Shown one piece after another: positions 1-50,880 of a DNA stretch of 50,880 bases. The position numbers and the translations under genes are program-made. This DNA comes from a virus, in IMG/VR virus record IMGVR_UViG_3300045988_175742; one strand, 5' to 3'. How positions within the stretch are numbered: position 1 is the stretch's first letter; the number at the start of each line of letters is the position of its first letter. Under the pieces are notes generated by a model. The model was not told the origin of the DNA, did not search any database, and worked only from the letters and a program-made list of their open reading frames with translations.

Positions 1-55
1 ATATAGAAAGGGGTGTAGGAATTTTTCCTATACCGTATGGGAATTTTTCCTATAC
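1..55. repeat. Terminal overlap: 1..55 identical to 50826..50880 (circular closure of the contig)
   Basis: Base-by-base comparison: atatagaaaggggtgtaggaatttttcctataccgtatgggaatttttcctatac occurs at both ends. Confidence 0.95.
18..55. repeat. Two direct copies of GGAATTTTTCCTATAC (18..33, 40..55), 22-bp period; candidate iterons
   Basis: Read directly; lies between the stop of the wHTH gene (55) and the helicase-loader gene across the junction. Confidence 0.7.
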
Positions 56-369
56 TAGTAGCCTCTCCACTTCTTATAATCAAGTACCTTTATAAATGTA
101 TTTTGAGGAGTTATTTTGTAATCTATATAGCCTTTATTTTTTAGGAATTCCATAAATTTCTTTAAGGTTTTATTGTCCCAACTCAAATTTTTTCTCATTT
201 CTATTTGTGTGGTTGTAAAGGTTCCTGCCTCTCCATACTTATCATCAAAATAAGCCTTAAAGAGGCAATAGGAAAACAGAGTCCATGCTTTTGAATTTTT
301 AATAATAGGATCATTCACCAGCTCGTTTGAAAATCCTGTGTACCCTTTCTTTACCTCTTTTTCAGCCAT
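55..369 (-). CDS. Winged-helix replisome-organizer-like protein (tentative)
   Basis: 104-aa ORF, RBS AAGAGG 8 nt upstream; weakly resembles the N-terminal domain of phage replisome organizers; sits in the replication module. Confidence 0.45.
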   Translation of the reverse strand: MAEKEVKKGYTGFSNELVNDPIIKNSKAWTLFSYCLFKAYFDDKYGEAGTFTTTQIEMRKNLSWDNKTLKKFMEFLKNKGYIDYKITPQNTFIKVLDYKKWRGY

Positions 370-381
370 TGATTAAACCTC

Positions 382-657
382 TTATTCTACATACTTTTCT
401 TGATAATCACTTATATAGATTTCTCTATGATTTCCTTGTGTATCACCATAAATCAGTCCTTCATCATATAGTTTCTTTAATGATGCTTTGAACTTGTTTT
501 CACTGATTGGCAAGTCTAGATTTCTAATGTCCAATTCTAAATATCCGCTATAATCACAATTGAATAATAGATAAGTGAAAGTCCATAGAGAGTATGTATC
601 TCTATAGGCTTTTGTACTTGTAAATGATTGAGGAAGTATAATGTAATCTTCTTGCAT
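382..657 (-). CDS. Hypothetical wHTH-like protein, distant paralog of 55..369
   Basis: 91-aa ORF, RBS AGGAGG; shares a W-T/L-F-x-Y-L/C-LF segment with the neighbouring ORF. Confidence 0.5.
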   Translation of the reverse strand: MQEDYIILPQSFTSTKAYRDTYSLWTFTYLLFNCDYSGYLELDIRNLDLPISENKFKASLKKLYDEGLIYGDTQGNHREIYISDYQEKYVE

Positions 658-668
658 CCTATTACCTC

Positions 669-1658
669 CTACATTGACATTGGGTCAAAGTCATCAACCG
701 GAACTTTTTCAGCTTGTTTTTCTTCATTGATGATATCTTGCATTGTTGGTGCAGTAGTTGCTTCAATTGCTTGAGGCGTTTCTTTTTCAGTAGCAACTCC
801 ATCAATGATGTTTTCATCTTCAAAATGAGGATTTAAGTTTTCATCTATTACTGCATTATCTGAAGTGATAGCTTTTTCAATTGCTTCAGTTGATAATAAA
901 GCATGTTTTGATAATAATTGACGAAGCATTGTTTTCTTGGCCATTTCATCAAAGTTCTTATACCAAAAACTTGAATATTGCCATTCAGTTTTAGGATCAT
1001 ATTTTCCAGCTTCATAATCAGCATATGAAACTTTAGGATATTGTCCTGTTGTTGCTTCTTTAGAAAATGCTTGTGAATACTTATCAGCGTGATTAAGCAT
1101 TTTTTCTTTCGACCAATATAAACGTTTGATATATCCATTTTTCATTTCAAAATAAGCCATGTAACCAACTACTGGCAGATTTTCTCTTACATCATCATCT
1201 TGAACAAATTCAAACTCTGGCTTACCAGTTAACTTATTGCGCCCTTTATATTCTCCTTCTCTAATTTCCATAGCATCAATATCAACATATTCGTTGGATC
1301 TGATTGCTAATTGAAGATATCCTTTATAACCAATTTGGAATTGTGCTTCTGTACATTTCTTTTTTTTGTTTTTATAAGGGACCATGTAGAAATAGCCTAA
1401 TTGAGGGCTAGGTTTAAGATGTAAACTTTGCCCTAGTAATGCTGCACTGATGATTGTTTGTGGATCGCATTCAGCTAATGCAGGATTTGTATTAACCGCA
1501 CTTGTAATTGATGTGATAAATTCTTGTGAATCAGTTGCACCAACCATTTGATGGATTTTAGTTCTCATGAGATTTGAATTGATTAAATTGTTAAATTTTT
1601 TGATACCAGTTGCTACTGGATTTTTAGTTGCTTGTTGTACCATGCTTTGTACTGCCAT
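669..1658 (-). CDS. recT: RecT-family single-strand annealing recombinase
   Basis: 329 aa; LGYFYMVPY...QFQIGYKGYLQLAIRS core typical of RecT; paired with a YqaJ exonuclease; acidic tail DDFDPMSM. Confidence 0.9.
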   Translation of the reverse strand: MAVQSMVQQATKNPVATGIKKFNNLINSNLMRTKIHQMVGATDSQEFITSITSAVNTNPALAECDPQTIISAALLGQSLHLKPSPQLGYFYMVPYKNKKKKCTEAQFQIGYKGYLQLAIRSNEYVDIDAMEIREGEYKGRNKLTGKPEFEFVQDDDVRENLPVVGYMAYFEMKNGYIKRLYWSKEKMLNHADKYSQAFSKEATTGQYPKVSYADYEAGKYDPKTEWQYSSFWYKNFDEMAKKTMLRQLLSKHALLSTEAIEKAITSDNAVIDENLNPHFEDENIIDGVATEKETPQAIEATTAPTMQDIINEEKQAEKVPVDDFDPMSM

Positions 1659-1708
1659 ATTAATTAATCTCCTTTACGTTATATTTATTGATCACTCCTG
1701 TTTGAGGA

Positions 1709-3124
1709 TCACTTAATTCTTTTTTCAGTTAGCTTCACTTCACCGAAATTGAATGTTGGATTGATGTTCTTAATTACATCCATGTATCTGTTCAACATTT
1801 GAAGAGCTGCTAAATCGCCTTCAAATTCAAATGTTTTCTTCCATGTTCTGCCTTGGAACTTTTCAGGCGTTTGCTTGATTTCAGTAACGATATACTTATC
1901 ATTTACGTTAGCAATCGTTTCATCACCACGCTTAATTGGTGTGTATTTAGGTTGATTTTCAACTGTTTGAGAAGCTTGTTTTTTGACTGCTTCCAACTCT
2001 TTTTGGTGTTGAAGTTCTGCTTCTTTTTGTTTCTTTTCAAACTCTTCCTTTTGATGTTGAAGTTCTGCTTCTTTTTGTTGAGCAACCGCTTGTGATTGCT
2101 TTTTGATGTTGTCTACTTCATCAGTAATCATTACAGTTACTTTAGGAAGACCTTCAGTATTTAAAAGAGCTTGATATTTTTCTCGTGAAATAAGCTTTTC
2201 ATCAACATTTGCAATAAGACATGCATTGATGATTGTTTTTTCAACCATTTCTAAATTCAATTTGTCATTCTTTTCTTTTTCCATTAAAGCATTGAATTGT
2301 GCTTCAACTTGTTCTTCAAATTTCTTTTTGGATGTTGAAGCGTTAAGCCATTTTTCATCAAAAACGAACTGATCAGCATATTCCTTTGAAATCATCTTTC
2401 TAGAAATTAATACTTCTTTTAGTTGATCAATAGCTGCTTGACGTTCTTTTCTAAGAGCTTCTTTTTGCTTTTGAACATACACATCTACATTTTCAGCCAC
2501 AACACTTGCAGTATCATTTAAAGCTTTAACAACTTTATTTACCTTTGCTTCAAATTCTTGATAAGGCTCAATGTATGCTTTTTTGACTGTTTTTCTTTCA
2601 TTTTCTAATTTTTTAGCATACGAACGATATAATGGAACCATTCCAGTTTTAGCTTTAACAAAATCTTTGTAGTTCTTTTCATCTACAACCACACCTTTTT
2701 TAGCTTCAATTGCTGGAATCAATTTGACAATTTCATCAATATTTGAAACAATCGCTTCATTTGCTGGTCTTTTTTGAACTTCTAATGAAAGGTGCTTTTC
2801 ATCAATGTCAACGTGTTCTTCAATAACTTCAGCTTTGGCCTCAACGACCTTTTCTTCTTCAGTTGGTCTAAAGAATTCGATGACGCTGACAACTCTATAG
2901 CGTTCATCTAACACTTGATTAGCTGGTTGCCAGAAGATTGCATTGTCTTGTTTTAAAATGACAAACGCTTTATTTCCTGGATATGTTAATTTGACTACTG
3001 GTTCCCCGTTTACAAGAAAGCAGTTATTGATTGATAAGAAATTGATTACTTTTTCAAATTCTTCTTTGGTTGTAATTTTTACAGCTACCAATTCATTGAG
3101 TAGCCCTGATTGAAACTCATTCAT
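1709..3124 (-). CDS. DUF1351-like phage protein (commonly adjacent to RecT)
   Basis: 471 aa, coiled-coil rich, position next to recT; family recalled from memory. Confidence 0.6.
   Translation of the reverse strand: MNEFQSGLLNELVAVKITTKEEFEKVINFLSINNCFLVNGEPVVKLTYPGNKAFVILKQDNAIFWQPANQVLDERYRVVSVIEFFRPTEEEKVVEAKAEVIEEHVDIDEKHLSLEVQKRPANEAIVSNIDEIVKLIPAIEAKKGVVVDEKNYKDFVKAKTGMVPLYRSYAKKLENERKTVKKAYIEPYQEFEAKVNKVVKALNDTASVVAENVDVYVQKQKEALRKERQAAIDQLKEVLISRKMISKEYADQFVFDEKWLNASTSKKKFEEQVEAQFNALMEKEKNDKLNLEMVEKTIINACLIANVDEKLISREKYQALLNTEGLPKVTVMITDEVDNIKKQSQAVAQQKEAELQHQKEEFEKKQKEAELQHQKELEAVKKQASQTVENQPKYTPIKRGDETIANVNDKYIVTEIKQTPEKFQGRTWKKTFEFEGDLAALQMLNRYMDVIKNINPTFNFGEVKLTEKRIK
2004..2079. 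repeat. Tandem 28-bp duplication with 48-bp period inside the DUF1351-like gene
   Basis: tg(g/a)tgttgaagttctgcttctttttgtt at 2004..2031 and 2052..2079; encodes QKEAELQHQKE twice. Confidence 0.85.
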
Positions 3125-3141
3125 TTTTTTCCTTCTCCCTT

Positions 3142-3858
3142 CTACGATAAAAACTTATTTATGAAATACACTTGACCTTTACCTGTTACTTTAGTAGTCA
3201 ATGTAATTCTTGTACTTCCATCTGGATTAGTAATTGTTCTTTCTTTGACTTCAAACAATCCAAGATCCATTGATTTTTGTGTTGGCTGATTGTAACGTTC
3301 ACCCTTTTTAATTAGATATCCGTTCTCTCTTAGATACTCAAATAAACGATTTTGACCAATCTCGTATCCGTTTTGTCTGATAAGCTTTGCCAACTGACCA
3401 ATCAAGATTGATTCATTGCTGGCACTTACTGCATCAGCAAATAGAGCTTTAGGTTTCAATTCTTTATTTTCTTTAATCAAGCCTTGTTTTTCTTCCATCA
3501 AAGCTTTTACTTGTTTTCTTGAATACTCAAGTGCTCTATTCATTACAGCTTCAGGACTGTTCCATCTTCTTTCCAATTCCAAGAAGTATTGGCGAACTTC
3601 TTTTCCTTTATCACTTCGTTGGATCATTGCAATTTCTTTTGCCATGTCGAGAGTGATTTCATAATCTTGAAGTTCTTGATGAGCTTGGGTGTTAAAAACT
3701 TTACGCCCTAAATAATCAATGCTTTCTTGAAATCCATATTGGTTCATACGTTCAAACCAATTTCCAAATCTTTCAGTAACTCCTAAAAACTTATGAAGTT
3801 CTCTTGCAGACAATGTAATGCGGTCATTGTCATAATTGACTTTTAATAGTTCATTCAT
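3142..3858 (-). CDS. Phage antirepressor (AntA-like N-terminus, KilAC-like C-terminus)
   Basis: 238 aa; SARELHKFLG...NWF and LFADAV...IGQLAKLI...GYLIKK motifs. Confidence 0.8.
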   Translation of the reverse strand: MNELLKVNYDNDRITLSARELHKFLGVTERFGNWFERMNQYGFQESIDYLGRKVFNTQAHQELQDYEITLDMAKEIAMIQRSDKGKEVRQYFLELERRWNSPEAVMNRALEYSRKQVKALMEEKQGLIKENKELKPKALFADAVSASNESILIGQLAKLIRQNGYEIGQNRLFEYLRENGYLIKKGERYNQPTQKSMDLGLFEVKERTITNPDGSTRITLTTKVTGKGQVYFINKFLS

Positions 3859-3913
3859 ATAGACTCCCCTTTCTTCTTTTAGTTTTTATTAAATAATATT
3901 TGGTTTAAATGGG

Positions 3914-4108
3914 TTACTTGCTTATCGCATAACACCAACAAGCAAATAAACAAATGAATATGATAGTTGTAATTACCAGCTCTACATTTTCATGTTTGGA
4001 AATACGCATATCTTTGATAGTTTTATATGCGTTGTTAAGCAAACATGATATTTCAAGTAAAGTAACTGCTATCGATAACAAAGAAATAATAGCTTTCCAA
4101 AATAGCAT
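3914..4108 (-). CDS. Small two-TM membrane protein
   Basis: 64-aa hydrophobic ORF in the early operon. Confidence 0.55.
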   Translation of the reverse strand: MLFWKAIISLLSIAVTLLEISCLLNNAYKTIKDMRISKHENVELVITTIIFICLFACWCYAISK

Positions 4109-4124
4109 TTCTCTTAGGTCCTTT

Positions 4125-4841
4125 CTAACTGACTTCTTTTAATTCCTTGTTTCTGTTTTCAAGGAATGGCGGTGGCGTTTTTGTTTTAATCAAGTTCCAG
4201 TACCACAATTCAGTTTTAAATAGATATTTAGCATCTAGTACCAAATCATCATAATGTAGATAAACAACTCTTGTTTCTTGCTTTCCTATGCCGTTATTTG
4301 CCCAAGGAATATCAAGAATGGCATATAGGACAAAATGTCTTAATCCCGTTGTAATCATGTAATGCAGAACTTGGAAGTAGTAGCATATTGGAATATGATC
4401 ATTAGTCCACTCTTTGAGCATTGCTCCGTTTTGAATGGTTGTTGATTTTATCTCCAATCCCCATTTTTCTTTGGTTGCAATCTCAATCATTGCCCCATCA
4501 AGATTTGCTCTAAGAAAAGGATATTTCTTGTTAGATAAACTGATATCCTTTGTGTCAACCAGTTCAAACTTGTTTTTATAGAGCACTCCGAACAATTCAA
4601 TGAGGATAGGTTCTAATGCATTGCCCTTTTCAATTGCTTCACTTGTTTGAAATACTGGCTTTTTAGTGCCTGTCTTTTCTTCCCATAATTCATAGGGAGT
4701 CTTGTAATTGTTTACGTTCATTACAATTCCTGCATCAGAACCACCGATTCCTTTTCCTCTTAGACTATGCCAATGTTTTTCATCTTTTACATAGTCAATG
4801 TTGCAGTTAGGAAAAAACTCCTCATAGTTCGTAATTGCCAT
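4125..4841 (-). CDS. YqaJ-type (lambda Exo-like) recombination exonuclease
   Basis: 238 aa; GIGGSDAGIVMNVNNYKTPYELWEEKTG and LEIKST motifs. Confidence 0.85.
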   Translation of the reverse strand: MAITNYEEFFPNCNIDYVKDEKHWHSLRGKGIGGSDAGIVMNVNNYKTPYELWEEKTGTKKPVFQTSEAIEKGNALEPILIELFGVLYKNKFELVDTKDISLSNKKYPFLRANLDGAMIEIATKEKWGLEIKSTTIQNGAMLKEWTNDHIPICYYFQVLHYMITTGLRHFVLYAILDIPWANNGIGKQETRVVYLHYDDLVLDAKYLFKTELWYWNLIKTKTPPPFLENRNKELKEVS

Positions 4842-4938
4842 TTTCCAGATCCTTATTGCATTGTGCTAATTCCTGATTGAGATAACCAAGTTGAAGATAA
4901 TCATCACTATCTAGATGATCCTTGCACTCCATACACAT
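4822..4938 (-). CDS. Small hypothetical ORF (38 aa)
   Basis: ATG with GAGGG RBS 7 nt upstream; MCMECKDHLDSDDYLQLGYLNQELAQCNKDLENGNYEL. Confidence 0.35.
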   Translation of the reverse strand: MCMECKDHLDSDDYLQLGYLNQELAQCNKDLENGNYEL

Positions 4939-4954
4939 GATTGAACCCTCAATA

Positions 4955-5328
4955 TCAGCAACTCTTTCTTCTAATTCTTTCTTTTTCATCTTCTAATGCT
5001 CCTTTAAATTGTTCTTGGATGTAGTTATTCAATTCATTACAGCAATGATTGAAAGCATTTTTTGCTGGTGTAAACATTTCTTTGACCTTTTCAATGTCAA
5101 TATCAATTGGTGCCATTTCTAGAAAAATACTTCCTAAGAAACACCAATCATCAGTTGGCATAACTTTAAGTTCATCACCTTCTTTTTTGATTCCAACTTC
5201 TAATTTGAGTAATGGAATCATTGGTCTTTCTACAGGTTCATTTTCTGCTGAACCAACTTGAACAACTTTGACATTTGCACCTGCAGCTTTAGCTGTTTGG
5301 ATAATGTCTTCTAAATCTTTTTTGTCAT
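4955..5328 (-). CDS. Hypothetical protein; upstream start at 5328 requires a -1 shift at A_AAA_AAG (5317..5323); otherwise starts at ATG 5221
   Basis: Strong RBS AGAGAGGAA plus ATG at 5328 gives only MTKKI* in frame 0; the -1 frame is open from there into the 88-aa ORF. Confidence 0.5.
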
Positions 5329-5331
5329 ATT

Positions 5332-5604
5332 CTATTCCTCTCTTTTTATATAGATTTCTACTGTGTACTTTTGCATTTTTGGGCTGTCAACAAAGATATC
5401 TATCTTGTTGCCCTTAATCGCTCCTCCGCAGTCTTGAGCTACGTATTCCTTGCCATTGATTAAAACTATGGAACCATAAGGAATGATTGAAGAATCTACC
5501 GCTATGGTTCTTCCTTCTTCAGCAATAGCACCTGTAGAAGTTAAACGACCGTAAATATCTTCTCCAGGCCAATAGTAAGTAACAGTAAATTGGCCAAGAG
5601 TTCT
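5332..5604 (-). CDS. 3D-domain (RlpA/MltA-like) segment with no start codon of its own; in frame with 5605..5859 across a TGA
   Basis: Hand translation: RTLGQFTVTYYWPGEDIYGRLTSTGAIAEEGRTIAVDSSIIPYGSIVLINGKEYVAQDCGGAIKGNKIDIFVD. Confidence 0.7.
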   Translation of the reverse strand, partial: RTLGQFTVTYYWPGEDIYGRLTSTGAIAEEGRTIAVDSSIIPYGSIVLINGKEYVAQDCGGAIKGNKIDIFVDSPKMQKYTVEIYIKREE

Positions 5605-5859
5605 TCATTTTTGAAGCTCTTCTAATTGAGCTATGAGATACTTGTTATCCTCTTGAACACTGTCATATAAATCTTCAAAGCGATTCTTATCAGATAAAGC
5701 ATCACTGTAATAATCTTCCAAAAGAGAAATCTTTCCCTTTTGTTGTTGAATCTTTGTTTCATATGCATCCAACTTGTTTTGGTAATAACAGATTGGAGCG
5801 ATGATACAAAACATCACTAATATTGAAATAAGAAAATATGTTCTTTTTTTGACTTTCAT
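5605..5859 (-). CDS. N-terminal TM anchor plus coiled coil; probable N-terminal part of the 3D-domain protein
   Basis: 84-aa ORF, RBS AAAGGAGA; ends ...LEELQK-TGA and continues in frame into the 3D domain. Confidence 0.7.
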   Translation of the reverse strand: MKVKKRTYFLISILVMFCIIAPICYYQNKLDAYETKIQQQKGKISLLEDYYSDALSDKNRFEDLYDSVQEDNKYLIAQLEELQK

Positions 5860-5905
5860 ATTGCATTTTCTCCTTTAATGACTTAGAATTTACTTGTTAT
5901 GTTGA

Positions 5906-5930
5906 GTGCCTAGAAATAGGCACCTTTTTT
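5906..5930 (+). terminator. Hairpin GTGCCTA-gaaa-TAGGCAC followed by T6 on the plus strand
   Basis: Read directly; orientation is antisense to the surrounding minus-strand genes. Confidence 0.4.
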
Positions 5931-6018
5931 ATATACTCCTGACTATGATTGCTAAACAGTTAGCGATAAAACAACCGATAATAATGATTGTGGCCAATCC
6001 TCTTGCCGAAAGCTTCAT
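5929..6018 (-). CDS. Small hydrophobic peptide (29 aa)
   Basis: GGAGGTG RBS 6 nt upstream of ATG; MKLSARGLATIIIIGCFIANCLAIIVRSI. Confidence 0.4.
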   Translation of the reverse strand: MKLSARGLATIIIIGCFIANCLAIIVRSI

Positions 6019-6021
6019 AAG

Positions 6022-6414
6022 TTACACCTCCTTTTCGTTTACTTCAAACATTGCAATGTATTCACATCTTTTAAGAAACCCTTTCTCATAAGTTGTAAGA
6101 CCACCTGATAGAAATAAGTTTTTAACTTCTGCTTCAAATCTTCCTGATTCATAGCCCAATTCAAAACGATTTCTTGGATAATCTTCTCTTTGAGAAATTC
6201 TAAGAATTGCTAGAAATTTTTTATCTATTTCACTCTTGATCATTTCTCTATCCGCACGAATCAGCATTTTTCTATCCCTTCTATCTTTGGCAATCTTATT
6301 TGCCAATTCATAGTAGGATTTTTGATACCATTTGAATTCCTTTAACATGTGTACTAAAACCGCAATGACAACAAACAAAATACAGCAGATGATAATTAAT
6401 GAATTTTTACTCAT
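6022..6414 (-). CDS. Membrane-anchored hypothetical protein
   Basis: ORF 6022..6435; start at MSKNSL has a better RBS; N-terminal TM helix. Confidence 0.6.
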   Translation of the reverse strand: MSKNSLIIICCILFVVIAVLVHMLKEFKWYQKSYYELANKIAKDRRDRKMLIRADREMIKSEIDKKFLAILRISQREDYPRNRFELGYESGRFEAEVKNLFLSGGLTTYEKGFLKRCEYIAMFEVNEKEV

Positions 6415-6585
6415 AAATTTTCTTTTCCTTTCCATTACTAGCCATCAAGGAACCAACCTCTTAAATAAAAACTTGTATGGTATTAGTTTTTTTATGTCTG
6501 TAGTTAGTAAATCATCAATGCTATTTTGTTATCGGAGGCCTTTGAGATTGGCTCCTTGATGACCAGTAATCTATTTATTTTTTAA

Positions 6586-6777
6586 TTAAGAACTTTTTTG
6601 ATACTGTTCTTCGATATAATCATCTAGAACACTTTTAGCAATCAAAGAACCGTTCTTATCTGGAATATGTCTTAGCTTGTTACTTTTGACTAAGTCACAC
6701 GTTCTGTTAATTCCAATTCCTAAATAGGACGCTGCTTTCTTTACTGAAAACAATGGACCATATAGTTCTCTTGCCAT
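6586..6777 (-). CDS. Excisionase-type HTH DNA-binding protein
   Basis: GGAAAGGAGAGG RBS before MARELYG; FSVKKAASYLGIGINRTCDLVKSNKL resembles an Xis/MerR-type HTH. Confidence 0.55.
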   Translation of the reverse strand: MARELYGPLFSVKKAASYLGIGINRTCDLVKSNKLRHIPDKNGSLIAKSVLDDYIEEQYQKSS

Positions 6778-6793
6778 GATTACCTCTCCTTTC

Positions 6794-7030
6794 CTAAATT
6801 CCAAGTAAGATAGAACCTTCAAACCTTTTTCTTAATGAATGTTTTACATAATGAAGTTCTTCATCTTCTAAAGTTTCCATGTTTAGAATTTCTAAAATTT
6901 GATTTAGAACACCAACGTAATCATTAATGATTTGTTCTGTTGTTTTTTCTTCTCTTCTTTCTTTGACATTGATGTAAGCTGTTGAACCATTAATAATTCT
7001 TTCTAGATATTGTTCTCTTGTTTCATCCAT
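6794..7030 (-). CDS. Hypothetical early protein
   Basis: 78-aa ORF directly downstream of the cro-like gene. Confidence 0.55.
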   Translation of the reverse strand: MDETREQYLERIINGSTAYINVKERREEKTTEQIINDYVGVLNQILEILNMETLEDEELHYVKHSLRKRFEGSILLGI

Positions 7031-7137
7031 AGTTTTTTTCTCCTTTCTTTAAACTCCAAATGTTTGTATTTAATAGAGTGTCTTTTTAGGAAACCTCATT
7101 AAATATCAGTTAAAATATGTTTGTGCTTGATAGAAAA

Positions 7138-7153
7138 TTAACGTTTGCGTTAA
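7138..7153. promoter_or_regulatory. Operator-like palindrome TTAACGTTTGCGTTAA at the 3' end of the cro-like gene
   Basis: Same motif recurs at 7376..7391; a half-site is at 7412..7424. Confidence 0.55.
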
Positions 7154-7362
7154 GTGTTGGGTAAAATATATAGTTCCTCCATTGGTATTTTTAATACCTG
7201 AGAAACCATAAGTAATTCCTTGCCTTCAAAATCTACAATGCCACGTTCCTTTTTAGAATAAGTAACCGTGGAGCATTTAAGCATTTCAGACATCTGTTTT
7301 TGCTTGATGTCTAACTCAACACGTCTTGCTTTAATTTTCCTTGTGTTAATTTTTGCATTCAT
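7150..7362 (-). CDS. Cro-like XRE-family HTH regulator
   Basis: 70 aa; QKQMSEMLKCSTVTYSKKERG HTH; divergent from the CI-like gene. Confidence 0.8.
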   Translation of the reverse strand: MNAKINTRKIKARRVELDIKQKQMSEMLKCSTVTYSKKERGIVDFEGKELLMVSQVLKIPMEELYILPNT

Positions 7363-7375
7363 CGTTTCACCTCTC

Positions 7376-7432
7376 TTTACGTTTGCGTTAACTTTACATT
7401 ACTATAGTAACTTAACGCAAATTGAAAGTCAA
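7376..7432 (-). promoter_or_regulatory. Early promoter (TTGACT, 17 nt, TACTAT) interleaved with operator copies TTTACGTTTGCGTTAA and TTAACGCAAATTG
   Basis: -35 at 7427..7432, -10 at 7404..7409 on the minus strand; operators at 7376..7391 and 7412..7424. Confidence 0.55.
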
Positions 7433-7535
7433 TAATAAATTATAATATTTGTTAAGTTTGCTCTAATCTTTTTTACTTTTATTATAAAAAATGTTAATTT
7501 TAATATAAGAAAAAGATTGTTTAGGAGGCTTAAAA

Positions 7536-7982
7536 ATGAATTATGATAGACCAGGAGATAGAATAAAAAAATTAATAAAAAAGAATGGACTTTCGCAAAA
7601 AGAATTTGTGGAAAAATTTAATGAAAAGTATGGTTATTCAGATTCTGAAGCAACAGTCTCTCAATATGTAAACAATAAGCGAACACCTGAAATTGACAAA
7701 ATGGTAAAAATTGCAAATTTCTTCAATGTAACACTTGATTACATAATGTGTAGAACTGATGTTGATAGTGATATGTCTATTTACGACAAACCAAAGAAAA
7801 ATACATCTAAATCAAACATATCTTTCTCTACTCCACAAGAAGCCTTAAGCTTCATTTTAAAACAAGAAATGGTAGCCGATTTTGGTGGGTATGATTTAGA
7901 AAATATGTCTGATGATGAAATCATGGAAATGGCAGATGATATTGCTGATATGTTGAAGATTATATCTAGAAAGCACAAATAA
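7536..7982 (+). CDS. CI-like XRE-family repressor
   Basis: 148 aa; N-terminal HTH (LSQKEFVEKFNEKYGYSDSEATVSQYVNNKRTP); divergent from cro-like; followed by ImmA. Confidence 0.8.
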   Translation: MNYDRPGDRIKKLIKKNGLSQKEFVEKFNEKYGYSDSEATVSQYVNNKRTPEIDKMVKIANFFNVTLDYIMCRTDVDSDMSIYDKPKKNTSKSNISFSTPQEALSFILKQEMVADFGGYDLENMSDDEIMEMADDIADMLKIISRKHK

Positions 7983-8008
7983 TATTAATTAAGGGAGTGT
8001 GCTTATGG

Positions 8009-8449
8009 ATGAATATAAACAGTAAAATAGAAGCTCTATTTTATGAATTTAAAACATCAAATGTAAAAGAAATTGCTGATCACTTGGATATATCTATCCA
8101 GTATCAAGATTTCAAAGCAAAAACTTTAGATTCAAGACTGATGATTGTTGATTCTAAAGGCTACATATTTGTAAGAAGTGATTTAGATTGTGCGTATGAA
8201 AACTTTCTTATAGCACACGAGTTAGGACACTACGTCCTGCATTATGATGAAAACATCAGTTTTAATTTTCTAAGGCGAGTCTATAAAACTCGTTTAGAAA
8301 GAGAAGCAAATGAATTTGCTATTAGATTACTGATGTTCGAAGAACTACATAATATAAAAGATATTGAAAATATTGAATTTATTGTAAAAGAAAAAGGAAT
8401 ACCGCTTAAAGTGTGGTATTCGTTGAATGAGAAAATAACGATTGATTAA
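8009..8449 (+). CDS. ImmA/IrrE-family zinc metallopeptidase
   Basis: HELGHYVLH and EREANEFAIRLLM motifs; directly downstream of the repressor. Confidence 0.8.
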   Translation: MNINSKIEALFYEFKTSNVKEIADHLDISIQYQDFKAKTLDSRLMIVDSKGYIFVRSDLDCAYENFLIAHELGHYVLHYDENISFNFLRRVYKTRLEREANEFAIRLLMFEELHNIKDIENIEFIVKEKGIPLKVWYSLNEKITID

Positions 8450-8462
8450 AGGAGTGATTTAT

Positions 8463-8873
8463 ATGAAAGCGTTAAATTCGTTATTTACAGTTATATCAAT
8501 TTATATTATTGCATTATTTGTTTACAGTTGCATTTTGCAAGGTTTCTTAATTACCGTTACAAAAACAATAGATAAATTATCAAGATGCTTTGAAATTTTT
8601 ATAATTTTGTTTTTTTTAACAGCATTAGCAATCGTTGTGTTTTCTAAAGACATCAAAACTACTTTTCCTATAACTATAGCAATGTTTTCTTTAGGTGTTG
8701 CACTGCTAGCTTATGCTCATAGTGTAAGAAAATACGATTCAAGAAACATAGAATATTACTCTAATAAAGCTGATGAACTTGAATCATTGCATAAAGCAGG
8801 AATTATTGATGATGAAACTTATCAGAAGAAACTAGAAACACTAAAAACAAAATTCAAAAAAATAAAATACTGA
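8463..8873 (+). CDS. Multi-TM membrane protein with SHOCT-like C-terminus
   Basis: AAAGGAG RBS; three or four hydrophobic helices; C-terminal LHKAGIIDDETYQKKLETLK. Confidence 0.6.
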   Translation: MKALNSLFTVISIYIIALFVYSCILQGFLITVTKTIDKLSRCFEIFIILFFLTALAIVVFSKDIKTTFPITIAMFSLGVALLAYAHSVRKYDSRNIEYYSNKADELESLHKAGIIDDETYQKKLETLKTKFKKIKY

Positions 8874-8883
8874 GGTAATTCGA

Positions 8884-9642
8884 ATGAAGAATAGCTATGA
8901 TGAAACATTGTTATCAAAAAAATATATAGATATGTATGATTATAATTCTTTTTTTGAAGAGAATTTAGCATCTTTAAAACAACAAATTTCTGATGTTTCA
9001 GGTCCTTTGTTAAACGATTATGCCAAACAGTTAGTTGAAGCGTTTAATAATAATTTGGCTAGTTCCGATGATTTTAAACATTTTTCAAATGTGATTGATT
9101 CACTTAAAAAATCAAATATCTGTATTTCTTCTGAATATATATCTGAGATATCTAAATCATTCATATCAAATATTGATTTTTCTTCAATTAACGACTCGTT
9201 AAGCAAAAACATAGAAATAATTCGATCTATCCTCAATGCTGATGAAACTGATAAATCAAAAATTGATGATATTGATTTTAACATTCCATTTCCAAATGAT
9301 ATATCTGTTGCTGAAATGAAAGCCGAAATAAATGGCGAAGAATATAAAGAACCAAGAATAAAATATTTTATCCCACCTGTTTTATTTGAAATGATGTCTT
9401 TTATAAAAGATCCTGTAAAAGCAGCAGAAGTACTCAACCAATTTCTACTATTTGGAAATAAGTCAATGACAACCGAATTAAAGGCCATGATATACCAAAA
9501 AATCGGTGGGGAAATTGTATCCTTGATTATTAACGGTATGTTTGTCATAGCTTTTCGTCTTATATTGTTAATTCTTGGAATTTTTCTATATGATAATGTT
9601 ATTTATAAAAAATTTATTGAATACAAAAATAAATGTAAATAA
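8884..9642 (+). CDS. Hypothetical protein with C-terminal TM segments
   Basis: 252-aa ORF, GAGGTAA RBS; lies in the lysogeny-expressed block. Confidence 0.6.
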   Translation: MKNSYDETLLSKKYIDMYDYNSFFEENLASLKQQISDVSGPLLNDYAKQLVEAFNNNLASSDDFKHFSNVIDSLKKSNICISSEYISEISKSFISNIDFSSINDSLSKNIEIIRSILNADETDKSKIDDIDFNIPFPNDISVAEMKAEINGEEYKEPRIKYFIPPVLFEMMSFIKDPVKAAEVLNQFLLFGNKSMTTELKAMIYQKIGGEIVSLIINGMFVIAFRLILLILGIFLYDNVIYKKFIEYKNKCK

Positions 9643-9816
9643 CTAACTTTTATTTTCAATATTCATAATAGCAAATAAGACAAAGCATAAAATAATAACT
9701 GTCAAATTACTCGTTTTAATAGCTATATTGAGTAAACAAAAATATATTATAAAAAATTTGGTTTGCTTTCTAAAAATTTGAAGTAATGAAGAAAAAAATG
9801 ATGCAATTAATTTCAT
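9643..9816 (-). CDS. Small membrane protein (57 aa), tentative
   Basis: GGAAGGGTGG RBS; MKLIASFFSSLLQIF...; convergent with 8884..9642. Confidence 0.3.
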   Translation of the reverse strand: MKLIASFFSSLLQIFRKQTKFFIIYFCLLNIAIKTSNLTVIILCFVLFAIMNIENKS

Positions 9817-9903
9817 ACTTATACCACCCTTCCTTGATATAAGTATAGCTAATATATGGTATCAATTCAAATTATAAAAATATTAAGAAAAGAGGAAAAA
9901 CAA

Positions 9904-10359
9904 ATGAAAAAATTATTAAGTCTAGTATTAATTGGAGCTTTAGCTCTATCTCTAACTGCATGTGGAAATAGCGATCCAAAAGACAAAACAACATCTAAAG
10001 AAACAACTACAACAAAAAAAGAAGAAAAGAAAGAACCTTTAAATTTAACAGGGACTTGGAAATCAGATGAAAATGAGGGCACATGGATGGAAGCTACAAT
10101 TTCTGATAACGTTATTTCTATCGATTGGGTGACGGATGAAGGAAAAACAAAAGCAACTTATTGGGTTGGTTCATATGATGCTCCTACTACTGCCACTAGT
10201 GAATATTCATGGGTATCTAATAATGACCATGAAAAAACTAAAAATGCACTATTAGCTTCAAATGATGATACAAAAGAATTTACATATAAAAATGATATTC
10301 TTTCATTTACCGCTTCTATGCAAGGTGTCAGCAAAGTAGTTGAACTAAAGAAACAATAA
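9904..10359 (+). CDS. Lipoprotein (lipobox LTAC); candidate superinfection-exclusion protein
   Basis: MKKLLSLVLIGALALSLTAC-GNSD; sits between repressor and integrase like Ltp-type proteins. Confidence 0.7.
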   Translation: MKKLLSLVLIGALALSLTACGNSDPKDKTTSKETTTTKKEEKKEPLNLTGTWKSDENEGTWMEATISDNVISIDWVTDEGKTKATYWVGSYDAPTTATSEYSWVSNNDHEKTKNALLASNDDTKEFTYKNDILSFTASMQGVSKVVELKKQ

Positions 10360-10360
10360 T

Positions 10361-10552
10361 ATGAAAAATACCAACCACGATAAAAACCTAGATTACATTT
10401 ATGATAATCATCCTGAAATATTAGATGATTATATAGATGCCTATGAAAATTCAATATTAGCTGTTGATCATACTGTCAGTCCTGAAGATATGATTGATAT
10501 AACTGAAATGATTATAGCTTTTGAAAAAGAAAAAGCATTGAAGCTTAATTAA
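10361..10552 (+). CDS. Small acidic hypothetical protein
   Basis: 63-aa ORF 1 nt after the lipoprotein stop. Confidence 0.5.
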   Translation: MKNTNHDKNLDYIYDNHPEILDDYIDAYENSILAVDHTVSPEDMIDITEMIIAFEKEKALKLN

Positions 10553-10610
10553 ATATATTACGCCTGTTTATATCCATAGGCGTTTTATTATACGAAAGGA
10601 GACGTGATTT

Positions 10611-11783
10611 ATGTCAAAAGCAAGAAAAATCAAGAAAAAAGATGGTAAATATACATATGAAGTAAATGAAGTTGTTGGTAAAAATGAAAATGGAAATCCT
10701 AAAAGGATTTATGCTTATGGTGCTACTTTAAAAGAAGCAAAAGAAAATTTAAAAATCAAGCTTGATGCGTATAATCGAATGGGATATCAGAATCTTCAAA
10801 ATAAAATGACTGTAAATGAACTGTATGATTACTGGTTGAAAAATGAAGCAATAAACAAATCGTTAAAAGAAAATACAATGCATGGATATACAGGGGTTTA
10901 CAACAATCATATTAAGCCTTGTTTAGGCCATTTATATTTAAAAGATATAAATGTCATGGTGGTTCAAAACTTTATTACAGAAGCATCTGAACACCTAACT
11001 AAATACATTATGAAAAATGTTCATATCGTTTTAGGACAAATGCTTCGTTTAGCATTTGATCAAGGATTTATAGCTAATAATCCATATCTCTATATCAGGA
11101 AGAAAAAATATAAAAAAGATAAATGTTTAAATTATGAATTGCCAGATGAAGATACCTTGAGGCTAATCCCTACCCTATTCCATGAAACTGATCCAGAATA
11201 TATTTCTTTCTACATTGCACTCTATACCGGAGCAAGATGTTCTGAAATATTCGGTTTGACATGGGATGATGTTGATTTTGAAAAGCGCACATTAGATATC
11301 AATAAGCAAATAAGTGAAATTGGTGGTATTCATGAAATTGCAACAAAAACCCCTACATCGATTAGAAATATTAAAGTTTCTAATGATTTGATAGAAATGT
11401 TAAAAAAGTATAAGTCTAATTTGGATAAATTTGCCCTTCTCTACGGTAAAACATTTGGAGGGGGTAAATATGTATGTAGTGATTCAAAAGGTTATCTAAA
11501 GCGACCTAGCTACGTTAGAAGAAATATCCAAAAGAAGCTTAAACCATACAACAAGGAATTTAGATTTCATACATTGAGACACTTCTATGCAACTAAAGCA
11601 CTAGAAGCTGGAACAAATGTCAAAGCAGTATCAAGAAGACTTGGTCATGCCTCGGTTCAAGTAACCTTAGATAGATATGTAACATTCACTCCTGAAATGG
11701 ATGATGAAGCAGTAGATATTTTTGATGGTGTTATAAATGATTTCTTTTCAGAGAAAAAAACTCGAAAATCTACTCCGCAATAA
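10611..11783 (+). CDS. int: Tyrosine integrase
   Basis: 390 aa; ALYTGARCSEI (Arg), HTLRHFYAT (H-x-x-R), LGHASVQVTLDRYV (His...Tyr). Confidence 0.92.
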   Translation: MSKARKIKKKDGKYTYEVNEVVGKNENGNPKRIYAYGATLKEAKENLKIKLDAYNRMGYQNLQNKMTVNELYDYWLKNEAINKSLKENTMHGYTGVYNNHIKPCLGHLYLKDINVMVVQNFITEASEHLTKYIMKNVHIVLGQMLRLAFDQGFIANNPYLYIRKKKYKKDKCLNYELPDEDTLRLIPTLFHETDPEYISFYIALYTGARCSEIFGLTWDDVDFEKRTLDINKQISEIGGIHEIATKTPTSIRNIKVSNDLIEMLKKYKSNLDKFALLYGKTFGGGKYVCSDSKGYLKRPSYVRRNIQKKLKPYNKEFRFHTLRHFYATKALEAGTNVKAVSRRLGHASVQVTLDRYVTFTPEMDDEAVDIFDGVINDFFSEKKTRKSTPQ

Positions 11784-11800
11784 TAGCTAGTTACGCAAAC

Positions 11801-11811
11801 ATTCCGCAATT
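11801..11811. repeat. ATTCCGCAATT, inverted copy at 12065..12076; related TCCGCAAT/TCCGCATT at 11774 and 12048; candidate integrase-binding sites in attP
   Basis: Read directly in the int-proximal non-coding region. Confidence 0.45.
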
Positions 11812-11930
11812 TTATAATAAAACAGTATAAAAAGATATAAACAAATATGAAATAAAATGTATATGTGGAGAGTGATTTCTTCACATTTTTCTATTACAAT
11901 ATAAAATTATATAAAAAAGTATGTTTTAAC

Positions 11931-11965
11931 ATGCCCGATACGAAATCGAAAATCGGGCATTTTTA
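11931..11965 (+). terminator. Rho-independent terminator after int
   Basis: ATGCCCGAT-loop-ATCGGGCAT followed by TTTTT. Confidence 0.75.
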
Positions 11966-12064
11966 GTTTTCAATCTCTCAAAAATATTGATATTACTAGC
12001 TTTGTGTTTAATAATGGAGCTCATTTTTCACTTAATTACGCATATACTCCGCATTTTTATTTCA

Positions 12065-12076
12065 AATTGCGGAATT
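12065..12076. repeat. AATTGCGGAATT, reverse complement of 11801..11811
   Basis: Read directly. Confidence 0.45.
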
Positions 12077-12174
12077 AATAATATTTTTTCAGTCGTTTTA
12101 AAAAACATTTGGGTCGTTATTGATTTCATTTTTCACGAGTTAGTTGTAAGCTGATAAAGATCAGGAGGAGTTAT

Positions 12175-12510
12175 ATGGCACTTAATAATGTTTACAACTA
12201 TATTAGAAAATACATAGATAGGAATTTTAGTAAAAGATTAAATGTGTATGCAAATTATGAATGTGATGACATGATAGAAGAATGCGTAATGATGATAGAT
12301 TATTATGATCATGATTGTCCTGCATACGTCTATTACACAGAAATCAACAACATTATCATATTTAATGATTTTGATGTTGCATTATGTAATGCGTACCCAG
12401 CTCAATCTCATTTTTTTGAGACAACACTTGATAGAGTACTAGATATCTTAATAATGCAAGATACTTTGATTAATGATGATATTGAGGTACTGAATGAATT
12501 TATAAATTAA
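12175..12510 (+). CDS. Hypothetical cargo protein
   Basis: 111-aa ORF, AGGAGGAG RBS. Confidence 0.6.
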   Translation: MALNNVYNYIRKYIDRNFSKRLNVYANYECDDMIEECVMMIDYYDHDCPAYVYYTEINNIIIFNDFDVALCNAYPAQSHFFETTLDRVLDILIMQDTLINDDIEVLNEFIN

Positions 12511-12742
12511 AAAGTTCCCTAGTTAATAGGAGAACTTTTATTTTAAAAATGTTTGGCAAAACCAAATTATAAACATTACACATGAAACCATTCCTAAAAT
12601 GGTACAAGTTTTTAGAACAATTTTAAAAAATATTTTTTTAGCTCGTACCATTTTATACTGTTTCATATCGTGTTATTCCACAACTTTTATTGAAATAATC
12701 CCCTATATATAATAAGGATATAAAAATTTGAAAAAACACATA

Positions 12743-12783
12743 AAAAAAGAACCTACTCAAATCAATGAGTAGGTCTTTCTGTT
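12743..12783. terminator. Bidirectional-looking hairpin ACCTACTCA-aatcaa-TGAGTAGGT flanked by A- and T-runs
   Basis: 9-bp stem; same CCTACTC/GAGTAGG stem as the hairpin at 14643..14662. Confidence 0.55.
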
Positions 12784-12936
12784 TGGTTAATAAAATAAAG
12801 TTGTAGATTTTTTTGAAGAATAGATAATATTACATTTGCTTTTTCTGTTAACTAATTGAATGTGTATGTGAATTTGTGCATTTATGATGTCTATAATATA
12901 AAAAATAACGATAAACCGCTATTTTTATATTAACTT

Positions 12937-12952
12937 TAACGGTATACCGTTA
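12937..12952. promoter_or_regulatory. Perfect 16-bp palindrome TAACGGTATACCGTTA abutting a TATAAT box
   Basis: Read directly, about 50 bp upstream of ORF 13005. Confidence 0.5.
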
Positions 12953-13004
12953 TATAATATAAGTGTAATAAGAAAGGTAGTCCAAAGGACATAGGTAAAA
13001 GAAA

Positions 13005-13322
13005 ATGAACACACTAGAACAAAGAGCACATGACTTCGCAAATGAAATGGTACATAAATGTTTAAAAGAAGGAAGAAACGTATCAATTGGAATCACAAGA
13101 AAACAAGCAAACGTTGTCTTTGCTTGTAACAAACAAGGTAAAATTCATGTCAGCAAAGAAGTTATCTCTGCTGTTTACGATCTAGCTGATGTTTATTATA
13201 AAAAAAGTTTCTACAATCAAGCTGGTACTTACGTTGATAAAATAGTAACTGCTGTTCAAGCAATTTTCAACAATGAATATGAAATTGCTCAATATTTATT
13301 AGAAAGTGCTGTAGAAGATTAA
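13005..13322 (+). CDS. Hypothetical cargo protein
   Basis: 105-aa ORF. Confidence 0.6.
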   Translation: MNTLEQRAHDFANEMVHKCLKEGRNVSIGITRKQANVVFACNKQGKIHVSKEVISAVYDLADVYYKKSFYNQAGTYVDKIVTAVQAIFNNEYEIAQYLLESAVED

Positions 13323-13340
13323 AAAAAGAGGTGAAGAAAA

Positions 13341-13958
13341 ATGGAACATAATTATATTGAAGATTTACTTTTTTTTAAAAAAAATGCAGTTGAAAATATT
13401 ATTTCTACTGCAAATTGGGATATTGAAAACTACTTCGAAATGAAAGATGAAGCGGCAGAAGATGAAGATATCAATTTTGAAGAAAATGAAGATTGCGAAG
13501 AATACGGTCGAGATTATAGATTTGATGAAGGTGAAGTTGAAGATGCAATTAATTTTTTGTTTTATTATGAAGAATGTCTTCCTGATGATACTGATAAAGC
13601 AATAAATGACTATAGAAAATATGATGATCAACTTGCTGATGCTCAATCAAAATTAAGACATATTGAAAAGAAAATAAATATGTTAGTTAAAGATTTCAAT
13701 CTTGAAAATTATAGAATTGAAACTTCTAGAAAATCAATCAGCACATATCTATATATTCCATACACTCAAAGGAACATGGAAATGGTTATGAATGAAACTG
13801 ACGATGCCGATTACTATGAAGATATGGATGATGAAGAGCTAGAAGATTTAAAAGAATTATGTATCAGATTCAGCGATCACGACACTGGTTCTTACTGGGA
13901 TGAAGAGTGGGGTGACGTATCATATGATGATAGTTACGCAAAAATTGAAATCAATTAG
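13341..13958 (+). CDS. Very acidic (D/E-rich) hypothetical protein
   Basis: 205 aa, GAGGTGAAG RBS; long D/E runs. Confidence 0.65.
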   Translation: MEHNYIEDLLFFKKNAVENIISTANWDIENYFEMKDEAAEDEDINFEENEDCEEYGRDYRFDEGEVEDAINFLFYYEECLPDDTDKAINDYRKYDDQLADAQSKLRHIEKKINMLVKDFNLENYRIETSRKSISTYLYIPYTQRNMEMVMNETDDADYYEDMDDEELEDLKELCIRFSDHDTGSYWDEEWGDVSYDDSYAKIEIN

Positions 13959-13972
13959 AAAGGATGATAATA

Positions 13973-14179
13973 ATGAAACTATTGGATTTAACTGATAAAA
14001 CAATTGCTCAACTTGTTAGAGAAACAGGAATTTCTCGCTCAACTCTGGTGGATATTATTAAAGGCAATACAGAATTTAAAAGCACATCAGTGGAAAATGG
14101 AATGAAAATTTCTGAAGCTTTAAATCTAACTATAGAGGAATTATACAATAAAATTTATAATTTGAAGGAGGAAAAATAA
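13973..14179 (+). CDS. Small XRE-type HTH protein
   Basis: IAQLVRETGISRSTLVDIIKGN HTH; stop overlaps the next start (ATAATG). Confidence 0.7.
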   Translation: MKLLDLTDKTIAQLVRETGISRSTLVDIIKGNTEFKSTSVENGMKISEALNLTIEELYNKIYNLKEEK

Positions 14180-14634
14180 TGAACGGAATATTAGAATTTA
14201 TCAAAGAAGTATGTGAGGATCTATGTATCTCTATACCTGATAGTATAGTTACAGATGATAAAAAATTCAATCAAGGTACTCAACTAGCTACATTGGTTTA
14301 TGAAAATGAAAAATCAATTCTGTATTTAAGAACCAAATATGAATACGGTGATGTTGATATGGCATTTGCTATCGCGCATGAATTAAGACATAAATATCAA
14401 ATCGATACACATGTCTTTGATTTTGATAATTATAAAACTAGCGATAAGCTTTCTATAAGAGAGTATAATCTTCAAAGCGAAGAAGTAGATGCCAATGCTT
14501 ACGCATACATCGTTTTGCTAGATTTTTTCAAATTAAAAGTTGATTTCAAATTACTTTTAAAAGATGATGCTGTTGCTGATGTAATTATGAAACGTGTAGA
14601 TGTTATCATTGAAAACGAATACGAATATGAATAA
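14179..14634 (+). CDS. ImmA/IrrE-like metallopeptidase-domain protein (second copy)
   Basis: AIAHELRHKYQ (HExxH) and SEEVDANAYAYIVL. Confidence 0.6.
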   Translation: MNGILEFIKEVCEDLCISIPDSIVTDDKKFNQGTQLATLVYENEKSILYLRTKYEYGDVDMAFAIAHELRHKYQIDTHVFDFDNYKTSDKLSIREYNLQSEEVDANAYAYIVLLDFFKLKVDFKLLLKDDAVADVIMKRVDVIIENEYEYE

Positions 14635-14635
14635 A

Positions 14636-14670
14636 TAAAAAACCTACTCTTGATTGAGTAGGCTTTTTTT
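14636..14670. terminator. Bidirectional terminator between the convergent cargo operon and lysis genes
   Basis: A-run, CCTACTC-ttgatt-GAGTAGG, T7. Confidence 0.75.
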
Positions 14671-14773
14671 AATGTAAAATATTCAATTGTTTTTTTGACG
14701 TCGAATTATTTAACCAAAGTATGGATTGGTTATAATACAATTAAATTTTTACAACTTTAATTATACTATTTAA

Positions 14774-14962
14774 TTATTCGCTGTAAACTCCCCACTGCTC
14801 ATTCATTTCTTCAATCTGATATTGATATTTCAAATTTTCTTGTTTTAATTTCTCAATTTGATTATCTTTTTCGATAATTTGAAAATGATGTTGAGTATTT
14901 TTGGCAAGTAAACAAACAATCAATAAAAGTAATACAATGATAATAATCTTTAGTTTTTCCAT
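14774..14962 (-). CDS. Small TM plus coiled-coil protein downstream of the endolysin
   Basis: MEKLKIIIIVLLLLIVCLLA... last gene of the lysis cassette. Confidence 0.5.
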   Translation of the reverse strand: MEKLKIIIIVLLLLIVCLLAKNTQHHFQIIEKDNQIEKLKQENLKYQYQIEEMNEQWGVYSE

Positions 14963-14963
14963 T

Positions 14964-15944
14964 CTAAACACCCATTAATTTCAAAATAGTGTTTCTTCCT
15001 GCAATTCCATCAACTTTCAATCCTCTATCTGATTGGAATTGTTTTACTGCAGCTTCTAGCCCACCGCCAAATTGACCTGGACATTCAACACCATCAGGAT
15101 CATATCCTCTACACATTAACGCAATTTCTACTGCTGTAACCATGTATTGAGTTTCTTTACGTTTGACATAATGTTGACCTAAAGCAGCTTTACTATTTTT
15201 ACCAAAAGCACCATCAACTTTTAAGTTTTTGCCATAGTCCAAATTAATAGCATGTTGGAAGCATCTAGCAATATTTGCTCGAGTCTTAGGACCATATGCA
15301 CCATCAGTTGCAATTGAATGACCTGTAAAATTGATTGAATGTTGTTGACCTCTTGAAATAATACTGTCTAAGTTGTCATTTTTAGCTGCAGATGGAGTAG
15401 CAGTAGATGTCCCTAGATTTCCAACAGTTGAATTAACAATATTATTTTTAAAATTTTTCCAAACATTGTCATCTAAAAGTCCATTACAATTAGGACATAA
15501 TTTACCATTTACATCATAATGACGATAAACATGATCAATATCAATGTTATATTTTTTCATCAACGCACGTGCTAATGCATATACATTTTCTAATGTCTTA
15601 TCGGTAATTTCAACAACACCATTTTTATTGGAATCACACATTTCAATCGACAATGAATTACTGTTAGTGATGATTTGATACATTGGATGATGAGCCGATT
15701 GACACTTACCACCAACACTATAAGCTACGTAATCATCTGGAACTGAATGTGTAACTGAATCATCATCAACAAAGTAATGGGCAGAAGCTTTAACTACGTT
15801 GTTAGCAAAATATTTTCCATTTGCTTCATCACTATCTCCATCATTACTTGTATAATGAATGACTAAATATTTAATTTTTGATAAATCTCTTTTTGAACCA
15901 TAATTAGCTTTATTCGCTAAATGTTCTTTCATAACATAACTCAT
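14964..15944 (-). CDS. Endolysin: N-acetylmuramoyl-L-alanine amidase (Amidase_2/PGRP) plus PG_binding_1 repeats
   Basis: YLVIHYTSN...HYFVDD...SIEMC...HYDVNGKLCP; C-terminal DGAYGPKT, VDGAFGKNS, VDGIAGRNT. Confidence 0.9.
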   Translation of the reverse strand: MSYVMKEHLANKANYGSKRDLSKIKYLVIHYTSNDGDSDEANGKYFANNVVKASAHYFVDDDSVTHSVPDDYVAYSVGGKCQSAHHPMYQIITNSNSLSIEMCDSNKNGVVEITDKTLENVYALARALMKKYNIDIDHVYRHYDVNGKLCPNCNGLLDDNVWKNFKNNIVNSTVGNLGTSTATPSAAKNDNLDSIISRGQQHSINFTGHSIATDGAYGPKTRANIARCFQHAINLDYGKNLKVDGAFGKNSKAALGQHYVKRKETQYMVTAVEIALMCRGYDPDGVECPGQFGGGLEAAVKQFQSDRGLKVDGIAGRNTILKLMGV

Positions 15945-15979
15945 ATGCTATTTCCTCCTTTTTTTAAATAAAAAGAGAG

Positions 15980-16225
15980 CTATTCACTCTCTTTCTCTAA
16001 TTCCTCTTTGATTTCATCAATTCTTTTCCATATTGCTTTAGTTTCACGCTCTTGAAGCGCCATACGTTCAACTACGTTATTGTGCTTTTCAACTTTTTTT
16101 GTCAGCTCATCAATACGATAATTCATTAATGTATTAGCTTTATTGTTTGAAAACATTGTAGTGATTACACTAGGCACAGCTACACATAGACCAGAAATCA
16201 AAGCAACTGTAACTGCTTCTGTCAT
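15980..16225 (-). CDS. Holin-like protein (N-terminal TM plus coiled coil, BhlA/UviB-like)
   Basis: 81 aa; position between holin and endolysin. Confidence 0.55.
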   Translation of the reverse strand: MTEAVTVALISGLCVAVPSVITTMFSNNKANTLMNYRIDELTKKVEKHNNVVERMALQERETKAIWKRIDEIKEELEKESE

Positions 16226-16237
16226 ATGATTTCACTC

Positions 16238-16471
16238 CTAACCTTCATCTACAATTTCTTCCAACTCTGGAAGTCCTGCAACGCTTGTTAGAATAGAAAC
16301 CACACCCGATAGACAACTTGCACTGATGATCATTGCCCAGTTGACTTCATTCATCACTGTAGACGTTCCAATTAACGCAACTGCTGTTTGAGCTACTGTT
16401 TTGATTGCTCTAATACCTGCAGCTTTCAACCATTGATTAAAATCATATTTTTTAACTTTCAATTCAATCAC
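16238..16471 (-). CDS. Holin
   Basis: 77 aa, two TM helices, acidic C-terminus; upstream of the endolysin (start may be TTG 16462). Confidence 0.7.
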   Translation of the reverse strand: MIELKVKKYDFNQWLKAAGIRAIKTVAQTAVALIGTSTVMNEVNWAMIISASCLSGVVSILTSVAGLPELEEIVDEG

Positions 16472-16506
16472 CCTTTCTAGATAGTTTTAAGCCGTGTCCA
16501 GGGCAT

Positions 16507-16528
16507 CAAAAAAAGGACTTTCGTCCTT
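16507..16528 (-). terminator. Terminator after the fibre-tip paralog cassette
   Basis: Minus strand AAGGAC-gaaa-GTCCTT followed by T7. Confidence 0.65.
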
Positions 16529-16531
16529 TAA

Positions 16532-16906
16532 TTATTTGCTTTTTGTATATTTCAATATTGCATATCCTGTAGCATCAGCAAAACCATTTGATTGTCCAAC
16601 TTGCAATATTAAATTTTTTTTAGTTACCTGAATAGAAATACCATCATGATCTTGATCTTTATGTGCCCTCGGTATCATGTGATTTGTTTCATCGCTAGTT
16701 TTCATAAATAAATCACAACTCAATACACTGTATAAATTTGATATATTATGTGCTACATATACATCATTGCTATCAAACCCACTTACGAGTATTACTTTGC
16801 AATATATTTTCTTACCATCAATCCATTGCATCCCTGTTTCCTGTTCTTTTAAAGAAAACTTAAGATTTAATAATGTATTTCCATTTGCATTAACAAATTG
16901 AGACAT
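16532..16906 (-). CDS. Small fibre-tip/receptor-binding-like protein, paralog of 17845..18219
   Basis: Shared NGNxLLNL...TGxxWIDGKKIY...ISNL...YTKS framework. Confidence 0.6.
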   Translation of the reverse strand: MSQFVNANGNTLLNLKFSLKEQETGMQWIDGKKIYCKVILVSGFDSNDVYVAHNISNLYSVLSCDLFMKTSDETNHMIPRAHKDQDHDGISIQVTKKNLILQVGQSNGFADATGYAILKYTKSK

Positions 16907-16926
16907 AAGTTCCTATTTGCTAGCAA

Positions 16927-17283
16927 TCAGTATCCTATTACTTGATATATCGTTCCTTCAACAGCAGTTATATATGCTCCTCCAACAACTTTAGTACATC
17001 CGCTTACTGTGACATTTTTTCCTTTGAAAGTAAGTGTCATTTCATAAATTGCAACATCAGTACCATTACTTGTATGAGCATCTGATAAATGTACACTGCT
17101 GCTTACTTTCAATGGAATTCTTGTACTTTTAGGATTAATCCAGTTATGACTTTTATAGAATATCTCTAGATAGTCATAATTGGATATATCATCATTTAAT
17201 GTAAAATCACTTTGAGTTGCGCCATCAAATAATATTGTTCCAATTGGAATTTTAGTTCCATCATTTTTAACAAACTTTCCCAT
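16927..17283 (-). CDS. Small fibre-associated protein, paralog of 17310..17642
   Basis: Shared MxKFVxxxG...TLNDD...VIG(R)Y framework. Confidence 0.6.
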   Translation of the reverse strand: MGKFVKNDGTKIPIGTILFDGATQSDFTLNDDISNYDYLEIFYKSHNWINPKSTRIPLKVSSSVHLSDAHTSNGTDVAIYEMTLTFKGKNVTVSGCTKVVGGAYITAVEGTIYQVIGY

Positions 17284-17309
17284 ATCATGAGAATAGCTTT
17301 TATCTATGG

Positions 17310-17642
17310 CTAATATCTTCCAATAACTTTTGTAACAGTTGTACCTTGATTGTTAGATGAATTTGTCCATCTGCAATTATCAATGTGTAACAGTTTTGAT
17401 GATTGAGTATATTTAAAGGACATATTAGTAACAGTCCAGTTGTTGACAACACCAGAATATACGATTGTACCATCAATAATTGGTGCAATAACTGCGCTAT
17501 CATCACTGATTATGATTAGCTCTTTAAATTTCAAAGCATCATCATTTAATGTTAAATCGTGCCCATAACCAAAGTGACTACCACTCCATAAAACAACATC
17601 AGCATTGATTTCATCCCCGTTAGAATTAACAAATTTAGCCAT
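17310..17642 (-). CDS. Small fibre-associated protein, paralog of 16927..17283
   Basis: AGAGGTG RBS before MAKFVNSNG. Confidence 0.6.
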   Translation of the reverse strand: MAKFVNSNGDEINADVVLWSGSHFGYGHDLTLNDDALKFKELIIISDDSAVIAPIIDGTIVYSGVVNNWTVTNMSFKYTQSSKLLHIDNCRWTNSSNNQGTTVTKVIGRY

Positions 17643-17715
17643 AAATAACACCTCTTTTTAAAGAAGTACAGCTATTCAACTGCACCTCCTTTTTTAGAGA
17701 TAATAGGTAAAAGGA

Positions 17716-17745
17716 TACTGTTTTTACTATTGCTAGTAAACAGTA
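17716..17745 (-). promoter_or_regulatory. Strong hairpin (8+4 bp, GCAA loop) immediately downstream of the G9 tract
   Basis: Minus strand TACTGTTTACTA-GCAA-TAGTAAAAACAGTA followed by TCCTTTT. Confidence 0.55.
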
Positions 17746-17777
17746 CCCCCCCCCACGAATTTTTTAACTTTTGACAT
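17733..17777 (-). CDS. 14-codon leader ORF containing the G9 tract (MSKVKKFVGGGTVY)
   Basis: AGAGAGGA RBS 8 nt before ATG; the stop lies inside the hairpin. Confidence 0.4.
   Translation of the reverse strand: MSKVKKFVGGGTVY
17746..17754. repeat. Homopolymer C9 (G9 on the coding strand)
   Basis: Counted directly; between fibre-tip paralogs A and B. Confidence 0.95.
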
Positions 17778-17844
17778 TTGTATGATCCTCTCTTTCTTTA
17801 ATTCTTTTAATAAAAATCAAATAAGAAAAGATACATAAGTGCCT

Positions 17845-18219
17845 TTAGCTTTTTGTATAACGAATAATTGCTTTAAATTTATAATTTGCCCAACTGTAAT
17901 TGTTAGCAAAACGAATATTGTTTACATTCAAAATGAAATACGTCGCATAGAATGTTCCGTTATTACCATTTGCATAATAAACAACTGGGAATCTATAGAA
18001 ATCTTCTCCGTTTGTACATGTGACTTCATAATCAATGAATTCACCCAAATTACTGATTGAATGATCTATGGTGCTTACACCAACCCTAAGTCCAGTCCAT
18101 GTAATTATTTTTTCATAGATTTTTTTACCATCAATCCAATATTTTCCCGTCCAATGTTCATCTGTAGACATTTGTAGATTAAGCAATTCATTTCCATTTT
18201 TATCAATAAGTTTTGGCAT
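17845..18219 (-). CDS. Small fibre-tip/receptor-binding-like protein, paralog of 16532..16906
   Basis: 124 aa; NGNELLNL...TGKYWIDGKKIYEKII...ISNL...RYTKS. Confidence 0.6.
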   Translation of the reverse strand: MPKLIDKNGNELLNLQMSTDEHWTGKYWIDGKKIYEKIITWTGLRVGVSTIDHSISNLGEFIDYEVTCTNGEDFYRFPVVYYANGNNGTFYATYFILNVNNIRFANNYSWANYKFKAIIRYTKS

Positions 18220-18238
18220 GTTGACATCTAGGTTAAAA

Positions 18239-18379
18239 CTAGCCTAAATGCTTTTCACCACCAATCTTTTTAAAGAATGAGAAAAGGCACTTCGTTGTAC
18301 CTTTCCTATTTTTGGTAAGTTGTGTGTGTGTGTGTGTGTGTGTGTGTACAACGCACTCACGTGTTTCAAAATCTTTCAT
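18239..18379 (-). CDS. 46-aa leader-like ORF containing the (CA)13 repeat (encodes HTHTHTHT)
   Basis: AAAGGAGA RBS 6 nt before ATG 18379; stop is 19 nt before the SD-less start of 17845..18219. Confidence 0.45.
   Translation of the reverse strand: MKDFETRECVVHTHTHTHTQLTKNRKGTTKCLFSFFKKIGGEKHLG
18321..18347. repeat. Dinucleotide microsatellite (TG)13 / (CA)13
   Basis: Counted directly: 13 CA units on the minus strand. Confidence 0.95.
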
Positions 18380-18398
18380 ATTTTTTCTCCTTTCAAAG

Positions 18399-18427
18399 AA
18401 AAAAAGAGCAGAAATAAATCTACTCTT
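18399..18427 (-). terminator. Terminator after 18420..18665
   Basis: Minus strand AAGAGTA-10 nt loop-TGCTCTT (one G-U pair) followed by T7. Confidence 0.55.
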
Positions 18428-18665
18428 TGTAATATACTGCATCCTTTAAATCAGTTTCTAATTCACTGACTGTCTTTTCAAGCTGTCCAACTCGCATTTG
18501 CAATGATGTTAATTGTGACTTCAAAGCAAACGTATCTTTTAACTTTGTCATAAAAGTTTTCAAAATATCACTTGTTAGAAACTTAGTGCTATTAGCTGAA
18601 ACAGTTGTTGAAGATGCATGTTCACTTACGTTTGAAAACAAAACTCTTTTAAAGAAATCTTTCAT
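18420..18665 (-). CDS. Coiled-coil protein downstream of the tail fibre
   Basis: 81-aa ORF. Confidence 0.55.
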   Translation of the reverse strand: MKDFFKRVLFSNVSEHASSTTVSANSTKFLTSDILKTFMTKLKDTFALKSQLTSLQMRVGQLEKTVSELETDLKDAVYYKE

Positions 18666-18688
18666 ATATAAGACCTCCTCCTAATTGA

Positions 18689-19312
18689 TTATGCTCCAAA
18701 TACTTCAGTCCACATTGTATTTAATTCAGTATCAGTCATTGCTACTAATTTAGCGTTGATAGCTGAAGTTACTTGTGCTGCAGTTTGATATCCTGAATCA
18801 TTTGTTAATGATGATACTTTTGTTGGGATATCTGTCTTTTTAGCATAAGAGCTTAGATCCATTTCTCTCGAACCTAATTTTTCAAATTTAGAATTGATAT
18901 AGATGTATTCATCATAGATATTATTACCAGAATCACTATTAGCAACTAAATAGATAATACCTTTTTTACCAGTTGAAGGTAATGATTCGACAACTGAGTA
19001 ATCGATTTGAGTAATTCCAGATACTGCAGTAGCAATTTGACTATTTACATCAGCAGATTTAGCATAAGCAGATAAATCTACATTTACAGCTTTCGATGAA
19101 TCAGGCGTTAAAGCTGTACCATTTACTTTTACACTTTCGACTTTGTTTGCTTGAGCACCAGTAGCAATACCACTCAATTTAATTTTTTCTGCTGTTGTAT
19201 AATCATTTGTAGATAAACCTTTTCCAGATTCTTGCGCTACAAATTTTCCTTCACCCCATGCTTTAATTTTTCCTAGGGCTGTTTTTAAAATTGAATCAGT
19301 TACAAAACTCAT
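18689..19312 (-). CDS. Tail fibre protein
   Basis: GKGLSTNDYTTAEKIKL motif common in phage fibres; tail-module position. Confidence 0.7.
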   Translation of the reverse strand: MSFVTDSILKTALGKIKAWGEGKFVAQESGKGLSTNDYTTAEKIKLSGIATGAQANKVESVKVNGTALTPDSSKAVNVDLSAYAKSADVNSQIATAVSGITQIDYSVVESLPSTGKKGIIYLVANSDSGNNIYDEYIYINSKFEKLGSREMDLSSYAKKTDIPTKVSSLTNDSGYQTAAQVTSAINAKLVAMTDTELNTMWTEVFGA

Positions 19313-19340
19313 AATATATATCTCTCTTTCTATTTATTTT

Positions 19341-19919
19341 TTATTCAAATATTTCTTTCCACATATTGTCTAATTCATCATCAGACATTTCTGTGGCTGT
19401 TCCCTGCATATCTTTCCATGCAAAGTCATAATCGATATTGCTTGCTTTTTGCAATACTTGGTCTTTATTACCACCTGCTGGAAGAGTCGCAAGTTCTTTT
19501 TGTTGTAATTCTTGTTTTAAATTAATTAATTGTTCATACAGCAACTTCATGTTTGGATCCATTGGTTGTTGTTCCTTATCATCCTGATCATATTCGACAT
19601 CTTCGATTTTCAATCTAAATGGTTCAAATGTCTTAGTAGAATTATCATCACTATTTCTGCCAATCAATGTACAGGTTAATACCCCTGCTGTTTGAGTAAG
19701 ATTTTCTCCAATGATAAACAGATTTTGAAGTAATGGTATTTCAGTTACTTCATCGTCCATATCTACTTTCAAGTAGAAGTTCCAGCCATCAATGAATAGA
19801 TTTTTGTTGGTGAATTTGACAGCTGTATTGTTGCTATCATACTTTCTTCCAGCATAGAAGATATTTCTAGTACATGAATGTGATTGATTTTCATTCAGAT
19901 AGATTTCAATAATTCTCAT
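19341..19919 (-). CDS. Tail/baseplate-associated protein
   Basis: 192 aa; shares the C-terminal ELxxMWxE(I/V)F motif with the fibre. Confidence 0.55.
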   Translation of the reverse strand: MRIIEIYLNENQSHSCTRNIFYAGRKYDSNNTAVKFTNKNLFIDGWNFYLKVDMDDEVTEIPLLQNLFIIGENLTQTAGVLTCTLIGRNSDDNSTKTFEPFRLKIEDVEYDQDDKEQQPMDPNMKLLYEQLINLKQELQQKELATLPAGGNKDQVLQKASNIDYDFAWKDMQGTATEMSDDELDNMWKEIFE

Positions 19920-19922
19920 ATG

Positions 19923-20435
19923 TTAATCCTTGTAAAAGATTGCATCACTAAATGAATTGACTGTCCTAGCAATTCTATCGACACCTGAAATATTGATTCC
20001 ATTCAAATGAACTCTGAACAATTCAATTTGACGTAAAGCACCACCGTTTTCAAGATCATCTTTTGTTAATGACGGAACTGTTTCTTGTTCTCCAGGTGTA
20101 CCTTGGATGACAACAATATCGTGTGATTCTCCGTTTTCGTCAATTTTAAATTGAGCAACGATACAATCGCAACGTTTCATGTTTTGAGTACCATTTTCAA
20201 TTGGCACATCGCAATACATTCCTGGTTTGATTCTAAGAAAATGTCCTTGGTTGATAAGCAATCCATCAGCAATCCTTATTTTGTTGTTGCTGACAATAGA
20301 AGCTTCCATTTGATTGCCTTTTGTAAAAATACCATCAACTGAATATAGAGCATCGAACAAATATGCATCGATACTTGCAGATACTTCTTTTCCTGTCAAT
20401 GTAATTGCCTCAACTGCATCACTTGAATTTGCCAT
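19923..20435 (-). CDS. Tail/baseplate-associated protein
   Basis: 170-aa ORF tightly packed after the Tal-like gene. Confidence 0.55.
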   Translation of the reverse strand: MANSSDAVEAITLTGKEVSASIDAYLFDALYSVDGIFTKGNQMEASIVSNNKIRIADGLLINQGHFLRIKPGMYCDVPIENGTQNMKRCDCIVAQFKIDENGESHDIVVIQGTPGEQETVPSLTKDDLENGGALRQIELFRVHLNGINISGVDRIARTVNSFSDAIFYKD

Positions 20436-21497
20436 CTAATCACCTACCTTGTAATCAATGTCACAGTCTGTATAGTCTTTTTCAAATGTACATTTAACGA
20501 TTTTCTGCACAATAGGTTTTTGCATAGAAATACCTGTTATGTATTCTTTTGCTCCTACGATATCACCAATTTCAGGTGACAAATTATCAAACGTAATTTC
20601 TAAAGAGTTATCAGTCTGTGCTTCTTTTAATTTTGCTTTGGTTCCATCTATTAATTCTTGAATGCTTTCAACATTTGAATAGTCATATGTCATTGTATTC
20701 AGTTCACTTGGAATCATAGAGTCATCATCAATTTCACTCAATTCTAAATATTGATCATTGATTTTAAAGACATGAACAACCTGCCTTTCTTGCAAATCGC
20801 CTTTGCCTAATCCAATACAATGATTACATTGATTTATATCTTTTTTAGCGATAATCTGCAGATTGTAATCATTGTCGAATTGGAGTTTTTCGGAATAATT
20901 GATAATAGGCTCAACTGAAAGTTCAATCTGTCCATCTTTATTCCAAATAAGTTTAAGTTTGGCATTTGCATCATTTAGCATTGTTTCAAATGCTTGTAGT
21001 GTGTTGTAATAACGTGCCTGATAATTAATGGTTATTCCACTATCTTCTTGTGAAACAACAAAAAAATCAGCCAGTTTCTTTTTTAAACTTACTGATTTAG
21101 ATTTATTTTCAATATAATTGAAAAAATCAGTTGATGAATTGATATATTCTCGAATGCATTCGTTTGCTTCACCTATGAATTCATAGTATTCATCAGTTCT
21201 TTTTTTAGGCTGAATGATATCATTTGCTAGCAATTTTCTTGGGCATATACCACCTATTTTTACTTCTTCAGCCTCAGTATCTATTTCGATACTTTTTACT
21301 ATCCCACCAAATTCGGTACCGACACAATAAAACTTACTGTCATATGTCAATTTGCGGTCCCAGCTGTCCGTTGAAACAGTTATTTCAAAGTCATTTTTGG
21401 CTTTGTCATATGTTCCAATTTCCAAGTCCAGGCTGCAGTTTAACAATGGTCCTTGTTCGATTCCGTTAGGATCCGTGTAGATGAACTCCATCATCAT
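20436..21497 (-). CDS. Tail-associated (Tal position) protein, Gp37-like
   Basis: 353 aa, follows Dit; overlapping starts and stops. Confidence 0.6.
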   Translation of the reverse strand: MMMEFIYTDPNGIEQGPLLNCSLDLEIGTYDKAKNDFEITVSTDSWDRKLTYDSKFYCVGTEFGGIVKSIEIDTEAEEVKIGGICPRKLLANDIIQPKKRTDEYYEFIGEANECIREYINSSTDFFNYIENKSKSVSLKKKLADFFVVSQEDSGITINYQARYYNTLQAFETMLNDANAKLKLIWNKDGQIELSVEPIINYSEKLQFDNDYNLQIIAKKDINQCNHCIGLGKGDLQERQVVHVFKINDQYLELSEIDDDSMIPSELNTMTYDYSNVESIQELIDGTKAKLKEAQTDNSLEITFDNLSPEIGDIVGAKEYITGISMQKPIVQKIVKCTFEKDYTDCDIDYKVGD

Positions 21498-22321
21498 TCA
21501 TCACTCTCCCATTTTGGTTCGCTTCTTGCATCGTAGACAACGATATCAAACGAAAAGGAGTTGTTCCAAACGACAATATTTGTACCAGGTGGGATGGGAA
21601 CATACAATCTGTTGTCTTTGTTCCTGTCATTGAAAACGTTTATTTCATCACCATGTGCCGTAATTTTTACAGCTTTCTTTTTCATGGTGTCGATTTCAAG
21701 CCTTTCATTTGCTTCAAGCGTCGTATTGATTTGATAAAGATTGTCTCCTATTTTAATGGCTGGGTCTTGTGCCGGACCGTAGATTCTTAACAGAACATCA
21801 TTTTCAACGACTCCAATATTTCTAACCGTCATCTGTCCTTCACTTGCACCATACACGTAAGGGTATTTATAGGAATACTTCTTTGTTCCTGTTTTTCTGC
21901 CTTCACCTGTGCTGTAAAAATGATAGGTATCTTCCTTGATCCATTTGGTTGAATCAGTTACCAGAGTTAAATCTACCTTTGCGTATGGAAGGATATATGA
22001 CTTCATGTCTTTTTGGTTTTTAAAGATATTGCACTCTATATAGTAGTCATTATAGAAGAGTTTTCCTTTAACATTGCTTACGTTATCTACATCAAATATC
22101 TCAACGAGTCTATTTAGAGCACTGTAGAAGTCTTTTTGATTTTGGCTAAAGATATCTACACTAAGCTTTTTCGTTTCGACATCACGATAAAAGCGTGTGA
22201 CCCTTCTATTTTCAGTTTCATATGACCACTCAAAGTTAAAAAAGTCAGTTTCTTCAATATGATAAGGAGCACTTAACAAATCTATTTGCTCATTATTTGA
22301 ATTGACATAATATACTTTCAT
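21494..22321 (-). CDS. Distal tail protein (Dit)
   Basis: 275 aa immediately after the tape measure; Sipho_tail-like N-terminus. Confidence 0.7.
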   Translation of the reverse strand: MKVYYVNSNNEQIDLLSAPYHIEETDFFNFEWSYETENRRVTRFYRDVETKKLSVDIFSQNQKDFYSALNRLVEIFDVDNVSNVKGKLFYNDYYIECNIFKNQKDMKSYILPYAKVDLTLVTDSTKWIKEDTYHFYSTGEGRKTGTKKYSYKYPYVYGASEGQMTVRNIGVVENDVLLRIYGPAQDPAIKIGDNLYQINTTLEANERLEIDTMKKKAVKITAHGDEINVFNDRNKDNRLYVPIPPGTNIVVWNNSFSFDIVVYDARSEPKWESDE

Positions 22322-22333
22322 AAATGCTCCTTT

Positions 22334-25156
22334 CTAAATAATTCTGGCAAATTCACGCTTGTCTACTTTGAAAGACATTCCACTGTTTTTAATTGCTTTA
22401 GCAGTTGAATTTCCCATCTTATCATAATCTATTTTTAATTCATTTGTGACATTGCTTTCAAATGCTGTTTGTCTTGCAATATCAAGATTTGTTTTCAGTT
22501 CGATATCATCCAAATTGAAGTTCATGATACCATTCAAGTCACTTGTCATTTTTTCAAGTTCTTTGTTCATGGATTTTTGAGCTTTTGGCATGGCCACTTC
22601 AAACCCCACAGCAATACCTGGTGGTAAGAATTTACCAATGGCATCTCTCATTACTCTTGATGGCGAATTAATTCCAAGTGCACCTTTGAAGCCGTCTATA
22701 ACACCTTTTGCAAAATCTCCAATTTTTCCAAGCAACCAGTCTTTTGCATTTTTGATACCGTTCCAAATGCCCTCAACGATATATTTACCAATATCGGCCA
22801 TCTTTCCTGGTAATCCTGAAAGAGTATTGACAATTCCATCCCATAGTGATTTGGCTGCTTCAATACCTTTTGAACCCATCTTGACAACGAACTCAGCAAC
22901 CTTTCCAATAGCATTTGACAATACGCTCCAAATTTGCCCAGGTAATCCTGTAACAAAACTGATGATGCTTGATACAAAGTTTGACCCCGCTTCATATCCT
23001 TTGGAAATCAAATTCAAAGCAAACTCAGCTACTTTTCCTATGATATCAGTTATATACGTCCATATTTGGCCAGGTAATTGAGAAATCCAAGAAATAAAAC
23101 CTGTTACGAAATTTGGAACATCAACCGTTACAAATTCAACAAATTTCATTCCTAAGCTAACGATAAAACCAATTATCGAACCAATCGCATAGCCAATGTT
23201 GTATGGCAACTGATTGAAAAATTCGATTGCTGAGCTAATAAATCCTGTTAATATTTCAATGAAACTGTCAAATGCTTGCGGTATCGTTTCAGTAAAAAAT
23301 GATGCAATTGATTCTCCAAGCCCAGAAAAAAATTCAACAATCGTTTGACCGATATTGCTGAAAGTCTCTACAAGCGTGTCAATTGCACCTGGTATCGATT
23401 CAGTAAAGAATGAGACGATTGTATCTATCACAGGCCCGCATGTTGATGTTATAGAATTCCATAGATTTATCCAGAACGACCTGAAACCATCGCTTGTATT
23501 CCATAAATAAATGAATCCAGCTACCAAGGCAGCAATAGCTGCTACAATTAGGCCGATTGGATTAAACGTCATTTCGCCATTTAATAGTTTCTGCGCTAAT
23601 GCTAATCCCTTAGTTACTCCTTCGGTGAGAAGAACTATTCCTTTGTAAGTAGCAAGTGCTGTTGCTACAGTAAGAATAACAGCTGATAATGGTGTAAAGT
23701 TATCAAGTGCAACTCCTGCTACATCATAGAATAAATCTCCTAAAGGCTGAAGCTGGTCTTTGACCTTTCTAACTTTTGATTCCAATTCTTGCATTGGAGT
23801 CGTTGTTTCATCAGAAAAAGCTTCTCCTTTTCCTTTTACATCATCAAATGTAGTACCAACACTATTTAACGCTTTTGCAAATGTAAGGTTAGCATCTTCT
23901 CCCATCGTTCCGAAAGCAGTAGCTGACATTGTCAATGCTTTTTGTTGATCATCACATTTAGTAATGTCACTTACGATACTGTCGATAACATCCTTTTGAG
24001 TGGCTTTTCCATCCTGCCATGCTTTGAATGTCTTTTGTGTTTCGCTTGAAAATGAACCTAGAGCACCCTCAATAGTTCCATCAGCTAAACGAGTAGTTAC
24101 TTCATTGATGGCATCATTTACCTTATCGAGATTATACGCTCCACTATCGAAGCCATTTTTCAATAATTGGAAATATTCACTTGCTGAATATCCCGCTTGA
24201 GAGAACTTTCCTGAATACTCTGAAATGTTATCTCCTAGTTCATCAGTCCAGTCCAACCCTTCTTGAGTTCCTGCGACAATATAGTCCATTGCTTCTTGTG
24301 CAGTTAACCCAAAGTTTTTCATCAATCCTTTGACACCACGCAATGTTTCATTCATATCTACATCAAATGTATCTTCAAGAATGATTGCTTGTTGTGTAAT
24401 AGCGTTTAGAGTTCCGTCATCCATTTCACCAAGATTTCGCTTGATTCTTACAACGGCTTCGGCCACTCGGTCCATACTTTCACCAAGTCCAGCCTCATAA
24501 ACATCCTTGATGACCTGTGCAGTCTGTCTCGCTTGGTCATCCGTTTCTCCTAGAGCGCCTTTGACACGTGCAACTGAATCTTCAAAATCAGCATAGACTT
24601 CTTTTCCAATTTCAGTTCCTTGTTTAATTGCTTCTCCTATGGCTAGATATCCTGCAATCTTCGCACCGAATGATTTGACTTTGTCTTCCATTTCTTGAAG
24701 CGCTTCTTCAAAACCATCGGTGTCAGGAGGGTCTATTTTAGGTGGCTTGATATTTTCATTTGAAAAATCATCCGCTTTTTTCTTAACGTTATCTAATTTA
24801 GATGATGCTTTATCTTCAACATCAACTTTACCATCAACATCTATAGCTTTTTCAACCGCAGACGCTTCTGATTTTACTGTCTGGGCACTCTTTTCAAAAT
24901 TGGAAGTGTCCATTTTTGCACTACCTTCAACTTTTGCGTTGTCAGTAGCTTCTTTTGAAAAGCTTTCGACCTCATTTGATGCTTCATCAAGCTTCTTTTC
25001 CAATTTTTTAGTATCAGCATCAACGTTTGGCTTAGCTTCTTTTTGTGATACATCTTTAGCAAATTTATCTACTTTTTTATCAGCTGTATTGAGTTTCTTA
25101 TCAACGCTTTTATCATTGATTTCTAAATCAATAACAACTTTACCATCTGCCATCAT
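22334..25156 (-). CDS. Tail tape measure protein
   Basis: 940 aa; coiled-coil N-terminus, hydrophobic repeats, repeated GLPGQIW...AIGKVAEF units. Confidence 0.9.
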   Translation of the reverse strand: MMADGKVVIDLEINDKSVDKKLNTADKKVDKFAKDVSQKEAKPNVDADTKKLEKKLDEASNEVESFSKEATDNAKVEGSAKMDTSNFEKSAQTVKSEASAVEKAIDVDGKVDVEDKASSKLDNVKKKADDFSNENIKPPKIDPPDTDGFEEALQEMEDKVKSFGAKIAGYLAIGEAIKQGTEIGKEVYADFEDSVARVKGALGETDDQARQTAQVIKDVYEAGLGESMDRVAEAVVRIKRNLGEMDDGTLNAITQQAIILEDTFDVDMNETLRGVKGLMKNFGLTAQEAMDYIVAGTQEGLDWTDELGDNISEYSGKFSQAGYSASEYFQLLKNGFDSGAYNLDKVNDAINEVTTRLADGTIEGALGSFSSETQKTFKAWQDGKATQKDVIDSIVSDITKCDDQQKALTMSATAFGTMGEDANLTFAKALNSVGTTFDDVKGKGEAFSDETTTPMQELESKVRKVKDQLQPLGDLFYDVAGVALDNFTPLSAVILTVATALATYKGIVLLTEGVTKGLALAQKLLNGEMTFNPIGLIVAAIAALVAGFIYLWNTSDGFRSFWINLWNSITSTCGPVIDTIVSFFTESIPGAIDTLVETFSNIGQTIVEFFSGLGESIASFFTETIPQAFDSFIEILTGFISSAIEFFNQLPYNIGYAIGSIIGFIVSLGMKFVEFVTVDVPNFVTGFISWISQLPGQIWTYITDIIGKVAEFALNLISKGYEAGSNFVSSIISFVTGLPGQIWSVLSNAIGKVAEFVVKMGSKGIEAAKSLWDGIVNTLSGLPGKMADIGKYIVEGIWNGIKNAKDWLLGKIGDFAKGVIDGFKGALGINSPSRVMRDAIGKFLPPGIAVGFEVAMPKAQKSMNKELEKMTSDLNGIMNFNLDDIELKTNLDIARQTAFESNVTNELKIDYDKMGNSTAKAIKNSGMSFKVDKREFARII

Positions 25157-25172
25157 ACCACCTGCCTTTAAT

Positions 25173-25772
25173 TTATTCTTTTGGAATTCCTAACGATTCA
25201 AATAATTCTGCTTCGATTTCTTCCTGAGTTCTTTGGAATGGGTCTCCCTGTTCTTGAATGGCATAATAATCTTGAAGTTCTTTCATTCTCGCGCGTTCCT
25301 TCTTGTCTTTGATTTTTGATAGATCCGCAGTTCTATATCCAACGACCTGAACGAACTTGGTGTCGTCATTCAATCCATTAAGTAATGCTTTGAATTCCCA
25401 CCAGTGCATATTGGTTCTCAATAGATTTATGCCATACTGCTGCATGAACGCAGCAAAGATGAGGTCCATATCATAATCAAAAAGAAACCCAACTTTTTTA
25501 TTAGGTTTCTTCTCAGGTTTATCCGGTTTATTACATTTGTAGAAATCAAGAATTCCTTTCAGCAATTCTAATGAATCAACATTTTCTATGTACAATTCAT
25601 AGTTTGGAATCACCAAATCAAACAGCATAGGAATTTTATAATTTTCATCAATATACTTGTCAGAAACGATACAAGAGAATTGAATCCACGTTCTAAAATC
25701 AGTTCTTATTTCTATTTCTTGATTTTCTATTCTTATTGTTTTTTGAAGATCTCTTTTGTCTAGAATTAACAT
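25173..25772 (-). CDS. Gp15-like tail assembly protein
   Basis: 199 aa; IRTDFRTWIQF motif; upstream of the tape measure. Confidence 0.6.
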   Translation of the reverse strand: MLILDKRDLQKTIRIENQEIEIRTDFRTWIQFSCIVSDKYIDENYKIPMLFDLVIPNYELYIENVDSLELLKGILDFYKCNKPDKPEKKPNKKVGFLFDYDMDLIFAAFMQQYGINLLRTNMHWWEFKALLNGLNDDTKFVQVVGYRTADLSKIKDKKERARMKELQDYYAIQEQGDPFQRTQEEIEAELFESLGIPKE

Positions 25773-26196
25773 AATCTTTTAACCCGTATTTGTTTTTTGT
25801 GTAATCCATTTGCTTTTGAAGGTTTCCAAATTCCTTTGTAAGTGAGTTTAAACTGTCAAGCTCATTTTTGATTCTGTCTTGCTTTTCTTTTTGACGTTCA
25901 GTCGTAGCATGTTCATCAAACTTGGCTTGGATTTCTTCCGCAAGAGCTAGGATTACATAGTAAGGCTTTAAATCATCCTTATCAAAAAGATAATCGTATG
26001 ATCCTTTTCCTAACAATTCATCAATGACGACTTGACAGTCTTCAATAAAGGTATCGTCAATTGTACGATTGCCTCTGTATTTTTTGATGAACTTGTCAAT
26101 CAGCAAATGATTATCGATATTGTCAGCATCGATACTGAAAATACGATCTTTAATTTTTACATCGAATAAATTCTCTTGAATCTTGATTTCTAACAT
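25699..26196 (-). CDS. Tail assembly chaperone
   Basis: 165 aa between the major tail protein and Gp15-like; 74-nt overlap with the next ORF. Confidence 0.6.
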   Translation of the reverse strand: MLEIKIQENLFDVKIKDRIFSIDADNIDNHLLIDKFIKKYRGNRTIDDTFIEDCQVVIDELLGKGSYDYLFDKDDLKPYYVILALAEEIQAKFDEHATTERQKEKQDRIKNELDSLNSLTKEFGNLQKQMDYTKNKYGLKDYVNSRQKRSSKNNKNRKSRNRNKN

Positions 26197-26223
26197 AGTA
26201 ACAATCCCTTTCCTATTTGATTT

Positions 26224-26793
26224 CTATTTGTTTGCTGGTGTTGATGACGCACCTGATTGAGGTGAAGCAGCTGTAAATTTACCAGTTGTGTAGTCATATT
26301 CACCTGCAGTAAATTCACCAGTGGCCACATTGTATTGGCCATGTTCGGAAGCACCTTTTTGAGCAAAAGTTCCTTCCAATGCAATTTTCCCTCCACCTTC
26401 ACCAGAACCAGGATTAGATGGTTGAATTTCATATTGTCTGTGATGTGCTGCAAAACATCCAGTTGAACCTTCAACAGGTGCCCATGTTTCAATTTCATAT
26501 TCATCAAACATGGAACCAATAATTTCTTTTTTACCAACTTCATAGATATGACGAACAAACTCATTGCCAGGAATCAATTCACCTGAATATGAAACCGATG
26601 GTGTGTATGCCATCATGTTTGAGTGAGAAGTCTTTTCATTGATATATTGTCCGTCATCTGTTGAAGGATCTACAGCTTGTGTCCAATCCGTTAAACCAGT
26701 ACCAGCCAATACAGGCTTTGATACACCATCGAATTTGACATAGTGTAGGTTTTCATGACGGTTTACTACAGTATTTCTTAATGTTTGTGCCAT
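26224..26793 (-). CDS. Major tail protein
   Basis: 189 aa; position and size. Confidence 0.7.
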   Translation of the reverse strand: MAQTLRNTVVNRHENLHYVKFDGVSKPVLAGTGLTDWTQAVDPSTDDGQYINEKTSHSNMMAYTPSVSYSGELIPGNEFVRHIYEVGKKEIIGSMFDEYEIETWAPVEGSTGCFAAHHRQYEIQPSNPGSGEGGGKIALEGTFAQKGASEHGQYNVATGEFTAGEYDYTTGKFTAASPQSGASSTPANK

Positions 26794-27275
26794 TATTCAA
26801 AAGCTCCTTTCTTGTAGTAAGTTAATTGATAAAGTGCTGAAAAATTAGCAATGCCATTGTCATAGGTTTCAACACCAGGATTGGCAATCATTTCTAATTT
26901 CTGTGGAACTATATCATCAGGAAAAACAATGTTTTCAAATTTATTCATTGTTTCCATTTCAAATTGGTTTGCTAAATCATCTAGAACATCCGTAATTTTC
27001 TTGACACTCTTTTCAGTTTTAGCTCCTGATTGAAAATTAATATAAAAAGGCAATACCGCAGTATAGCCTCCTATGATGTTTTCATTAATTTTTTCAGCAC
27101 GATTAGATATTCTTTGAACCATGATTTGGTCATCCTTGTTTGAAGTAAAGAAATCTAATTTCCACATGTTTTTTTGTACATTTTGAATATCCAACTTCTT
27201 GCAAAAGTCATAGATACAATCCAATACCCTATTGTATTCTTCATATGTCAGTTTTTTATTTGGTTTATTTTCCAT
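26793..27275 (-). CDS. Tail completion/terminator protein
   Basis: Synteny with SPP1-like head-tail joining genes. Confidence 0.5.
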   Translation of the reverse strand: MENKPNKKLTYEEYNRVLDCIYDFCKKLDIQNVQKNMWKLDFFTSNKDDQIMVQRISNRAEKINENIIGGYTAVLPFYINFQSGAKTEKSVKKITDVLDDLANQFEMETMNKFENIVFPDDIVPQKLEMIANPGVETYDNGIANFSALYQLTYYKKGAFE

Positions 27276-27627
27276 TTCTAAACACGTCCTCTACACTTTT
27301 GATCCATTTCTTGATGTTTGCTTTCTTTGATTTTTCAAACCATTTGGCCGTTGCCTTTGGATGACGTGACTTGTCAAAGTTCATCCCTGTACCTTTATAC
27401 ACATGTTGCGCATAATCAGTATCGTAAATGACTTGTTTTTTCTCTTTGGCATTATCTCCAATATCAGGCGTTTCTCTCAAGTGGGTGTGATTCTCCAGAT
27501 TAGAAAAAGGAACATAAGGATCAGTATCTCTTATTACAGCATTCTTAAGAGTCTGATAAGCTTTATCCTTTGTCCCTTCCAAATCTTTTTTTACTTGAGA
27601 AAAGTCAACATCAATAGAAATCTTCAA
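27265..27627 (-). CDS. Head-tail joining protein (gp10/gp16.1-like)
   Basis: Synteny; HVYKGTGMNFDKSRHPKATAKWFEK. Confidence 0.5.
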   Translation of the reverse strand: MKISIDVDFSQVKKDLEGTKDKAYQTLKNAVIRDTDPYVPFSNLENHTHLRETPDIGDNAKEKKQVIYDTDYAQHVYKGTGMNFDKSRHPKATAKWFEKSKKANIKKWIKSVEDVFRNGK

Positions 27628-28022
27628 GAAGCATATACCTCAATGAACTGGATTTCTTTCGTTCCTGGCGGGCGATAACAGGCATATTTATTGATTGAAT
27701 AGACATTGGTTGTCTTTTTCAGTTCATCATAGTCCGTTTCTTTTATCGCATCCAAGACAAAATAATCTTCATTTCCAATCGTAAAAGTATTCTTTTTTGA
27801 CTTGTAACCGTGTTGATCAACAAATGTCAGTCCACCACAGTCACTCAAATCAATCGTTAAAAGAACACTGTCCGCATCGGAAATCCCCTTGTTTGATTGT
27901 GTAATGCCATAGTTTTCATCAAATCCAACGTTTTCAAGAACGAATGGAATAAAAGTATCCTCATCAACTTTATGAATCAAAGTAACAGTAAAAGGTCTTA
28001 AAATACGAGGAGAGCTAATCAT
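27624..28022 (-). CDS. Head closure (stopper) protein
   Basis: Synteny. Confidence 0.5.
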   Translation of the reverse strand: MISSPRILRPFTVTLIHKVDEDTFIPFVLENVGFDENYGITQSNKGISDADSVLLTIDLSDCGGLTFVDQHGYKSKKNTFTIGNEDYFVLDAIKETDYDELKKTTNVYSINKYACYRPPGTKEIQFIEVYAS

Positions 28023-28419
28023 ATCGTTTGGCCACTCTGCACATAAGACCTTTTCTTCTCAATTCACTTTTAATCATATAAGCTGAAACGGATGAAAAAG
28101 GAACACCATTGAATTTGTTGCCCCTATCGCCATAGCTATAATTAAATCCGTCTTTTGATACGCTTTGCAAGTCCAAATCGCTTGTGCCATTTAGAGCATT
28201 CAAACCACCATTTGCTCGAAGATAATCGATTTGATAGCATACTGCTCGTTTAAGCTCCAAACAGTAATAATCGATATTTTTTTCTAATGCCCATGGTGCA
28301 ATGAATTGTTCAGCGTAACCCTTGACTAAATCAATTGCTGGTTCAACAAGAGGTTCAAATTCAGGCTGACATATTTTTCCTTTGAATGTATCTACGTAAT
28401 ATTCATAAGAAACCTTCAT
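28015..28419 (-). CDS. Head-tail connector/adaptor protein
   Basis: Synteny, gp6/gp15-like. Confidence 0.55.
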   Translation of the reverse strand: MKVSYEYYVDTFKGKICQPEFEPLVEPAIDLVKGYAEQFIAPWALEKNIDYYCLELKRAVCYQIDYLRANGGLNALNGTSDLDLQSVSKDGFNYSYGDRGNKFNGVPFSSVSAYMIKSELRRKGLMCRVAKRYD

Positions 28420-28420
28420 A

Positions 28421-28732
28421 CTATTCTTCTACTGTATCTTTCTTAGCTTTAGATGCTTTTGCTGGAGTTTTAGCACCTGCTTCTAATTCTTCGACTTTTG
28501 TTGTCAATTCAGCATTTTGTGCTTCTAATTCAACGATTCTTGCATCTTTTTCTTTTACTTGTGCTTTTAAAGATGAATATTCTCTTTTAAAATCTGCTAA
28601 AGAAACTGGGTCACCTTTTTTAATGACTTCACCAGATTCTTCATCAATATGATCATAACCACGAGCAACATAGTCATCAACTCTATGTGGCTCGATTGTA
28701 AGGATTCTATTTCCTTTTCTTACTTGTGACAT
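28421..28732 (-). CDS. Hypothetical head-associated protein with coiled-coil C-terminus
   Basis: 103-aa ORF directly after the capsid gene. Confidence 0.55.
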   Translation of the reverse strand: MSQVRKGNRILTIEPHRVDDYVARGYDHIDEESGEVIKKGDPVSLADFKREYSSLKAQVKEKDARIVELEAQNAELTTKVEELEAGAKTPAKASKAKKDTVEE

Positions 28733-28750
28733 AGATCATCCTCCTCTTTA

Positions 28751-29641
28751 TTATTTTTCAACTGCAAATTGGATTGCATTTACTTTTTTCTTTAAAACAA
28801 ATACATCTTCATGAGATTCTTCATAGTAGACCCATTTACCTTCAGACATTGCAGATGGTTCATCCAATTTAGCAAATTCATAGTTGATTGGTGTAATGAC
28901 TGCTAATGGATGCACCATGAACATTTTGATTTGTTTTGCAGAACCTGCAGCTTTATATCCTTGTGTGAAGTCATAAACAGTTTTCATTAATTCTGATGGA
29001 ACTTCAACGATTTTAACCAAGTCTAAGTTAGCGATAGTTCTGTTTAATTTATTTTCAGCATCACCAATAATGACAGTTCTAGCTAATTTTTCAGCTTGTT
29101 TTAACATTGCGTTGTAAACTGGTGTGATGTATAAGATTCTTCCTGTAGATGGAACACGTGCTTCTGCCATGGCAATCATCATCTTATCGAAATATTCTAA
29201 GATATTTGCTGCTGTGATTTCATCAGTAATAGGAGTTTGACCTAATTCTTGATATTCAGCATAGATTTTAGAAACACAATATACATCCATTTCAGGGAAT
29301 TTTTGTTCTTGGTTGAATGTTTCAGTGATATTACCAATTGAAGCAACCAAATTTGTTTGGTCAATATCTTTTGGATGTACCAATGTAGACCATTTTCTTT
29401 CATTAGTTAAAGTTAATGGTGTCCATGCGTTATTGTAATTTCTAGATGCAGTGGCAATTGTATCTCTTGTTGAATCTACACGTCCTGTAGTTTCTAATGT
29501 TGGAATTTCAATTGTTCTTGCATTGACCCATCTATATTTTTGGTTATTTGGAGTATTGAATAAATCTCCGAAATAAAGCGCATAAGGCCAAGCTTGTTCT
29601 AACGCTTGTTGATATGCATGTGCATAGTTTACTGCTGCCAT
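28751..29641 (-). CDS. Major capsid protein
   Basis: 296 aa after the scaffold gene, strong RBS; SPP1 gp13-like context. Confidence 0.85.
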   Translation of the reverse strand: MAAVNYAHAYQQALEQAWPYALYFGDLFNTPNNQKYRWVNARTIEIPTLETTGRVDSTRDTIATASRNYNNAWTPLTLTNERKWSTLVHPKDIDQTNLVASIGNITETFNQEQKFPEMDVYCVSKIYAEYQELGQTPITDEITAANILEYFDKMMIAMAEARVPSTGRILYITPVYNAMLKQAEKLARTVIIGDAENKLNRTIANLDLVKIVEVPSELMKTVYDFTQGYKAAGSAKQIKMFMVHPLAVITPINYEFAKLDEPSAMSEGKWVYYEESHEDVFVLKKKVNAIQFAVEK

Positions 29642-29663
29642 AGTTTAATTTCCTCCTGATTTT

Positions 29664-30272
29664 TTATTCTTTAGGCATTGCTCTAACACCTGCAAAATGG
29701 AAACCGAATGCATTTGCATTGTTTTCTCCACCTGGTGCTCCTTTAGAAGCAGTACCTTTTGTAAATGTTGGTAATGAAGGTTCATCTTTTGGTTTTTCAA
29801 CAACGAATGCTCCTGCATCCGATTCTTTCAAACCTTTGATATATTCATCCGCTCCAATGAATTTGCCGTCTTTTAATTCAAAATTTTGTTCCTTGAATTG
29901 AGAAATGATTCCACGTTTGGCACTTTCAGAAGTAAAGTTCATTCCTGCAAAGTATGAGTTAGTAGCAAAGTCTCTTTCTTGTTGAGTCAATTTATTGTTC
30001 AACTCTGCAGTTTTATCCTTATATTTCTTTTCCCATTCAGCAGCTGAATTTTTGATACCTTCAATATCCATATCCTTGTATGACTTGATTTGCTTATTTG
30101 CATCATTCAAGGAGTTTTGAGCTGATTCATATTTTGTGTTCAATGTTTCTAGCTCTTTTGTTTTTGATTCGACTTCTTTGCGGTATTTTTCAATGTCATT
30201 ACCGTTTTCAGTCATGATTTGATTAACTTGTTCATCTGTTAATCCTAAATTTTTTAAAAATTCTCTTTTCAT
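29664..30272 (-). CDS. Scaffolding protein (GP20/DUF4355-like)
   Basis: 202 aa, coiled coil, MKREFLKNLGLTDEQVNQIM start. Confidence 0.8.
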   Translation of the reverse strand: MKREFLKNLGLTDEQVNQIMTENGNDIEKYRKEVESKTKELETLNTKYESAQNSLNDANKQIKSYKDMDIEGIKNSAAEWEKKYKDKTAELNNKLTQQERDFATNSYFAGMNFTSESAKRGIISQFKEQNFELKDGKFIGADEYIKGLKESDAGAFVVEKPKDEPSLPTFTKGTASKGAPGGENNANAFGFHFAGVRAMPKE

Positions 30273-30403
30273 AAGATCCTTTCATTCACTACGCTTTAGT
30301 ACGCTGGTTGCATCAGCCTGTGTGGTTGCAGTTTTACGAGTTGCCCACCTCATAATTTTTGTTTTCTTCATGCGTTGCTATGTTGTTTTCAGTTTTTGGG
30401 TAC

Positions 30404-30441
30404 AAAAAAAGGAAATATCAGCTTCTATTGCCGTATTTCCT
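30404..30441 (-). terminator. Terminator overlapping the end of the Cys/His-rich ORF
   Basis: Minus strand AGGAAATA-16 nt loop-TATTTCCT followed by T7. Confidence 0.6.
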
Positions 30442-30636
30442 TTTATTTCTCTCTAGTGCTTTTGTTTTGCTTTTAGGTGGTGGTTCATAACATTCATAAA
30501 CTTCATGTGTCATATAATCACACATCATGCATTTATATGTAACTTTCTTAATCACACAATGCTTTTTATGATTATAATGCCTTTTTATATCATATATAAA
30601 ACAGCAATGATGATGTGGTCTTAATCCTTCAGCCAT
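30418..30636 (-). CDS. Small Cys/His-rich protein
   Basis: AAAGGAGG RBS before MAEGLRPHHHCCF...; 9 Cys and 8 His in 72 aa. Confidence 0.55.
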   Translation of the reverse strand: MAEGLRPHHHCCFIYDIKRHYNHKKHCVIKKVTYKCMMCDYMTHEVYECYEPPPKSKTKALERNKRKYGNRS

Positions 30637-30672
30637 TGAAAAACACCTCCTTTCTTCCAAAATTGCGTATAG

Positions 30673-30698
30673 AAAAAGCGAGTCTTTTGAACTCGCTT
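30673..30698 (-). terminator. Terminator after the BRO gene
   Basis: Minus strand AAGCGAGT-loop-ACTCGCTT followed by T5. Confidence 0.7.
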
Positions 30699-30709
30699 CA
30701 TATTCATAT

Positions 30710-31450
30710 TTAATTGTTATAATCCAAATTCATTGCCAACTGACTGTTATATTCTTTGATTTTCAAGCTTGTATTGACTTCGGGAGACCATGATTCCAAA
30801 TAATTTTTAGCATTTTCATAATCAGTCTTTAGGGTATCTCGATATGAGCCTAATTTGAAATACTTTTTATAGTCTCTCCAGATGCTACTGAAAAGCTTTC
30901 TGCTCATTAATTGGTAAGCTCTTGAATCAATACCGCCTAGTGCACTAATTACAGTTGTTTTAGCAATTCTTTCAAGCGTATATTGTTGTGAACTGTCAAT
31001 CGTTGTTGATTTTTCTAAATCAGATACCTTTTCTTCAAGAACATCAACTCTTTGAGCTGTTTGTTCATGGGCTTTAATTGTCAACATAAGCAATTCTCTT
31101 GGGTCAGTTGGCACTTTAGCATATGAACCTGTCTTTCTCAAAGTTGGAAGAACTTCACTTGTTACCCAATGTTTGAACTTTTTAGCGGATTCTAACTTAC
31201 TTGATAAGATTAATGAATACAACCCTGATTCATTAATAATAATTGGCTTTTGTTCTCTACCCATGGAGTCGTGAATCACGACCCCATCTCTTTTATCATC
31301 AGAATCAATATGTCTTGCAAGAGAATCTCTTACATTTTTATATCCAAGTGCTTCAGCAACATCCTTTCCAACAAACCAAGGTTCATTGTCAATCACCAAG
31401 CTTCTTACATTTCCAAATTCTTCATTGTTAAATATTTGTAGTTCTTCCAT
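30710..31450 (-). CDS. BRO-N domain antirepressor-like protein (ORF6C-like C-terminus)
   Basis: FGNVRSLVIDNEPWFVGKDVAEALGY...ESGLYSLILSSKLESAKKFKHWVTSEVLP. Confidence 0.8.
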   Translation of the reverse strand: MEELQIFNNEEFGNVRSLVIDNEPWFVGKDVAEALGYKNVRDSLARHIDSDDKRDGVVIHDSMGREQKPIIINESGLYSLILSSKLESAKKFKHWVTSEVLPTLRKTGSYAKVPTDPRELLMLTIKAHEQTAQRVDVLEEKVSDLEKSTTIDSSQQYTLERIAKTTVISALGGIDSRAYQLMSRKLFSSIWRDYKKYFKLGSYRDTLKTDYENAKNYLESWSPEVNTSLKIKEYNSQLAMNLDYNN

Positions 31451-31715
31451 ATTGACAACCTCCTTTGTTAATTGTTTTTTGAATGTTTCTTGTTAAATCG
31501 TTGCATTTATAAATGTTTGATCTAATATCTTCTTCTAACGTTTCTAATTGACATTGGATGATTGCCATAACATTTGCAACATCTTGTTTGATATCATTTC
31601 CATGGTCGCATGCATCACATGTAACAATGACCATTGAATTAATTCTTTCTAAATCATTCAATTTGTCATCTAAATCACTAATTATACTAATGATTTCATC
31701 TAATTCTTCTAACAT
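31428..31715 (-). CDS. Hypothetical protein
   Basis: 95-aa ORF between the RHH and BRO genes. Confidence 0.55.
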   Translation of the reverse strand: MLEELDEIISIISDLDDKLNDLERINSMVIVTCDACDHGNDIKQDVANVMAIIQCQLETLEEDIRSNIYKCNDLTRNIQKTINKGGCQYGRTTNI

Positions 31716-31746
31716 ACTTTTTTACCTCTTTCTTTTTGATTGAATT

Positions 31747-31781
31747 TCTAGGCAAATAATGTTAAAATGCTTTTGCCTAGA
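31747..31781. promoter_or_regulatory. 9-bp inverted repeat TCTAGGCAA-N17-TTGCCTAGA
   Basis: Read directly, between the RHH gene and the 95-aa ORF. Confidence 0.5.
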
Positions 31782-31818
31782 TGGTTTAATAGAGAGGATT
31801 GTTTTAGTCGACATCTCT

Positions 31819-31950
31819 CTATTTTTTTATACCTAAATCTCTTTTTATCAATGTGGTTATATAGCCTTTTATGGTTTGACCATTTTCGGTTGCACGAATT
31901 TTTATTTGCTTATGTAACTCTTCATCGATTTTAAGTATTAAGTTTTTCAT
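31819..31950 (-). CDS. Ribbon-helix-helix (Arc/CopG-like) protein, 43 aa
   Basis: Not in the ORF track; GAAAGGAGGG RBS; MKNLILKIDEELHKQIKIRATENGQTIKGYITTLIKRDLGIKK. Confidence 0.65.
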   Translation of the reverse strand: MKNLILKIDEELHKQIKIRATENGQTIKGYITTLIKRDLGIKK

Positions 31951-32080
31951 AGCTGTCCCTCCTTTCAAAATATATATTATCAAAATAAATATATAGTGTA
32001 AAGTAAAATATATAATTTAAACATATTAAATGACATTTATTTAAAAAGTATATATAATATACACAAGGAGGGTTTAATAT

Positions 32081-32587
32081 ATGGATAATTCAATAATATC
32101 AAAAAATATCAAAACCATTCGTCGTGATAAAATGATGACCCAAAAAGAATTTGGCAAATTGATTGGAGTAACTCAAGCTACATTGTCTACCTATGAGCAA
32201 GGACTTAAAATGCCTAATACTGATACACTGTACAATATCGCCGAAAAATGTGATATATCTATGGATTGGTTATGTGGTAGAACCAATCTAAAAAATATTG
32301 AAAATTTTGATTCGTATAGTGATGTATTCAAAACTATTGTTAAACTATGTAAAAGTGTCAAATTTTCAATAATCGAAGATTCTAATAATGTTTACAAAAA
32401 CGATGTATCACAGCACTATCTTGAACCAGGAAATACGATTGTTAATGATTTTCTAAATCGCTGGCGTAAAGTTAAAGAAATTTACGATGACAAAACCATA
32501 GATGAAGAAACTTACGATACTGTTGTAAATTCGCTTATTGAACGATATAAAGATATTGAAATCATTTACGATGATGACAAGCTCTAA
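32081..32587 (+). CDS. XRE-family HTH regulator
   Basis: MTQKEFGKLIGVTQATLSTYEQG; divergent from the RHH gene. Confidence 0.8.
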   Translation: MDNSIISKNIKTIRRDKMMTQKEFGKLIGVTQATLSTYEQGLKMPNTDTLYNIAEKCDISMDWLCGRTNLKNIENFDSYSDVFKTIVKLCKSVKFSIIEDSNNVYKNDVSQHYLEPGNTIVNDFLNRWRKVKEIYDDKTIDEETYDTVVNSLIERYKDIEIIYDDDKL

Positions 32588-32614
32588 CTCAAATGAGTAG
32601 GAGCTTTTTTATTT

Positions 32615-32642
32615 TTTTATATCATTTCATACTCTTTCATAT
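32615..32642. repeat. Imperfect direct repeat (22 of the first 25 nt) with 33330..33357, flanking the TA cassette
   Basis: ttttatatcatttcatactctttcatat versus ttttataccttttcatactgtttcaata. Confidence 0.7.
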
Positions 32643-32653
32643 CTTTTCATCCA

Positions 32654-32680
32654 AAATAAAAAGCCACTTATTCGTGGCTT
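32654..32680 (-). terminator. Terminator after the MazF-like gene
   Basis: Minus strand AAGCCAC-gaataa-GTGGCTT followed by TTTATTTT. Confidence 0.7.
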
Positions 32681-32688
32681 GATAATTT

Positions 32689-33081
32689 CTAAAGATTAGA
32701 AGTATTTACCAATATTTCTTCATCCTTAAAAAGTTCTTCAATTAATTTCATAAGTTCAGCAAATAATTCAGGAGTTACCGAACCGACTACAATATAATCA
32801 AGTTTATCTTTTTGAAAATAATGAATTTGATTAGCTTTAATAAAGCCATCTTTCTTAACCCCATCTTCAACAGTAATTTCTAAATTTTGCTTCATTGAAA
32901 GTTTCTTCTTTCGATGCTCTTCGTTTTTAAAAGAAGACATGACTGAACATGTTAGATCAAATGGCAAACCTTCAATTTTACCTTCACTGTCATTCAATAC
33001 AATGAAAGGATGATTTCTTTGACGTGTGCCATCTTCTCCAATATATTTTCTAATTAAAATAATATCTCCTACTCTGCACAT
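32689..33081 (-). CDS. PemK/MazF-like toxin
   Basis: VGDIILIRKYIG...RNHPFIVL...CSVMSS...IKANQIHYFQKDKL pattern. Confidence 0.55.
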   Translation of the reverse strand: MCRVGDIILIRKYIGEDGTRQRNHPFIVLNDSEGKIEGLPFDLTCSVMSSFKNEEHRKKKLSMKQNLEITVEDGVKKDGFIKANQIHYFQKDKLDYIVVGSVTPELFAELMKLIEELFKDEEILVNTSNL

Positions 33082-33236
33082 TTCTTTTTCTTTGGTAAAG
33101 TAGCTTTTACTTTACTTTCTCCTTTTAACACTTTTTCGCTAAATTGAAATGGAACAACTTCATCATTATCAACTTTAGCGTTTTTTTGTGTTTTAAGATT
33201 TTCGAAAAAGCTAACAGGTAATGCTTGATAAGTCAT
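33069..33236 (-). CDS. Candidate antitoxin (55 aa)
   Basis: Not in the ORF track; GGAGGTGGG RBS; overlaps the toxin start by 13 nt. Confidence 0.45.
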   Translation of the reverse strand: MTYQALPVSFFENLKTQKNAKVDNDEVVPFQFSEKVLKGESKVKATLPKKKKCAE

Positions 33237-33329
33237 AATCCCACCTCCACATATTTATTCTACTCTTTTCACAAGTATTTTATCACGTAAAGATGTGGTT
33301 AACAACCAATTTAATGGGTGTTATATTGT

Positions 33330-33357
33330 TTTATACCTTTTCATACTGTTTCAATAG
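33330..33357. repeat. Partner of the direct repeat at 32615..32642
   Basis: See 32615..32642. Confidence 0.7.
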
Positions 33358-33469
33358 CGCTAACTATAATTGAAATTAAACATAAGGATTTATTGAAAAA
33401 GATTCGTAATTATGAAGGAATATTAACCAGCGCAAAATTGCGCCCGTTAGAATTTTTCGTTCCAAGCAC

Positions 33470-33655
33470 TTATAAGCAAATCTTTTTGTTTTTAATTTGT
33501 GTTTTGATTTCTTCAAGAATAAAATCATTTACTTCGAAATTAAGAGCTTCTTCTGGAAGCTCTTTTTTTACTATTTCAAAATAAGCTTTTTTAATTTTTT
33601 CAATTGTTGAAGAATCAACATGAACACCATTACTAAATGTATATACTGTATTCAT
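33470..33655 (-). CDS. Hypothetical protein
   Basis: 61-aa ORF. Confidence 0.5.
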   Translation of the reverse strand: MNTVYTFSNGVHVDSSTIEKIKKAYFEIVKKELPEEALNFEVNDFILEEIKTQIKNKKICL

Positions 33656-33668
33656 TCTATTCTTCCCC

Positions 33669-33962
33669 TTACTCCTCTACATGTTTAATTGAGTATCTAA
33701 CACAACATTCATGTTCGATACAGCATCCTCGATACTTTTCCCAATCCTTGCAGAAATAAGCAATGTCAGCTTGACCTAAAAGCTTGATGGATTCTCCTAG
33801 ACACCAAAGAGGCGTTTTTGGTTCACCATCAAAGAATGAATCAATCACTTCAATTTCTTTATCAGGAAATAATTCTTTTACATTGTGCAAAACTCTTTCT
33901 CTTTCATCTAAGATTTCTTTATCCGTTTTATCTGCCATTGGCTGTGATATAAATAATTTCAT
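33669..33962 (-). CDS. DUF4406 / nucleoside 2-deoxyribosyltransferase-like protein
   Basis: MKLFISQPM...LGQADIAYFCKDWEKYRGCCIEHE pattern. Confidence 0.55.
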   Translation of the reverse strand: MKLFISQPMADKTDKEILDERERVLHNVKELFPDKEIEVIDSFFDGEPKTPLWCLGESIKLLGQADIAYFCKDWEKYRGCCIEHECCVRYSIKHVEE

Positions 33963-33974
33963 TTATGCATCCTC

Positions 33975-34451
33975 CTATTCAAAAAATTCCCAATCATCCG
34001 CTAACATATCTGTTTGTGATGGTGCCCAAGGTACAATATTTTTCTTTGCATCTGGATTATCAGTTTGTAAATTAGATGAATCTATACAAACAAAAGGATT
34101 TGTTGTTGCATCTGTTTCACATAAATGGATAAAAATTCCTTTACCGTTCCAACCTTTTCTAGCAAATTTCATCCCTCTTTTTAGATATTTGATTGCTTCA
34201 TCAAAACCAAAAGTAGCTTCTCCACCTAATTCTGGGCAGTTTTCTTCATCAGCAAGAACCCATCCATCATCAAGAATATTAGATAATGTATAAATAACTC
34301 TTTCGGTTTCTCTAATATCCATTTCTTTTCCTTCTTTGGTATGCATGATAACTGTTTTCTTTTCATCATCCCAATACCAATAACCACCCCATGAAGGTAA
34401 TTTCATTTTCATTCCTTGTTTCATTAAATCAAATGCTTTTTTAAATTCCAT
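33975..34451 (-). CDS. Tandem DUF2829 (Tad2-family-like) protein
   Basis: AGGAGAA RBS before MEFKKAF; C-terminal half FDEAIKYLKRGMKFARKGWNGKGIFI...VPWAPSQTDMLADDWEFF. Confidence 0.7.
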   Translation of the reverse strand: MEFKKAFDLMKQGMKMKLPSWGGYWYWDDEKKTVIMHTKEGKEMDIRETERVIYTLSNILDDGWVLADEENCPELGGEATFGFDEAIKYLKRGMKFARKGWNGKGIFIHLCETDATTNPFVCIDSSNLQTDNPDAKKNIVPWAPSQTDMLADDWEFFE

Positions 34452-34464
34452 AATTATTCTCCTT

Positions 34465-34722
34465 CTAACATTTAATACATTTATTTTCAAATTTCTTATA
34501 TGCGTCGAAATATAATTCTTGCTTATTGCCATTGTAGGTTAATTCGTAATACATCCCATCATCTAACGTTGTGCTTAATAACGCTTTGTGATTTTGTAAT
34601 GTTTTAGCATACCAAACAACGTAAACTTCAAAATCAGGTTGTTCCTTACTTTTATCCAAATGATCTTCTGTATATTCTCTAACTATTTTTTTGCATAAAT
34701 CTAAAAATTCATCTGAACCCAT
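34465..34722 (-). CDS. Conserved Firmicutes-phage small protein
   Basis: AAGGAG RBS before MGSDEF; VVWYAKTLQNHKALLSTTLDDGMYYELTYNG. Confidence 0.6.
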   Translation of the reverse strand: MGSDEFLDLCKKIVREYTEDHLDKSKEQPDFEVYVVWYAKTLQNHKALLSTTLDDGMYYELTYNGNKQELYFDAYKKFENKCIKC

Positions 34723-34739
34723 TTTTTTCTCCTTTTTTA

Positions 34740-34886
34740 CTAAAAAATTTCTAAAATAAAAGCAATCATCATAATTAAACCGAAAATAAAAAGTGGGATA
34801 AGAATTTTCCATAACCCACAAATAAATAGATCAATAAGCTTTAAAGCAATTAAAAGAATGAACAATACTTTGATTACAGTTTTCAT
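34740..34886 (-). CDS. Small two-TM membrane protein (48 aa)
   Basis: Not in the ORF track; AAGGAGG RBS; MKTVIKVLFILLIALKLIDLFICGLWKILIPLFIFGLIMMIAFILEIF. Confidence 0.6.
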   Translation of the reverse strand: MKTVIKVLFILLIALKLIDLFICGLWKILIPLFIFGLIMMIAFILEIF

Positions 34887-34922
34887 ATGTTCCTCCTTAA
34901 ATTTGAGCAAAATAAAAACCGA

Positions 34923-35105
34923 CTATTTTTTGTCGGCTTTTTTTGGCTTGTAATATTTAGACCAAGTAGGAATGTTCCCCGGTCCTCCATCTAACTTTTC
35001 ATCTTCCTCCCATTGTTTTAGTTCCTCTTCGGTCATTGTATCCTCCGTATCGACTACAATTTCAATAACATGTGTGTGTTTTTCACTTTCTTTTTTTGAT
35101 TTCAT
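34923..35105 (-). CDS. Small acidic protein downstream of the MuF fusion (candidate immunity/partner)
   Basis: MKSKKESEKHTHVIEIVVDTEDTMTEEELKQWEEDEKL...; followed by a hairpin plus T-run. Confidence 0.5.
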   Translation of the reverse strand: MKSKKESEKHTHVIEIVVDTEDTMTEEELKQWEEDEKLDGGPGNIPTWSKYYKPKKADKK

Positions 35106-36930
35106 TGAACAATCCGCCTTTCTTAAAGAAGTCATACAGTTCTTTATCTTTATCATATAACAATTGAGGATTGCTTACAAATGTTTCATATCCTACGCTT
35201 ACATATTCTTCTAAATCGGTATAATCAATAGGATCAATCTTTATTCGTTCTCCTTTTTTCAAATTCTTATATTTTTCTGTAACATTTATATATGTTCTTC
35301 CTTGATAATTACGAATAAATCTATCTGAGTCCAGGTAGAGAAAATATTCATCATTTTTCTTTACAATTTTATATTTAGCTTCAGCGACAACATTTTTCAT
35401 GATTGAAGCTAGCTCTTCGCTTTTATATAAATTATTTTTATCAACTAGCGCATGACCTACTTCATGTGCTAAGGTACCTGACTTTAATTGCTCTTGGATA
35501 ACGAAAATAGTATTCATTTCACCATCATATGCTGTTTCTGTATTAGACTGTTTAATTTGAATTTTCTTGTTTACCAAGAATTTTGTTGCTTCTTCATGCA
35601 TGATTTTAATTTCTTTTTTTATTCCTTCTTTAAAATCATCATTATCGCTTTCAATAGTTACTTTTTTCATCATTTTTTCAACAAATTCATCTGAATTGGT
35701 AATCATTTTTATTTTAGGCTTATCTTCCTTTTTAGGCTTAAAATTGAACGGTAGCCATTCGTCATCATTGTATAATTTATTACTTTTTTTGCTTGATAAC
35801 TTACCGTTAGTAACAATCTTCTCTCTTGGATACGCTTTTTTAAGAACGTTATCAATACCATGTTCTTTCTTGAATTGAATGTTGCTTTCTTTAATGAATT
35901 GAGAACGCTTATCTTGCCATTCTCTAATCTTTTTAGCTTCTTTGGTGGAATCCACACCGCATTCATCAAGAATATTCTTTCTTTTCTTCCAAGAGCGAAT
36001 CTGACGTTCATAATATCTTTGCTTTTGTTCCAGCTCGTATTGATCATCATTCCTGTTCTTGTCAAATTCTTCGGTATCGACTAGATTGTTCTTATACTCA
36101 TAATCAGTAACCTCATAAAAAGAATGTCTACAGTTTGCTCCACCTAGACCATCAACACGACCATATCCCGTTGCCTTTTTAAAGTTCTGTAGACCTTTTA
36201 CAGGAGTATGAAGATAAAACAACTTGCCCTGCCATTCCTGATGGGATGGTCGAGCACCACCATGACTTGAAGTCTTTACAATGTTAATTCCCAACTCTTT
36301 GCAGTTGTCCATTTTAAACTTCAAAGACGTTTGATTGACACCACTTGTAACTGCTCTTTTAACTGCAGCATCCATTGAAGTTGTATGATCAGTATAGCCA
36401 ACTACTTCAATACCTTTTTGAGAAAGCTTTCTGATTGATGATTCAATGGCCTTGTCGGCATTGTTTCCTGCAACAATTTTAGAATATGCTTCATCACATG
36501 CTTTTATAAACTGCTTGTTGGTGCACTTTCTTGAAACGTTGCAAAGATTTTTGATTTCGCCTTGAGTATCCTTGATACCTTTGTTCAAATTCTTATTTGA
36601 CCTGTTCAACATGTCTTTTTTAGAAGTTTGAGCATCAGTATCTTTCAATCTCGAAAAAATATTGCTGACCGTCATTGCTATTCCATTTTTGATAGCCGAT
36701 TTTACTTTGCTTTGAGACGATTTCTTGACCTTTTGAAATTCAGTACCCGAGTATTCAAAAAACTCTCTACAGGCTTTATTTTTCCATTTTGGATACTCTT
36801 CTTCGATATCTTCTAAAGATGCAAGATTTCTTAAACGCAAACCCATCCAAATTAAAAGAAGAGTTTCCAATGTGCTGAAGTCATTTGAGACATCATCACC
36901 CGACTCTTCTAAAAATTTATCAGTTAACAT
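35083..36930 (-). CDS. MuF/SPP1 gp7-like head morphogenesis protein fused to a C-terminal HExxH metallopeptidase-like domain
   Basis: GGANCRHSFY at the MuF core; C-terminal TLAHEVGHALVD ... EEYVSVGYETF. Confidence 0.75.
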   Translation of the reverse strand: MLTDKFLEESGDDVSNDFSTLETLLLIWMGLRLRNLASLEDIEEEYPKWKNKACREFFEYSGTEFQKVKKSSQSKVKSAIKNGIAMTVSNIFSRLKDTDAQTSKKDMLNRSNKNLNKGIKDTQGEIKNLCNVSRKCTNKQFIKACDEAYSKIVAGNNADKAIESSIRKLSQKGIEVVGYTDHTTSMDAAVKRAVTSGVNQTSLKFKMDNCKELGINIVKTSSHGGARPSHQEWQGKLFYLHTPVKGLQNFKKATGYGRVDGLGGANCRHSFYEVTDYEYKNNLVDTEEFDKNRNDDQYELEQKQRYYERQIRSWKKRKNILDECGVDSTKEAKKIREWQDKRSQFIKESNIQFKKEHGIDNVLKKAYPREKIVTNGKLSSKKSNKLYNDDEWLPFNFKPKKEDKPKIKMITNSDEFVEKMMKKVTIESDNDDFKEGIKKEIKIMHEEATKFLVNKKIQIKQSNTETAYDGEMNTIFVIQEQLKSGTLAHEVGHALVDKNNLYKSEELASIMKNVVAEAKYKIVKKNDEYFLYLDSDRFIRNYQGRTYINVTEKYKNLKKGERIKIDPIDYTDLEEYVSVGYETFVSNPQLLYDKDKELYDFFKKGGLFNEIKKRK

Positions 36931-38395
36931 TTACATCCTCTTCTGCATCGTCTTCATCATCTGCATCATCATATTCAATGCCATCATCTGAGTTTTCAGC
37001 AACTTCTCTTTTTGCTTCTTCTTCACTCATGCCTTGCCATTTGACTTTGTATTTCCATTCAGGCATCAAACCAGCATTGACTTCTTGAAGGTCGATATTT
37101 CTTTGTTTTTCAGTATCGGTCAAGATACTGTCTCCCCAATCAGTTTCAACAACACATTCCATAGACTTTGATTTGCCCATTCCAATAGCGTAGACATTCA
37201 TTGCATATGCTACATCCTCAAGTACAGTATTCAAACTGTCTTGAATAGCTGAAACAGTATCATATTTCCTTTGTTTGGATGATTTGATTTCTTCTGCAGT
37301 TTTATCGACTTGTTGTGGATCACTTAAATCACCATACGATAAACCACATTCGAATTCGATTCTCTTTAGAATATCATTGAAACCTGCAGCGTAGTTGGCA
37401 TCTCTTAATTGAGGTGCATGTACTTTGATTAATTCATTGATATTAGTTGTTTGTCCTGAAGAATTATCGATATCGTATGTTCTGTACAATCTTTTCTTTC
37501 CTTCAGGAAGTTTTGGTTCATTGGTACGTGAATCAATTTCAAATGCATCACTTGATGCTTCAACTGCCATTTCGCCACCAACGAATTCCCAAATGTATCT
37601 GCTGTATTGTTCTTCTGCATCTCTAATCAAATTAATTGCTTTGACATAGCAAGGAACACCAAGAGGAGACATCTTATCAATCGTATTGATGACAGGTGTT
37701 TTGAAGTAAGAAAAAAGTGGCCTGTCAACGCCACCAATCTCAAAATGTTCCTCTAAATCTTTCCACTCTGGAATAGTATCCAATGGAATTTGATTGCCAA
37801 AATCAGTATAAAAGCTATAGTTTCCTTGAGAATAATCTCTTTTCATAAAAGCATAGTTTTCAAATGTATTTACTCCATTTTCATACTTTTGATATTCTAA
37901 TCGAGTATATACGTTTTTGCCTTTGAAAATTTGTTCTACAAAAATACCTGCAGTAATTTTCTTTCTTCCGTTAAATGTAACAGGAAAAAACTTATCAGCA
38001 TGTACAACATCAACAAATATTTGATTGTCACTTACATATGGTTTGAAAACAGCACCACCTTCACCTAAAGCCCATTGAAGATTTTCATTCATATCCTTAA
38101 TAAACTCTTGATATTCCTGATTGACAAAATCATTCGATATAACTTTTGATATCAATTCTCTTGTTGATGTTTTAGAAAGTTCTTCACCAATTCCTTGAGC
38201 CAATGCCAATGATTTAACGCCTTTTTCTTTGCTAAGCCAAGGTTGTTTGTTTTCTAAAATCTTATTCCATAGCTCAATTGAATTTACCATGTCATTCGAC
38301 ATTGCAATATCGATATCGAAAAATTTATTTATATCTTTTGTTGCAAACATTCTGTTCTTAATCCTTTCTAGAAATTTCTTTATTGCTGTAAACAC
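36920..38395 (-). CDS. Portal protein (SPP1 gp6-like)
   Basis: 491 aa directly after TerL; acidic C-terminus. Confidence 0.88.
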   Translation of the reverse strand: MFTAIKKFLERIKNRMFATKDINKFFDIDIAMSNDMVNSIELWNKILENKQPWLSKEKGVKSLALAQGIGEELSKTSTRELISKVISNDFVNQEYQEFIKDMNENLQWALGEGGAVFKPYVSDNQIFVDVVHADKFFPVTFNGRKKITAGIFVEQIFKGKNVYTRLEYQKYENGVNTFENYAFMKRDYSQGNYSFYTDFGNQIPLDTIPEWKDLEEHFEIGGVDRPLFSYFKTPVINTIDKMSPLGVPCYVKAINLIRDAEEQYSRYIWEFVGGEMAVEASSDAFEIDSRTNEPKLPEGKKRLYRTYDIDNSSGQTTNINELIKVHAPQLRDANYAAGFNDILKRIEFECGLSYGDLSDPQQVDKTAEEIKSSKQRKYDTVSAIQDSLNTVLEDVAYAMNVYAIGMGKSKSMECVVETDWGDSILTDTEKQRNIDLQEVNAGLMPEWKYKVKWQGMSEEEAKREVAENSDDGIEYDDADDEDDAEEDVNVN

Positions 38396-39765
38396 TAATC
38401 ATCCTCACCACCTTCATTCTTCTCAACATCAGGAAGATATCTTTTAATATATTTCCAAATGCCCATGATGTAATATCTCAATGCATCCATGCAGTGATCA
38501 TCATCTTTTACCGGTTTTTCAATGCCACTTTCAATGCTTTTTTTATCATAGCTGTAAATAACGATTTCATTCAAAAGCATTTCCTGACGTGTACTGAACA
38601 GTACTTTTTGAAACGCTATTGCTTTTTGGACTCTTGAAATCCCTAATTTGACATCATTTTGAGCACCTCTTATTTTTATAAACGGACAAGCTCTTTTGAT
38701 TTCTTCAGCAAGTCCTCTTGCACTAGGGTCAATATAAAGACTTTGCGGATATTGGCCATATTCTTCCTTGATTTTTTCACACATCTTCTTGAACTTAAAT
38801 GCATACTCACTAGGTGTCAGCTGTTTACCACTTTCACGCCCTGAATGATAAAATTCATCAAGTCCAAAAACAGTTTTCAACGTGGGATTGAGTCCCCAAA
38901 ACTCAAATACTGTCGCATTCATTTGGCCATAATCACAAGATGCATCAATCCTTGTAATTCCGTTTATTTCATCATTTGTAAGATTTCTATCCAAAATATG
39001 TTTATCTTTATCAAACATGTAATAAATAATTTCATCCAATCCAATTGATATTCCTAGCCAAATCCAGTTGTACATTCTTTCATCAACTTTTTTCATTTCC
39101 ATTGCTGATTGAATAAGCTTTTTCCCAAGCCACTTTTCTGGTACATCTCTATAATCAACATGGATATGAATGCAGTCACTACGTTTTTCCATCTTTTTGA
39201 CCCATTTAAAAATAGACGCGTTAGGATTTTTAGGAGGGTTGAAATAATATTCCATACAGAACTCATCATCATTTCCACGAACAAATGTCGCTTCAATGTT
39301 GGATATTTCATCTTCTCCTTGGCCACGTTCAAAAAACTCGGTCAGCTCATCTAAAATAACAAGCTTGATAGGCTTTTCTTCATCAATGATCCCTTTTGTA
39401 TCATCAATAGAGTCGTTCCCTGTAAAATAAACCGAATTGCCATTTTTAAGATATGTAATCTTCATTGGATTCTTTGTTATCTTGAACTGTTTTTTCTTCA
39501 ATCCTAGACGTTTGATTGCTCGTTTGAATTCATTGTAGACAGTCTTAGAAAGCTTATTGTGAAACTTTCTCATAACAATTACGGAGCATTCATCTTCGCT
39601 TACAATCTTATAAATTCCATGAATAGCAGCATAACTTGATTTAGTACCAGCACGGCCACTGTCCATAATTTTATGAACATGTGAAATATCGTTGAAACAA
39701 GTCAAAAACTTCGGAATGACAATATCTGAAATACGAACCTGTTTTTTCTTAAATTGGTGCATCAT
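38395..39765 (-). CDS. terL: Terminase large subunit
   Basis: 456 aa; GRAGTKSS Walker A-like, [10 protein letters not shown] Walker B-like, C-terminal nuclease D residues. Confidence 0.9.
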
Positions 39766-40540
39766 TTATGATTTCAACTCCATCATCTTCTTGATCATTC
39801 GTATTCAATTGTTTTTTCAATACTTCAATCTTGAGTTTTTGTTCTTCGGTAGTGATATTCATGTGTTTAGATAGCCAATCCAAAGCTTTCATTCTATCCG
39901 CCAATTTGATACTTGCTCCATTTCGACCCTGTTTGACTTCACTTAGAATAGTTCCATCAGCAAATGCCGATTCTTTGAATTTAACCATATTGACAGTTCG
40001 CTTTAGAACTTCATCCTCACCTGTATCAGGATTTTTAATAATTACCGGGACTTCCTCTTGGCCGTATTCCAAATAATCATTCAAATCAGCAAAGGCAATA
40101 TCAATATATTTTTGAACTATGTCATGCGGATCAAGAAGAGCATCTTCGTACAGTTCTTTTTTTAGACGATTTATTTCTTCTATTACGGCTGGTTGTTTAG
40201 ACCAGCGAGAAGCCATCACACAAGCACTGTTGTATGGGGTATTTGGCTTTACTTTTTGATATGCTTTGACTTTATTGTGATATTTTAAATAATAAATACA
40301 AAAGAGCTGATGTTCTTCATCCAGCTCACTTGTTTCTACTATTTCTTCAGCTATTTTTTTGCATTCTTTTTTGGTGTGCACACTTTTATTTTGGGGTGCA
40401 CCCTTTTTCTTCTTTTTTGACCATTCATAACGGCGTGACCATGACTTGACAGTATTGATTGTCGTACCATATTTTTTAGCGATTTCTTTTTGCTTCATGC
40501 CGTTTTTATAGTCTTCAAACGCTAACTCGTGTTTTTCCAA
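39749..40540 (-). CDS. terS: Terminase small subunit with N-terminal HTH
   Basis: [25 protein letters not shown]; QLFCIYYL...AY core. Confidence 0.85.
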
Positions 40541-40737
40541 ATCATGTCACCACCTCCATTTTTTTATTTATATAAACAGCAGTTAAAACTGCGACGTTGT
40601 TCTTTGCAAAAGAAAAAAGCTCCCGTAAGGAACTTTTTAGCAAGGGGTTTAACCTATATGTCTGAACTGTGATTTTAAATTAAATGGGATTGTTTCATTT
40701 CTTTAAAAACCACAATAGCATAATAGCATGGAAATAA

Positions 40738-40815
40738 GGGTTCAATCTAGGTCCAAATTGGGTCCAATTAGGGCTCACTTTGGGTTCATTTTGGGTCCAA
40801 AATGGGTCCACTTTT
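40738..40815. repeat. Seven phased (about 11-bp) GGGTCCA-like repeats; putative pac/TerS-binding array
   Basis: Copies start at 40738, 40750, 40760, 40771, 40782, 40793, 40804. Confidence 0.75.
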
Positions 40816-40953
40816 AATAAAAAATTATCATTTGTGATAAAAATGTTCTTATTTATGGCTTTTGATACTATTTCTAGAGATTCGAAACACTGCTTTTATT
40901 CGCTTTTCTGCACCACTCCCAAATAGACATTTTAAAACAAAATGTGATAAAAT

Positions 40954-40977
40954 AAAAAAGCACATCCAAAGATGTGC
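40954..40977 (-). terminator. Minus-strand terminator
   Basis: Minus strand GCACATC-tttg-GATGTGC followed by T6. Confidence 0.6.
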
Positions 40978-41062
40978 AAAATATACTACGGAGGTACTAG
41001 CAACATGCTATTTACATCAAGCAAGAATATTAGCTTTGGTGTAAGGAAAGGAGCAAGTATTC

Positions 41063-41122
41063 ATGGAATACCTAGTGATGCTCTTTTTAATCTTAGTAGC
41101 AACTAAAATGTTGTTGAACTAA
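41063..41122 (+). CDS. 19-aa hydrophobic peptide MEYLVMLFLILVATKMLLN (tentative)
   Basis: AAGGAAAGGAG RBS 9 nt upstream; terminator 40 nt downstream. Confidence 0.35.
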   Translation: MEYLVMLFLILVATKMLLN

Positions 41123-41162
41123 TCCCACACTTACTTAAAGCTAGTATTCGAAGTAGAAAAAG

Positions 41163-41194
41163 AGGAAGAATTGCCGTTCTTCCTTTTTTCTTTT
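41163..41194. terminator. Bidirectional terminator
   Basis: AGGAAGAA-ttgccg-TTCTTCCT with an A-run upstream and a T-run downstream. Confidence 0.7.
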
Positions 41195-41405
41195 AGCATG
41201 CTATTTTATTCCCATACTTACAAAAAGCATTGTAGCTATGTTGTTTTTACAATGATTTTGATACTTCCAAGCTACATAAATAATATAACACAAATAAGAA
41301 AAAAATGAAGATTTTTTAGATGAATTAAGGTAAAGTTAGTTAAACTTAAGCGTATTTAGGTGTATTTATAGACATATATAGACTTTTAGAGATTATTTTG
41401 ACGAA

Positions 41406-41433
41406 TAAAAAAGAATGAATTTCTATTCATTCT
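41406..41433 (-). terminator. Terminator overlapping the ArpU-like stop
   Basis: Minus strand AGAATGAAT-agaa-ATTCATTCT followed by TTTTTATT. Confidence 0.7.
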
Positions 41434-41920
41434 TGATACTTTCATAAAAAATATTATTTAATTTTTCAAGTGATGGGCAGTGTTCCATGTCAAGATATTT
41501 AGATAATTCTAAACATGCTTTTGGAAATTCTCTTTTGTAAGTTGATTTGCTGATACAAAACGACTCTTCTAATGTATCAATCATTTCATTGTACCCTCTT
41601 GAACATACATACGTTCTAATGATGTTTCTATGTCCTGCGTTTAGCAAATATACTAACGGCATAAATTTATCAAGTTCTTTGTTAAAGAGCTCTAGGCGCT
41701 TTGTTAGAAGCTCCCTGCGCAACATATTAGAAGTGATTTGTTCTCCTTTTGGTTTTGAAAAACCTCCAGAAGCTTCATCACTGTATTTAATTGATTGAGG
41801 GCTTGGAATGTCCTCAATTTCAAATGTTAAAGAGAATTTTTCAATATTTATTAGGCGCAATTCTCTAAGATATTTTTTAACTTCATCAATGATCTTCTTT
41901 TCTTCATCTGTATATTTCAT
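41423..41920 (-). CDS. ArpU-family late transcription regulator (tentative)
   Basis: 165 aa; last gene before the packaging region; C-terminal ISKSTYKREFPKACLELSKYL HTH-like. Confidence 0.5.
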   Translation of the reverse strand: MKYTDEEKKIIDEVKKYLRELRLINIEKFSLTFEIEDIPSPQSIKYSDEASGGFSKPKGEQITSNMLRRELLTKRLELFNKELDKFMPLVYLLNAGHRNIIRTYVCSRGYNEMIDTLEESFCISKSTYKREFPKACLELSKYLDMEHCPSLEKLNNIFYESIKNE

Positions 41921-41946
41921 TCCTTGCCCTCCAAAATAATTAATTA

Positions 41947-42045
41947 TTAATTTTTATGATCTTGATAAATTGCATAAGCGATTATCCCTGCCAATTCAGC
42001 AAGGATAGTTGCTGCAACTCCACACCAAAATGGGTTAATGTACAT
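41947..42045 (-). CDS. 32-aa membrane peptide
   Basis: TAATG coupling to the upstream ORF; MYINPFWCGVAATILAELAGIIAYAIYQDHKN. Confidence 0.4.
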   Translation of the reverse strand: MYINPFWCGVAATILAELAGIIAYAIYQDHKN

Positions 42046-42245
42046 TATTTATCACCATCTTCTTTTATTTCTACATTGCCTTCTTCAAGGTACTTTCTTT
42101 GTATTTCGAGTTTTTTAATTGCTTTCAAATGCAATTCCTTATCAAAATTAGTTGCACACGTTAAACGACCAATAACGTATTTGATTTCTTGATTAGTCAA
42201 CTGACAATCATTAAGCTTTTTAATTAATATATTCATTTCAATCAC
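42045..42245 (-). CDS. Hypothetical protein
   Basis: 66-aa ORF. Confidence 0.5.
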   Translation of the reverse strand: MIEMNILIKKLNDCQLTNQEIKYVIGRLTCATNFDKELHLKAIKKLEIQRKYLEEGNVEIKEDGDK

Positions 42246-42574
42246 CTTTTTTTGAATTTTTGACTACATAAATCAATACCATACACAATACTTACGACCG
42301 AGAGAAAATAAAACATGAGTGAATTTCGATATGATTGATTAATGATTGCAGTGATTATATGAGCTATGATGATTACAGTATAAATCGCTAACAGTTTTGT
42401 ATTTTGTTTTAAAAGCTTTTCTTTTTGTTGACAGTATTCTCGAAGCAAACCGTATAGATTGCTTATTGTTTCATTTGCAAGATCCAATCCACTAATCAAT
42501 GCCTCATTTTGTTCTTTTAAATTTTTGCAACGTTTTTCTAAATCATTTTCAGCTTCTAATTTAATCTTCTGCAT
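42242..42574 (-). CDS. Coiled-coil plus two-TM membrane protein
   Basis: 110-aa ORF. Confidence 0.55.
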   Translation of the reverse strand: MQKIKLEAENDLEKRCKNLKEQNEALISGLDLANETISNLYGLLREYCQQKEKLLKQNTKLLAIYTVIIIAHIITAIINQSYRNSLMFYFLSVVSIVYGIDLCSQKFKKR

Positions 42575-42584
42575 TATTTACCAC

Positions 42585-42974
42585 CTACTCGCTTGATTTG
42601 ATATCAATAACACCATTTTCAATAACTTCTTTTGCTGGAAAGAATTGAATGTCATAGGCATAAGGATTTTCTTTTTTAGCTTTTGTTTGAATACAAGTGT
42701 ATGTAACATCATTTGACAAATGCGCATAGAACAGCTTGTACTTTCCTTTTCCAGTTTTGATTGTTACGTTTAAATCTCCATCTTCATCACTATCAAGGGA
42801 AATCTTTCCCTCAACAGTGAATAATGGATCATTTGTTCTAGTATTAAGAGCAACGACTTTTCTTGTGATTTTAAAGTTGTTTGCATCTTCTCTAATATTC
42901 CAATTAACTCTAGATGCTTTTGAACATCCAGTTAAAGCAAATACGCTTGCTAATATGATTAATACTTTTTTCAT
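42585..42974 (-). CDS. Lipoprotein (lipobox LTGC)
   Basis: MKKVLIILASVFALTGC-SKAS. Confidence 0.7.
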   Translation of the reverse strand: MKKVLIILASVFALTGCSKASRVNWNIREDANNFKITRKVVALNTRTNDPLFTVEGKISLDSDEDGDLNVTIKTGKGKYKLFYAHLSNDVTYTCIQTKAKKENPYAYDIQFFPAKEVIENGVIDIKSSE

Positions 42975-43120
42975 TTATTTTCTCTCCTCTTTCTTTTTGA
43001 TGTGGTGTCTTTCTTCATACCATTCAATATCTTCTTCAACACGTTTTAATAAATTCTTTTCTCTTACTAGATCCTTTTCATTGGCATTCGGTCTAGTGAT
43101 ATAGTACTGCAAAGCATGTT

Positions 43121-43573
43121 TTACTGTTTGCAACTTTCTATAGTACGTTCCCATTGTTTTTTATTTCCTTCCCATGGAATTTGAACTGGATAATATCTAT
43201 TTTCTTCAAAGGGCTTAGTTAGAACACCTGCATCGCAATAAAACGTTGTCATTTTAGTTCCTTTGGCAAGAGCATCATCAGAATATAAATATGTATTTTC
43301 TACTCTTGTAAAAGTTGTAAAGAAATTATCCCAAACCCACATACCAGGAGTTAAATCTTCAAATTTAAGTGGTTGAGGATGCTTGATTTCATTCATTGCA
43401 TCCTCATAGCCTTTATCATATTGTCCTCTATCATAAATTAGAGCTTTTAGAAGTTCTTCTTTATCAACGTTTATACCGACTTTTTGTATAGCTTTAAATA
43501 TTGAATTTTCAAAATCCTCATTCATCTTTTGAAACACTTCTTTCATTACTATTTCTATTGGTGGCTTATACAT
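43121..43573 (-). CDS. Hypothetical protein
   Basis: 150-aa ORF. Confidence 0.6.
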   Translation of the reverse strand: MYKPPIEIVMKEVFQKMNEDFENSIFKAIQKVGINVDKEELLKALIYDRGQYDKGYEDAMNEIKHPQPLKFEDLTPGMWVWDNFFTTFTRVENTYLYSDDALAKGTKMTTFYCDAGVLTKPFEENRYYPVQIPWEGNKKQWERTIESCKQ

Positions 43574-43737
43574 TCTTCATACCTCTCTATCAATTCATCA
43601 ATGGTTTCATCATCTTCGGCATCTTGAAAGTAGCCTCTCATCCTCATGCCAACTAATGTACTGATTTCATCAAAGTCATCTCCGCCACATCCATCATCAG
43701 AGAATTCTTTTAATAGATCCAATTCAAATTTAGTCAT
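43555..43737 (-). CDS. Small acidic hypothetical protein
   Basis: 60-aa ORF. Confidence 0.5.
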   Translation of the reverse strand: MTKFELDLLKEFSDDGCGGDDFDEISTLVGMRMRGYFQDAEDDETIDELIERYEECISHQ

Positions 43738-44005
43738 CTTTCATCAACTCCTCTTTCCATTCTTCTTTAGATAGTCCACATTTTTTAGACATAATTCCAT
43801 AATGGCACCAAGCTTGATTAGAATGAAGCTCTTCACATGCTCTATCAAGTGCTTTTTCTAACTTTTCAATCTCTTGCTTATCTTCTGCAAGATAATCACA
43901 AATAGCATCAATATCTTCATACTTAATATGCTTAATTGCGTTATTATTATTTCCTTGCTTCATATGTTGCAACATAGATATTAATTGATTTCTAGTTTTA
44001 CTCAT
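43730..44005 (-). CDS. Hypothetical protein
   Basis: GGAGAG RBS before MSKTRNQ. Confidence 0.55.
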   Translation of the reverse strand: MSKTRNQLISMLQHMKQGNNNNAIKHIKYEDIDAICDYLAEDKQEIEKLEKALDRACEELHSNQAWCHYGIMSKKCGLSKEEWKEELMKDD

Positions 44006-44414
44006 CTTCAACTCTCCAATCAATCGTTTGTTCGCAAAAATGACAATATTTTTGTCTTTTTACTAATGGCGATTTACAAGAAGGACATGTTAATATTGTT
44101 CTTGTAATAGTTGTACCATTTACTGTAGATATACTATTTTCAAACGCTAGCAAAGGTCCTTTAGGTATAGCCTCTTCAATTGAATCCATTATTACTTTAC
44201 TTAATTGTTTCGTATCAAGTATAGGTTCTTGAGCGTTCATAACATTTGCGTTGCATGATTGACATTCTTTACATAGATCATCCGTTCTTAAATCCATCAA
44301 ATCATAACAAAATTTTCTATTATCATTTGGACCATATTCGTGAGTTGATATCCTTGCTTTGTAACAATCTTTATCTAGGGGCTTTCCCCTTAATTGAGCT
44401 CTTGATTTAGTCAT
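43998..44414 (-). CDS. Zn-ribbon-containing hypothetical protein
   Basis: CKECQSC and CPSCKS...CHFC pairs. Confidence 0.6.
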   Translation of the reverse strand: MTKSRAQLRGKPLDKDCYKARISTHEYGPNDNRKFCYDLMDLRTDDLCKECQSCNANVMNAQEPILDTKQLSKVIMDSIEEAIPKGPLLAFENSISTVNGTTITRTILTCPSCKSPLVKRQKYCHFCEQTIDWRVEDE

Positions 44415-44687
44415 CTAACCACCCCAATTCTTTAACTTGTTGGTTGATTGCTTTTAAAAGTTCCATATCAATTGCAGGTGGTGCATCATAACCGTACTCA
44501 TAATCTTCAGAATACTCATCACAATATACAGATGTTATTTTTTCTTCTTTATCAAACAAAACTACAAATGTATATAAGTATTCTTCTTCATATACGACTG
44601 GTTTTTTATAAATAAATCGATCTAATTCAAAATAATCAAATTTATTTTTTTAAATCCCATTAATTCAAACATTTTTTGTGCTGTCAT
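44407..44687 (-). CDS. Conserved small phage protein interrupted at an A7 tract (44645..44651); needs a -1 shift
   Basis: Frame 0: MTAQKMFELMGFKK then stop; -1 frame: NKFDYFELDRFIYKK...MELLKAINQQVKELGWLDD; TAATG coupling to the upstream gene. Confidence 0.55.
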
Positions 44688-44947
44688 TACAAAGCACCTC
44701 CTAAATCCAAACGAAGCCTAAAGCCTAAAACAACGTAACTCTCTTTGCAATATTCTTCATCATTTAAAATATAAACAATTTCTACATTTATAGATTTTCC
44801 TGTGAACTTACCATTTTCAAATTCTCTTAAAGTTATGATATCTCCAACCTCAAAATTCCGATCGTTTTTACGAACTTCAAATGTTTTAAGGCCACTAATA
44901 ACATCTTTAAAATATTGAGGTTTGATTTTTAATTCATGTGTTTTCAT
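44687..44947 (-). CDS. DUF3850 / ASCH-like domain protein
   Basis: HELKIKPQYFKDVISGLKTFEVRKNDRNFEVGDIITLREF. Confidence 0.8.
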   Translation of the reverse strand: MKTHELKIKPQYFKDVISGLKTFEVRKNDRNFEVGDIITLREFENGKFTGKSINVEIVYILNDEEYCKESYVVLGFRLRLDLGGAL

Positions 44948-44953
44948 AATTCC

Positions 44954-45325
44954 TTAACCTTTCTTAACGATATCTTTCAAATCATTTTTAAAATAACATT
45001 CCTTGCAAACTGCATATCCGAAACCGTATTTATCCAAAATAATTCTTGATGTATAAGAAGCTCCATATGTGATTTCTTTCCCACATTCGCAACAAGCAAT
45101 TTTCTTGTTCATATCATCCTCGTAATATGTAGCTCCATCAGGCAATGCATAATCTTCATATTGGCCGGTTTCCAAATCATATTTTCTAGCAAAAGCATGA
45201 TCCACTGCAGTATTTAATAAATCAAAATACTTTACAGCATCATCATGTGTCATATTCTTGTAATTTGCATCGAGGACAACAACACCACGCTCTTTACAAA
45301 GTTTTGACCATTCTTCACCTGTCAT
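44954..45325 (-). CDS. Zn-finger hypothetical protein
   Basis: CCECGK ... CKECYF. Confidence 0.6.
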   Translation of the reverse strand: MTGEEWSKLCKERGVVVLDANYKNMTHDDAVKYFDLLNTAVDHAFARKYDLETGQYEDYALPDGATYYEDDMNKKIACCECGKEITYGASYTSRIILDKYGFGYAVCKECYFKNDLKDIVKKG

Positions 45326-45540
45326 GAGTTATCACGTCCTGCAACTGGTTTATTACGCATAAAATCATCAAAATCCATATTACAATCCGAGCAGATTTCT
45401 GCTTTTTTTGTTACAAGCCCACAGCCGCCATCACTTTTCAATCCACCTGCTTGATATGAAATTTTATAATTAGTGACTTCTTTGGTTTTAAAAACTCTTT
45501 TACATCTATCACATTGAACAATTCCTCTATCTATTTTCAT
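45322..45540 (-). CDS. Zn-ribbon hypothetical protein
   Basis: CDRCKR ... CSDCN. Confidence 0.6.
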   Translation of the reverse strand: MKIDRGIVQCDRCKRVFKTKEVTNYKISYQAGGLKSDGGCGLVTKKAEICSDCNMDFDDFMRNKPVAGRDNS

Positions 45541-45728
45541 CAGTTTGCTTCCTCTCTTTTTTTCTTAATAATCATAGAAAGTCTTTCATTTCTTTCTTTG
45601 ATTCTTAAATTTTGCATTCTCAAACGATAATTTTCATTTTCCAGATACGCAATTTTTTTCTTGAGGGGCAAATAATTATCTTTACCCCATTCAAGAAGTA
45701 ATTTTCTTAATTCATCACACTTTGACAT
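45540..45728 (-). CDS. Small coiled-coil protein
   Basis: 62-aa ORF. Confidence 0.5.
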   Translation of the reverse strand: MSKCDELRKLLLEWGKDNYLPLKKKIAYLENENYRLRMQNLRIKERNERLSMIIKKKREEAN

Positions 45729-46332
45729 CTCTTAATTTCCTGTTCAATTTTCTTAAAAGTTTGTAAGGAAATGGATTTTCTTCTAAATATTCAAAATAGC
45801 TGACTGTTGTTGAAAATCCCTTTATTCCATCAAAATTGCTATGTGAGTAAGGTGTAGCAATGATTTTGTTCAAAGCACCTTCAATATCATCATCAACAAT
45901 CCTTTTATCAGCACTACCCATGCACATTGCATTTCCTGTCAACATGTTTGGCATTGCATATTCATACAATTCGGTATCTCCTACTTTGTATTTCTTATAG
46001 CAATAACATTGGATGCCTTTTACGATTTTGTTGTCATATCGAACAATATAAATAGCATTAGGAAAATTGATTTTGTATGAATGATTATTATAAGTAACAT
46101 ATTGCATATGCTCAGGCTGCTTTATAACGGTATAATCAATACCGGCACCTATCGTGTTTTCAGAAAACAATTTTATGTTCGCTTTCTCATGCTGATCTTT
46201 GATAAAAAAATCATTAAAAAGTTTTACCAGTTCTTCTTTTGAAAGCATTTTGAATGTAATCTTCTCGTTTTGTTTGATACATAATTCAGCATCATCTTTT
46301 TTGTTGTTTAAACGAATGATTGCTTCTCTCAT
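45715..46332 (-). CDS. E2/UBC-like protein (PRTRC protein B / Prok-E2-like)
   Basis: YAMPNMLTGNAMCMGS (PN-x7-Cys spacing as in HPN...C of E2s), PYSHSNF, FPYKLL; TAATG coupling to the upstream gene. Confidence 0.65.
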   Translation of the reverse strand: MREAIIRLNNKKDDAELCIKQNEKITFKMLSKEELVKLFNDFFIKDQHEKANIKLFSENTIGAGIDYTVIKQPEHMQYVTYNNHSYKINFPNAIYIVRYDNKIVKGIQCYCYKKYKVGDTELYEYAMPNMLTGNAMCMGSADKRIVDDDIEGALNKIIATPYSHSNFDGIKGFSTTVSYFEYLEENPFPYKLLRKLNRKLRDVKV

Positions 46333-47174
46333 TACATGATCACCTCGCTTTTTGTCTTTAATGTGTTTGAAAGAGCTGAAATCAAAGCATTTGAAGTAAA
46401 TTTATAATCACAATCATCTACTTTTCTTTCGACTATTATTTGCAACAATTCCGTATTATGTCTTTCTTTTTTTGAAACATTGGCCATGATTTCTAGAGCT
46501 TCATTTGCCACTCCAAAATTCAAATCAGGATATTCCCATCCTTCAATTTCAATGTTTCTTACGTTTCCTTTAACAAATTGACCATTTATAAATCGATATC
46601 CAAAACCATATAGCATTGCTCTTATTTGATAGCTCTTTTTATAAAGCTTTCTGAATTTCCTAGCTTTTCCCTTATTTTTGAATTTGATATACAGGAACTG
46701 TATTTCAGTGGTACCTAGATTGTAATAATCAACCTTAGGTTCGGATAATGTTTCATCCGAGTACTCACACCACTCTTTGGCTTCTGCATATATTTCTCTA
46801 AAGACACCTTTTAATTGTGGAATAATAAAACTTACATTTACAAACGTTTCATTCTGTTCATCATATAATCCTTCAATCAATGTTTCAAAACCATCAACTG
46901 CAAATTCGTTTCTGTCAAAAAAAGGACTTAATATAACTTCTTCAAATTCATAATCGATAACATCTGGAAAAACATGTTCATCTAATAAGTCAATTTCTTG
47001 AAAATTTTGTATCAAATCATCAGATTCATCTTCTTCAAATGCAATCGTTAAATCATCAATGGCTTTTGGCGATGTGTAACTTAAAGCGTTGATGAAAAAT
47101 TTTTCATAGGTGTTAGGTTCCAGTTTATCGGGTATATGATCAGTCGTAAAAAACTGTCTCAAATCTGTTGACAA
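46332..47174 (-). CDS. Hypothetical protein inside the Ubl/E1/E2 cluster
   Basis: 280 aa; no ATG near the start, so probable TTG start with GAAGGTG RBS (track ORF starts at 47183); acidic N-terminal half, no motif recognised. Confidence 0.6.
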   Translation of the reverse strand: MSTDLRQFFTTDHIPDKLEPNTYEKFFINALSYTSPKAIDDLTIAFEEDESDDLIQNFQEIDLLDEHVFPDVIDYEFEEVILSPFFDRNEFAVDGFETLIEGLYDEQNETFVNVSFIIPQLKGVFREIYAEAKEWCEYSDETLSEPKVDYYNLGTTEIQFLYIKFKNKGKARKFRKLYKKSYQIRAMLYGFGYRFINGQFVKGNVRNIEIEGWEYPDLNFGVANEALEIMANVSKKERHNTELLQIIVERKVDDCDYKFTSNALISALSNTLKTKSEVIM

Positions 47175-47820
47175 GTTGAACACCTTCTTTCAACTGATAC
47201 ATGATTAAAGCATTACAATGTTCCAATATCGATACAGCCATTTTTGCATTGGTTACTAGAAACTGAACATTTCCTTTGGCGGCCTGTTCTTGACAAGAAA
47301 CATCAAGCGGATGTTTATCCAAATCAAATTTGTAACATTGACTTCTCAAATTACTTTGTTGAATACCATTCTTTTTTGTTGTGATATAGATATTTCCTTC
47401 ATATTCACTATTTGCTGAGTCGATGTAAATAACATCATCTAGCTTCTTAAATACTTTTTCTAAAATCATTCTTGTAGCATCATTATCGACACATCCTATG
47501 ATTACAGGAACATACCCCTTATCGTCTTGGATGAGTGCAAATAAACTTTCATATGTGCAAAATTTATCATCAAACTCACATTCGATTGGATAAAGAGAGT
47601 TGATTTTTCTTGATAATGCTAAAGCCTTATTATCACCAACGTCTTGAGCTTGGTATCCTTGGCGTTCGATATTTTTAGATTCGACTGTATCACCATCTAG
47701 TAGCATCATTTTATGTGATGTTCCTAAAAGAAGTTTTGGGAGGTCTCTTGCTAGAAGAGAACCAGTCCCACCAACTCCAATCACATAGAATTTATATCTT
47801 GTATAAGCCATATCGAACAC
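47140..47820 (-). CDS. ThiF/E1-like adenylyltransferase (PRTRC ThiF-type)
   Basis: VIGVGGTGS, DGDTVESKNIERQ, DVGDNKA, GCVDNDATR, SCQEQ. Confidence 0.8.
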   Translation of the reverse strand: MFDMAYTRYKFYVIGVGGTGSLLARDLPKLLLGTSHKMMLLDGDTVESKNIERQGYQAQDVGDNKALALSRKINSLYPIECEFDDKFCTYESLFALIQDDKGYVPVIIGCVDNDATRMILEKVFKKLDDVIYIDSANSEYEGNIYITTKKNGIQQSNLRSQCYKFDLDKHPLDVSCQEQAAKGNVQFLVTNAKMAVSILEHCNALIMYQLKEGVQLVNRFETVFYD

Positions 47821-48318
47821 CTAGCCTTTTCTATGTTGTTTTCCAGTTACAACAAGAACGTTGTCATCCTCGATATAGCTGTATTCCATTGTTCCTGCAA
47901 ATTCATAATGACGGTGTTGTAACATGATGTCCGTGATTTCCTTTTCTGTATAATCTTGGCCATCCACAAATCCATAAGAAGAAACATCAATCAATCTTCC
48001 TTCAGAATAGACTCCAAACGGATATTTGTGAGTTTTTTCAGTACTTGCTTTTTTCTTAGGTACTTTTTTACCTGCAGGTTTTTCTTCTTTTTTAGATTCT
48101 TCTGCAATTTCAGTTGCTTGTTCTACTGCTTGTTTTACCTCCTCAATCGCTTGTTTTTCAGCTTTTGCAACTGGAGCAGGTTGTTGATCAGCTTCTTTTG
48201 GTGCTTCTTCAACCTTTTCCACTTCTTTGACAACTGTATCCTTTACATCTTCTTTAGCTGATTCCTCAGCTTTTTTCTTTGCTTCTTGTTCTTCTCTAAC
48301 TAAATCAAACAATCCCAT
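47821..48318 (-). CDS. K/E-rich protein with a C-terminal ubiquitin-like (Prok_Ub / PRTRC protein C-like) domain ending in Gly
   Basis: C-terminal about 70 aa PFGVYSEGRLIDV...TEKEITDIMLQH...NVLVVTGKQHRKG-stop; the E1 start abuts the stop. Confidence 0.55.
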   Translation of the reverse strand: MGLFDLVREEQEAKKKAEESAKEDVKDTVVKEVEKVEEAPKEADQQPAPVAKAEKQAIEEVKQAVEQATEIAEESKKEEKPAGKKVPKKKASTEKTHKYPFGVYSEGRLIDVSSYGFVDGQDYTEKEITDIMLQHRHYEFAGTMEYSYIEDDNVLVVTGKQHRKG

Positions 48319-48330
48319 AATTCTATCCTC

Positions 48331-48807
48331 CTATTTTGGCCTTCTTTCGCCAATTTCTTCTAGACATATTTTTAAACATTCATTTTCAGCAAATTCACGA
48401 ATGATAACCAGTTCACACACTTGAATATCATCGTAATATGCCACATTATTGAGTGCATCCAAAACTACTTTTATGATGTTATCGATATCCGGTTTAACGG
48501 TACATAGAAACGTTTTATCTAATAGCCAACCTCTTAATTTTTTGGTGGTTGATTTCGGTATTCCTCTATATGCAAATATCTTCACCCTCAACGCTTTATC
48601 ACTTTGATAACTTGTAGTTTTTCGATAGCACATTGCTATTTTTTGTTCGTAATCCCTTGTTTTTTTAGGTGTGTACGCTCTTACGAATTTTCCTTGCGTA
48701 GTAAATCTTGGTCTTCCCTTGCCAACTATCTTTCCTGGAACGGTAAACCAAAATTTCTTGTAATCATTTTTGATACCTAAATCAAGCAAGCATTGGGTCG
48801 AAGTCAT
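48331..48807 (-). CDS. rusA: RusA-family Holliday junction resolvase
   Basis: GKGRPRF...AYTPKKT...KPDIDNIIKVVLDALNNVAYYDDIQV. Confidence 0.88.
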   Translation of the reverse strand: MTSTQCLLDLGIKNDYKKFWFTVPGKIVGKGRPRFTTQGKFVRAYTPKKTRDYEQKIAMCYRKTTSYQSDKALRVKIFAYRGIPKSTTKKLRGWLLDKTFLCTVKPDIDNIIKVVLDALNNVAYYDDIQVCELVIIREFAENECLKICLEEIGERRPK

Positions 48808-49591
48808 CTTCTAACTCCTCTGGAACAACAGCATCTTCAAGAAGTGCATCCAATTGTTCCTCTTCTTGATAATCATCTTCTACTGTCTCATCTTCAATTT
48901 CTTCAACATCTTCATTTTCGAATTCATCATAGTTTGTAGGCTGTTGTACAAGCTCCATTTCTTGTTGGTCACAAGCACTTTTCTTAGGGTCATCTTTGAT
49001 ATTGAAGTAAATTGTCATTGTGATGGTTGTTTGACCACCATTTAGCTCAGTTTGATCACACGCTGCCAAATAATATGGGTTCCAATCACCAGCTAATGTA
49101 ATAAATTCATTGTCACGTTCTGCATCCAACATATAGATATCAGGAAATCCTATCTTGTCCAAAATCTTGTTATCTTCTTCAGAAATCCATCTTTGTGTCA
49201 CTTCAACGATTTTTGGAATCTTGTAAGGATCACCTTTATCAACAGAAAAAACCTTTTTCGACATGTAACCCGCATGCTTGAAGAAATTTCTAACTGCAAT
49301 CAAATATGATTCTTGACAGCTGAAATGTTCAGCTTTCGCCAATTTCATATCTCCGTTAGGTAATTGTGATAGTTCATAAGGGATTTTTCCAAACTCTCTT
49401 AATTCATCATCTAAAAGCAAATTACTTTGAAAGTCATAAACTGCAGCATAGTTGTTACATACTAAATAGAGCTTTTCATCATCACCATAAAATACTGGTG
49501 TGTAAGTCTTGTTTTTTCCGATGATTTCTTTCGCAATTGAAAGAAATTTGTAGAAAAACGGTTCTTCATCCTTTTTTATTAGCATTTTCAT
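48782..49591 (-). CDS. Hypothetical replication-module protein with acidic tail ...EELEDDFDPMLA
   Basis: 269-aa ORF between ssb and rusA. Confidence 0.6.
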   Translation of the reverse strand: MKMLIKKDEEPFFYKFLSIAKEIIGKNKTYTPVFYGDDEKLYLVCNNYAAVYDFQSNLLLDDELREFGKIPYELSQLPNGDMKLAKAEHFSCQESYLIAVRNFFKHAGYMSKKVFSVDKGDPYKIPKIVEVTQRWISEEDNKILDKIGFPDIYMLDAERDNEFITLAGDWNPYYLAACDQTELNGGQTTITMTIYFNIKDDPKKSACDQQEMELVQQPTNYDEFENEDVEEIEDETVEDDYQEEEQLDALLEDAVVPEELEDDFDPMLA

Positions 49592-49727
49592 CTCTCCTTT
49601 TTGTTTGATTTATTGTTTTTGCGGTCAAATCTTCATCCTAACGAATATTTTTAGATAATTGGTAAAGTTAATCATCTTTAAAACAAACACTCGCTAGAAA
49701 CGAAAATTTTAAGTTTTTTATTTTAGA

Positions 49728-50192
49728 CTAGAATTGAATGTCATCTTCCATAATGTTGAAAGATGGATTTTCATTCATGAAACTGTCTTGTTGCTGATTT
49801 TGTGTTGGTTGTTGGTACTGATTTGGATTGTATGTTGATTGTGAATGATATTGTTGTTCTTCATATTTGTCCTTAGATTTTGTTTCTAAGAACTGAACTG
49901 AATCACAAACAACTTCAGTAACATAGACACGTTGACCTTGAGCGTTGTCATAAGATCTTGAGCGAAGTCTTCCTTCAACTCCAACCAATGAACCTTTGGA
50001 ACAGTACTTGTCGACGTTTTCAGCGACCTTATTCCAAACAACACATGAAATATAATCAGCTTGTTGTTCTTCATCATTTCTCTTTGGACGGTTCATTGCT
50101 AAAGTGAAACTTGCAACTGCTGAACCGTTTTGAGTTCTTCTAAGTTCAGGATCACGTGTCATCCTACCAACTAAAACTACTCTGTTTATCAT
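49728..50192 (-). CDS. ssb: Single-stranded DNA-binding protein
   Basis: MINRVVLVGRMTRDPELR...VVWNKVAENV...GSLVGVEGRLRSRSY; Q-rich linker; acidic tip EDDIQF. Confidence 0.95.
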   Translation of the reverse strand: MINRVVLVGRMTRDPELRRTQNGSAVASFTLAMNRPKRNDEEQQADYISCVVWNKVAENVDKYCSKGSLVGVEGRLRSRSYDNAQGQRVYVTEVVCDSVQFLETKSKDKYEEQQYHSQSTYNPNQYQQPTQNQQQDSFMNENPSFNIMEDDIQF

Positions 50193-50234
50193 ATCTTCTA
50201 CTTCCCTTGTTATTTTGATTTTGAAGTTTTTGCT

Positions 50235-50678
50235 CTAATCTTGCCTTTGCTTTCCCCTGTATGTAAGAACTCCAGCATTGCGTTTTCTAACATGTTCTTC
50301 ATGTAAGATCTTGATTGATTCTTTATCGTAATTGCATTCCTGAAACTTTTTGGAATATTCTTTAGCATCTTGTGAGTTTAAAAATCTAAATGGAAAGTTT
50401 CCATAAGTTTCATCTTCAAACTGAATAATTACTGTGTTGGGCGGAATCTTTTCAATTGTGTATTCAGGAACTTCAATGTTAGAAACGATTTCAGCAAGAT
50501 TAGGAATATATCTGTTAGACTTTGAAAATTTAACAATTGCATTTTGAACTTGTTCATAAGAGAAATCTCCAAACATCATCATCCATGTTTCAATGGTATC
50601 TTTCGATTCAATGATTTTGGAATTTGGATAAATGTTTTTGTAAAATTTCAAAATCTTTTTAATTTCCGTTTTTTCCAA
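50235..50678 (-). CDS. G39P-like replicative helicase loader
   Basis: EIKKILKFYKNIYPN...ETWMMMFGDFSYEQVQNAIVKFSKSNRYIPNLAEIV; probable TTG start after GAAAGGAA (track ORF extends to 50777). Confidence 0.65.
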   Translation of the reverse strand: MEKTEIKKILKFYKNIYPNSKIIESKDTIETWMMMFGDFSYEQVQNAIVKFSKSNRYIPNLAEIVSNIEVPEYTIEKIPPNTVIIQFEDETYGNFPFRFLNSQDAKEYSKKFQECNYDKESIKILHEEHVRKRNAGVLTYRGKQRQD

Positions 50679-50762
50679 AATTTCTAAATTCCTTTCAAAA
50701 TGTTGTGTGCCTACTATATATAGCAATCTGCAATGTCGTATGCGAAGGATTGTTATTTGTGA

Positions 50763-50772
50763 GTGTGCACAC
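50763..50772. repeat. 10-bp palindrome GTGTGCACAC
   Basis: Read directly in the putative origin region. Confidence 0.6.
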
Positions 50773-50779
50773 ACCACTC

Positions 50780-50824
50780 TTGTTTTATCTTGTTTTTTCT
50801 TGTTTATTTTGTTTATATTGTTTA
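50780..50824. repeat. Five helically phased TTGTTT(T/A) repeats (starts 50780, 50790, 50800, 50809, 50818)
   Basis: Read directly; 9-10-bp period. Confidence 0.75.
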
Positions 50825-50825
50825 T

Positions 50826-50880
50826 ATATAGAAAGGGGTGTAGGAATTTTTCCTATACCGTATGGGAATTTTTCCTATAC
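50826..50880. repeat. Terminal overlap, identical to 1..55
   Basis: See feature 1..55. Confidence 0.95.

What the first reader, a model, noticed from the sequence alone, without database searches (positions are those of the whole stretch)
33975..34451. Tandem DUF2829 protein: candidate Tad2-like sponge for immune signalling nucleotides
The C-terminal half (FGFDEAIKYLKRGMKFARKGWNGKGIFIHL...IVPWAPSQTDMLADDWEFFE) has the hallmark GWNGKG and VPW-x-x-SQTD-x-LA-x-DW motifs of DUF2829. That is the family of Tad2, which sequesters Thoeris gcADPR signals. The N-terminal half (FKKAFDLMKQGMKMKLPSWGGYWYW...ILDDGWVLAD) looks like a second, degenerate copy. As I recall, characterised Tad2 proteins are single-domain and act as homo-oligomers, so a covalent tandem could have altered or dual ligand specificity. 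The gene lies in an accessory island with other counter-defence-like genes.
Basis: partly seen in the sequence, partly recalled or inferred. Interest (0 to 1): 0.65.

Follow-up and report, generated by a model that had tools for sequence, protein, structure and literature searches.

The report
Two-domain Tad2-like phage sponge candidate
A temperate phage of gut Clostridia carries a small gene with two copies of the Tad2 fold, the fold phages use to soak up bacterial immune alarm molecules. The second copy is a textbook Tad2 domain, and the first is a conserved, undescribed relative that also occurs alone or fused to other such "sponge" domains.

Summary
Window 33975-34451 (minus strand) is a 158-aa gene with a good ribosome-binding site.

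**C-terminal domain (residues 81-158).** It matches Pfam PF11195 (Tad2-like) at 81 bits, E 9e-23. The AlphaFold2 model superposes on solved Tad2 structures (TM about 0.8). All six core gcADPR-contact residues of SPO1 Tad2 are kept: W101, N102, W142, S145, T147, D148.

**N-terminal domain (residues 1-70).** It fails the Pfam cut-off (14.5 bits). Modelled alone (pLDDT 94), its only convincing PDB matches are Tad2 structures (TM 0.72). It is not a decaying copy. It is a strongly conserved sub-type (WGGYW, DIRET, YT..N) that lacks the gcADPR residues.

**Distribution.** The N-type domain occurs alone in complete phage genomes. It is also found fused to Sequestin, Acb4, DUF6275 and DUF4406-like domains. 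The two-domain gene is common: at least 2,768 clusters and 462 species genomes, mostly gut Clostridia prophages. It sits in late-operon moron slots.

**Interpretation.** Most likely this is a signal-nucleotide sponge whose C-domain binds TIR-derived ADPR signals. The N-domain may bind a second ligand or act as an assembly partner. No binding was tested, and no neighbour matches a known counter-defence family. I rate it a new variant of a known kind, of moderate interest.

The parts
33975..34451 (-). CDS of the two-domain Tad2-like protein (158 aa plus TAA stop)
   Evidence: ORF list and sequence. PF11195 E 9e-23. phrog_1048 covers residues 1-157, E 1.4e-45. The exact protein is also called on a metagenome contig with the same neighbours.
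34458..34464 (-). Ribosome-binding site AAGGAGA, 6 nt before the ATG. It abuts the stop codon (34465-34467) of the upstream DUF6275 gene.
   Evidence: Read from the sequence.
34242..34451 (-). N-type Tad2-fold domain, residues 1-70. Conserved W21-G22-G23-Y24-W25 (WGG at 34383-34391), D45-I46-R47-E48-T49 (34305-34319), Y54-T55-x-x-N58 and W64.
   Evidence: Sub-threshold for PF11195 (14.5 bits). hhalign against the C-domain gives 84.7%. AF2 pLDDT 94. Foldseek top hits are SPO1 Tad2 and ModTad2 at TMq 0.72, plus Tad2-like viral proteins. Residue conservation.
34212..34241 (-). Conserved linker, residues 71-80 (NCPELGGEAT). It resembles the ELLGEETGT segment that precedes the Tad2 core in pdAcrIIA7.
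   Evidence: N71, L75, G76, G77 and T80 are >=95% conserved. The alignment to 9kzr_A begins at query residue 73.
33978..34211 (-). Canonical Tad2 (DUF2829) domain, residues 81-158. W101-N102-G103 lie at 34143-34151 and W142-A-P-S145-Q-T147-D148 at 34008-34028. The beta2-beta5 insertion is short (W-to-W spacing 41).
   Evidence: PF11195 at 72.9 bits on this half alone. PDB sequence hits to SPO1 Tad2, HgmTad2/AcrIIA7, ModTad2 and SptTad2. Foldseek TMt about 0.8 to 8wje/8smf. Pocket residues mapped from PMC10680739 and doi 10.1101/2023.05.01.538930. Spacing.
34465..34722 (-). Context: upstream neighbour, a DUF6275 protein (85 aa from the ATG at 34722). It recurs beside the tandem gene elsewhere and occurs fused to the N-type domain.
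   Evidence: PF19791 E 1.2e-32. Adjacent in 17 of the 80 related genome loci. Fusion protein P0188.
33669..33962 (-). Context: downstream neighbour, a 97-aa nucleoside 2-deoxyribosyltransferase-like protein. It recurs beside the tandem gene and occurs fused to the N-type domain.
   Evidence: phrog_355 E 7e-14. Adjacent in 6 of the 80 loci. Fusions P0233 and P0171. A DUF4406 fusion appears in the representative set.
34914..34941 (-). Context: terminator-like hairpin after the minor head protein gene. With the hairpin at 33429-33444, it brackets the small-gene cassette that holds the tandem gene.
   Evidence: Consensus scan: 9 terminator-like sites found against 2.5 expected. Sequence.

Best explanation
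The gene encodes a phage counter-defence 'sponge' built from two Tad2-fold modules on one chain.

**C-terminal module (inferred function).** It is a canonical, minimal Tad2. Like SPO1 Tad2, it probably oligomerises so that the W-N-G loop and the W-x-x-S-Q-T-D segment of neighbouring domains close around a TIR-made ADP-ribose-derived signal (3'cADPR/gcADPR or a related Thoeris signal). This would withhold the signal from the effector. Its beta2-beta5 insertion is shorter than that of SPO1 Tad2, so the cyclic-dinucleotide pocket seen in HgmTad2 is unlikely here.

**N-terminal module (inferred function).** It is an autonomous, conserved Tad2-fold sub-type whose invariant residues are W21, G23, W25, D45-I46-R47, T49, T55 and N58. 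It most likely forms its own oligomeric pocket for a different, still unknown nucleotide-type ligand. That would make the protein a covalent two-sponge fusion, like the known Acb4-Tad2 and Sequestin-Tad2 fusions.

**Shown here:** the gene, the family membership, both folds, the residue conservation, the modularity and the genomic context.

**Inferred:** oligomerisation, every ligand, and the anti-defence effect.
For: **C-domain**
- PF11195 scores 81 bits.
- The fold matches solved Tad2-ligand complexes at TMt about 0.8.
- The SPO1 Tad2 contacts W25/N26/W73/S76/T78/D79 map to W101/N102/W142/S145/T147/D148. The HgmTad2 contacts W21/N22/G23/W87/S90/T92/D93 are likewise kept (alignments; residues from doi 10.1101/2023.05.01.538930 and PMC10680739).
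- GWNGK is present in 109 of the top 120 homologues, and W..SQ.DM in 113 of 120.

**N-domain**
- It has the Tad2 fold.
- It is strongly conserved.
- It exists as a stand-alone gene in complete phages: CP51 gp006, RG-TP1 gp24 and phiCT19406A gp36.
- In CP51 it directly abuts a PF13876 (Acb4-family) gene.
- Among 147 representatives it is fused to PF21825 (Sequestin), PF13876 (Acb4), DUF6275, DUF4406 and others.
- Proteins with 92-100% identical N-domains carry unrelated C-domain insertion cassettes, which argues for modular rather than interlocked domains.

**Precedent**
- Sponge-sponge fusions block two systems at once (PMC12265669).
- The Tad2 family as a whole inhibits Thoeris I/II/IV, CBASS and Pycsar (PMC12393519).
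Against: - No binding, oligomer or phenotype data exist for any member of this two-domain family.
- The N-domain lacks N26, S76, T78 and D79 equivalents, so it may bind nothing.
- The linker is short and conserved, and the full-length model has pTM 0.68. Both would also fit a fixed intramolecular N-C arrangement.
- The gene sits in late operons, either head morphogenesis to scaffold or holin to endolysin. This is not an obvious place for an early-acting immune inhibitor.
- No neighbour is a known anti-defence gene.
- I could not check whether the hosts carry Thoeris or other TIR systems.
Confidence: 0.5

Rival explanations
1. Pseudo-tetramer model. The N- and C-domains of one chain pair with each other, taking the place of two protomers of a Tad2 tetramer, so a dimer of the tandem protein imitates the homotetramer. 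The ligand pockets would then be asymmetric: W-N-G and SQTD from the C-domain, and W-G-G, DIRET and YT..N from the N-domain. That would change specificity for a single class of ADPR-type ligand rather than adding a second, independent site.
For: - In Tad2 every pocket is built from two protomers (doi 10.1101/2023.05.01.538930; PMC10680739).
- The linker is only about 10-12 residues long and highly conserved.
- Linker pLDDT is about 87 and the full-model pTM is 0.68.
- The N-domain keeps the Trp of the beta1-beta2 loop (W21).
Against: - The N-type domain lives alone and with many non-Tad2 partners.
- The C-domain insertion is swapped without any change in the N-domain.
- The conserved linker is also explained as part of the C-domain, because the same motif precedes the core in pdAcrIIA7.
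Confidence: 0.2
2. The N-domain is a regulatory or assembly appendage without a ligand of its own, like the helical head domain of pdAcrIIA7. Alternatively, the protein is an AcrIIA7-like RNA binder that titrates tracrRNA rather than small signals.
For: - In pdAcrIIA7 an N-terminal head domain switches off the tracrRNA-binding, anti-Cas9 activity of the Tad2 core (PMC13133391).
- The best PDB sequence hit is AcrIIA7, 9kzr_A.
- The lysines proposed for RNA binding (K58, K66, K71 of pdAcrIIA7) align to K91, K99 and K104 (mapped from the alignment).
Against: - Those lysines belong to the LKRG/RKGWNGK motifs shared by nearly all Tad2 proteins, so they do not discriminate.
- An independent study found no anti-Cas9 activity for HgmTad2 (PMC10680739).
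- A mere appendage would not be expected to be this conserved (39% of N-domain positions >=90% conserved, against 29% for residues 81-158), nor to exist as a stand-alone phage gene.
Confidence: 0.1
3. The protein sequesters a housekeeping second messenger of the host (for example c-di-AMP, c-di-GMP or (p)ppGpp) to reprogramme host physiology late in infection or in the lysogen, rather than blocking an immune signal.
For: - HgmTad2 binds c-di-GMP with picomolar affinity (PMC10680739).
- The gene sits in moron slots of temperate phages.
- Terminator-like hairpins bracket its cassette, which would allow separate expression.
Against: - The insertion that forms the dinucleotide pocket in HgmTad2 is much shorter here: W-to-W spacing is 41 against 66 (PMC10680739).
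- The ADPR-pocket residues are the conserved ones.
Confidence: 0.1
4. The protein is a structural or assembly accessory of the head or lysis module, and its likeness to Tad2 says nothing about its function.
For: - It lies between the minor head protein and the scaffold gene here and in at least 13 related loci.
- There are weak Foldseek hits to a neck protein of phage 812 (8qkh; E 0.12-0.14, TM 0.31-0.37).
Against: - The same gene sits between holin and endolysin in other phages, so it is not tied to head assembly.
- The neck-protein match is far weaker than the Tad2 matches.
- The ligand-contact residues are conserved.
Confidence: 0.04

Closest known systems
Tad2 of Bacillus phage SPO1 (gp34.65; PDB 8sme/8smf/8smg, 8wje), the founding DUF2829/PF11195 sponge for 1''-3' gcADPR
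   Same: - The C-domain has the same fold (Foldseek TMt about 0.8, 35% identity).
- It keeps all six named contact residues W25/N26/W73/S76/T78/D79 (doi 10.1101/2023.05.01.538930).
- The insertion is similarly short (W-to-W 41 against 48).
   Different: - SPO1 Tad2 is a single 89-aa domain that forms a homotetramer.
- Here a second, diverged Tad2-fold domain and a conserved linker precede it.
- The secondary adenine-side and water-coordinating positions differ: H71 maps to V140, and (approximately, across a gapped region) D67 to K136.
- The oligomeric state and the ligand are unknown.
HgmTad2 / AcrIIA7 (PDB 8kbi-8kbm, 9kzr)
   Same: - It is the best PDB sequence match (E 1.9e-11).
- The gcADPR residues W21/N22/G23/W87/S90/T92/D93 are conserved.
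- The segment before helix alpha1 (ELGGEATF against ELLGEETGTF) is shared with full-length pdAcrIIA7, which also carries an N-terminal extra domain (PMC13133391).
   Different: - HgmTad2 has a long beta2-beta5 insertion (W-to-W 66) that binds cyclic dinucleotides (PMC10680739). The window protein has 41.
- The extra domain of pdAcrIIA7 is a 48-residue two-helix head, not a Tad2 fold.
Fused sponges: Acb4-Tad2 (Pasteurella phage Pm86) and Sequestin(PF21825)-Tad2 (PMC12265669)
   Same: - An N-terminal small module is fused to a C-terminal Tad2 domain in a phage protein of about 150-200 aa.
- Pm86 itself appears among the tblastn hits to the C-half (H16).
- The N-type domain of this family is also found fused to PF21825 and PF13876.
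   Different: - Here the partner is neither Acb4 nor Sequestin, and has no such Pfam hit.
- It is a diverged member of the Tad2 fold itself, so the fusion is homotypic at fold level.
- Activity against two systems has been shown for Pm86 and not for this family.
PHROG phrog_1048 (unknown function)
   Same: It matches the full length, residues 1-157 (E 1.4e-45). The two-domain architecture is therefore already a recognised phage protein family.
   Different: The PHROG entry carries no function, and nothing in the papers I searched describes the architecture.

Membership tests
Tad2-like / DUF2829 (Pfam PF11195) | Sequence match to the family HMM above the curated gathering score (25 bits) | tested here: met
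   The whole protein scores 81.1 bits, E 9e-23. The C-half alone scores 72.9 bits. The N-half alone scores 14.5 bits and is NOT above threshold.
Tad2-like / DUF2829 (Pfam PF11195) | [quoted passage not shown] | tested here: met
   AF2 full model pLDDT 89.3. The C-domain superposes on 8wje/8smf/8v3e/8kbj. The N-domain model (pLDDT 94) matches 8wje_E and 8v3e_B at TMq 0.72, with the next hits below 0.40. Viral Tad2-like models also match. These are predicted structures, not solved ones.
Tad2-like / DUF2829 (Pfam PF11195) | gcADPR-pocket residues (SPO1 W25, N26, W73, S76, T78, D79; HgmTad2 W21, N22, G23, W87, S90, T92, D93) | tested here: met
   C-domain: W101, N102, G103, W142, S145, T147 and D148 align exactly. 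The N-domain does not meet this feature: it has W21-G22-G23 and no SQTD.
Tad2-like / DUF2829 (Pfam PF11195) | Homotetramer with ligand pockets at protomer interfaces | not testable with these tools
   No multimer prediction and no model coordinates were available. This needs AF-multimer/AF3, SEC-MALS or crystallography.
Tad2-like / DUF2829 (Pfam PF11195) | Sequesters a TIR-derived or cyclic-nucleotide immune signal and rescues phage from the cognate system | not testable with these tools
   Requires biochemistry and phage assays.
Characterised single-domain Tad2 sponges (SPO1 Tad2, HgmTad2, ModTad2, SptTad2) | One Tad2 domain per chain, about 88-104 residues | tested here: not met
   158 aa with two Tad2-fold domains.
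AcrIIA7 (tracrRNA-binding anti-CRISPR form of the Tad2 core) | Tad2 core without a head domain, with a positively charged groove (K58, K66, K71, K93, R101) that binds tracrRNA | tested here: inconclusive
   K91, K99 and K104 align to K58, K66 and K71, but these are generic Tad2 motif residues. K93 and R101 lie in the divergent insertion. An N-terminal domain is present, and in pdAcrIIA7 such a domain abolishes the activity (PMC13133391).
Fused two-sponge proteins (Acb4-Tad2, Sequestin-Tad2) | N-terminal partner belongs to PF13876 or PF21825 | tested here: not met
   The Pfam scan of the N-half at E<=10 returns only PF11195.

The most novel reading that the evidence does not exclude
The N-terminal WGGYW/DIRET domain may be an unrecognised branch of the Tad2 fold with its own ligand. 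That ligand could be an immune signal of gut Clostridia for which no sponge is yet known. The tandem protein would then be a covalent dual-specificity sponge.

By the same fusion-and-adjacency logic that uncovered Sequestin, its recurrent partners DUF6275 and the small DUF4406/deoxyribosyltransferase-like proteins would be further, undescribed counter-defence families.
Probability: 0.3. Interest if true: 0.7.

Novelty: new variant of a known kind. Interest (0 to 1): 0.5.

Why it matters
Sponge proteins are the main way phages are known to silence signalling-based immunity (Thoeris, CBASS, Pycsar, type III CRISPR). The Tad2 family has turned out to be the most versatile of them.

This gene represents a large, uncharacterised branch: thousands of sequence clusters in prophages of human and animal gut Clostridia. 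In this branch a canonical Tad2 is permanently joined to a second, conserved Tad2-fold module with a different putative pocket.

- If the N-module binds its own ligand, it would extend the repertoire of signals that phages can sequester.
- It would also give a handle on defence signalling in gut anaerobes, where almost nothing has been tested.
- Its fusion partners would nominate new anti-defence families.
- If the N-module only reshapes the pocket, it would be a natural example of turning a homo-oligomeric sponge into a pseudo-hetero-oligomer.

Either outcome can be tested directly with existing assays.

Tried and rejected
- **Nucleotide search of the 8.5-kb region against GenBank phages:** megablast found no match. 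Context therefore had to come from protein-level searches.
- **Word-indexed protein search with the N-domain alone:** it returned only 27 short proteins. Most were fragments or frameshifted copies of the tandem gene, so they were not usable as evidence for stand-alone genes. The stand-alone genes were instead confirmed in complete phage genomes.
- **Structure prediction including the two GenBank phage sequences:** I re-ran it without them.
- **Known counter-defence or defence neighbours:** PADLOC found nothing except generic HTH hits. Pfam and PHROGs gave DUF6275, an NDT-like protein, a PemK-like toxin, XRE, RHH and a Bro-N/ORF6C antirepressor. I rejected the reading 'island of counter-defence genes' as unsupported.
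- **PDB sequence searches for the two neighbours:** only de novo design artefacts and one weak hit.
- **Supplementary tables of the Tad2 diversity screen:** none are held, so I could not check whether a two-domain member has already been assayed.
- **Structural-protein reading:** the weak phage-812 neck hits were considered and rejected.
- **Recent in-gene duplication:** rejected in favour of a fusion of two long-diverged lineages. The N-type domain exists alone and with many other partners, and is only about 27% identical to the C-domain.
- **Not possible here:** superposing the two domains of the model, or inspecting the inter-domain geometry or PAE, because no coordinates are exposed.
Full report
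**1. The observation**

The ORF list shows a minus-strand ORF at 33975..34532. The ATG at 34451 is preceded by AAGGAGA at 34464-34458, six bases upstream. The gene is packed between co-directional genes, with 12-13 bp gaps on either side.

Pfam PF11195 (Tad2-like, formerly DUF2829) hits at E 9e-23 and 81.1 bits against a gathering score of 25. The best stretch is residues 83-156. PHROG phrog_1048 (unknown function) covers the whole length at E 1.4e-45. The PDB sequence search returns only Tad2 proteins with significance: AcrIIA7/HgmTad2, SPO1 gp34.65, ModTad2 and SptTad2.

**2. The C-terminal domain is a canonical Tad2**

The AF2 model of the full protein has pLDDT 89.3 and pTM 0.68. The first 24 Foldseek hits in the PDB are all Tad2 structures. 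TMt is about 0.8 and identity 29-35% to SPO1 Tad2, both apo and in complex with 1''-3' and 1''-2' gcADPR.

Yirmiya et al. (doi 10.1101/2023.05.01.538930) name the SPO1 Tad2 contacts as W25, N26, W73, S76, T78 and D79. In the alignment these are W101, N102, W142, S145, T147 and D148. Li et al. (PMC10680739) name W21, N22, G23, W87, L88, S90, T92 and D93 for HgmTad2. These align to W101, N102, G103, W142, A143, S145, T147 and D148.

Among the 120 best homologues, GWNGK occurs in 109 and a W..SQ.DM motif in 113. The residue at the T147 position varies between T, S, A and E.

The distance between the two pocket tryptophans is 41 residues here. It is 48 in SPO1 Tad2 and 66 in HgmTad2 (PMC10680739). 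The long insertion that makes the cyclic-dinucleotide pocket of HgmTad2 is therefore absent.

**3. The N-terminal domain has a second Tad2 fold but is a distinct sub-type**

On its own it scores 14.5 bits (E 0.054) against PF11195, below threshold. Only residues 1-28 match. Several independent tests still support homology:
- BLASTP of N against C gives E 0.001 at 27% identity.
- hhalign of the N- and C-halves of a 40-sequence alignment gives 84.7% probability and E 6.7e-6 over helix alpha1, strand beta1 and the W-x-G loop.
- A profile of 22 N-domains finds Tad2 chains at E about 0.03, just below a chance hit to a camelid antibody fragment at E 0.022. A collinear weak second stretch (LSNILSDEWVIAD against VSDILAEDWNIVE) lies at the C-terminal end.
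- 21 of 22 N-domains hit PF11195 at E<=1, with the best at 5.6e-7.

Modelled alone, residues 1-70 reach pLDDT 94 and pTM 0.81. The order of secondary-structure elements is the same as in the C-domain. The two top PDB matches are SPO1 Tad2 and ModTad2 at TMq 0.72, and all other hits fall below 0.40. In the viral model library the top hits are a stand-alone homologue (TMq 0.93) and then proteins annotated as Tad2-like/DUF2829.

The domain is not degenerate. Across 105 full-length homologues, 39% of N-domain positions are >=90% conserved, against 29% for residues 81-158. Even across 147 representatives of 50%-identity clusters, G23 and W25 are invariant. W21, Y24, W27, D45, I46, R47 and T55 are >=90% conserved.

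The conserved residues fall in two places. One is the beta1-beta2 loop (W21-G-G-Y-W). The other is the segment between the fourth strand and the short helix (D45-I-R-E-T49 and Y54-T55-x-x-N58). These are the two segments that line the ligand pocket in Tad2. The chemistry is different, though: there is no Asn after the Trp, no SQTD, and an invariant Arg. Placing these residues in a pocket is my inference from the secondary-structure order, because I could not inspect coordinates.

**4. How common it is and where it sits**

The word-indexed search finds 2,768 clusters (90% identity) at E<=1e-3. Nearly all of the best 120 are full-length two-domain proteins of 158-175 aa. A scan of one genome per species confirms 462 relatives. 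The 80 best loci kept are almost all from gut Clostridia: Blautia, Coprococcus, Dorea, Eubacterium, Ruminococcus and Lachnospiraceae MAGs. Cultured phages with the full-length gene include Dorea phage DO134P1 and Ruminococcus gnavus phage phiRg507T2_3.

The window itself is a temperate siphovirus-type genome. It has an integrase, ImmA/XRE, RecT, YqaJ, an endolysin, terminase, portal and tail genes.

The gene lies in a roughly 4.8-kb insertion of small genes between the minor head protein gene (35083-36930) and the scaffold gene (29664-30272). The same slot holds it, or the stand-alone N-domain, in DO134P1, CP51, RG-TP1 and phiCT19406A, and in at least 13 of the 80 genome loci.

A Pfam census of 146 near neighbours shows two recurrent slots: minor capsid/Mu-F to scaffold, and holin to endolysin. 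These are classical moron positions in late operons. None of the 25 most frequent families in that census is a known anti-defence family, and none of the window's neighbours hits one.

Terminator-like hairpins at 34941-34914 and 33444-33429 bracket a five-gene cassette: a 48-aa membrane peptide, DUF6275, the tandem gene, an NDT-like protein and a 61-aa ORF.

**5. Modularity**

A profile of the N-domain, searched against 1.84 billion representatives, finds 823 clusters at E<=1e-3. I classified the top 147 with local HMMs:
- About 70 carry the N-type domain followed by a C-type domain.
- 41 are N only. Some of these are fragments, but complete phage genomes prove that stand-alone genes exist.
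- 23 are N followed by something else.
- 8 have something else before N.

Pfam partners include PF21825 (Sequestin), PF13876 (Acb4), DUF6275, DUF4406, DUF1653, dUTPase and RyR. In Clostridium phage CP51 the stand-alone N-domain gene abuts a PF13876 gene, stop to start.

P0188 is an N-domain-DUF6275 fusion. P0233 and P0171 are N-domain-NDT-like fusions. These are the same two families that flank the gene in the window and in other loci: 17 and 6 of 80 respectively.

Within the tandem family, the C-domain insertion (residues 107-138) has a mean pairwise identity of 0.35, against 0.66-0.77 for the other parts. Proteins with 92-100% identical N-domains carry insertions that are about 5% identical. 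That looks like cassette exchange. Some members have a RyR domain inserted there, a third Tad2-like domain, or an extra roughly 80-aa N-terminal domain with no Pfam match.

**6. Mechanism**

Established knowledge:
- Tad2 is a homotetramer that encloses gcADPR between protomers (doi 10.1101/2023.05.01.538930).
- Family members also sequester His-ADPR, N7-cADPR, cyclic dinucleotides and cUMP/cCMP, sometimes in separate pockets (PMC10680739, PMC12393519).
- Tad2 is often fused to other sponges, and one such fusion blocks two systems (PMC12265669).

On that basis, the best-supported reading is a two-module sponge. The C-domain binds a TIR-derived ADPR-type signal, inferred from the fully conserved pocket. 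The N-domain is an autonomous module with its own conserved site, inferred from its independence, conservation and sponge-rich company.

The main rival is a pseudo-tetramer in which the N- and C-domains jointly form asymmetric pockets. The short conserved linker fits this. However, the same motif precedes the core in pdAcrIIA7, so it may simply belong to the C-domain. Other rivals are a regulatory head or RNA-binding AcrIIA7-like role (PMC13133391), sequestration of a housekeeping messenger, and a structural role. The late-operon location is a mild argument against an early-acting inhibitor and is unexplained.

**7. Comparison and novelty**

The protein is a member of PF11195 through its C-domain. 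It differs from every characterised Tad2 in having a second Tad2-fold domain. It differs from known fused sponges in that the partner is neither Acb4 nor Sequestin.

Two full-text searches found no description of a tandem DUF2829 protein or of the WGGYW motif. The supplementary tables that would show whether one has already been assayed are not held. The architecture itself is already a PHROG family of unknown function.

I therefore rate it a new variant of a known kind. It is moderately interesting: the family assignment is ordinary, and the undescribed N-type module and its fusion network are the part worth following.

**8. Verdict**

- Confidence in the sponge mechanism is about 0.5, and about 0.3 that the N-domain binds a separate ligand.
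- Interest is 0.5.

Noticed in passing
window 34465-34722 (-) and 33669-33962 (-); proteins P0188, P0233, P0171: The two genes flanking the tandem gene are a DUF6275 protein and a 97-aa nucleoside-2-deoxyribosyltransferase-like protein. Both recur next to it in other prophages (17 and 6 of 80 loci). Both also exist as direct fusions to the N-type Tad2-fold domain. This Rosetta-stone link suggests a shared, unknown function.
   Followed up: partly
L001 (Clostridium phage CP51) 2501-2707 and 2707-3171: A stand-alone N-type domain gene (68 aa) is followed, stop overlapping start, by a 154-aa protein whose C-terminal half is PF13876, the Acb4 sponge family. The N-terminal 74 residues of that protein have no Pfam match.
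   Followed up: partly
homologues P0049, P0115; P0146, P0151; P0051, P0009, P0166, P0258: Several architectural variants of the family exist. One has a RyR domain (PF02026) inserted into the C-domain insertion loop. Another has three Tad2-like domains. A third is a frequent 242-257-aa form with an extra roughly 80-aa N-terminal domain (motif ILYIHMPTGEE) that has no Pfam match; P0051 alone stands for 998 member sequences.
   Followed up: partly
residues 107-138 of the protein (window 34038-34133); homologue pairs: The C-domain insertion behaves as an exchangeable cassette. Proteins with 92-100% identical N-domains carry insertions that are about 5% identical. At least four length classes occur (W-to-W spacing 41, 44, 47, 96), and the residue at the adenine-contact position 147 differs between them (T, S, A or E).
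   Followed up: partly
window 34740-34886 (-): A 48-aa strongly hydrophobic ORF (MKTVIKVLFILLIALKLIDLFICGLWKILIPLFIFGLIMMIAFILEIF) has a strong AAGGAGG ribosome-binding site. It lies directly after the terminator-like hairpin at 34941-34914 and would be the first gene of the small cassette.
   Followed up: no
window 32689-33236 (-), 32081-32587 (+), 32661-32680: A PemK/MazF-like toxin (130 aa; sub-threshold Pfam hit, phrog_21589) has an overlapping 55-aa upstream ORF that could be its antitoxin. An XRE regulator lies on the opposite strand, with a bidirectional terminator-like hairpin between them. All of this sits inside the head-gene module.
   Followed up: no
window 30710-31450 (-), 31819-31983 (-): A Bro-N/ORF6C antirepressor-like protein and a small ribbon-helix-helix protein lie in the same island, just upstream of the scaffold gene.
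   Followed up: no
window 35083-36930 (-): The 615-aa minor head protein (phrog_581, PF06152) contains an HEVGH (HExxH-type) motif within its roughly 200-residue C-terminal part, which may be a metallopeptidase-like region.
   Followed up: no
L085 (Ruminococcus phage phiRg507T2_3) 3501-4010; census: In many relatives the tandem gene sits between holin and endolysin instead of in the head module. It therefore moves between two late-operon moron slots.
   Followed up: yes
L086 (Logan ERR414262 contig, 35 kb): The exact protein, with identical neighbour order, is present on independent public metagenome contigs (6 contigs read). The phage is therefore not unique to this window's source.
   Followed up: no

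What the first reader, a model, noticed from the sequence alone, without database searches (positions are those of the whole stretch)
45715..48318. Phage-encoded ubiquitin-like / E1-like / E2-like cluster in the early replication-recombination operon
Four tightly coupled minus-strand genes. (1) 47821..48318 has a lysine/glutamate-rich, low-complexity N-terminus of about 95 aa. Its C-terminal part of about 70 aa matches the PRTRC protein C / Prok_Ub pattern as I recall it (strand-strand, helix TEKEITDIMLQH, then ...VVTGKQHRKG) and ends in Gly directly before the stop codon. (2) 47140..47820 is a ThiF/E1-like adenylyltransferase (VIGVGGTGS, DGDTVESKNIERQ, GCVDNDATR, SCQEQ), and its start abuts the Ubl stop. 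(3) 46332..47174 is an unrecognisable protein of about 280 aa. (4) 45715..46332 carries YAMPNMLTGNAMCMGS. The PN-to-Cys spacing equals that of the HPN...C active site of E2/UBC enzymes, and PYSHSNF and FPYKLL follow. I found no JAB deubiquitinase-type H-x-H...S-x-x-D motif in any ORF of the window. PRTRC-type cassettes were predicted computationally on plasmids and conjugative elements. To my knowledge their function is not established and they are not a described functional module of phage early operons. Here the cassette sits between rusA and a run of Zn-ribbon/ASCH genes, so it would be expressed early in infection. It could conjugate the Ubl to phage or host targets, for example to counter Ubl-based or other host immunity or to regulate replication. 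The K-rich N-terminus of the Ubl protein itself is a possible acceptor in cis.
Basis: partly seen in the sequence, partly recalled or inferred. Interest (0 to 1): 0.9.

Follow-up and report, generated by a model that had tools for sequence, protein, structure and literature searches.

The report
Phage-encoded ubiquitin-like conjugation gene cassette
A temperate gut-bacterium phage carries, among its replication and recombination genes, a compact four-gene set that looks like a stripped-down ubiquitin-type protein-tagging machine, related to a cassette predicted on plasmids in 2006 whose function has never been tested.

Summary
The four translationally coupled minus-strand genes exist exactly as described. 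The 226-aa protein is a sound ThiF/E1 adenylyltransferase. The 205-aa protein belongs to a family in which 34 of 37 members hit Pfam Prok-E2_D (PRTRC protein B). P128, N129, C137 and H164 are invariant, the Cys plus downstream His signature that Iyer et al. (2006) described for their "6d" operon.

The 165-aa protein matches no Ubl HMM and has no significant Foldseek match. Comparative genomics still supports a Ubl. All 78 phage homologues end in KG-stop directly before the E1 start. All six distant relatives with residues after that Gly have a PRTRC-A-like JAB peptidase next to it or fused to it.

The 283-aa middle protein remains unknown.

The cassette is a JAB-less, ParB-less variant of the PRTRC/6d system. 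It was kept in all 80 retained loci out of 228 viral contigs that encode an E1 relative, from Erysipelotrichaceae gut phages. It most likely adenylates the terminal Gly and passes the Ubl through E1 and E2 cysteines to an unknown target. The UBC fold of the E2-like protein was not confirmed structurally.

Verdict: new variant of a known but uncharacterised kind.

The parts
47821..48318 (-). Ubl-like modifier gene (165 aa). It has an N-terminal short motif, an E/K/A-rich linker and a C-terminal domain of about 69 aa that ends in Gly165 followed by TAG.
   Evidence: ORF. 386 homologues. All 78 viral homologues end in KG-stop. Profile search of the domain against 1.84 billion proteins. No Pfam or NCBIfam Ubl hit.
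48295..48318 (-). Conserved N-terminal short linear motif (MGLFDLVR; family consensus [DNGS]-L-[FW]-[DEG]-[LM]-[LVI]).
   Evidence: [LIM][FW][DEGSQ] occurs in residues 1-25 of 59 of 120 non-redundant homologues and in 0 of 120 in residues 26-50. Shuffles give a mean of 7.6 and a maximum of 15. The pattern was defined after seeing the data.
47824..48030 (-). C-terminal Ubl-like domain (residues 97-165). Gly165 is the codon GGC at 47824-47826, the predicted site of adenylation.
   Evidence: AF2 pLDDT 82.4 with a strand-strand-strand, strand, helix, strand-strand order and a low-confidence tail. Foldseek is not significant; the top hits are protein G/L B1 domains. JAB fusion or adjacency in relatives whose Ubl carries a tail. 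Codon check.
47140..47820 (-). E1-like ThiF-family adenylyltransferase (226 aa). It has no rhodanese domain and no CxxC zinc motifs. The invariant Cys176 (codon 47293-47295) is a candidate thioester site.
   Evidence: PF00899 at 5.2e-18. TIGR03736 PRTRC_ThiF at 7e-16, below its cut-off. Invariant G15/G17/G20, D44, N50, Q54, K65, D112, R117 and C176 are shared with the pMOL28 and BgVeeders33 PRTRC ThiF proteins.
46332..47183 (-). Fast-diverging middle protein of unknown fold (283 aa from GTG; a probable TTG start at 47174). It has a conserved N-terminal D-L-R-x-Y/F-F/I-T motif and a conserved C-terminal E-V-I-[MLF]-stop.
   Evidence: Kept at this position in every locus that has both E1 and E2. 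No Pfam or NCBIfam hit, and no hhalign similarity to PRTRC F or A. The distant L093 homologue ends in GGEEVLF-stop.
45715..46332 (-). E2-like protein of the Prok-E2_D / PRTRC-B family (205 aa). Invariant P128-N129, Cys137 (codon 45922-45924), Gly139 and His164 (codon 45841-45843).
   Evidence: Window protein against PF14460: 19.5 bits, E=8e-4, below the gathering score of 25. 34 of 37 family members hit PF14460, best 3.4e-11. hhalign against pMOL28 PRTRC B: E=1.6e-5, probability 79%. Invariant columns. AF2 pLDDT 89.7, but no significant PDB match. Significant BFVD matches to uncharacterised phage proteins.

Best explanation
This is a minimal, JAB-less and ParB-less derivative of the PRTRC cassette, the "6d" operon type of Iyer, Burroughs and Aravind (2006). 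It is carried as a fixed four-gene module in the delayed-early replication-recombination region of temperate phages of Erysipelotrichaceae from the human gut.

Proposed mechanism:
1. The 165-aa protein is made already mature, ending in Gly165, so no processing peptidase is needed.
2. The E1-like ThiF protein adenylates that Gly. It probably then holds the Ubl as a thioester on its invariant Cys176.
3. The Ubl passes to Cys137 of the E2-like protein. The invariant His164 stands in for the missing His of the classical HPN motif.
4. The Ubl is then attached to an amino group of a target that is still unknown.
5. The fast-evolving middle protein is most likely a specificity or adaptor (E3-like) factor, or the substrate itself.
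6. The conserved N-terminal L-F-D-L-L-type motif, joined to the Ubl domain by a flexible linker, is most likely a docking peptide. It would bring the modifier to a partner.

Shown here: gene structure, family relationships, conserved residues, synteny, and the link between a C-terminal tail and a JAB gene.
Inferred: adenylation, both thioesters, conjugation, the target, early expression and any biological role.
For: - E1: PF00899 at 5e-18. PRTRC_ThiF is the top NCBIfam hit for the window protein (7e-16, only marginally ahead of biosynthetic ThiF) and clearly the top hit for a distant relative (1.8e-20 against 9.5e-13 for biosynthetic ThiF). ATP-binding and catalytic residues and Cys176 are invariant across phage and canonical PRTRC ThiF proteins.
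- E2: 34 of 37 family members hit Prok-E2_D. The family profile aligns to pMOL28 PRTRC B over 154 columns, including the Cys motif and the downstream His. P128, N129, C137, G139 and H164 are invariant. This matches the published signature: no HPN His, a conserved Cys, and an absolutely conserved downstream His (PMC1779556).
- Ubl: KG-stop in 78 of 78 viral loci, with the stop codon abutting the E1 start. Only 57 representative clusters in 1.84 billion proteins match the domain, and in the 42 with E<=1e-10 it ends at the protein's C-terminus. All six distant members with residues after the KG have a JAB: fused in P0331 and P0340, and as the adjacent gene for P0334, P0335, P0336 and P0339. That JAB's best NCBIfam hit is PRTRC_A at 3.3e-6.
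- ParB lies upstream of the Ubl in L092 and directly upstream in L155.
- The AF2 model of the domain has a beta-hairpin, helix, beta-hairpin order with a flexible tail.
- Module behaviour: the same four-gene order in all 80 viral loci. All 45 RusA-related loci with room downstream carry the cassette.
- No thiS/thiG/moaD-type or sulfurtransferase genes were found nearby.
Against: - The Ubl domain matches no Prok_Ub or PRTRC_C model. hhalign against a canonical PRTRC C is null. Foldseek gives no significant PDB hit; the best is E=0.039 with TM about 0.3.
- A confident E2 model finds no solved UBC structure; the best is E=0.19 with TM 0.13. hhalign against human UBE2D2 is not significant. The window protein itself scores below the Pfam gathering threshold.
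- The middle protein shows no similarity to the PRTRC alpha-helical protein F.
- The PRTRC/6d class has no biochemical characterisation in the literature I could search, so the chemistry is inferred twice over.
- The terminus is a single Gly (K-G), not the G-G of ubiquitin.
Confidence: 0.68

Rival explanations
1. Sulfur-carrier or biosynthetic system. The E1 adenylates the terminal Gly so that the small protein becomes a thiocarboxylate, as ThiS, MoaD and TtuB do. That sulfur would be used for a cofactor, or for a nucleic-acid or nucleotide modification useful to the phage. No protein conjugation would occur.
For: E1 scores almost as well against biosynthetic ThiF models as against PRTRC_ThiF (55.8 against 58.3 bits). 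The Ubl ends in a single Gly. No target and no E3 are known. The UBC fold was not confirmed.
Against: E1 has no rhodanese domain. No cysteine desulfurase, ThiG/ThiH, MoaE or sulfurtransferase gene lies in the cassette or next to it in the window or in the related loci examined. A Cys/His protein of the Prok-E2_D family is always co-encoded. Relatives carry JAB peptidases and ParB, as PRTRC does.
Confidence: 0.1
2. The cassette does activate the small protein, but the 205-aa protein is not an E2. Its invariant Cys137/His164 pair would serve another thiol enzyme, for example a peptidase or transamidase that acts on the adenylated or conjugated Ubl. It could be a functional replacement for the missing JAB. 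The chemistry would then be E2-independent, as in Urm1 or Pup-like routes.
For: A model with pLDDT 89.7 has no significant similarity to any solved E2. A Cys with a downstream His is also the catalytic pair of papain-like enzymes (own knowledge). The phage cassettes lack JAB. The E2 assignment of Prok-E2_D rests on published remote profile analysis only.
Against: The model matched no papain-like or transglutaminase fold either. The secondary-structure order is helix, beta-meander, Cys loop, two helices, which is the order of UBC (PMC1779556). The P-N-x7-C register equals HPN...C. JAB-containing relatives keep the same protein, so it does not replace JAB.
Confidence: 0.12
3. A plasmid-type maintenance or partition accessory. 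As the name PRTRC (ParB-related, ThiF-related cassette) suggests, the module would support segregation or establishment of an extrachromosomal element. In these integrating phages it would be an inherited remnant with little role in infection.
For: Canonical PRTRC is linked to ParB on plasmids and ICEs. Distant relatives of this cassette have ParB upstream of the Ubl. The 2026 Burkholderia phage paper calls it a ThiF-partitioning cassette. Related cassettes lie on Clostridium and Butyrivibrio plasmids.
Against: No ParB gene was found among the window ORFs that were scanned, and the phage has an integrase, a cI-like repressor and ImmA. The cassette is strictly retained with intact ORFs and conserved catalytic residues in all 80 loci examined, out of 228 viral contigs with an E1 relative. 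That argues for selection in the phage itself. The partition role of PRTRC is itself untested.
Confidence: 0.1

Closest known systems
PRTRC system, the "6d" operon of Iyer, Burroughs and Aravind 2006 (for example pMOL28: ParB, E, C, F, B, A, ThiF)
   Same: - An E1 of the same ThiF subgroup, with shared invariant residues including Cys176.
- An E2-like protein of Pfam Prok-E2_D with a conserved Cys and downstream His.
- A small modifier with a conserved terminal Gly.
- A rapidly diverging extra protein inside the operon.
- Residence on mobile elements.
- Distant relatives of the phage cassette still carry a PRTRC-A-like JAB and ParB.
   Different: - No JAB (protein A), ParB, protein E or recognisable protein F.
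- The Ubl is made mature (KG-stop), whereas pMOL28 C carries a 5-residue tail after KG.
- The Ubl domain is not recognised by the Prok_Ub or PRTRC_C models.
- The Ubl domain is fused to an N-terminal docking-type motif and a disordered linker.
- Gene order is Ubl, E1, X, E2 rather than C, F, B, A, ThiF.
- The host element is an integrating phage of Bacillota, not a proteobacterial plasmid or ICE.
Canonical PRTRC cassettes in Burkholderia gladioli phages AB2 and BgVeeders33 (PMC13366799, 2026)
   Same: A phage-borne Ubl/E1/E2_D set. Its function has also not been studied.
   Different: Those cassettes are full canonical PRTRC with ParB, A, B, C, E and F. The BgVeeders33 C protein hits TIGR03738 at 3.7e-31. 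They are only about 26% identical to the window at E1 level. The authors interpreted them as a partition module.
Bil (types I and II), Bub and CBASS Cap2/Cap3 bacterial ubiquitination-like systems
   Same: The logic of E1 adenylation, E2 thioester and conjugation. Some of their Ubls also carry disordered or coiled-coil N-terminal extensions (PMC11601603). The window E1 hits CBASS E1-E2 models in PADLOC at up to 2.6e-11.
   Different: Those are host defence or stress operons, and their E2 proteins belong to other families. The window E2 and Ubl hit no PADLOC model. [quoted passage not shown] This cassette is phage-encoded and lies in an early operon.
ThiF-ThiS and MoeB-MoaD sulfur-carrier pairs
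   Same: The adenylation domain, and a small partner that ends in Gly.
   Different: No sulfur-transfer or cofactor genes are present. An E2-like Cys/His protein is always present. The setting is a mobile element.
Lambda/T1 tail assembly protein I (a Ubl) with the TAPK JAB peptidase
   Same: A phage-encoded Ubl-type domain with a conserved terminal Gly, functionally tied to a JAB (PMC1779556).
   Different: That pair lies in the tail module and has no E1 or E2. Here the genes lie in the replication-recombination module and come with E1 and E2.

Membership tests
PRTRC / Iyer 2006 type 6d operon | An E1-like ThiF protein without a rhodanese domain, of the PRTRC_ThiF type | tested here: inconclusive
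   PF00899 at 5e-18. TIGR03736 is the best NCBIfam hit, but 58 bits is far below the cut-off of 145 and only marginally above biosynthetic ThiF. Invariant residues, including C176, are shared with canonical PRTRC ThiF. There is no rhodanese domain: the protein is 226 aa.
PRTRC / Iyer 2006 type 6d operon | An E2-like protein (Prok-E2_D / PRTRC B) with a conserved Cys, no HPN His, and an absolutely conserved downstream His | tested here: met
   C137 and H164 are invariant, and the motif is M-P-N rather than H-P-N. 34 of 37 family members hit PF14460, best 3.4e-11. hhalign against pMOL28 B gives E=1.6e-5. The window protein alone is below the gathering score: 19.5 against 25 bits.
PRTRC / Iyer 2006 type 6d operon | A small Ubl (Prok_Ub / PRTRC C) with a conserved C-terminal Gly | tested here: inconclusive
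   The terminal Gly is invariant. JAB is adjacent or fused wherever a tail follows the Gly. But there is no hit to PF14454 or TIGR03738, and hhalign against pMOL28 C gives probability 0.2%.
PRTRC / Iyer 2006 type 6d operon | A JAB peptidase (PRTRC A) encoded in the operon | tested here: not met
   No H-x-H...S-x-x-D motif in any window ORF of 60 aa or more. There is no gene between the Ubl and E1 in the 78 viral loci. A JAB is present only in distant relatives.
PRTRC / Iyer 2006 type 6d operon | A rapidly diverging alpha-helical protein (PRTRC F, Pfam alpha-hel2) | tested here: not met
   A fast-diverging protein does occupy the operon. It has no PF14456 hit, and hhalign against pMOL28 F gives probability 0.3%.
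PRTRC / Iyer 2006 type 6d operon | Linked ParB-family protein and protein E | tested here: not met
   Neither was found among the window ORFs scanned. ParB is present only in the distant relatives L092 and L155.
E2/UBC superfamily (structural) | A UBC fold detectably similar to solved E2 structures | tested here: not met
   AF2 model with pLDDT 89.7. The best Foldseek PDB hit has E=0.19 and TM 0.13, and no E2 is among the top 50 listed matches. A profile search against PDB sequences gave nothing. hhalign against UBE2D2 gave probability 0.16%. The order of secondary-structure elements is compatible with UBC, but that is not a test.
Beta-grasp ubiquitin-like fold | A beta-grasp fold with a flexible C-terminal tail ending in Gly | tested here: inconclusive
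   AF2 pLDDT 82.4. The element order is strands, helix, two strands, and the last 5 residues have low confidence. The top Foldseek hits are protein G/L B1 domains, which SCOP places in the beta-grasp fold class (own knowledge). Their E-values are 0.04-0.3 and TM scores 0.25-0.36, which is not significant.
Bil / Bub / CBASS type II defence systems | E2, Ubl or DUB components that match the curated defence-system models | tested here: not met
   In PADLOC only E1 hits, and it hits the generic CBASS E1-E2 models. The Ubl has no hit, and the E2-like and middle proteins hit no Bil, Bub or CBASS model (E2 had only a weak unrelated hit, E=0.03).
ThiS/MoaD sulfur-carrier pathway | Co-encoded sulfur-transfer or cofactor-synthesis enzymes | tested here: not met
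   None in the window region 44000-50880 or in related loci.

The most novel reading that the evidence does not exclude
The phage uses its own ubiquitin-like tagging system on the host replisome. The conserved N-terminal motif of the modifier has the consensus x-[DN]-L-F-D-L-L, and reads Q-L-N-L-F, Q-M-N-L-F, Q-S-T-L-F and Q-N-G-L-F in four distant members. That resembles the bacterial beta-sliding-clamp-binding motif QL[SD]LF (resemblance from my own knowledge, not tested). It would tether the Ubl through its flexible linker to DnaN or to a clamp-bound protein. E1 and E2 would then attach the Ubl covalently, giving a bacterial-virus counterpart of PCNA ubiquitination or SUMOylation. The purpose would be to redirect replication or recombination, or to disarm a host defence. 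More generally, this would be the first Ubl conjugation system used by a phage against its host, rather than by a host against phages.
Probability: 0.12. Interest if true: 0.9.

Novelty: new variant of a known kind. Interest (0 to 1): 0.62.

Why it matters
Every bacterial ubiquitin-like conjugation system with a demonstrated role so far (CBASS Cap2/3, Bil, 6A-MBL) is a host anti-phage system. The role of Bub is still unknown. The PRTRC/6d class has been known only as a prediction since 2006.

Here a stripped-down version of that class is a fixed part of the early gene set of a common group of human-gut temperate phages. The search found 228 viral contigs with an E1 relative. One Ubl variant is recorded on at least 1000 contigs.

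The cassette has only four small genes, needs no processing protease, and has clear candidate catalytic residues: Gly165, E1 Cys176, and E2 Cys137 and His164. That makes it a convenient system for settling what PRTRC-type cassettes do. It would also show whether phages, like eukaryotic viruses, use Ubl conjugation to take over or disarm their hosts.

Tried and rejected
- Megablast of the cassette against 50,697 GenBank phage records: no match. There is no cultured close relative.
- Pfam, NCBIfam, PHROGs and PADLOC scans of the Ubl and the middle protein: only low-complexity or noise hits.
- hhalign of the Ubl family against pMOL28 PRTRC C, and of the middle-protein family against PRTRC F and A: null.
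- Per-member Pfam scan of 16 diverse middle proteins: no recurrent family.
- Foldseek of both AF2 models against the PDB: nothing significant. I do not use the PCNA hits at TM 0.13; they are meaningless.
- Profile of the E2 family against PDB sequences: nothing. hhalign against human UBE2D2: not significant.
- The idea that the 165-aa protein is a fusion of PRTRC E and C. No PF19556 hit was found, and only a vague likeness of the N-termini, so I kept it as a remark only.
I rejected it as a family feature because distant members have acidic, lysine-poor linkers.
- A test for circular permutation of the window through an ORF spanning the two ends: none found. Continuity of the early operon across the window ends is therefore inferred from synteny with L001 only.
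- A literature search for experimental work on PRTRC, Prok-E2_D or phage-encoded E1/E2: none found.
- The Burroughs et al. 2011 paper that defined the Pfam families is not in the held library.

Full report
**1. Observation**

The four minus-strand ORFs are real:
- 47821-48318, 165 aa
- 47140-47820, 226 aa
- 46332-47183, 283 aa, with an alternative TTG start at 47174
- 45715-46332, 205 aa

The genes are translationally coupled. The Ubl ends GGC (Gly165) TAG and is followed directly by the GTG of the next gene. E1 and the third gene overlap. The third gene and the fourth share TAATG.

The flanking genes are RusA, SSB, a G39P-like loader and an ASCH/DUF3850 protein. Elsewhere the window encodes RecT, DUF1351, a cI-like repressor, an ImmA/IrrE peptidase, an integrase, small and large terminase subunits, a tape-measure-like protein and an amidase endolysin. 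It is therefore a temperate tailed phage or prophage with about 32% G+C. No JAB-type H-x-H...S-x-x-D motif occurs in any ORF of 60 aa or more.

**2. The enzymes**

*E1.* The 226-aa protein is a ThiF-family adenylyltransferase (PF00899, 5e-18). Its best NCBIfam model is PRTRC_ThiF, but the score is below the cut-off and barely above biosynthetic ThiF. I aligned it with the ThiF proteins of two canonical PRTRC cassettes (pMOL28, Burkholderia phage BgVeeders33) and of other relatives. The GxGxxG loop, D44, N50, Q54, K65, D112, R117 and a single Cys (C176) are invariant. There are no CxxC zinc motifs and no rhodanese domain.

*E2-like protein.* On its own the 205-aa protein scores below threshold against Prok-E2_D (19.5 bits, E=8e-4) and PRTRC_B (E=0.006). 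Its family is clear, however:
- 48 homologues were found, and 34 of the 37 full-length members I aligned hit PF14460, with a best E-value of 3.4e-11.
- The family profile aligns to pMOL28 PRTRC B over 154 columns (E=1.6e-5, probability 79%). The segment MPNxLxxNxMCIGxA lies over PPYFNTWDHGRICIGSA, and PYSH lies over FTHP.
- P128, N129, C137, G139 and H164 are invariant.

Iyer et al. (2006) described this same signature for the E2-like protein of their operon type 6d: no His in the HPN position, a conserved Cys, and an absolutely conserved downstream His (PMC1779556).

The structural test failed. A confident AF2 model (pLDDT 89.7) has no significant Foldseek match in the PDB. hhalign against human UBE2D2 is not significant, although the only aligned segment is the P-N...C loop in the same register. 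In BFVD the model matches uncharacterised proteins of other phages. One of them is from Acinetobacter phage ME3, which also encodes a ThiF.

**3. The modifier**

The C-terminal 69 residues of the 165-aa protein hit no Ubl model. hhalign against pMOL28 PRTRC C is null. The AF2 model (pLDDT 82.4) has a hairpin, helix, hairpin order with a floppy five-residue tail. Foldseek returns only non-significant matches, led by protein G/L B1 domains. On those tests alone the Ubl claim would fail.

Comparative genomics supports it:
- (a) In 78 of 78 viral loci the protein ends in K-G-stop, directly before the E1 start.
- (b) A profile of the domain, searched against 1.84 billion representative proteins, finds only 57 clusters. 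In the 42 with E<=1e-10 the domain ends at the C-terminus of the protein.
- (c) The exceptions are informative. In P0331 and P0340 the domain ends ...KG and is fused to a JAB domain (HSHH...S-x-TD). In P0335 (KGGGDRA), P0339 (KGCRRD), P0334 (KGA) and P0336 (KGG plus a Cys-rich tail) a JAB gene of about 133 aa lies directly between the Ubl and ThiF genes.
- (d) That JAB's best NCBIfam hit is PRTRC_A (3.3e-6). Its neighbouring ThiF is clearly of the PRTRC_ThiF type (1.8e-20). Two of these loci have ParB upstream of the Ubl, directly upstream in L155.

So a processing peptidase is present in 6 of 6 cases where residues follow the Gly, and in 0 of 78 where they do not. That is the behaviour expected of a modifier whose free terminal Gly is its working end.

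**4. The other parts**

*Middle protein.* It is always present but evolves fast, falling to 13-16% identity within the family. It keeps an N-terminal D-L-R-x-Y-F/I-T motif and a C-terminal E-V-I-[MLF]-stop, and the distant high-G+C relatives keep both too. It matches no Pfam family, nor PRTRC F or A. [quoted passage not shown] Homology is not shown, and I could not predict its structure.

*N-terminus of the modifier.* It carries a conserved short motif (MGLFDLV in the window; consensus [DN]-L-F-D-L-L). The pattern occurs in residues 1-25 of 59 of 120 non-redundant homologues, in none in residues 26-50, and in 7.6 on average after shuffling (the pattern was defined after inspection). The linker behind it varies in length. 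It is K/E-rich only in the Erysipelotrichaceae phages.

**5. Distribution**

No cultured phage is close. IMG/VR holds 228 contigs that encode an E1 relative. All 80 retained loci keep the order Ubl, E1, X, E2. All 45 RusA-related loci with enough sequence downstream carry the cassette.

Named hosts are Erysipelotrichaceae-type gut bacteria: Faecalibacillus, Coprobacillus, Allocoprobacillus, Thomasclavelia, Longicatena, Dielma, Amedibacillus and Massilimicrobiota. In an Allocoprobacillus prophage the cassette lies between G39P and RusA, downstream of YqaJ, DUF1351 and RecT and upstream of the terminase.

Related but different E1/E2_D sets occur elsewhere:
- Clostridium and Butyrivibrio plasmids
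- Bacillus jumbo phages, which have an E2-like, a JAB and a ThiF protein
- Burkholderia phages, which have a full canonical PRTRC

**6. Mechanism and its status**

The best-supported reading is an E1-to-E2 relay that attaches the Gly165 carboxylate of the modifier to an unknown target. The middle protein would act as adaptor or substrate. The N-terminal motif would act as a docking peptide.

Only the sequence-level facts are shown. Adenylation, the thioesters, conjugation, timing of expression and biological role are all inferred. The cassette lies in the replication/recombination (nin-like) region, and the wider family is associated with ParB on plasmids and ICEs. Both point to a function at establishment or early takeover. 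Whether that is counter-defence, control of replication, or maintenance cannot be decided here.

**7. Novelty**

The kind is known. It was predicted in 2006 and named PRTRC in TIGRFAMs. I found no experimental study of it in the literature I could search. [quoted passage not shown] That paper reports the canonical form in Burkholderia phages.

New here:
- a four-gene form without JAB or ParB
- a modifier domain that current Ubl models do not recognise
- the N-terminal docking-type motif
- the correlation between a C-terminal tail and a JAB gene
- the status of the cassette as a fixed part of an abundant gut-phage lineage

I rate this a new variant of a known kind. Interest is moderate to high, because it offers a small, tractable system for a question that has been open for two decades.

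Noticed in passing
window 48295-48318 (residues 1-8 of the 165-aa protein): Conserved N-terminal short motif (MGLFDLV; family consensus [DN]-L-F-D-L-L). It is present in 59 of 120 non-redundant homologues in residues 1-25 and in none in residues 26-50. Four distant members read Q-x-x-L-F, which resembles the bacterial beta-clamp-binding motif (resemblance from my own knowledge, untested).
   Followed up: partly
window 46332-46346 and about 47150-47174 (the two ends of the 283-aa protein): The otherwise very divergent middle protein keeps a C-terminal E-V-I-[MLF]-stop tail and an N-terminal D-L-R-x-Y/F-F/I-T motif, even in high-G+C relatives (L093 ends GGEEVLF). The meaning of these motifs is unknown.
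   Followed up: partly
window 45322-45540 (-): A 72-aa Zn-ribbon protein two genes downstream of the cassette has sub-threshold Pfam hits to zf_UBZ, a ubiquitin-binding zinc finger (E=0.02), and to the Thoeris inhibitor Tad3 (E=0.022). Neither is significant.
   Followed up: no
L004 3372-4106: In a related MAG contig, the same early region upstream of the cassette encodes a metallo-beta-lactamase protein with a weak Anti-Pycsar Apyc1 hit. This suggests that counter-defence genes share this region.
   Followed up: no
L089 (Bacillus phage Edson) 1241-4325: This jumbo Bacillus phage encodes, all annotated as hypothetical: an E2_D-like protein (LYRMPFSNCDNSYICWG), a 459-aa protein with a JAB motif (HSHNTMGAFWSGTD) and a 285-aa ThiF. 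No Ubl was identified.
   Followed up: partly
L008 (Clostridium perfringens linear plasmid) 3821-5696: A cassette in a different order: an E2_D-like protein (24 bits against PF14460), then a 127-aa protein with a charged N-terminus that ends in KFFNKG-stop, then ThiF. It shows that the charged-linker-plus-Ubl architecture also exists outside Erysipelotrichaceae phages.
   Followed up: partly
window 7536-14634 (+): A lysogeny module on the opposite strand: a cI-like HTH, an ImmA/IrrE peptidase, a small SHOCT/membrane protein and an integrase. It also holds six ORFs of 105-252 aa with no Pfam hit, lying on both sides of the integrase between the SHOCT protein and the endolysin. These are possible prophage cargo.
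   Followed up: no
window 48782-49591 (-): A 269-aa protein between SSB and RusA has a strongly acidic C-terminal third (DEFENEDVEEIEDE...) and no family match.
   Followed up: no
L092 4832-5266 and L093 3924-4358: The distant JAB-containing cassettes are accompanied by a conserved protein of about 144 aa, rich in Cys and His (C..C...H...H, HNH-like by eye). It lies before the Ubl in L092 and after the E2 in L093.
   Followed up: no
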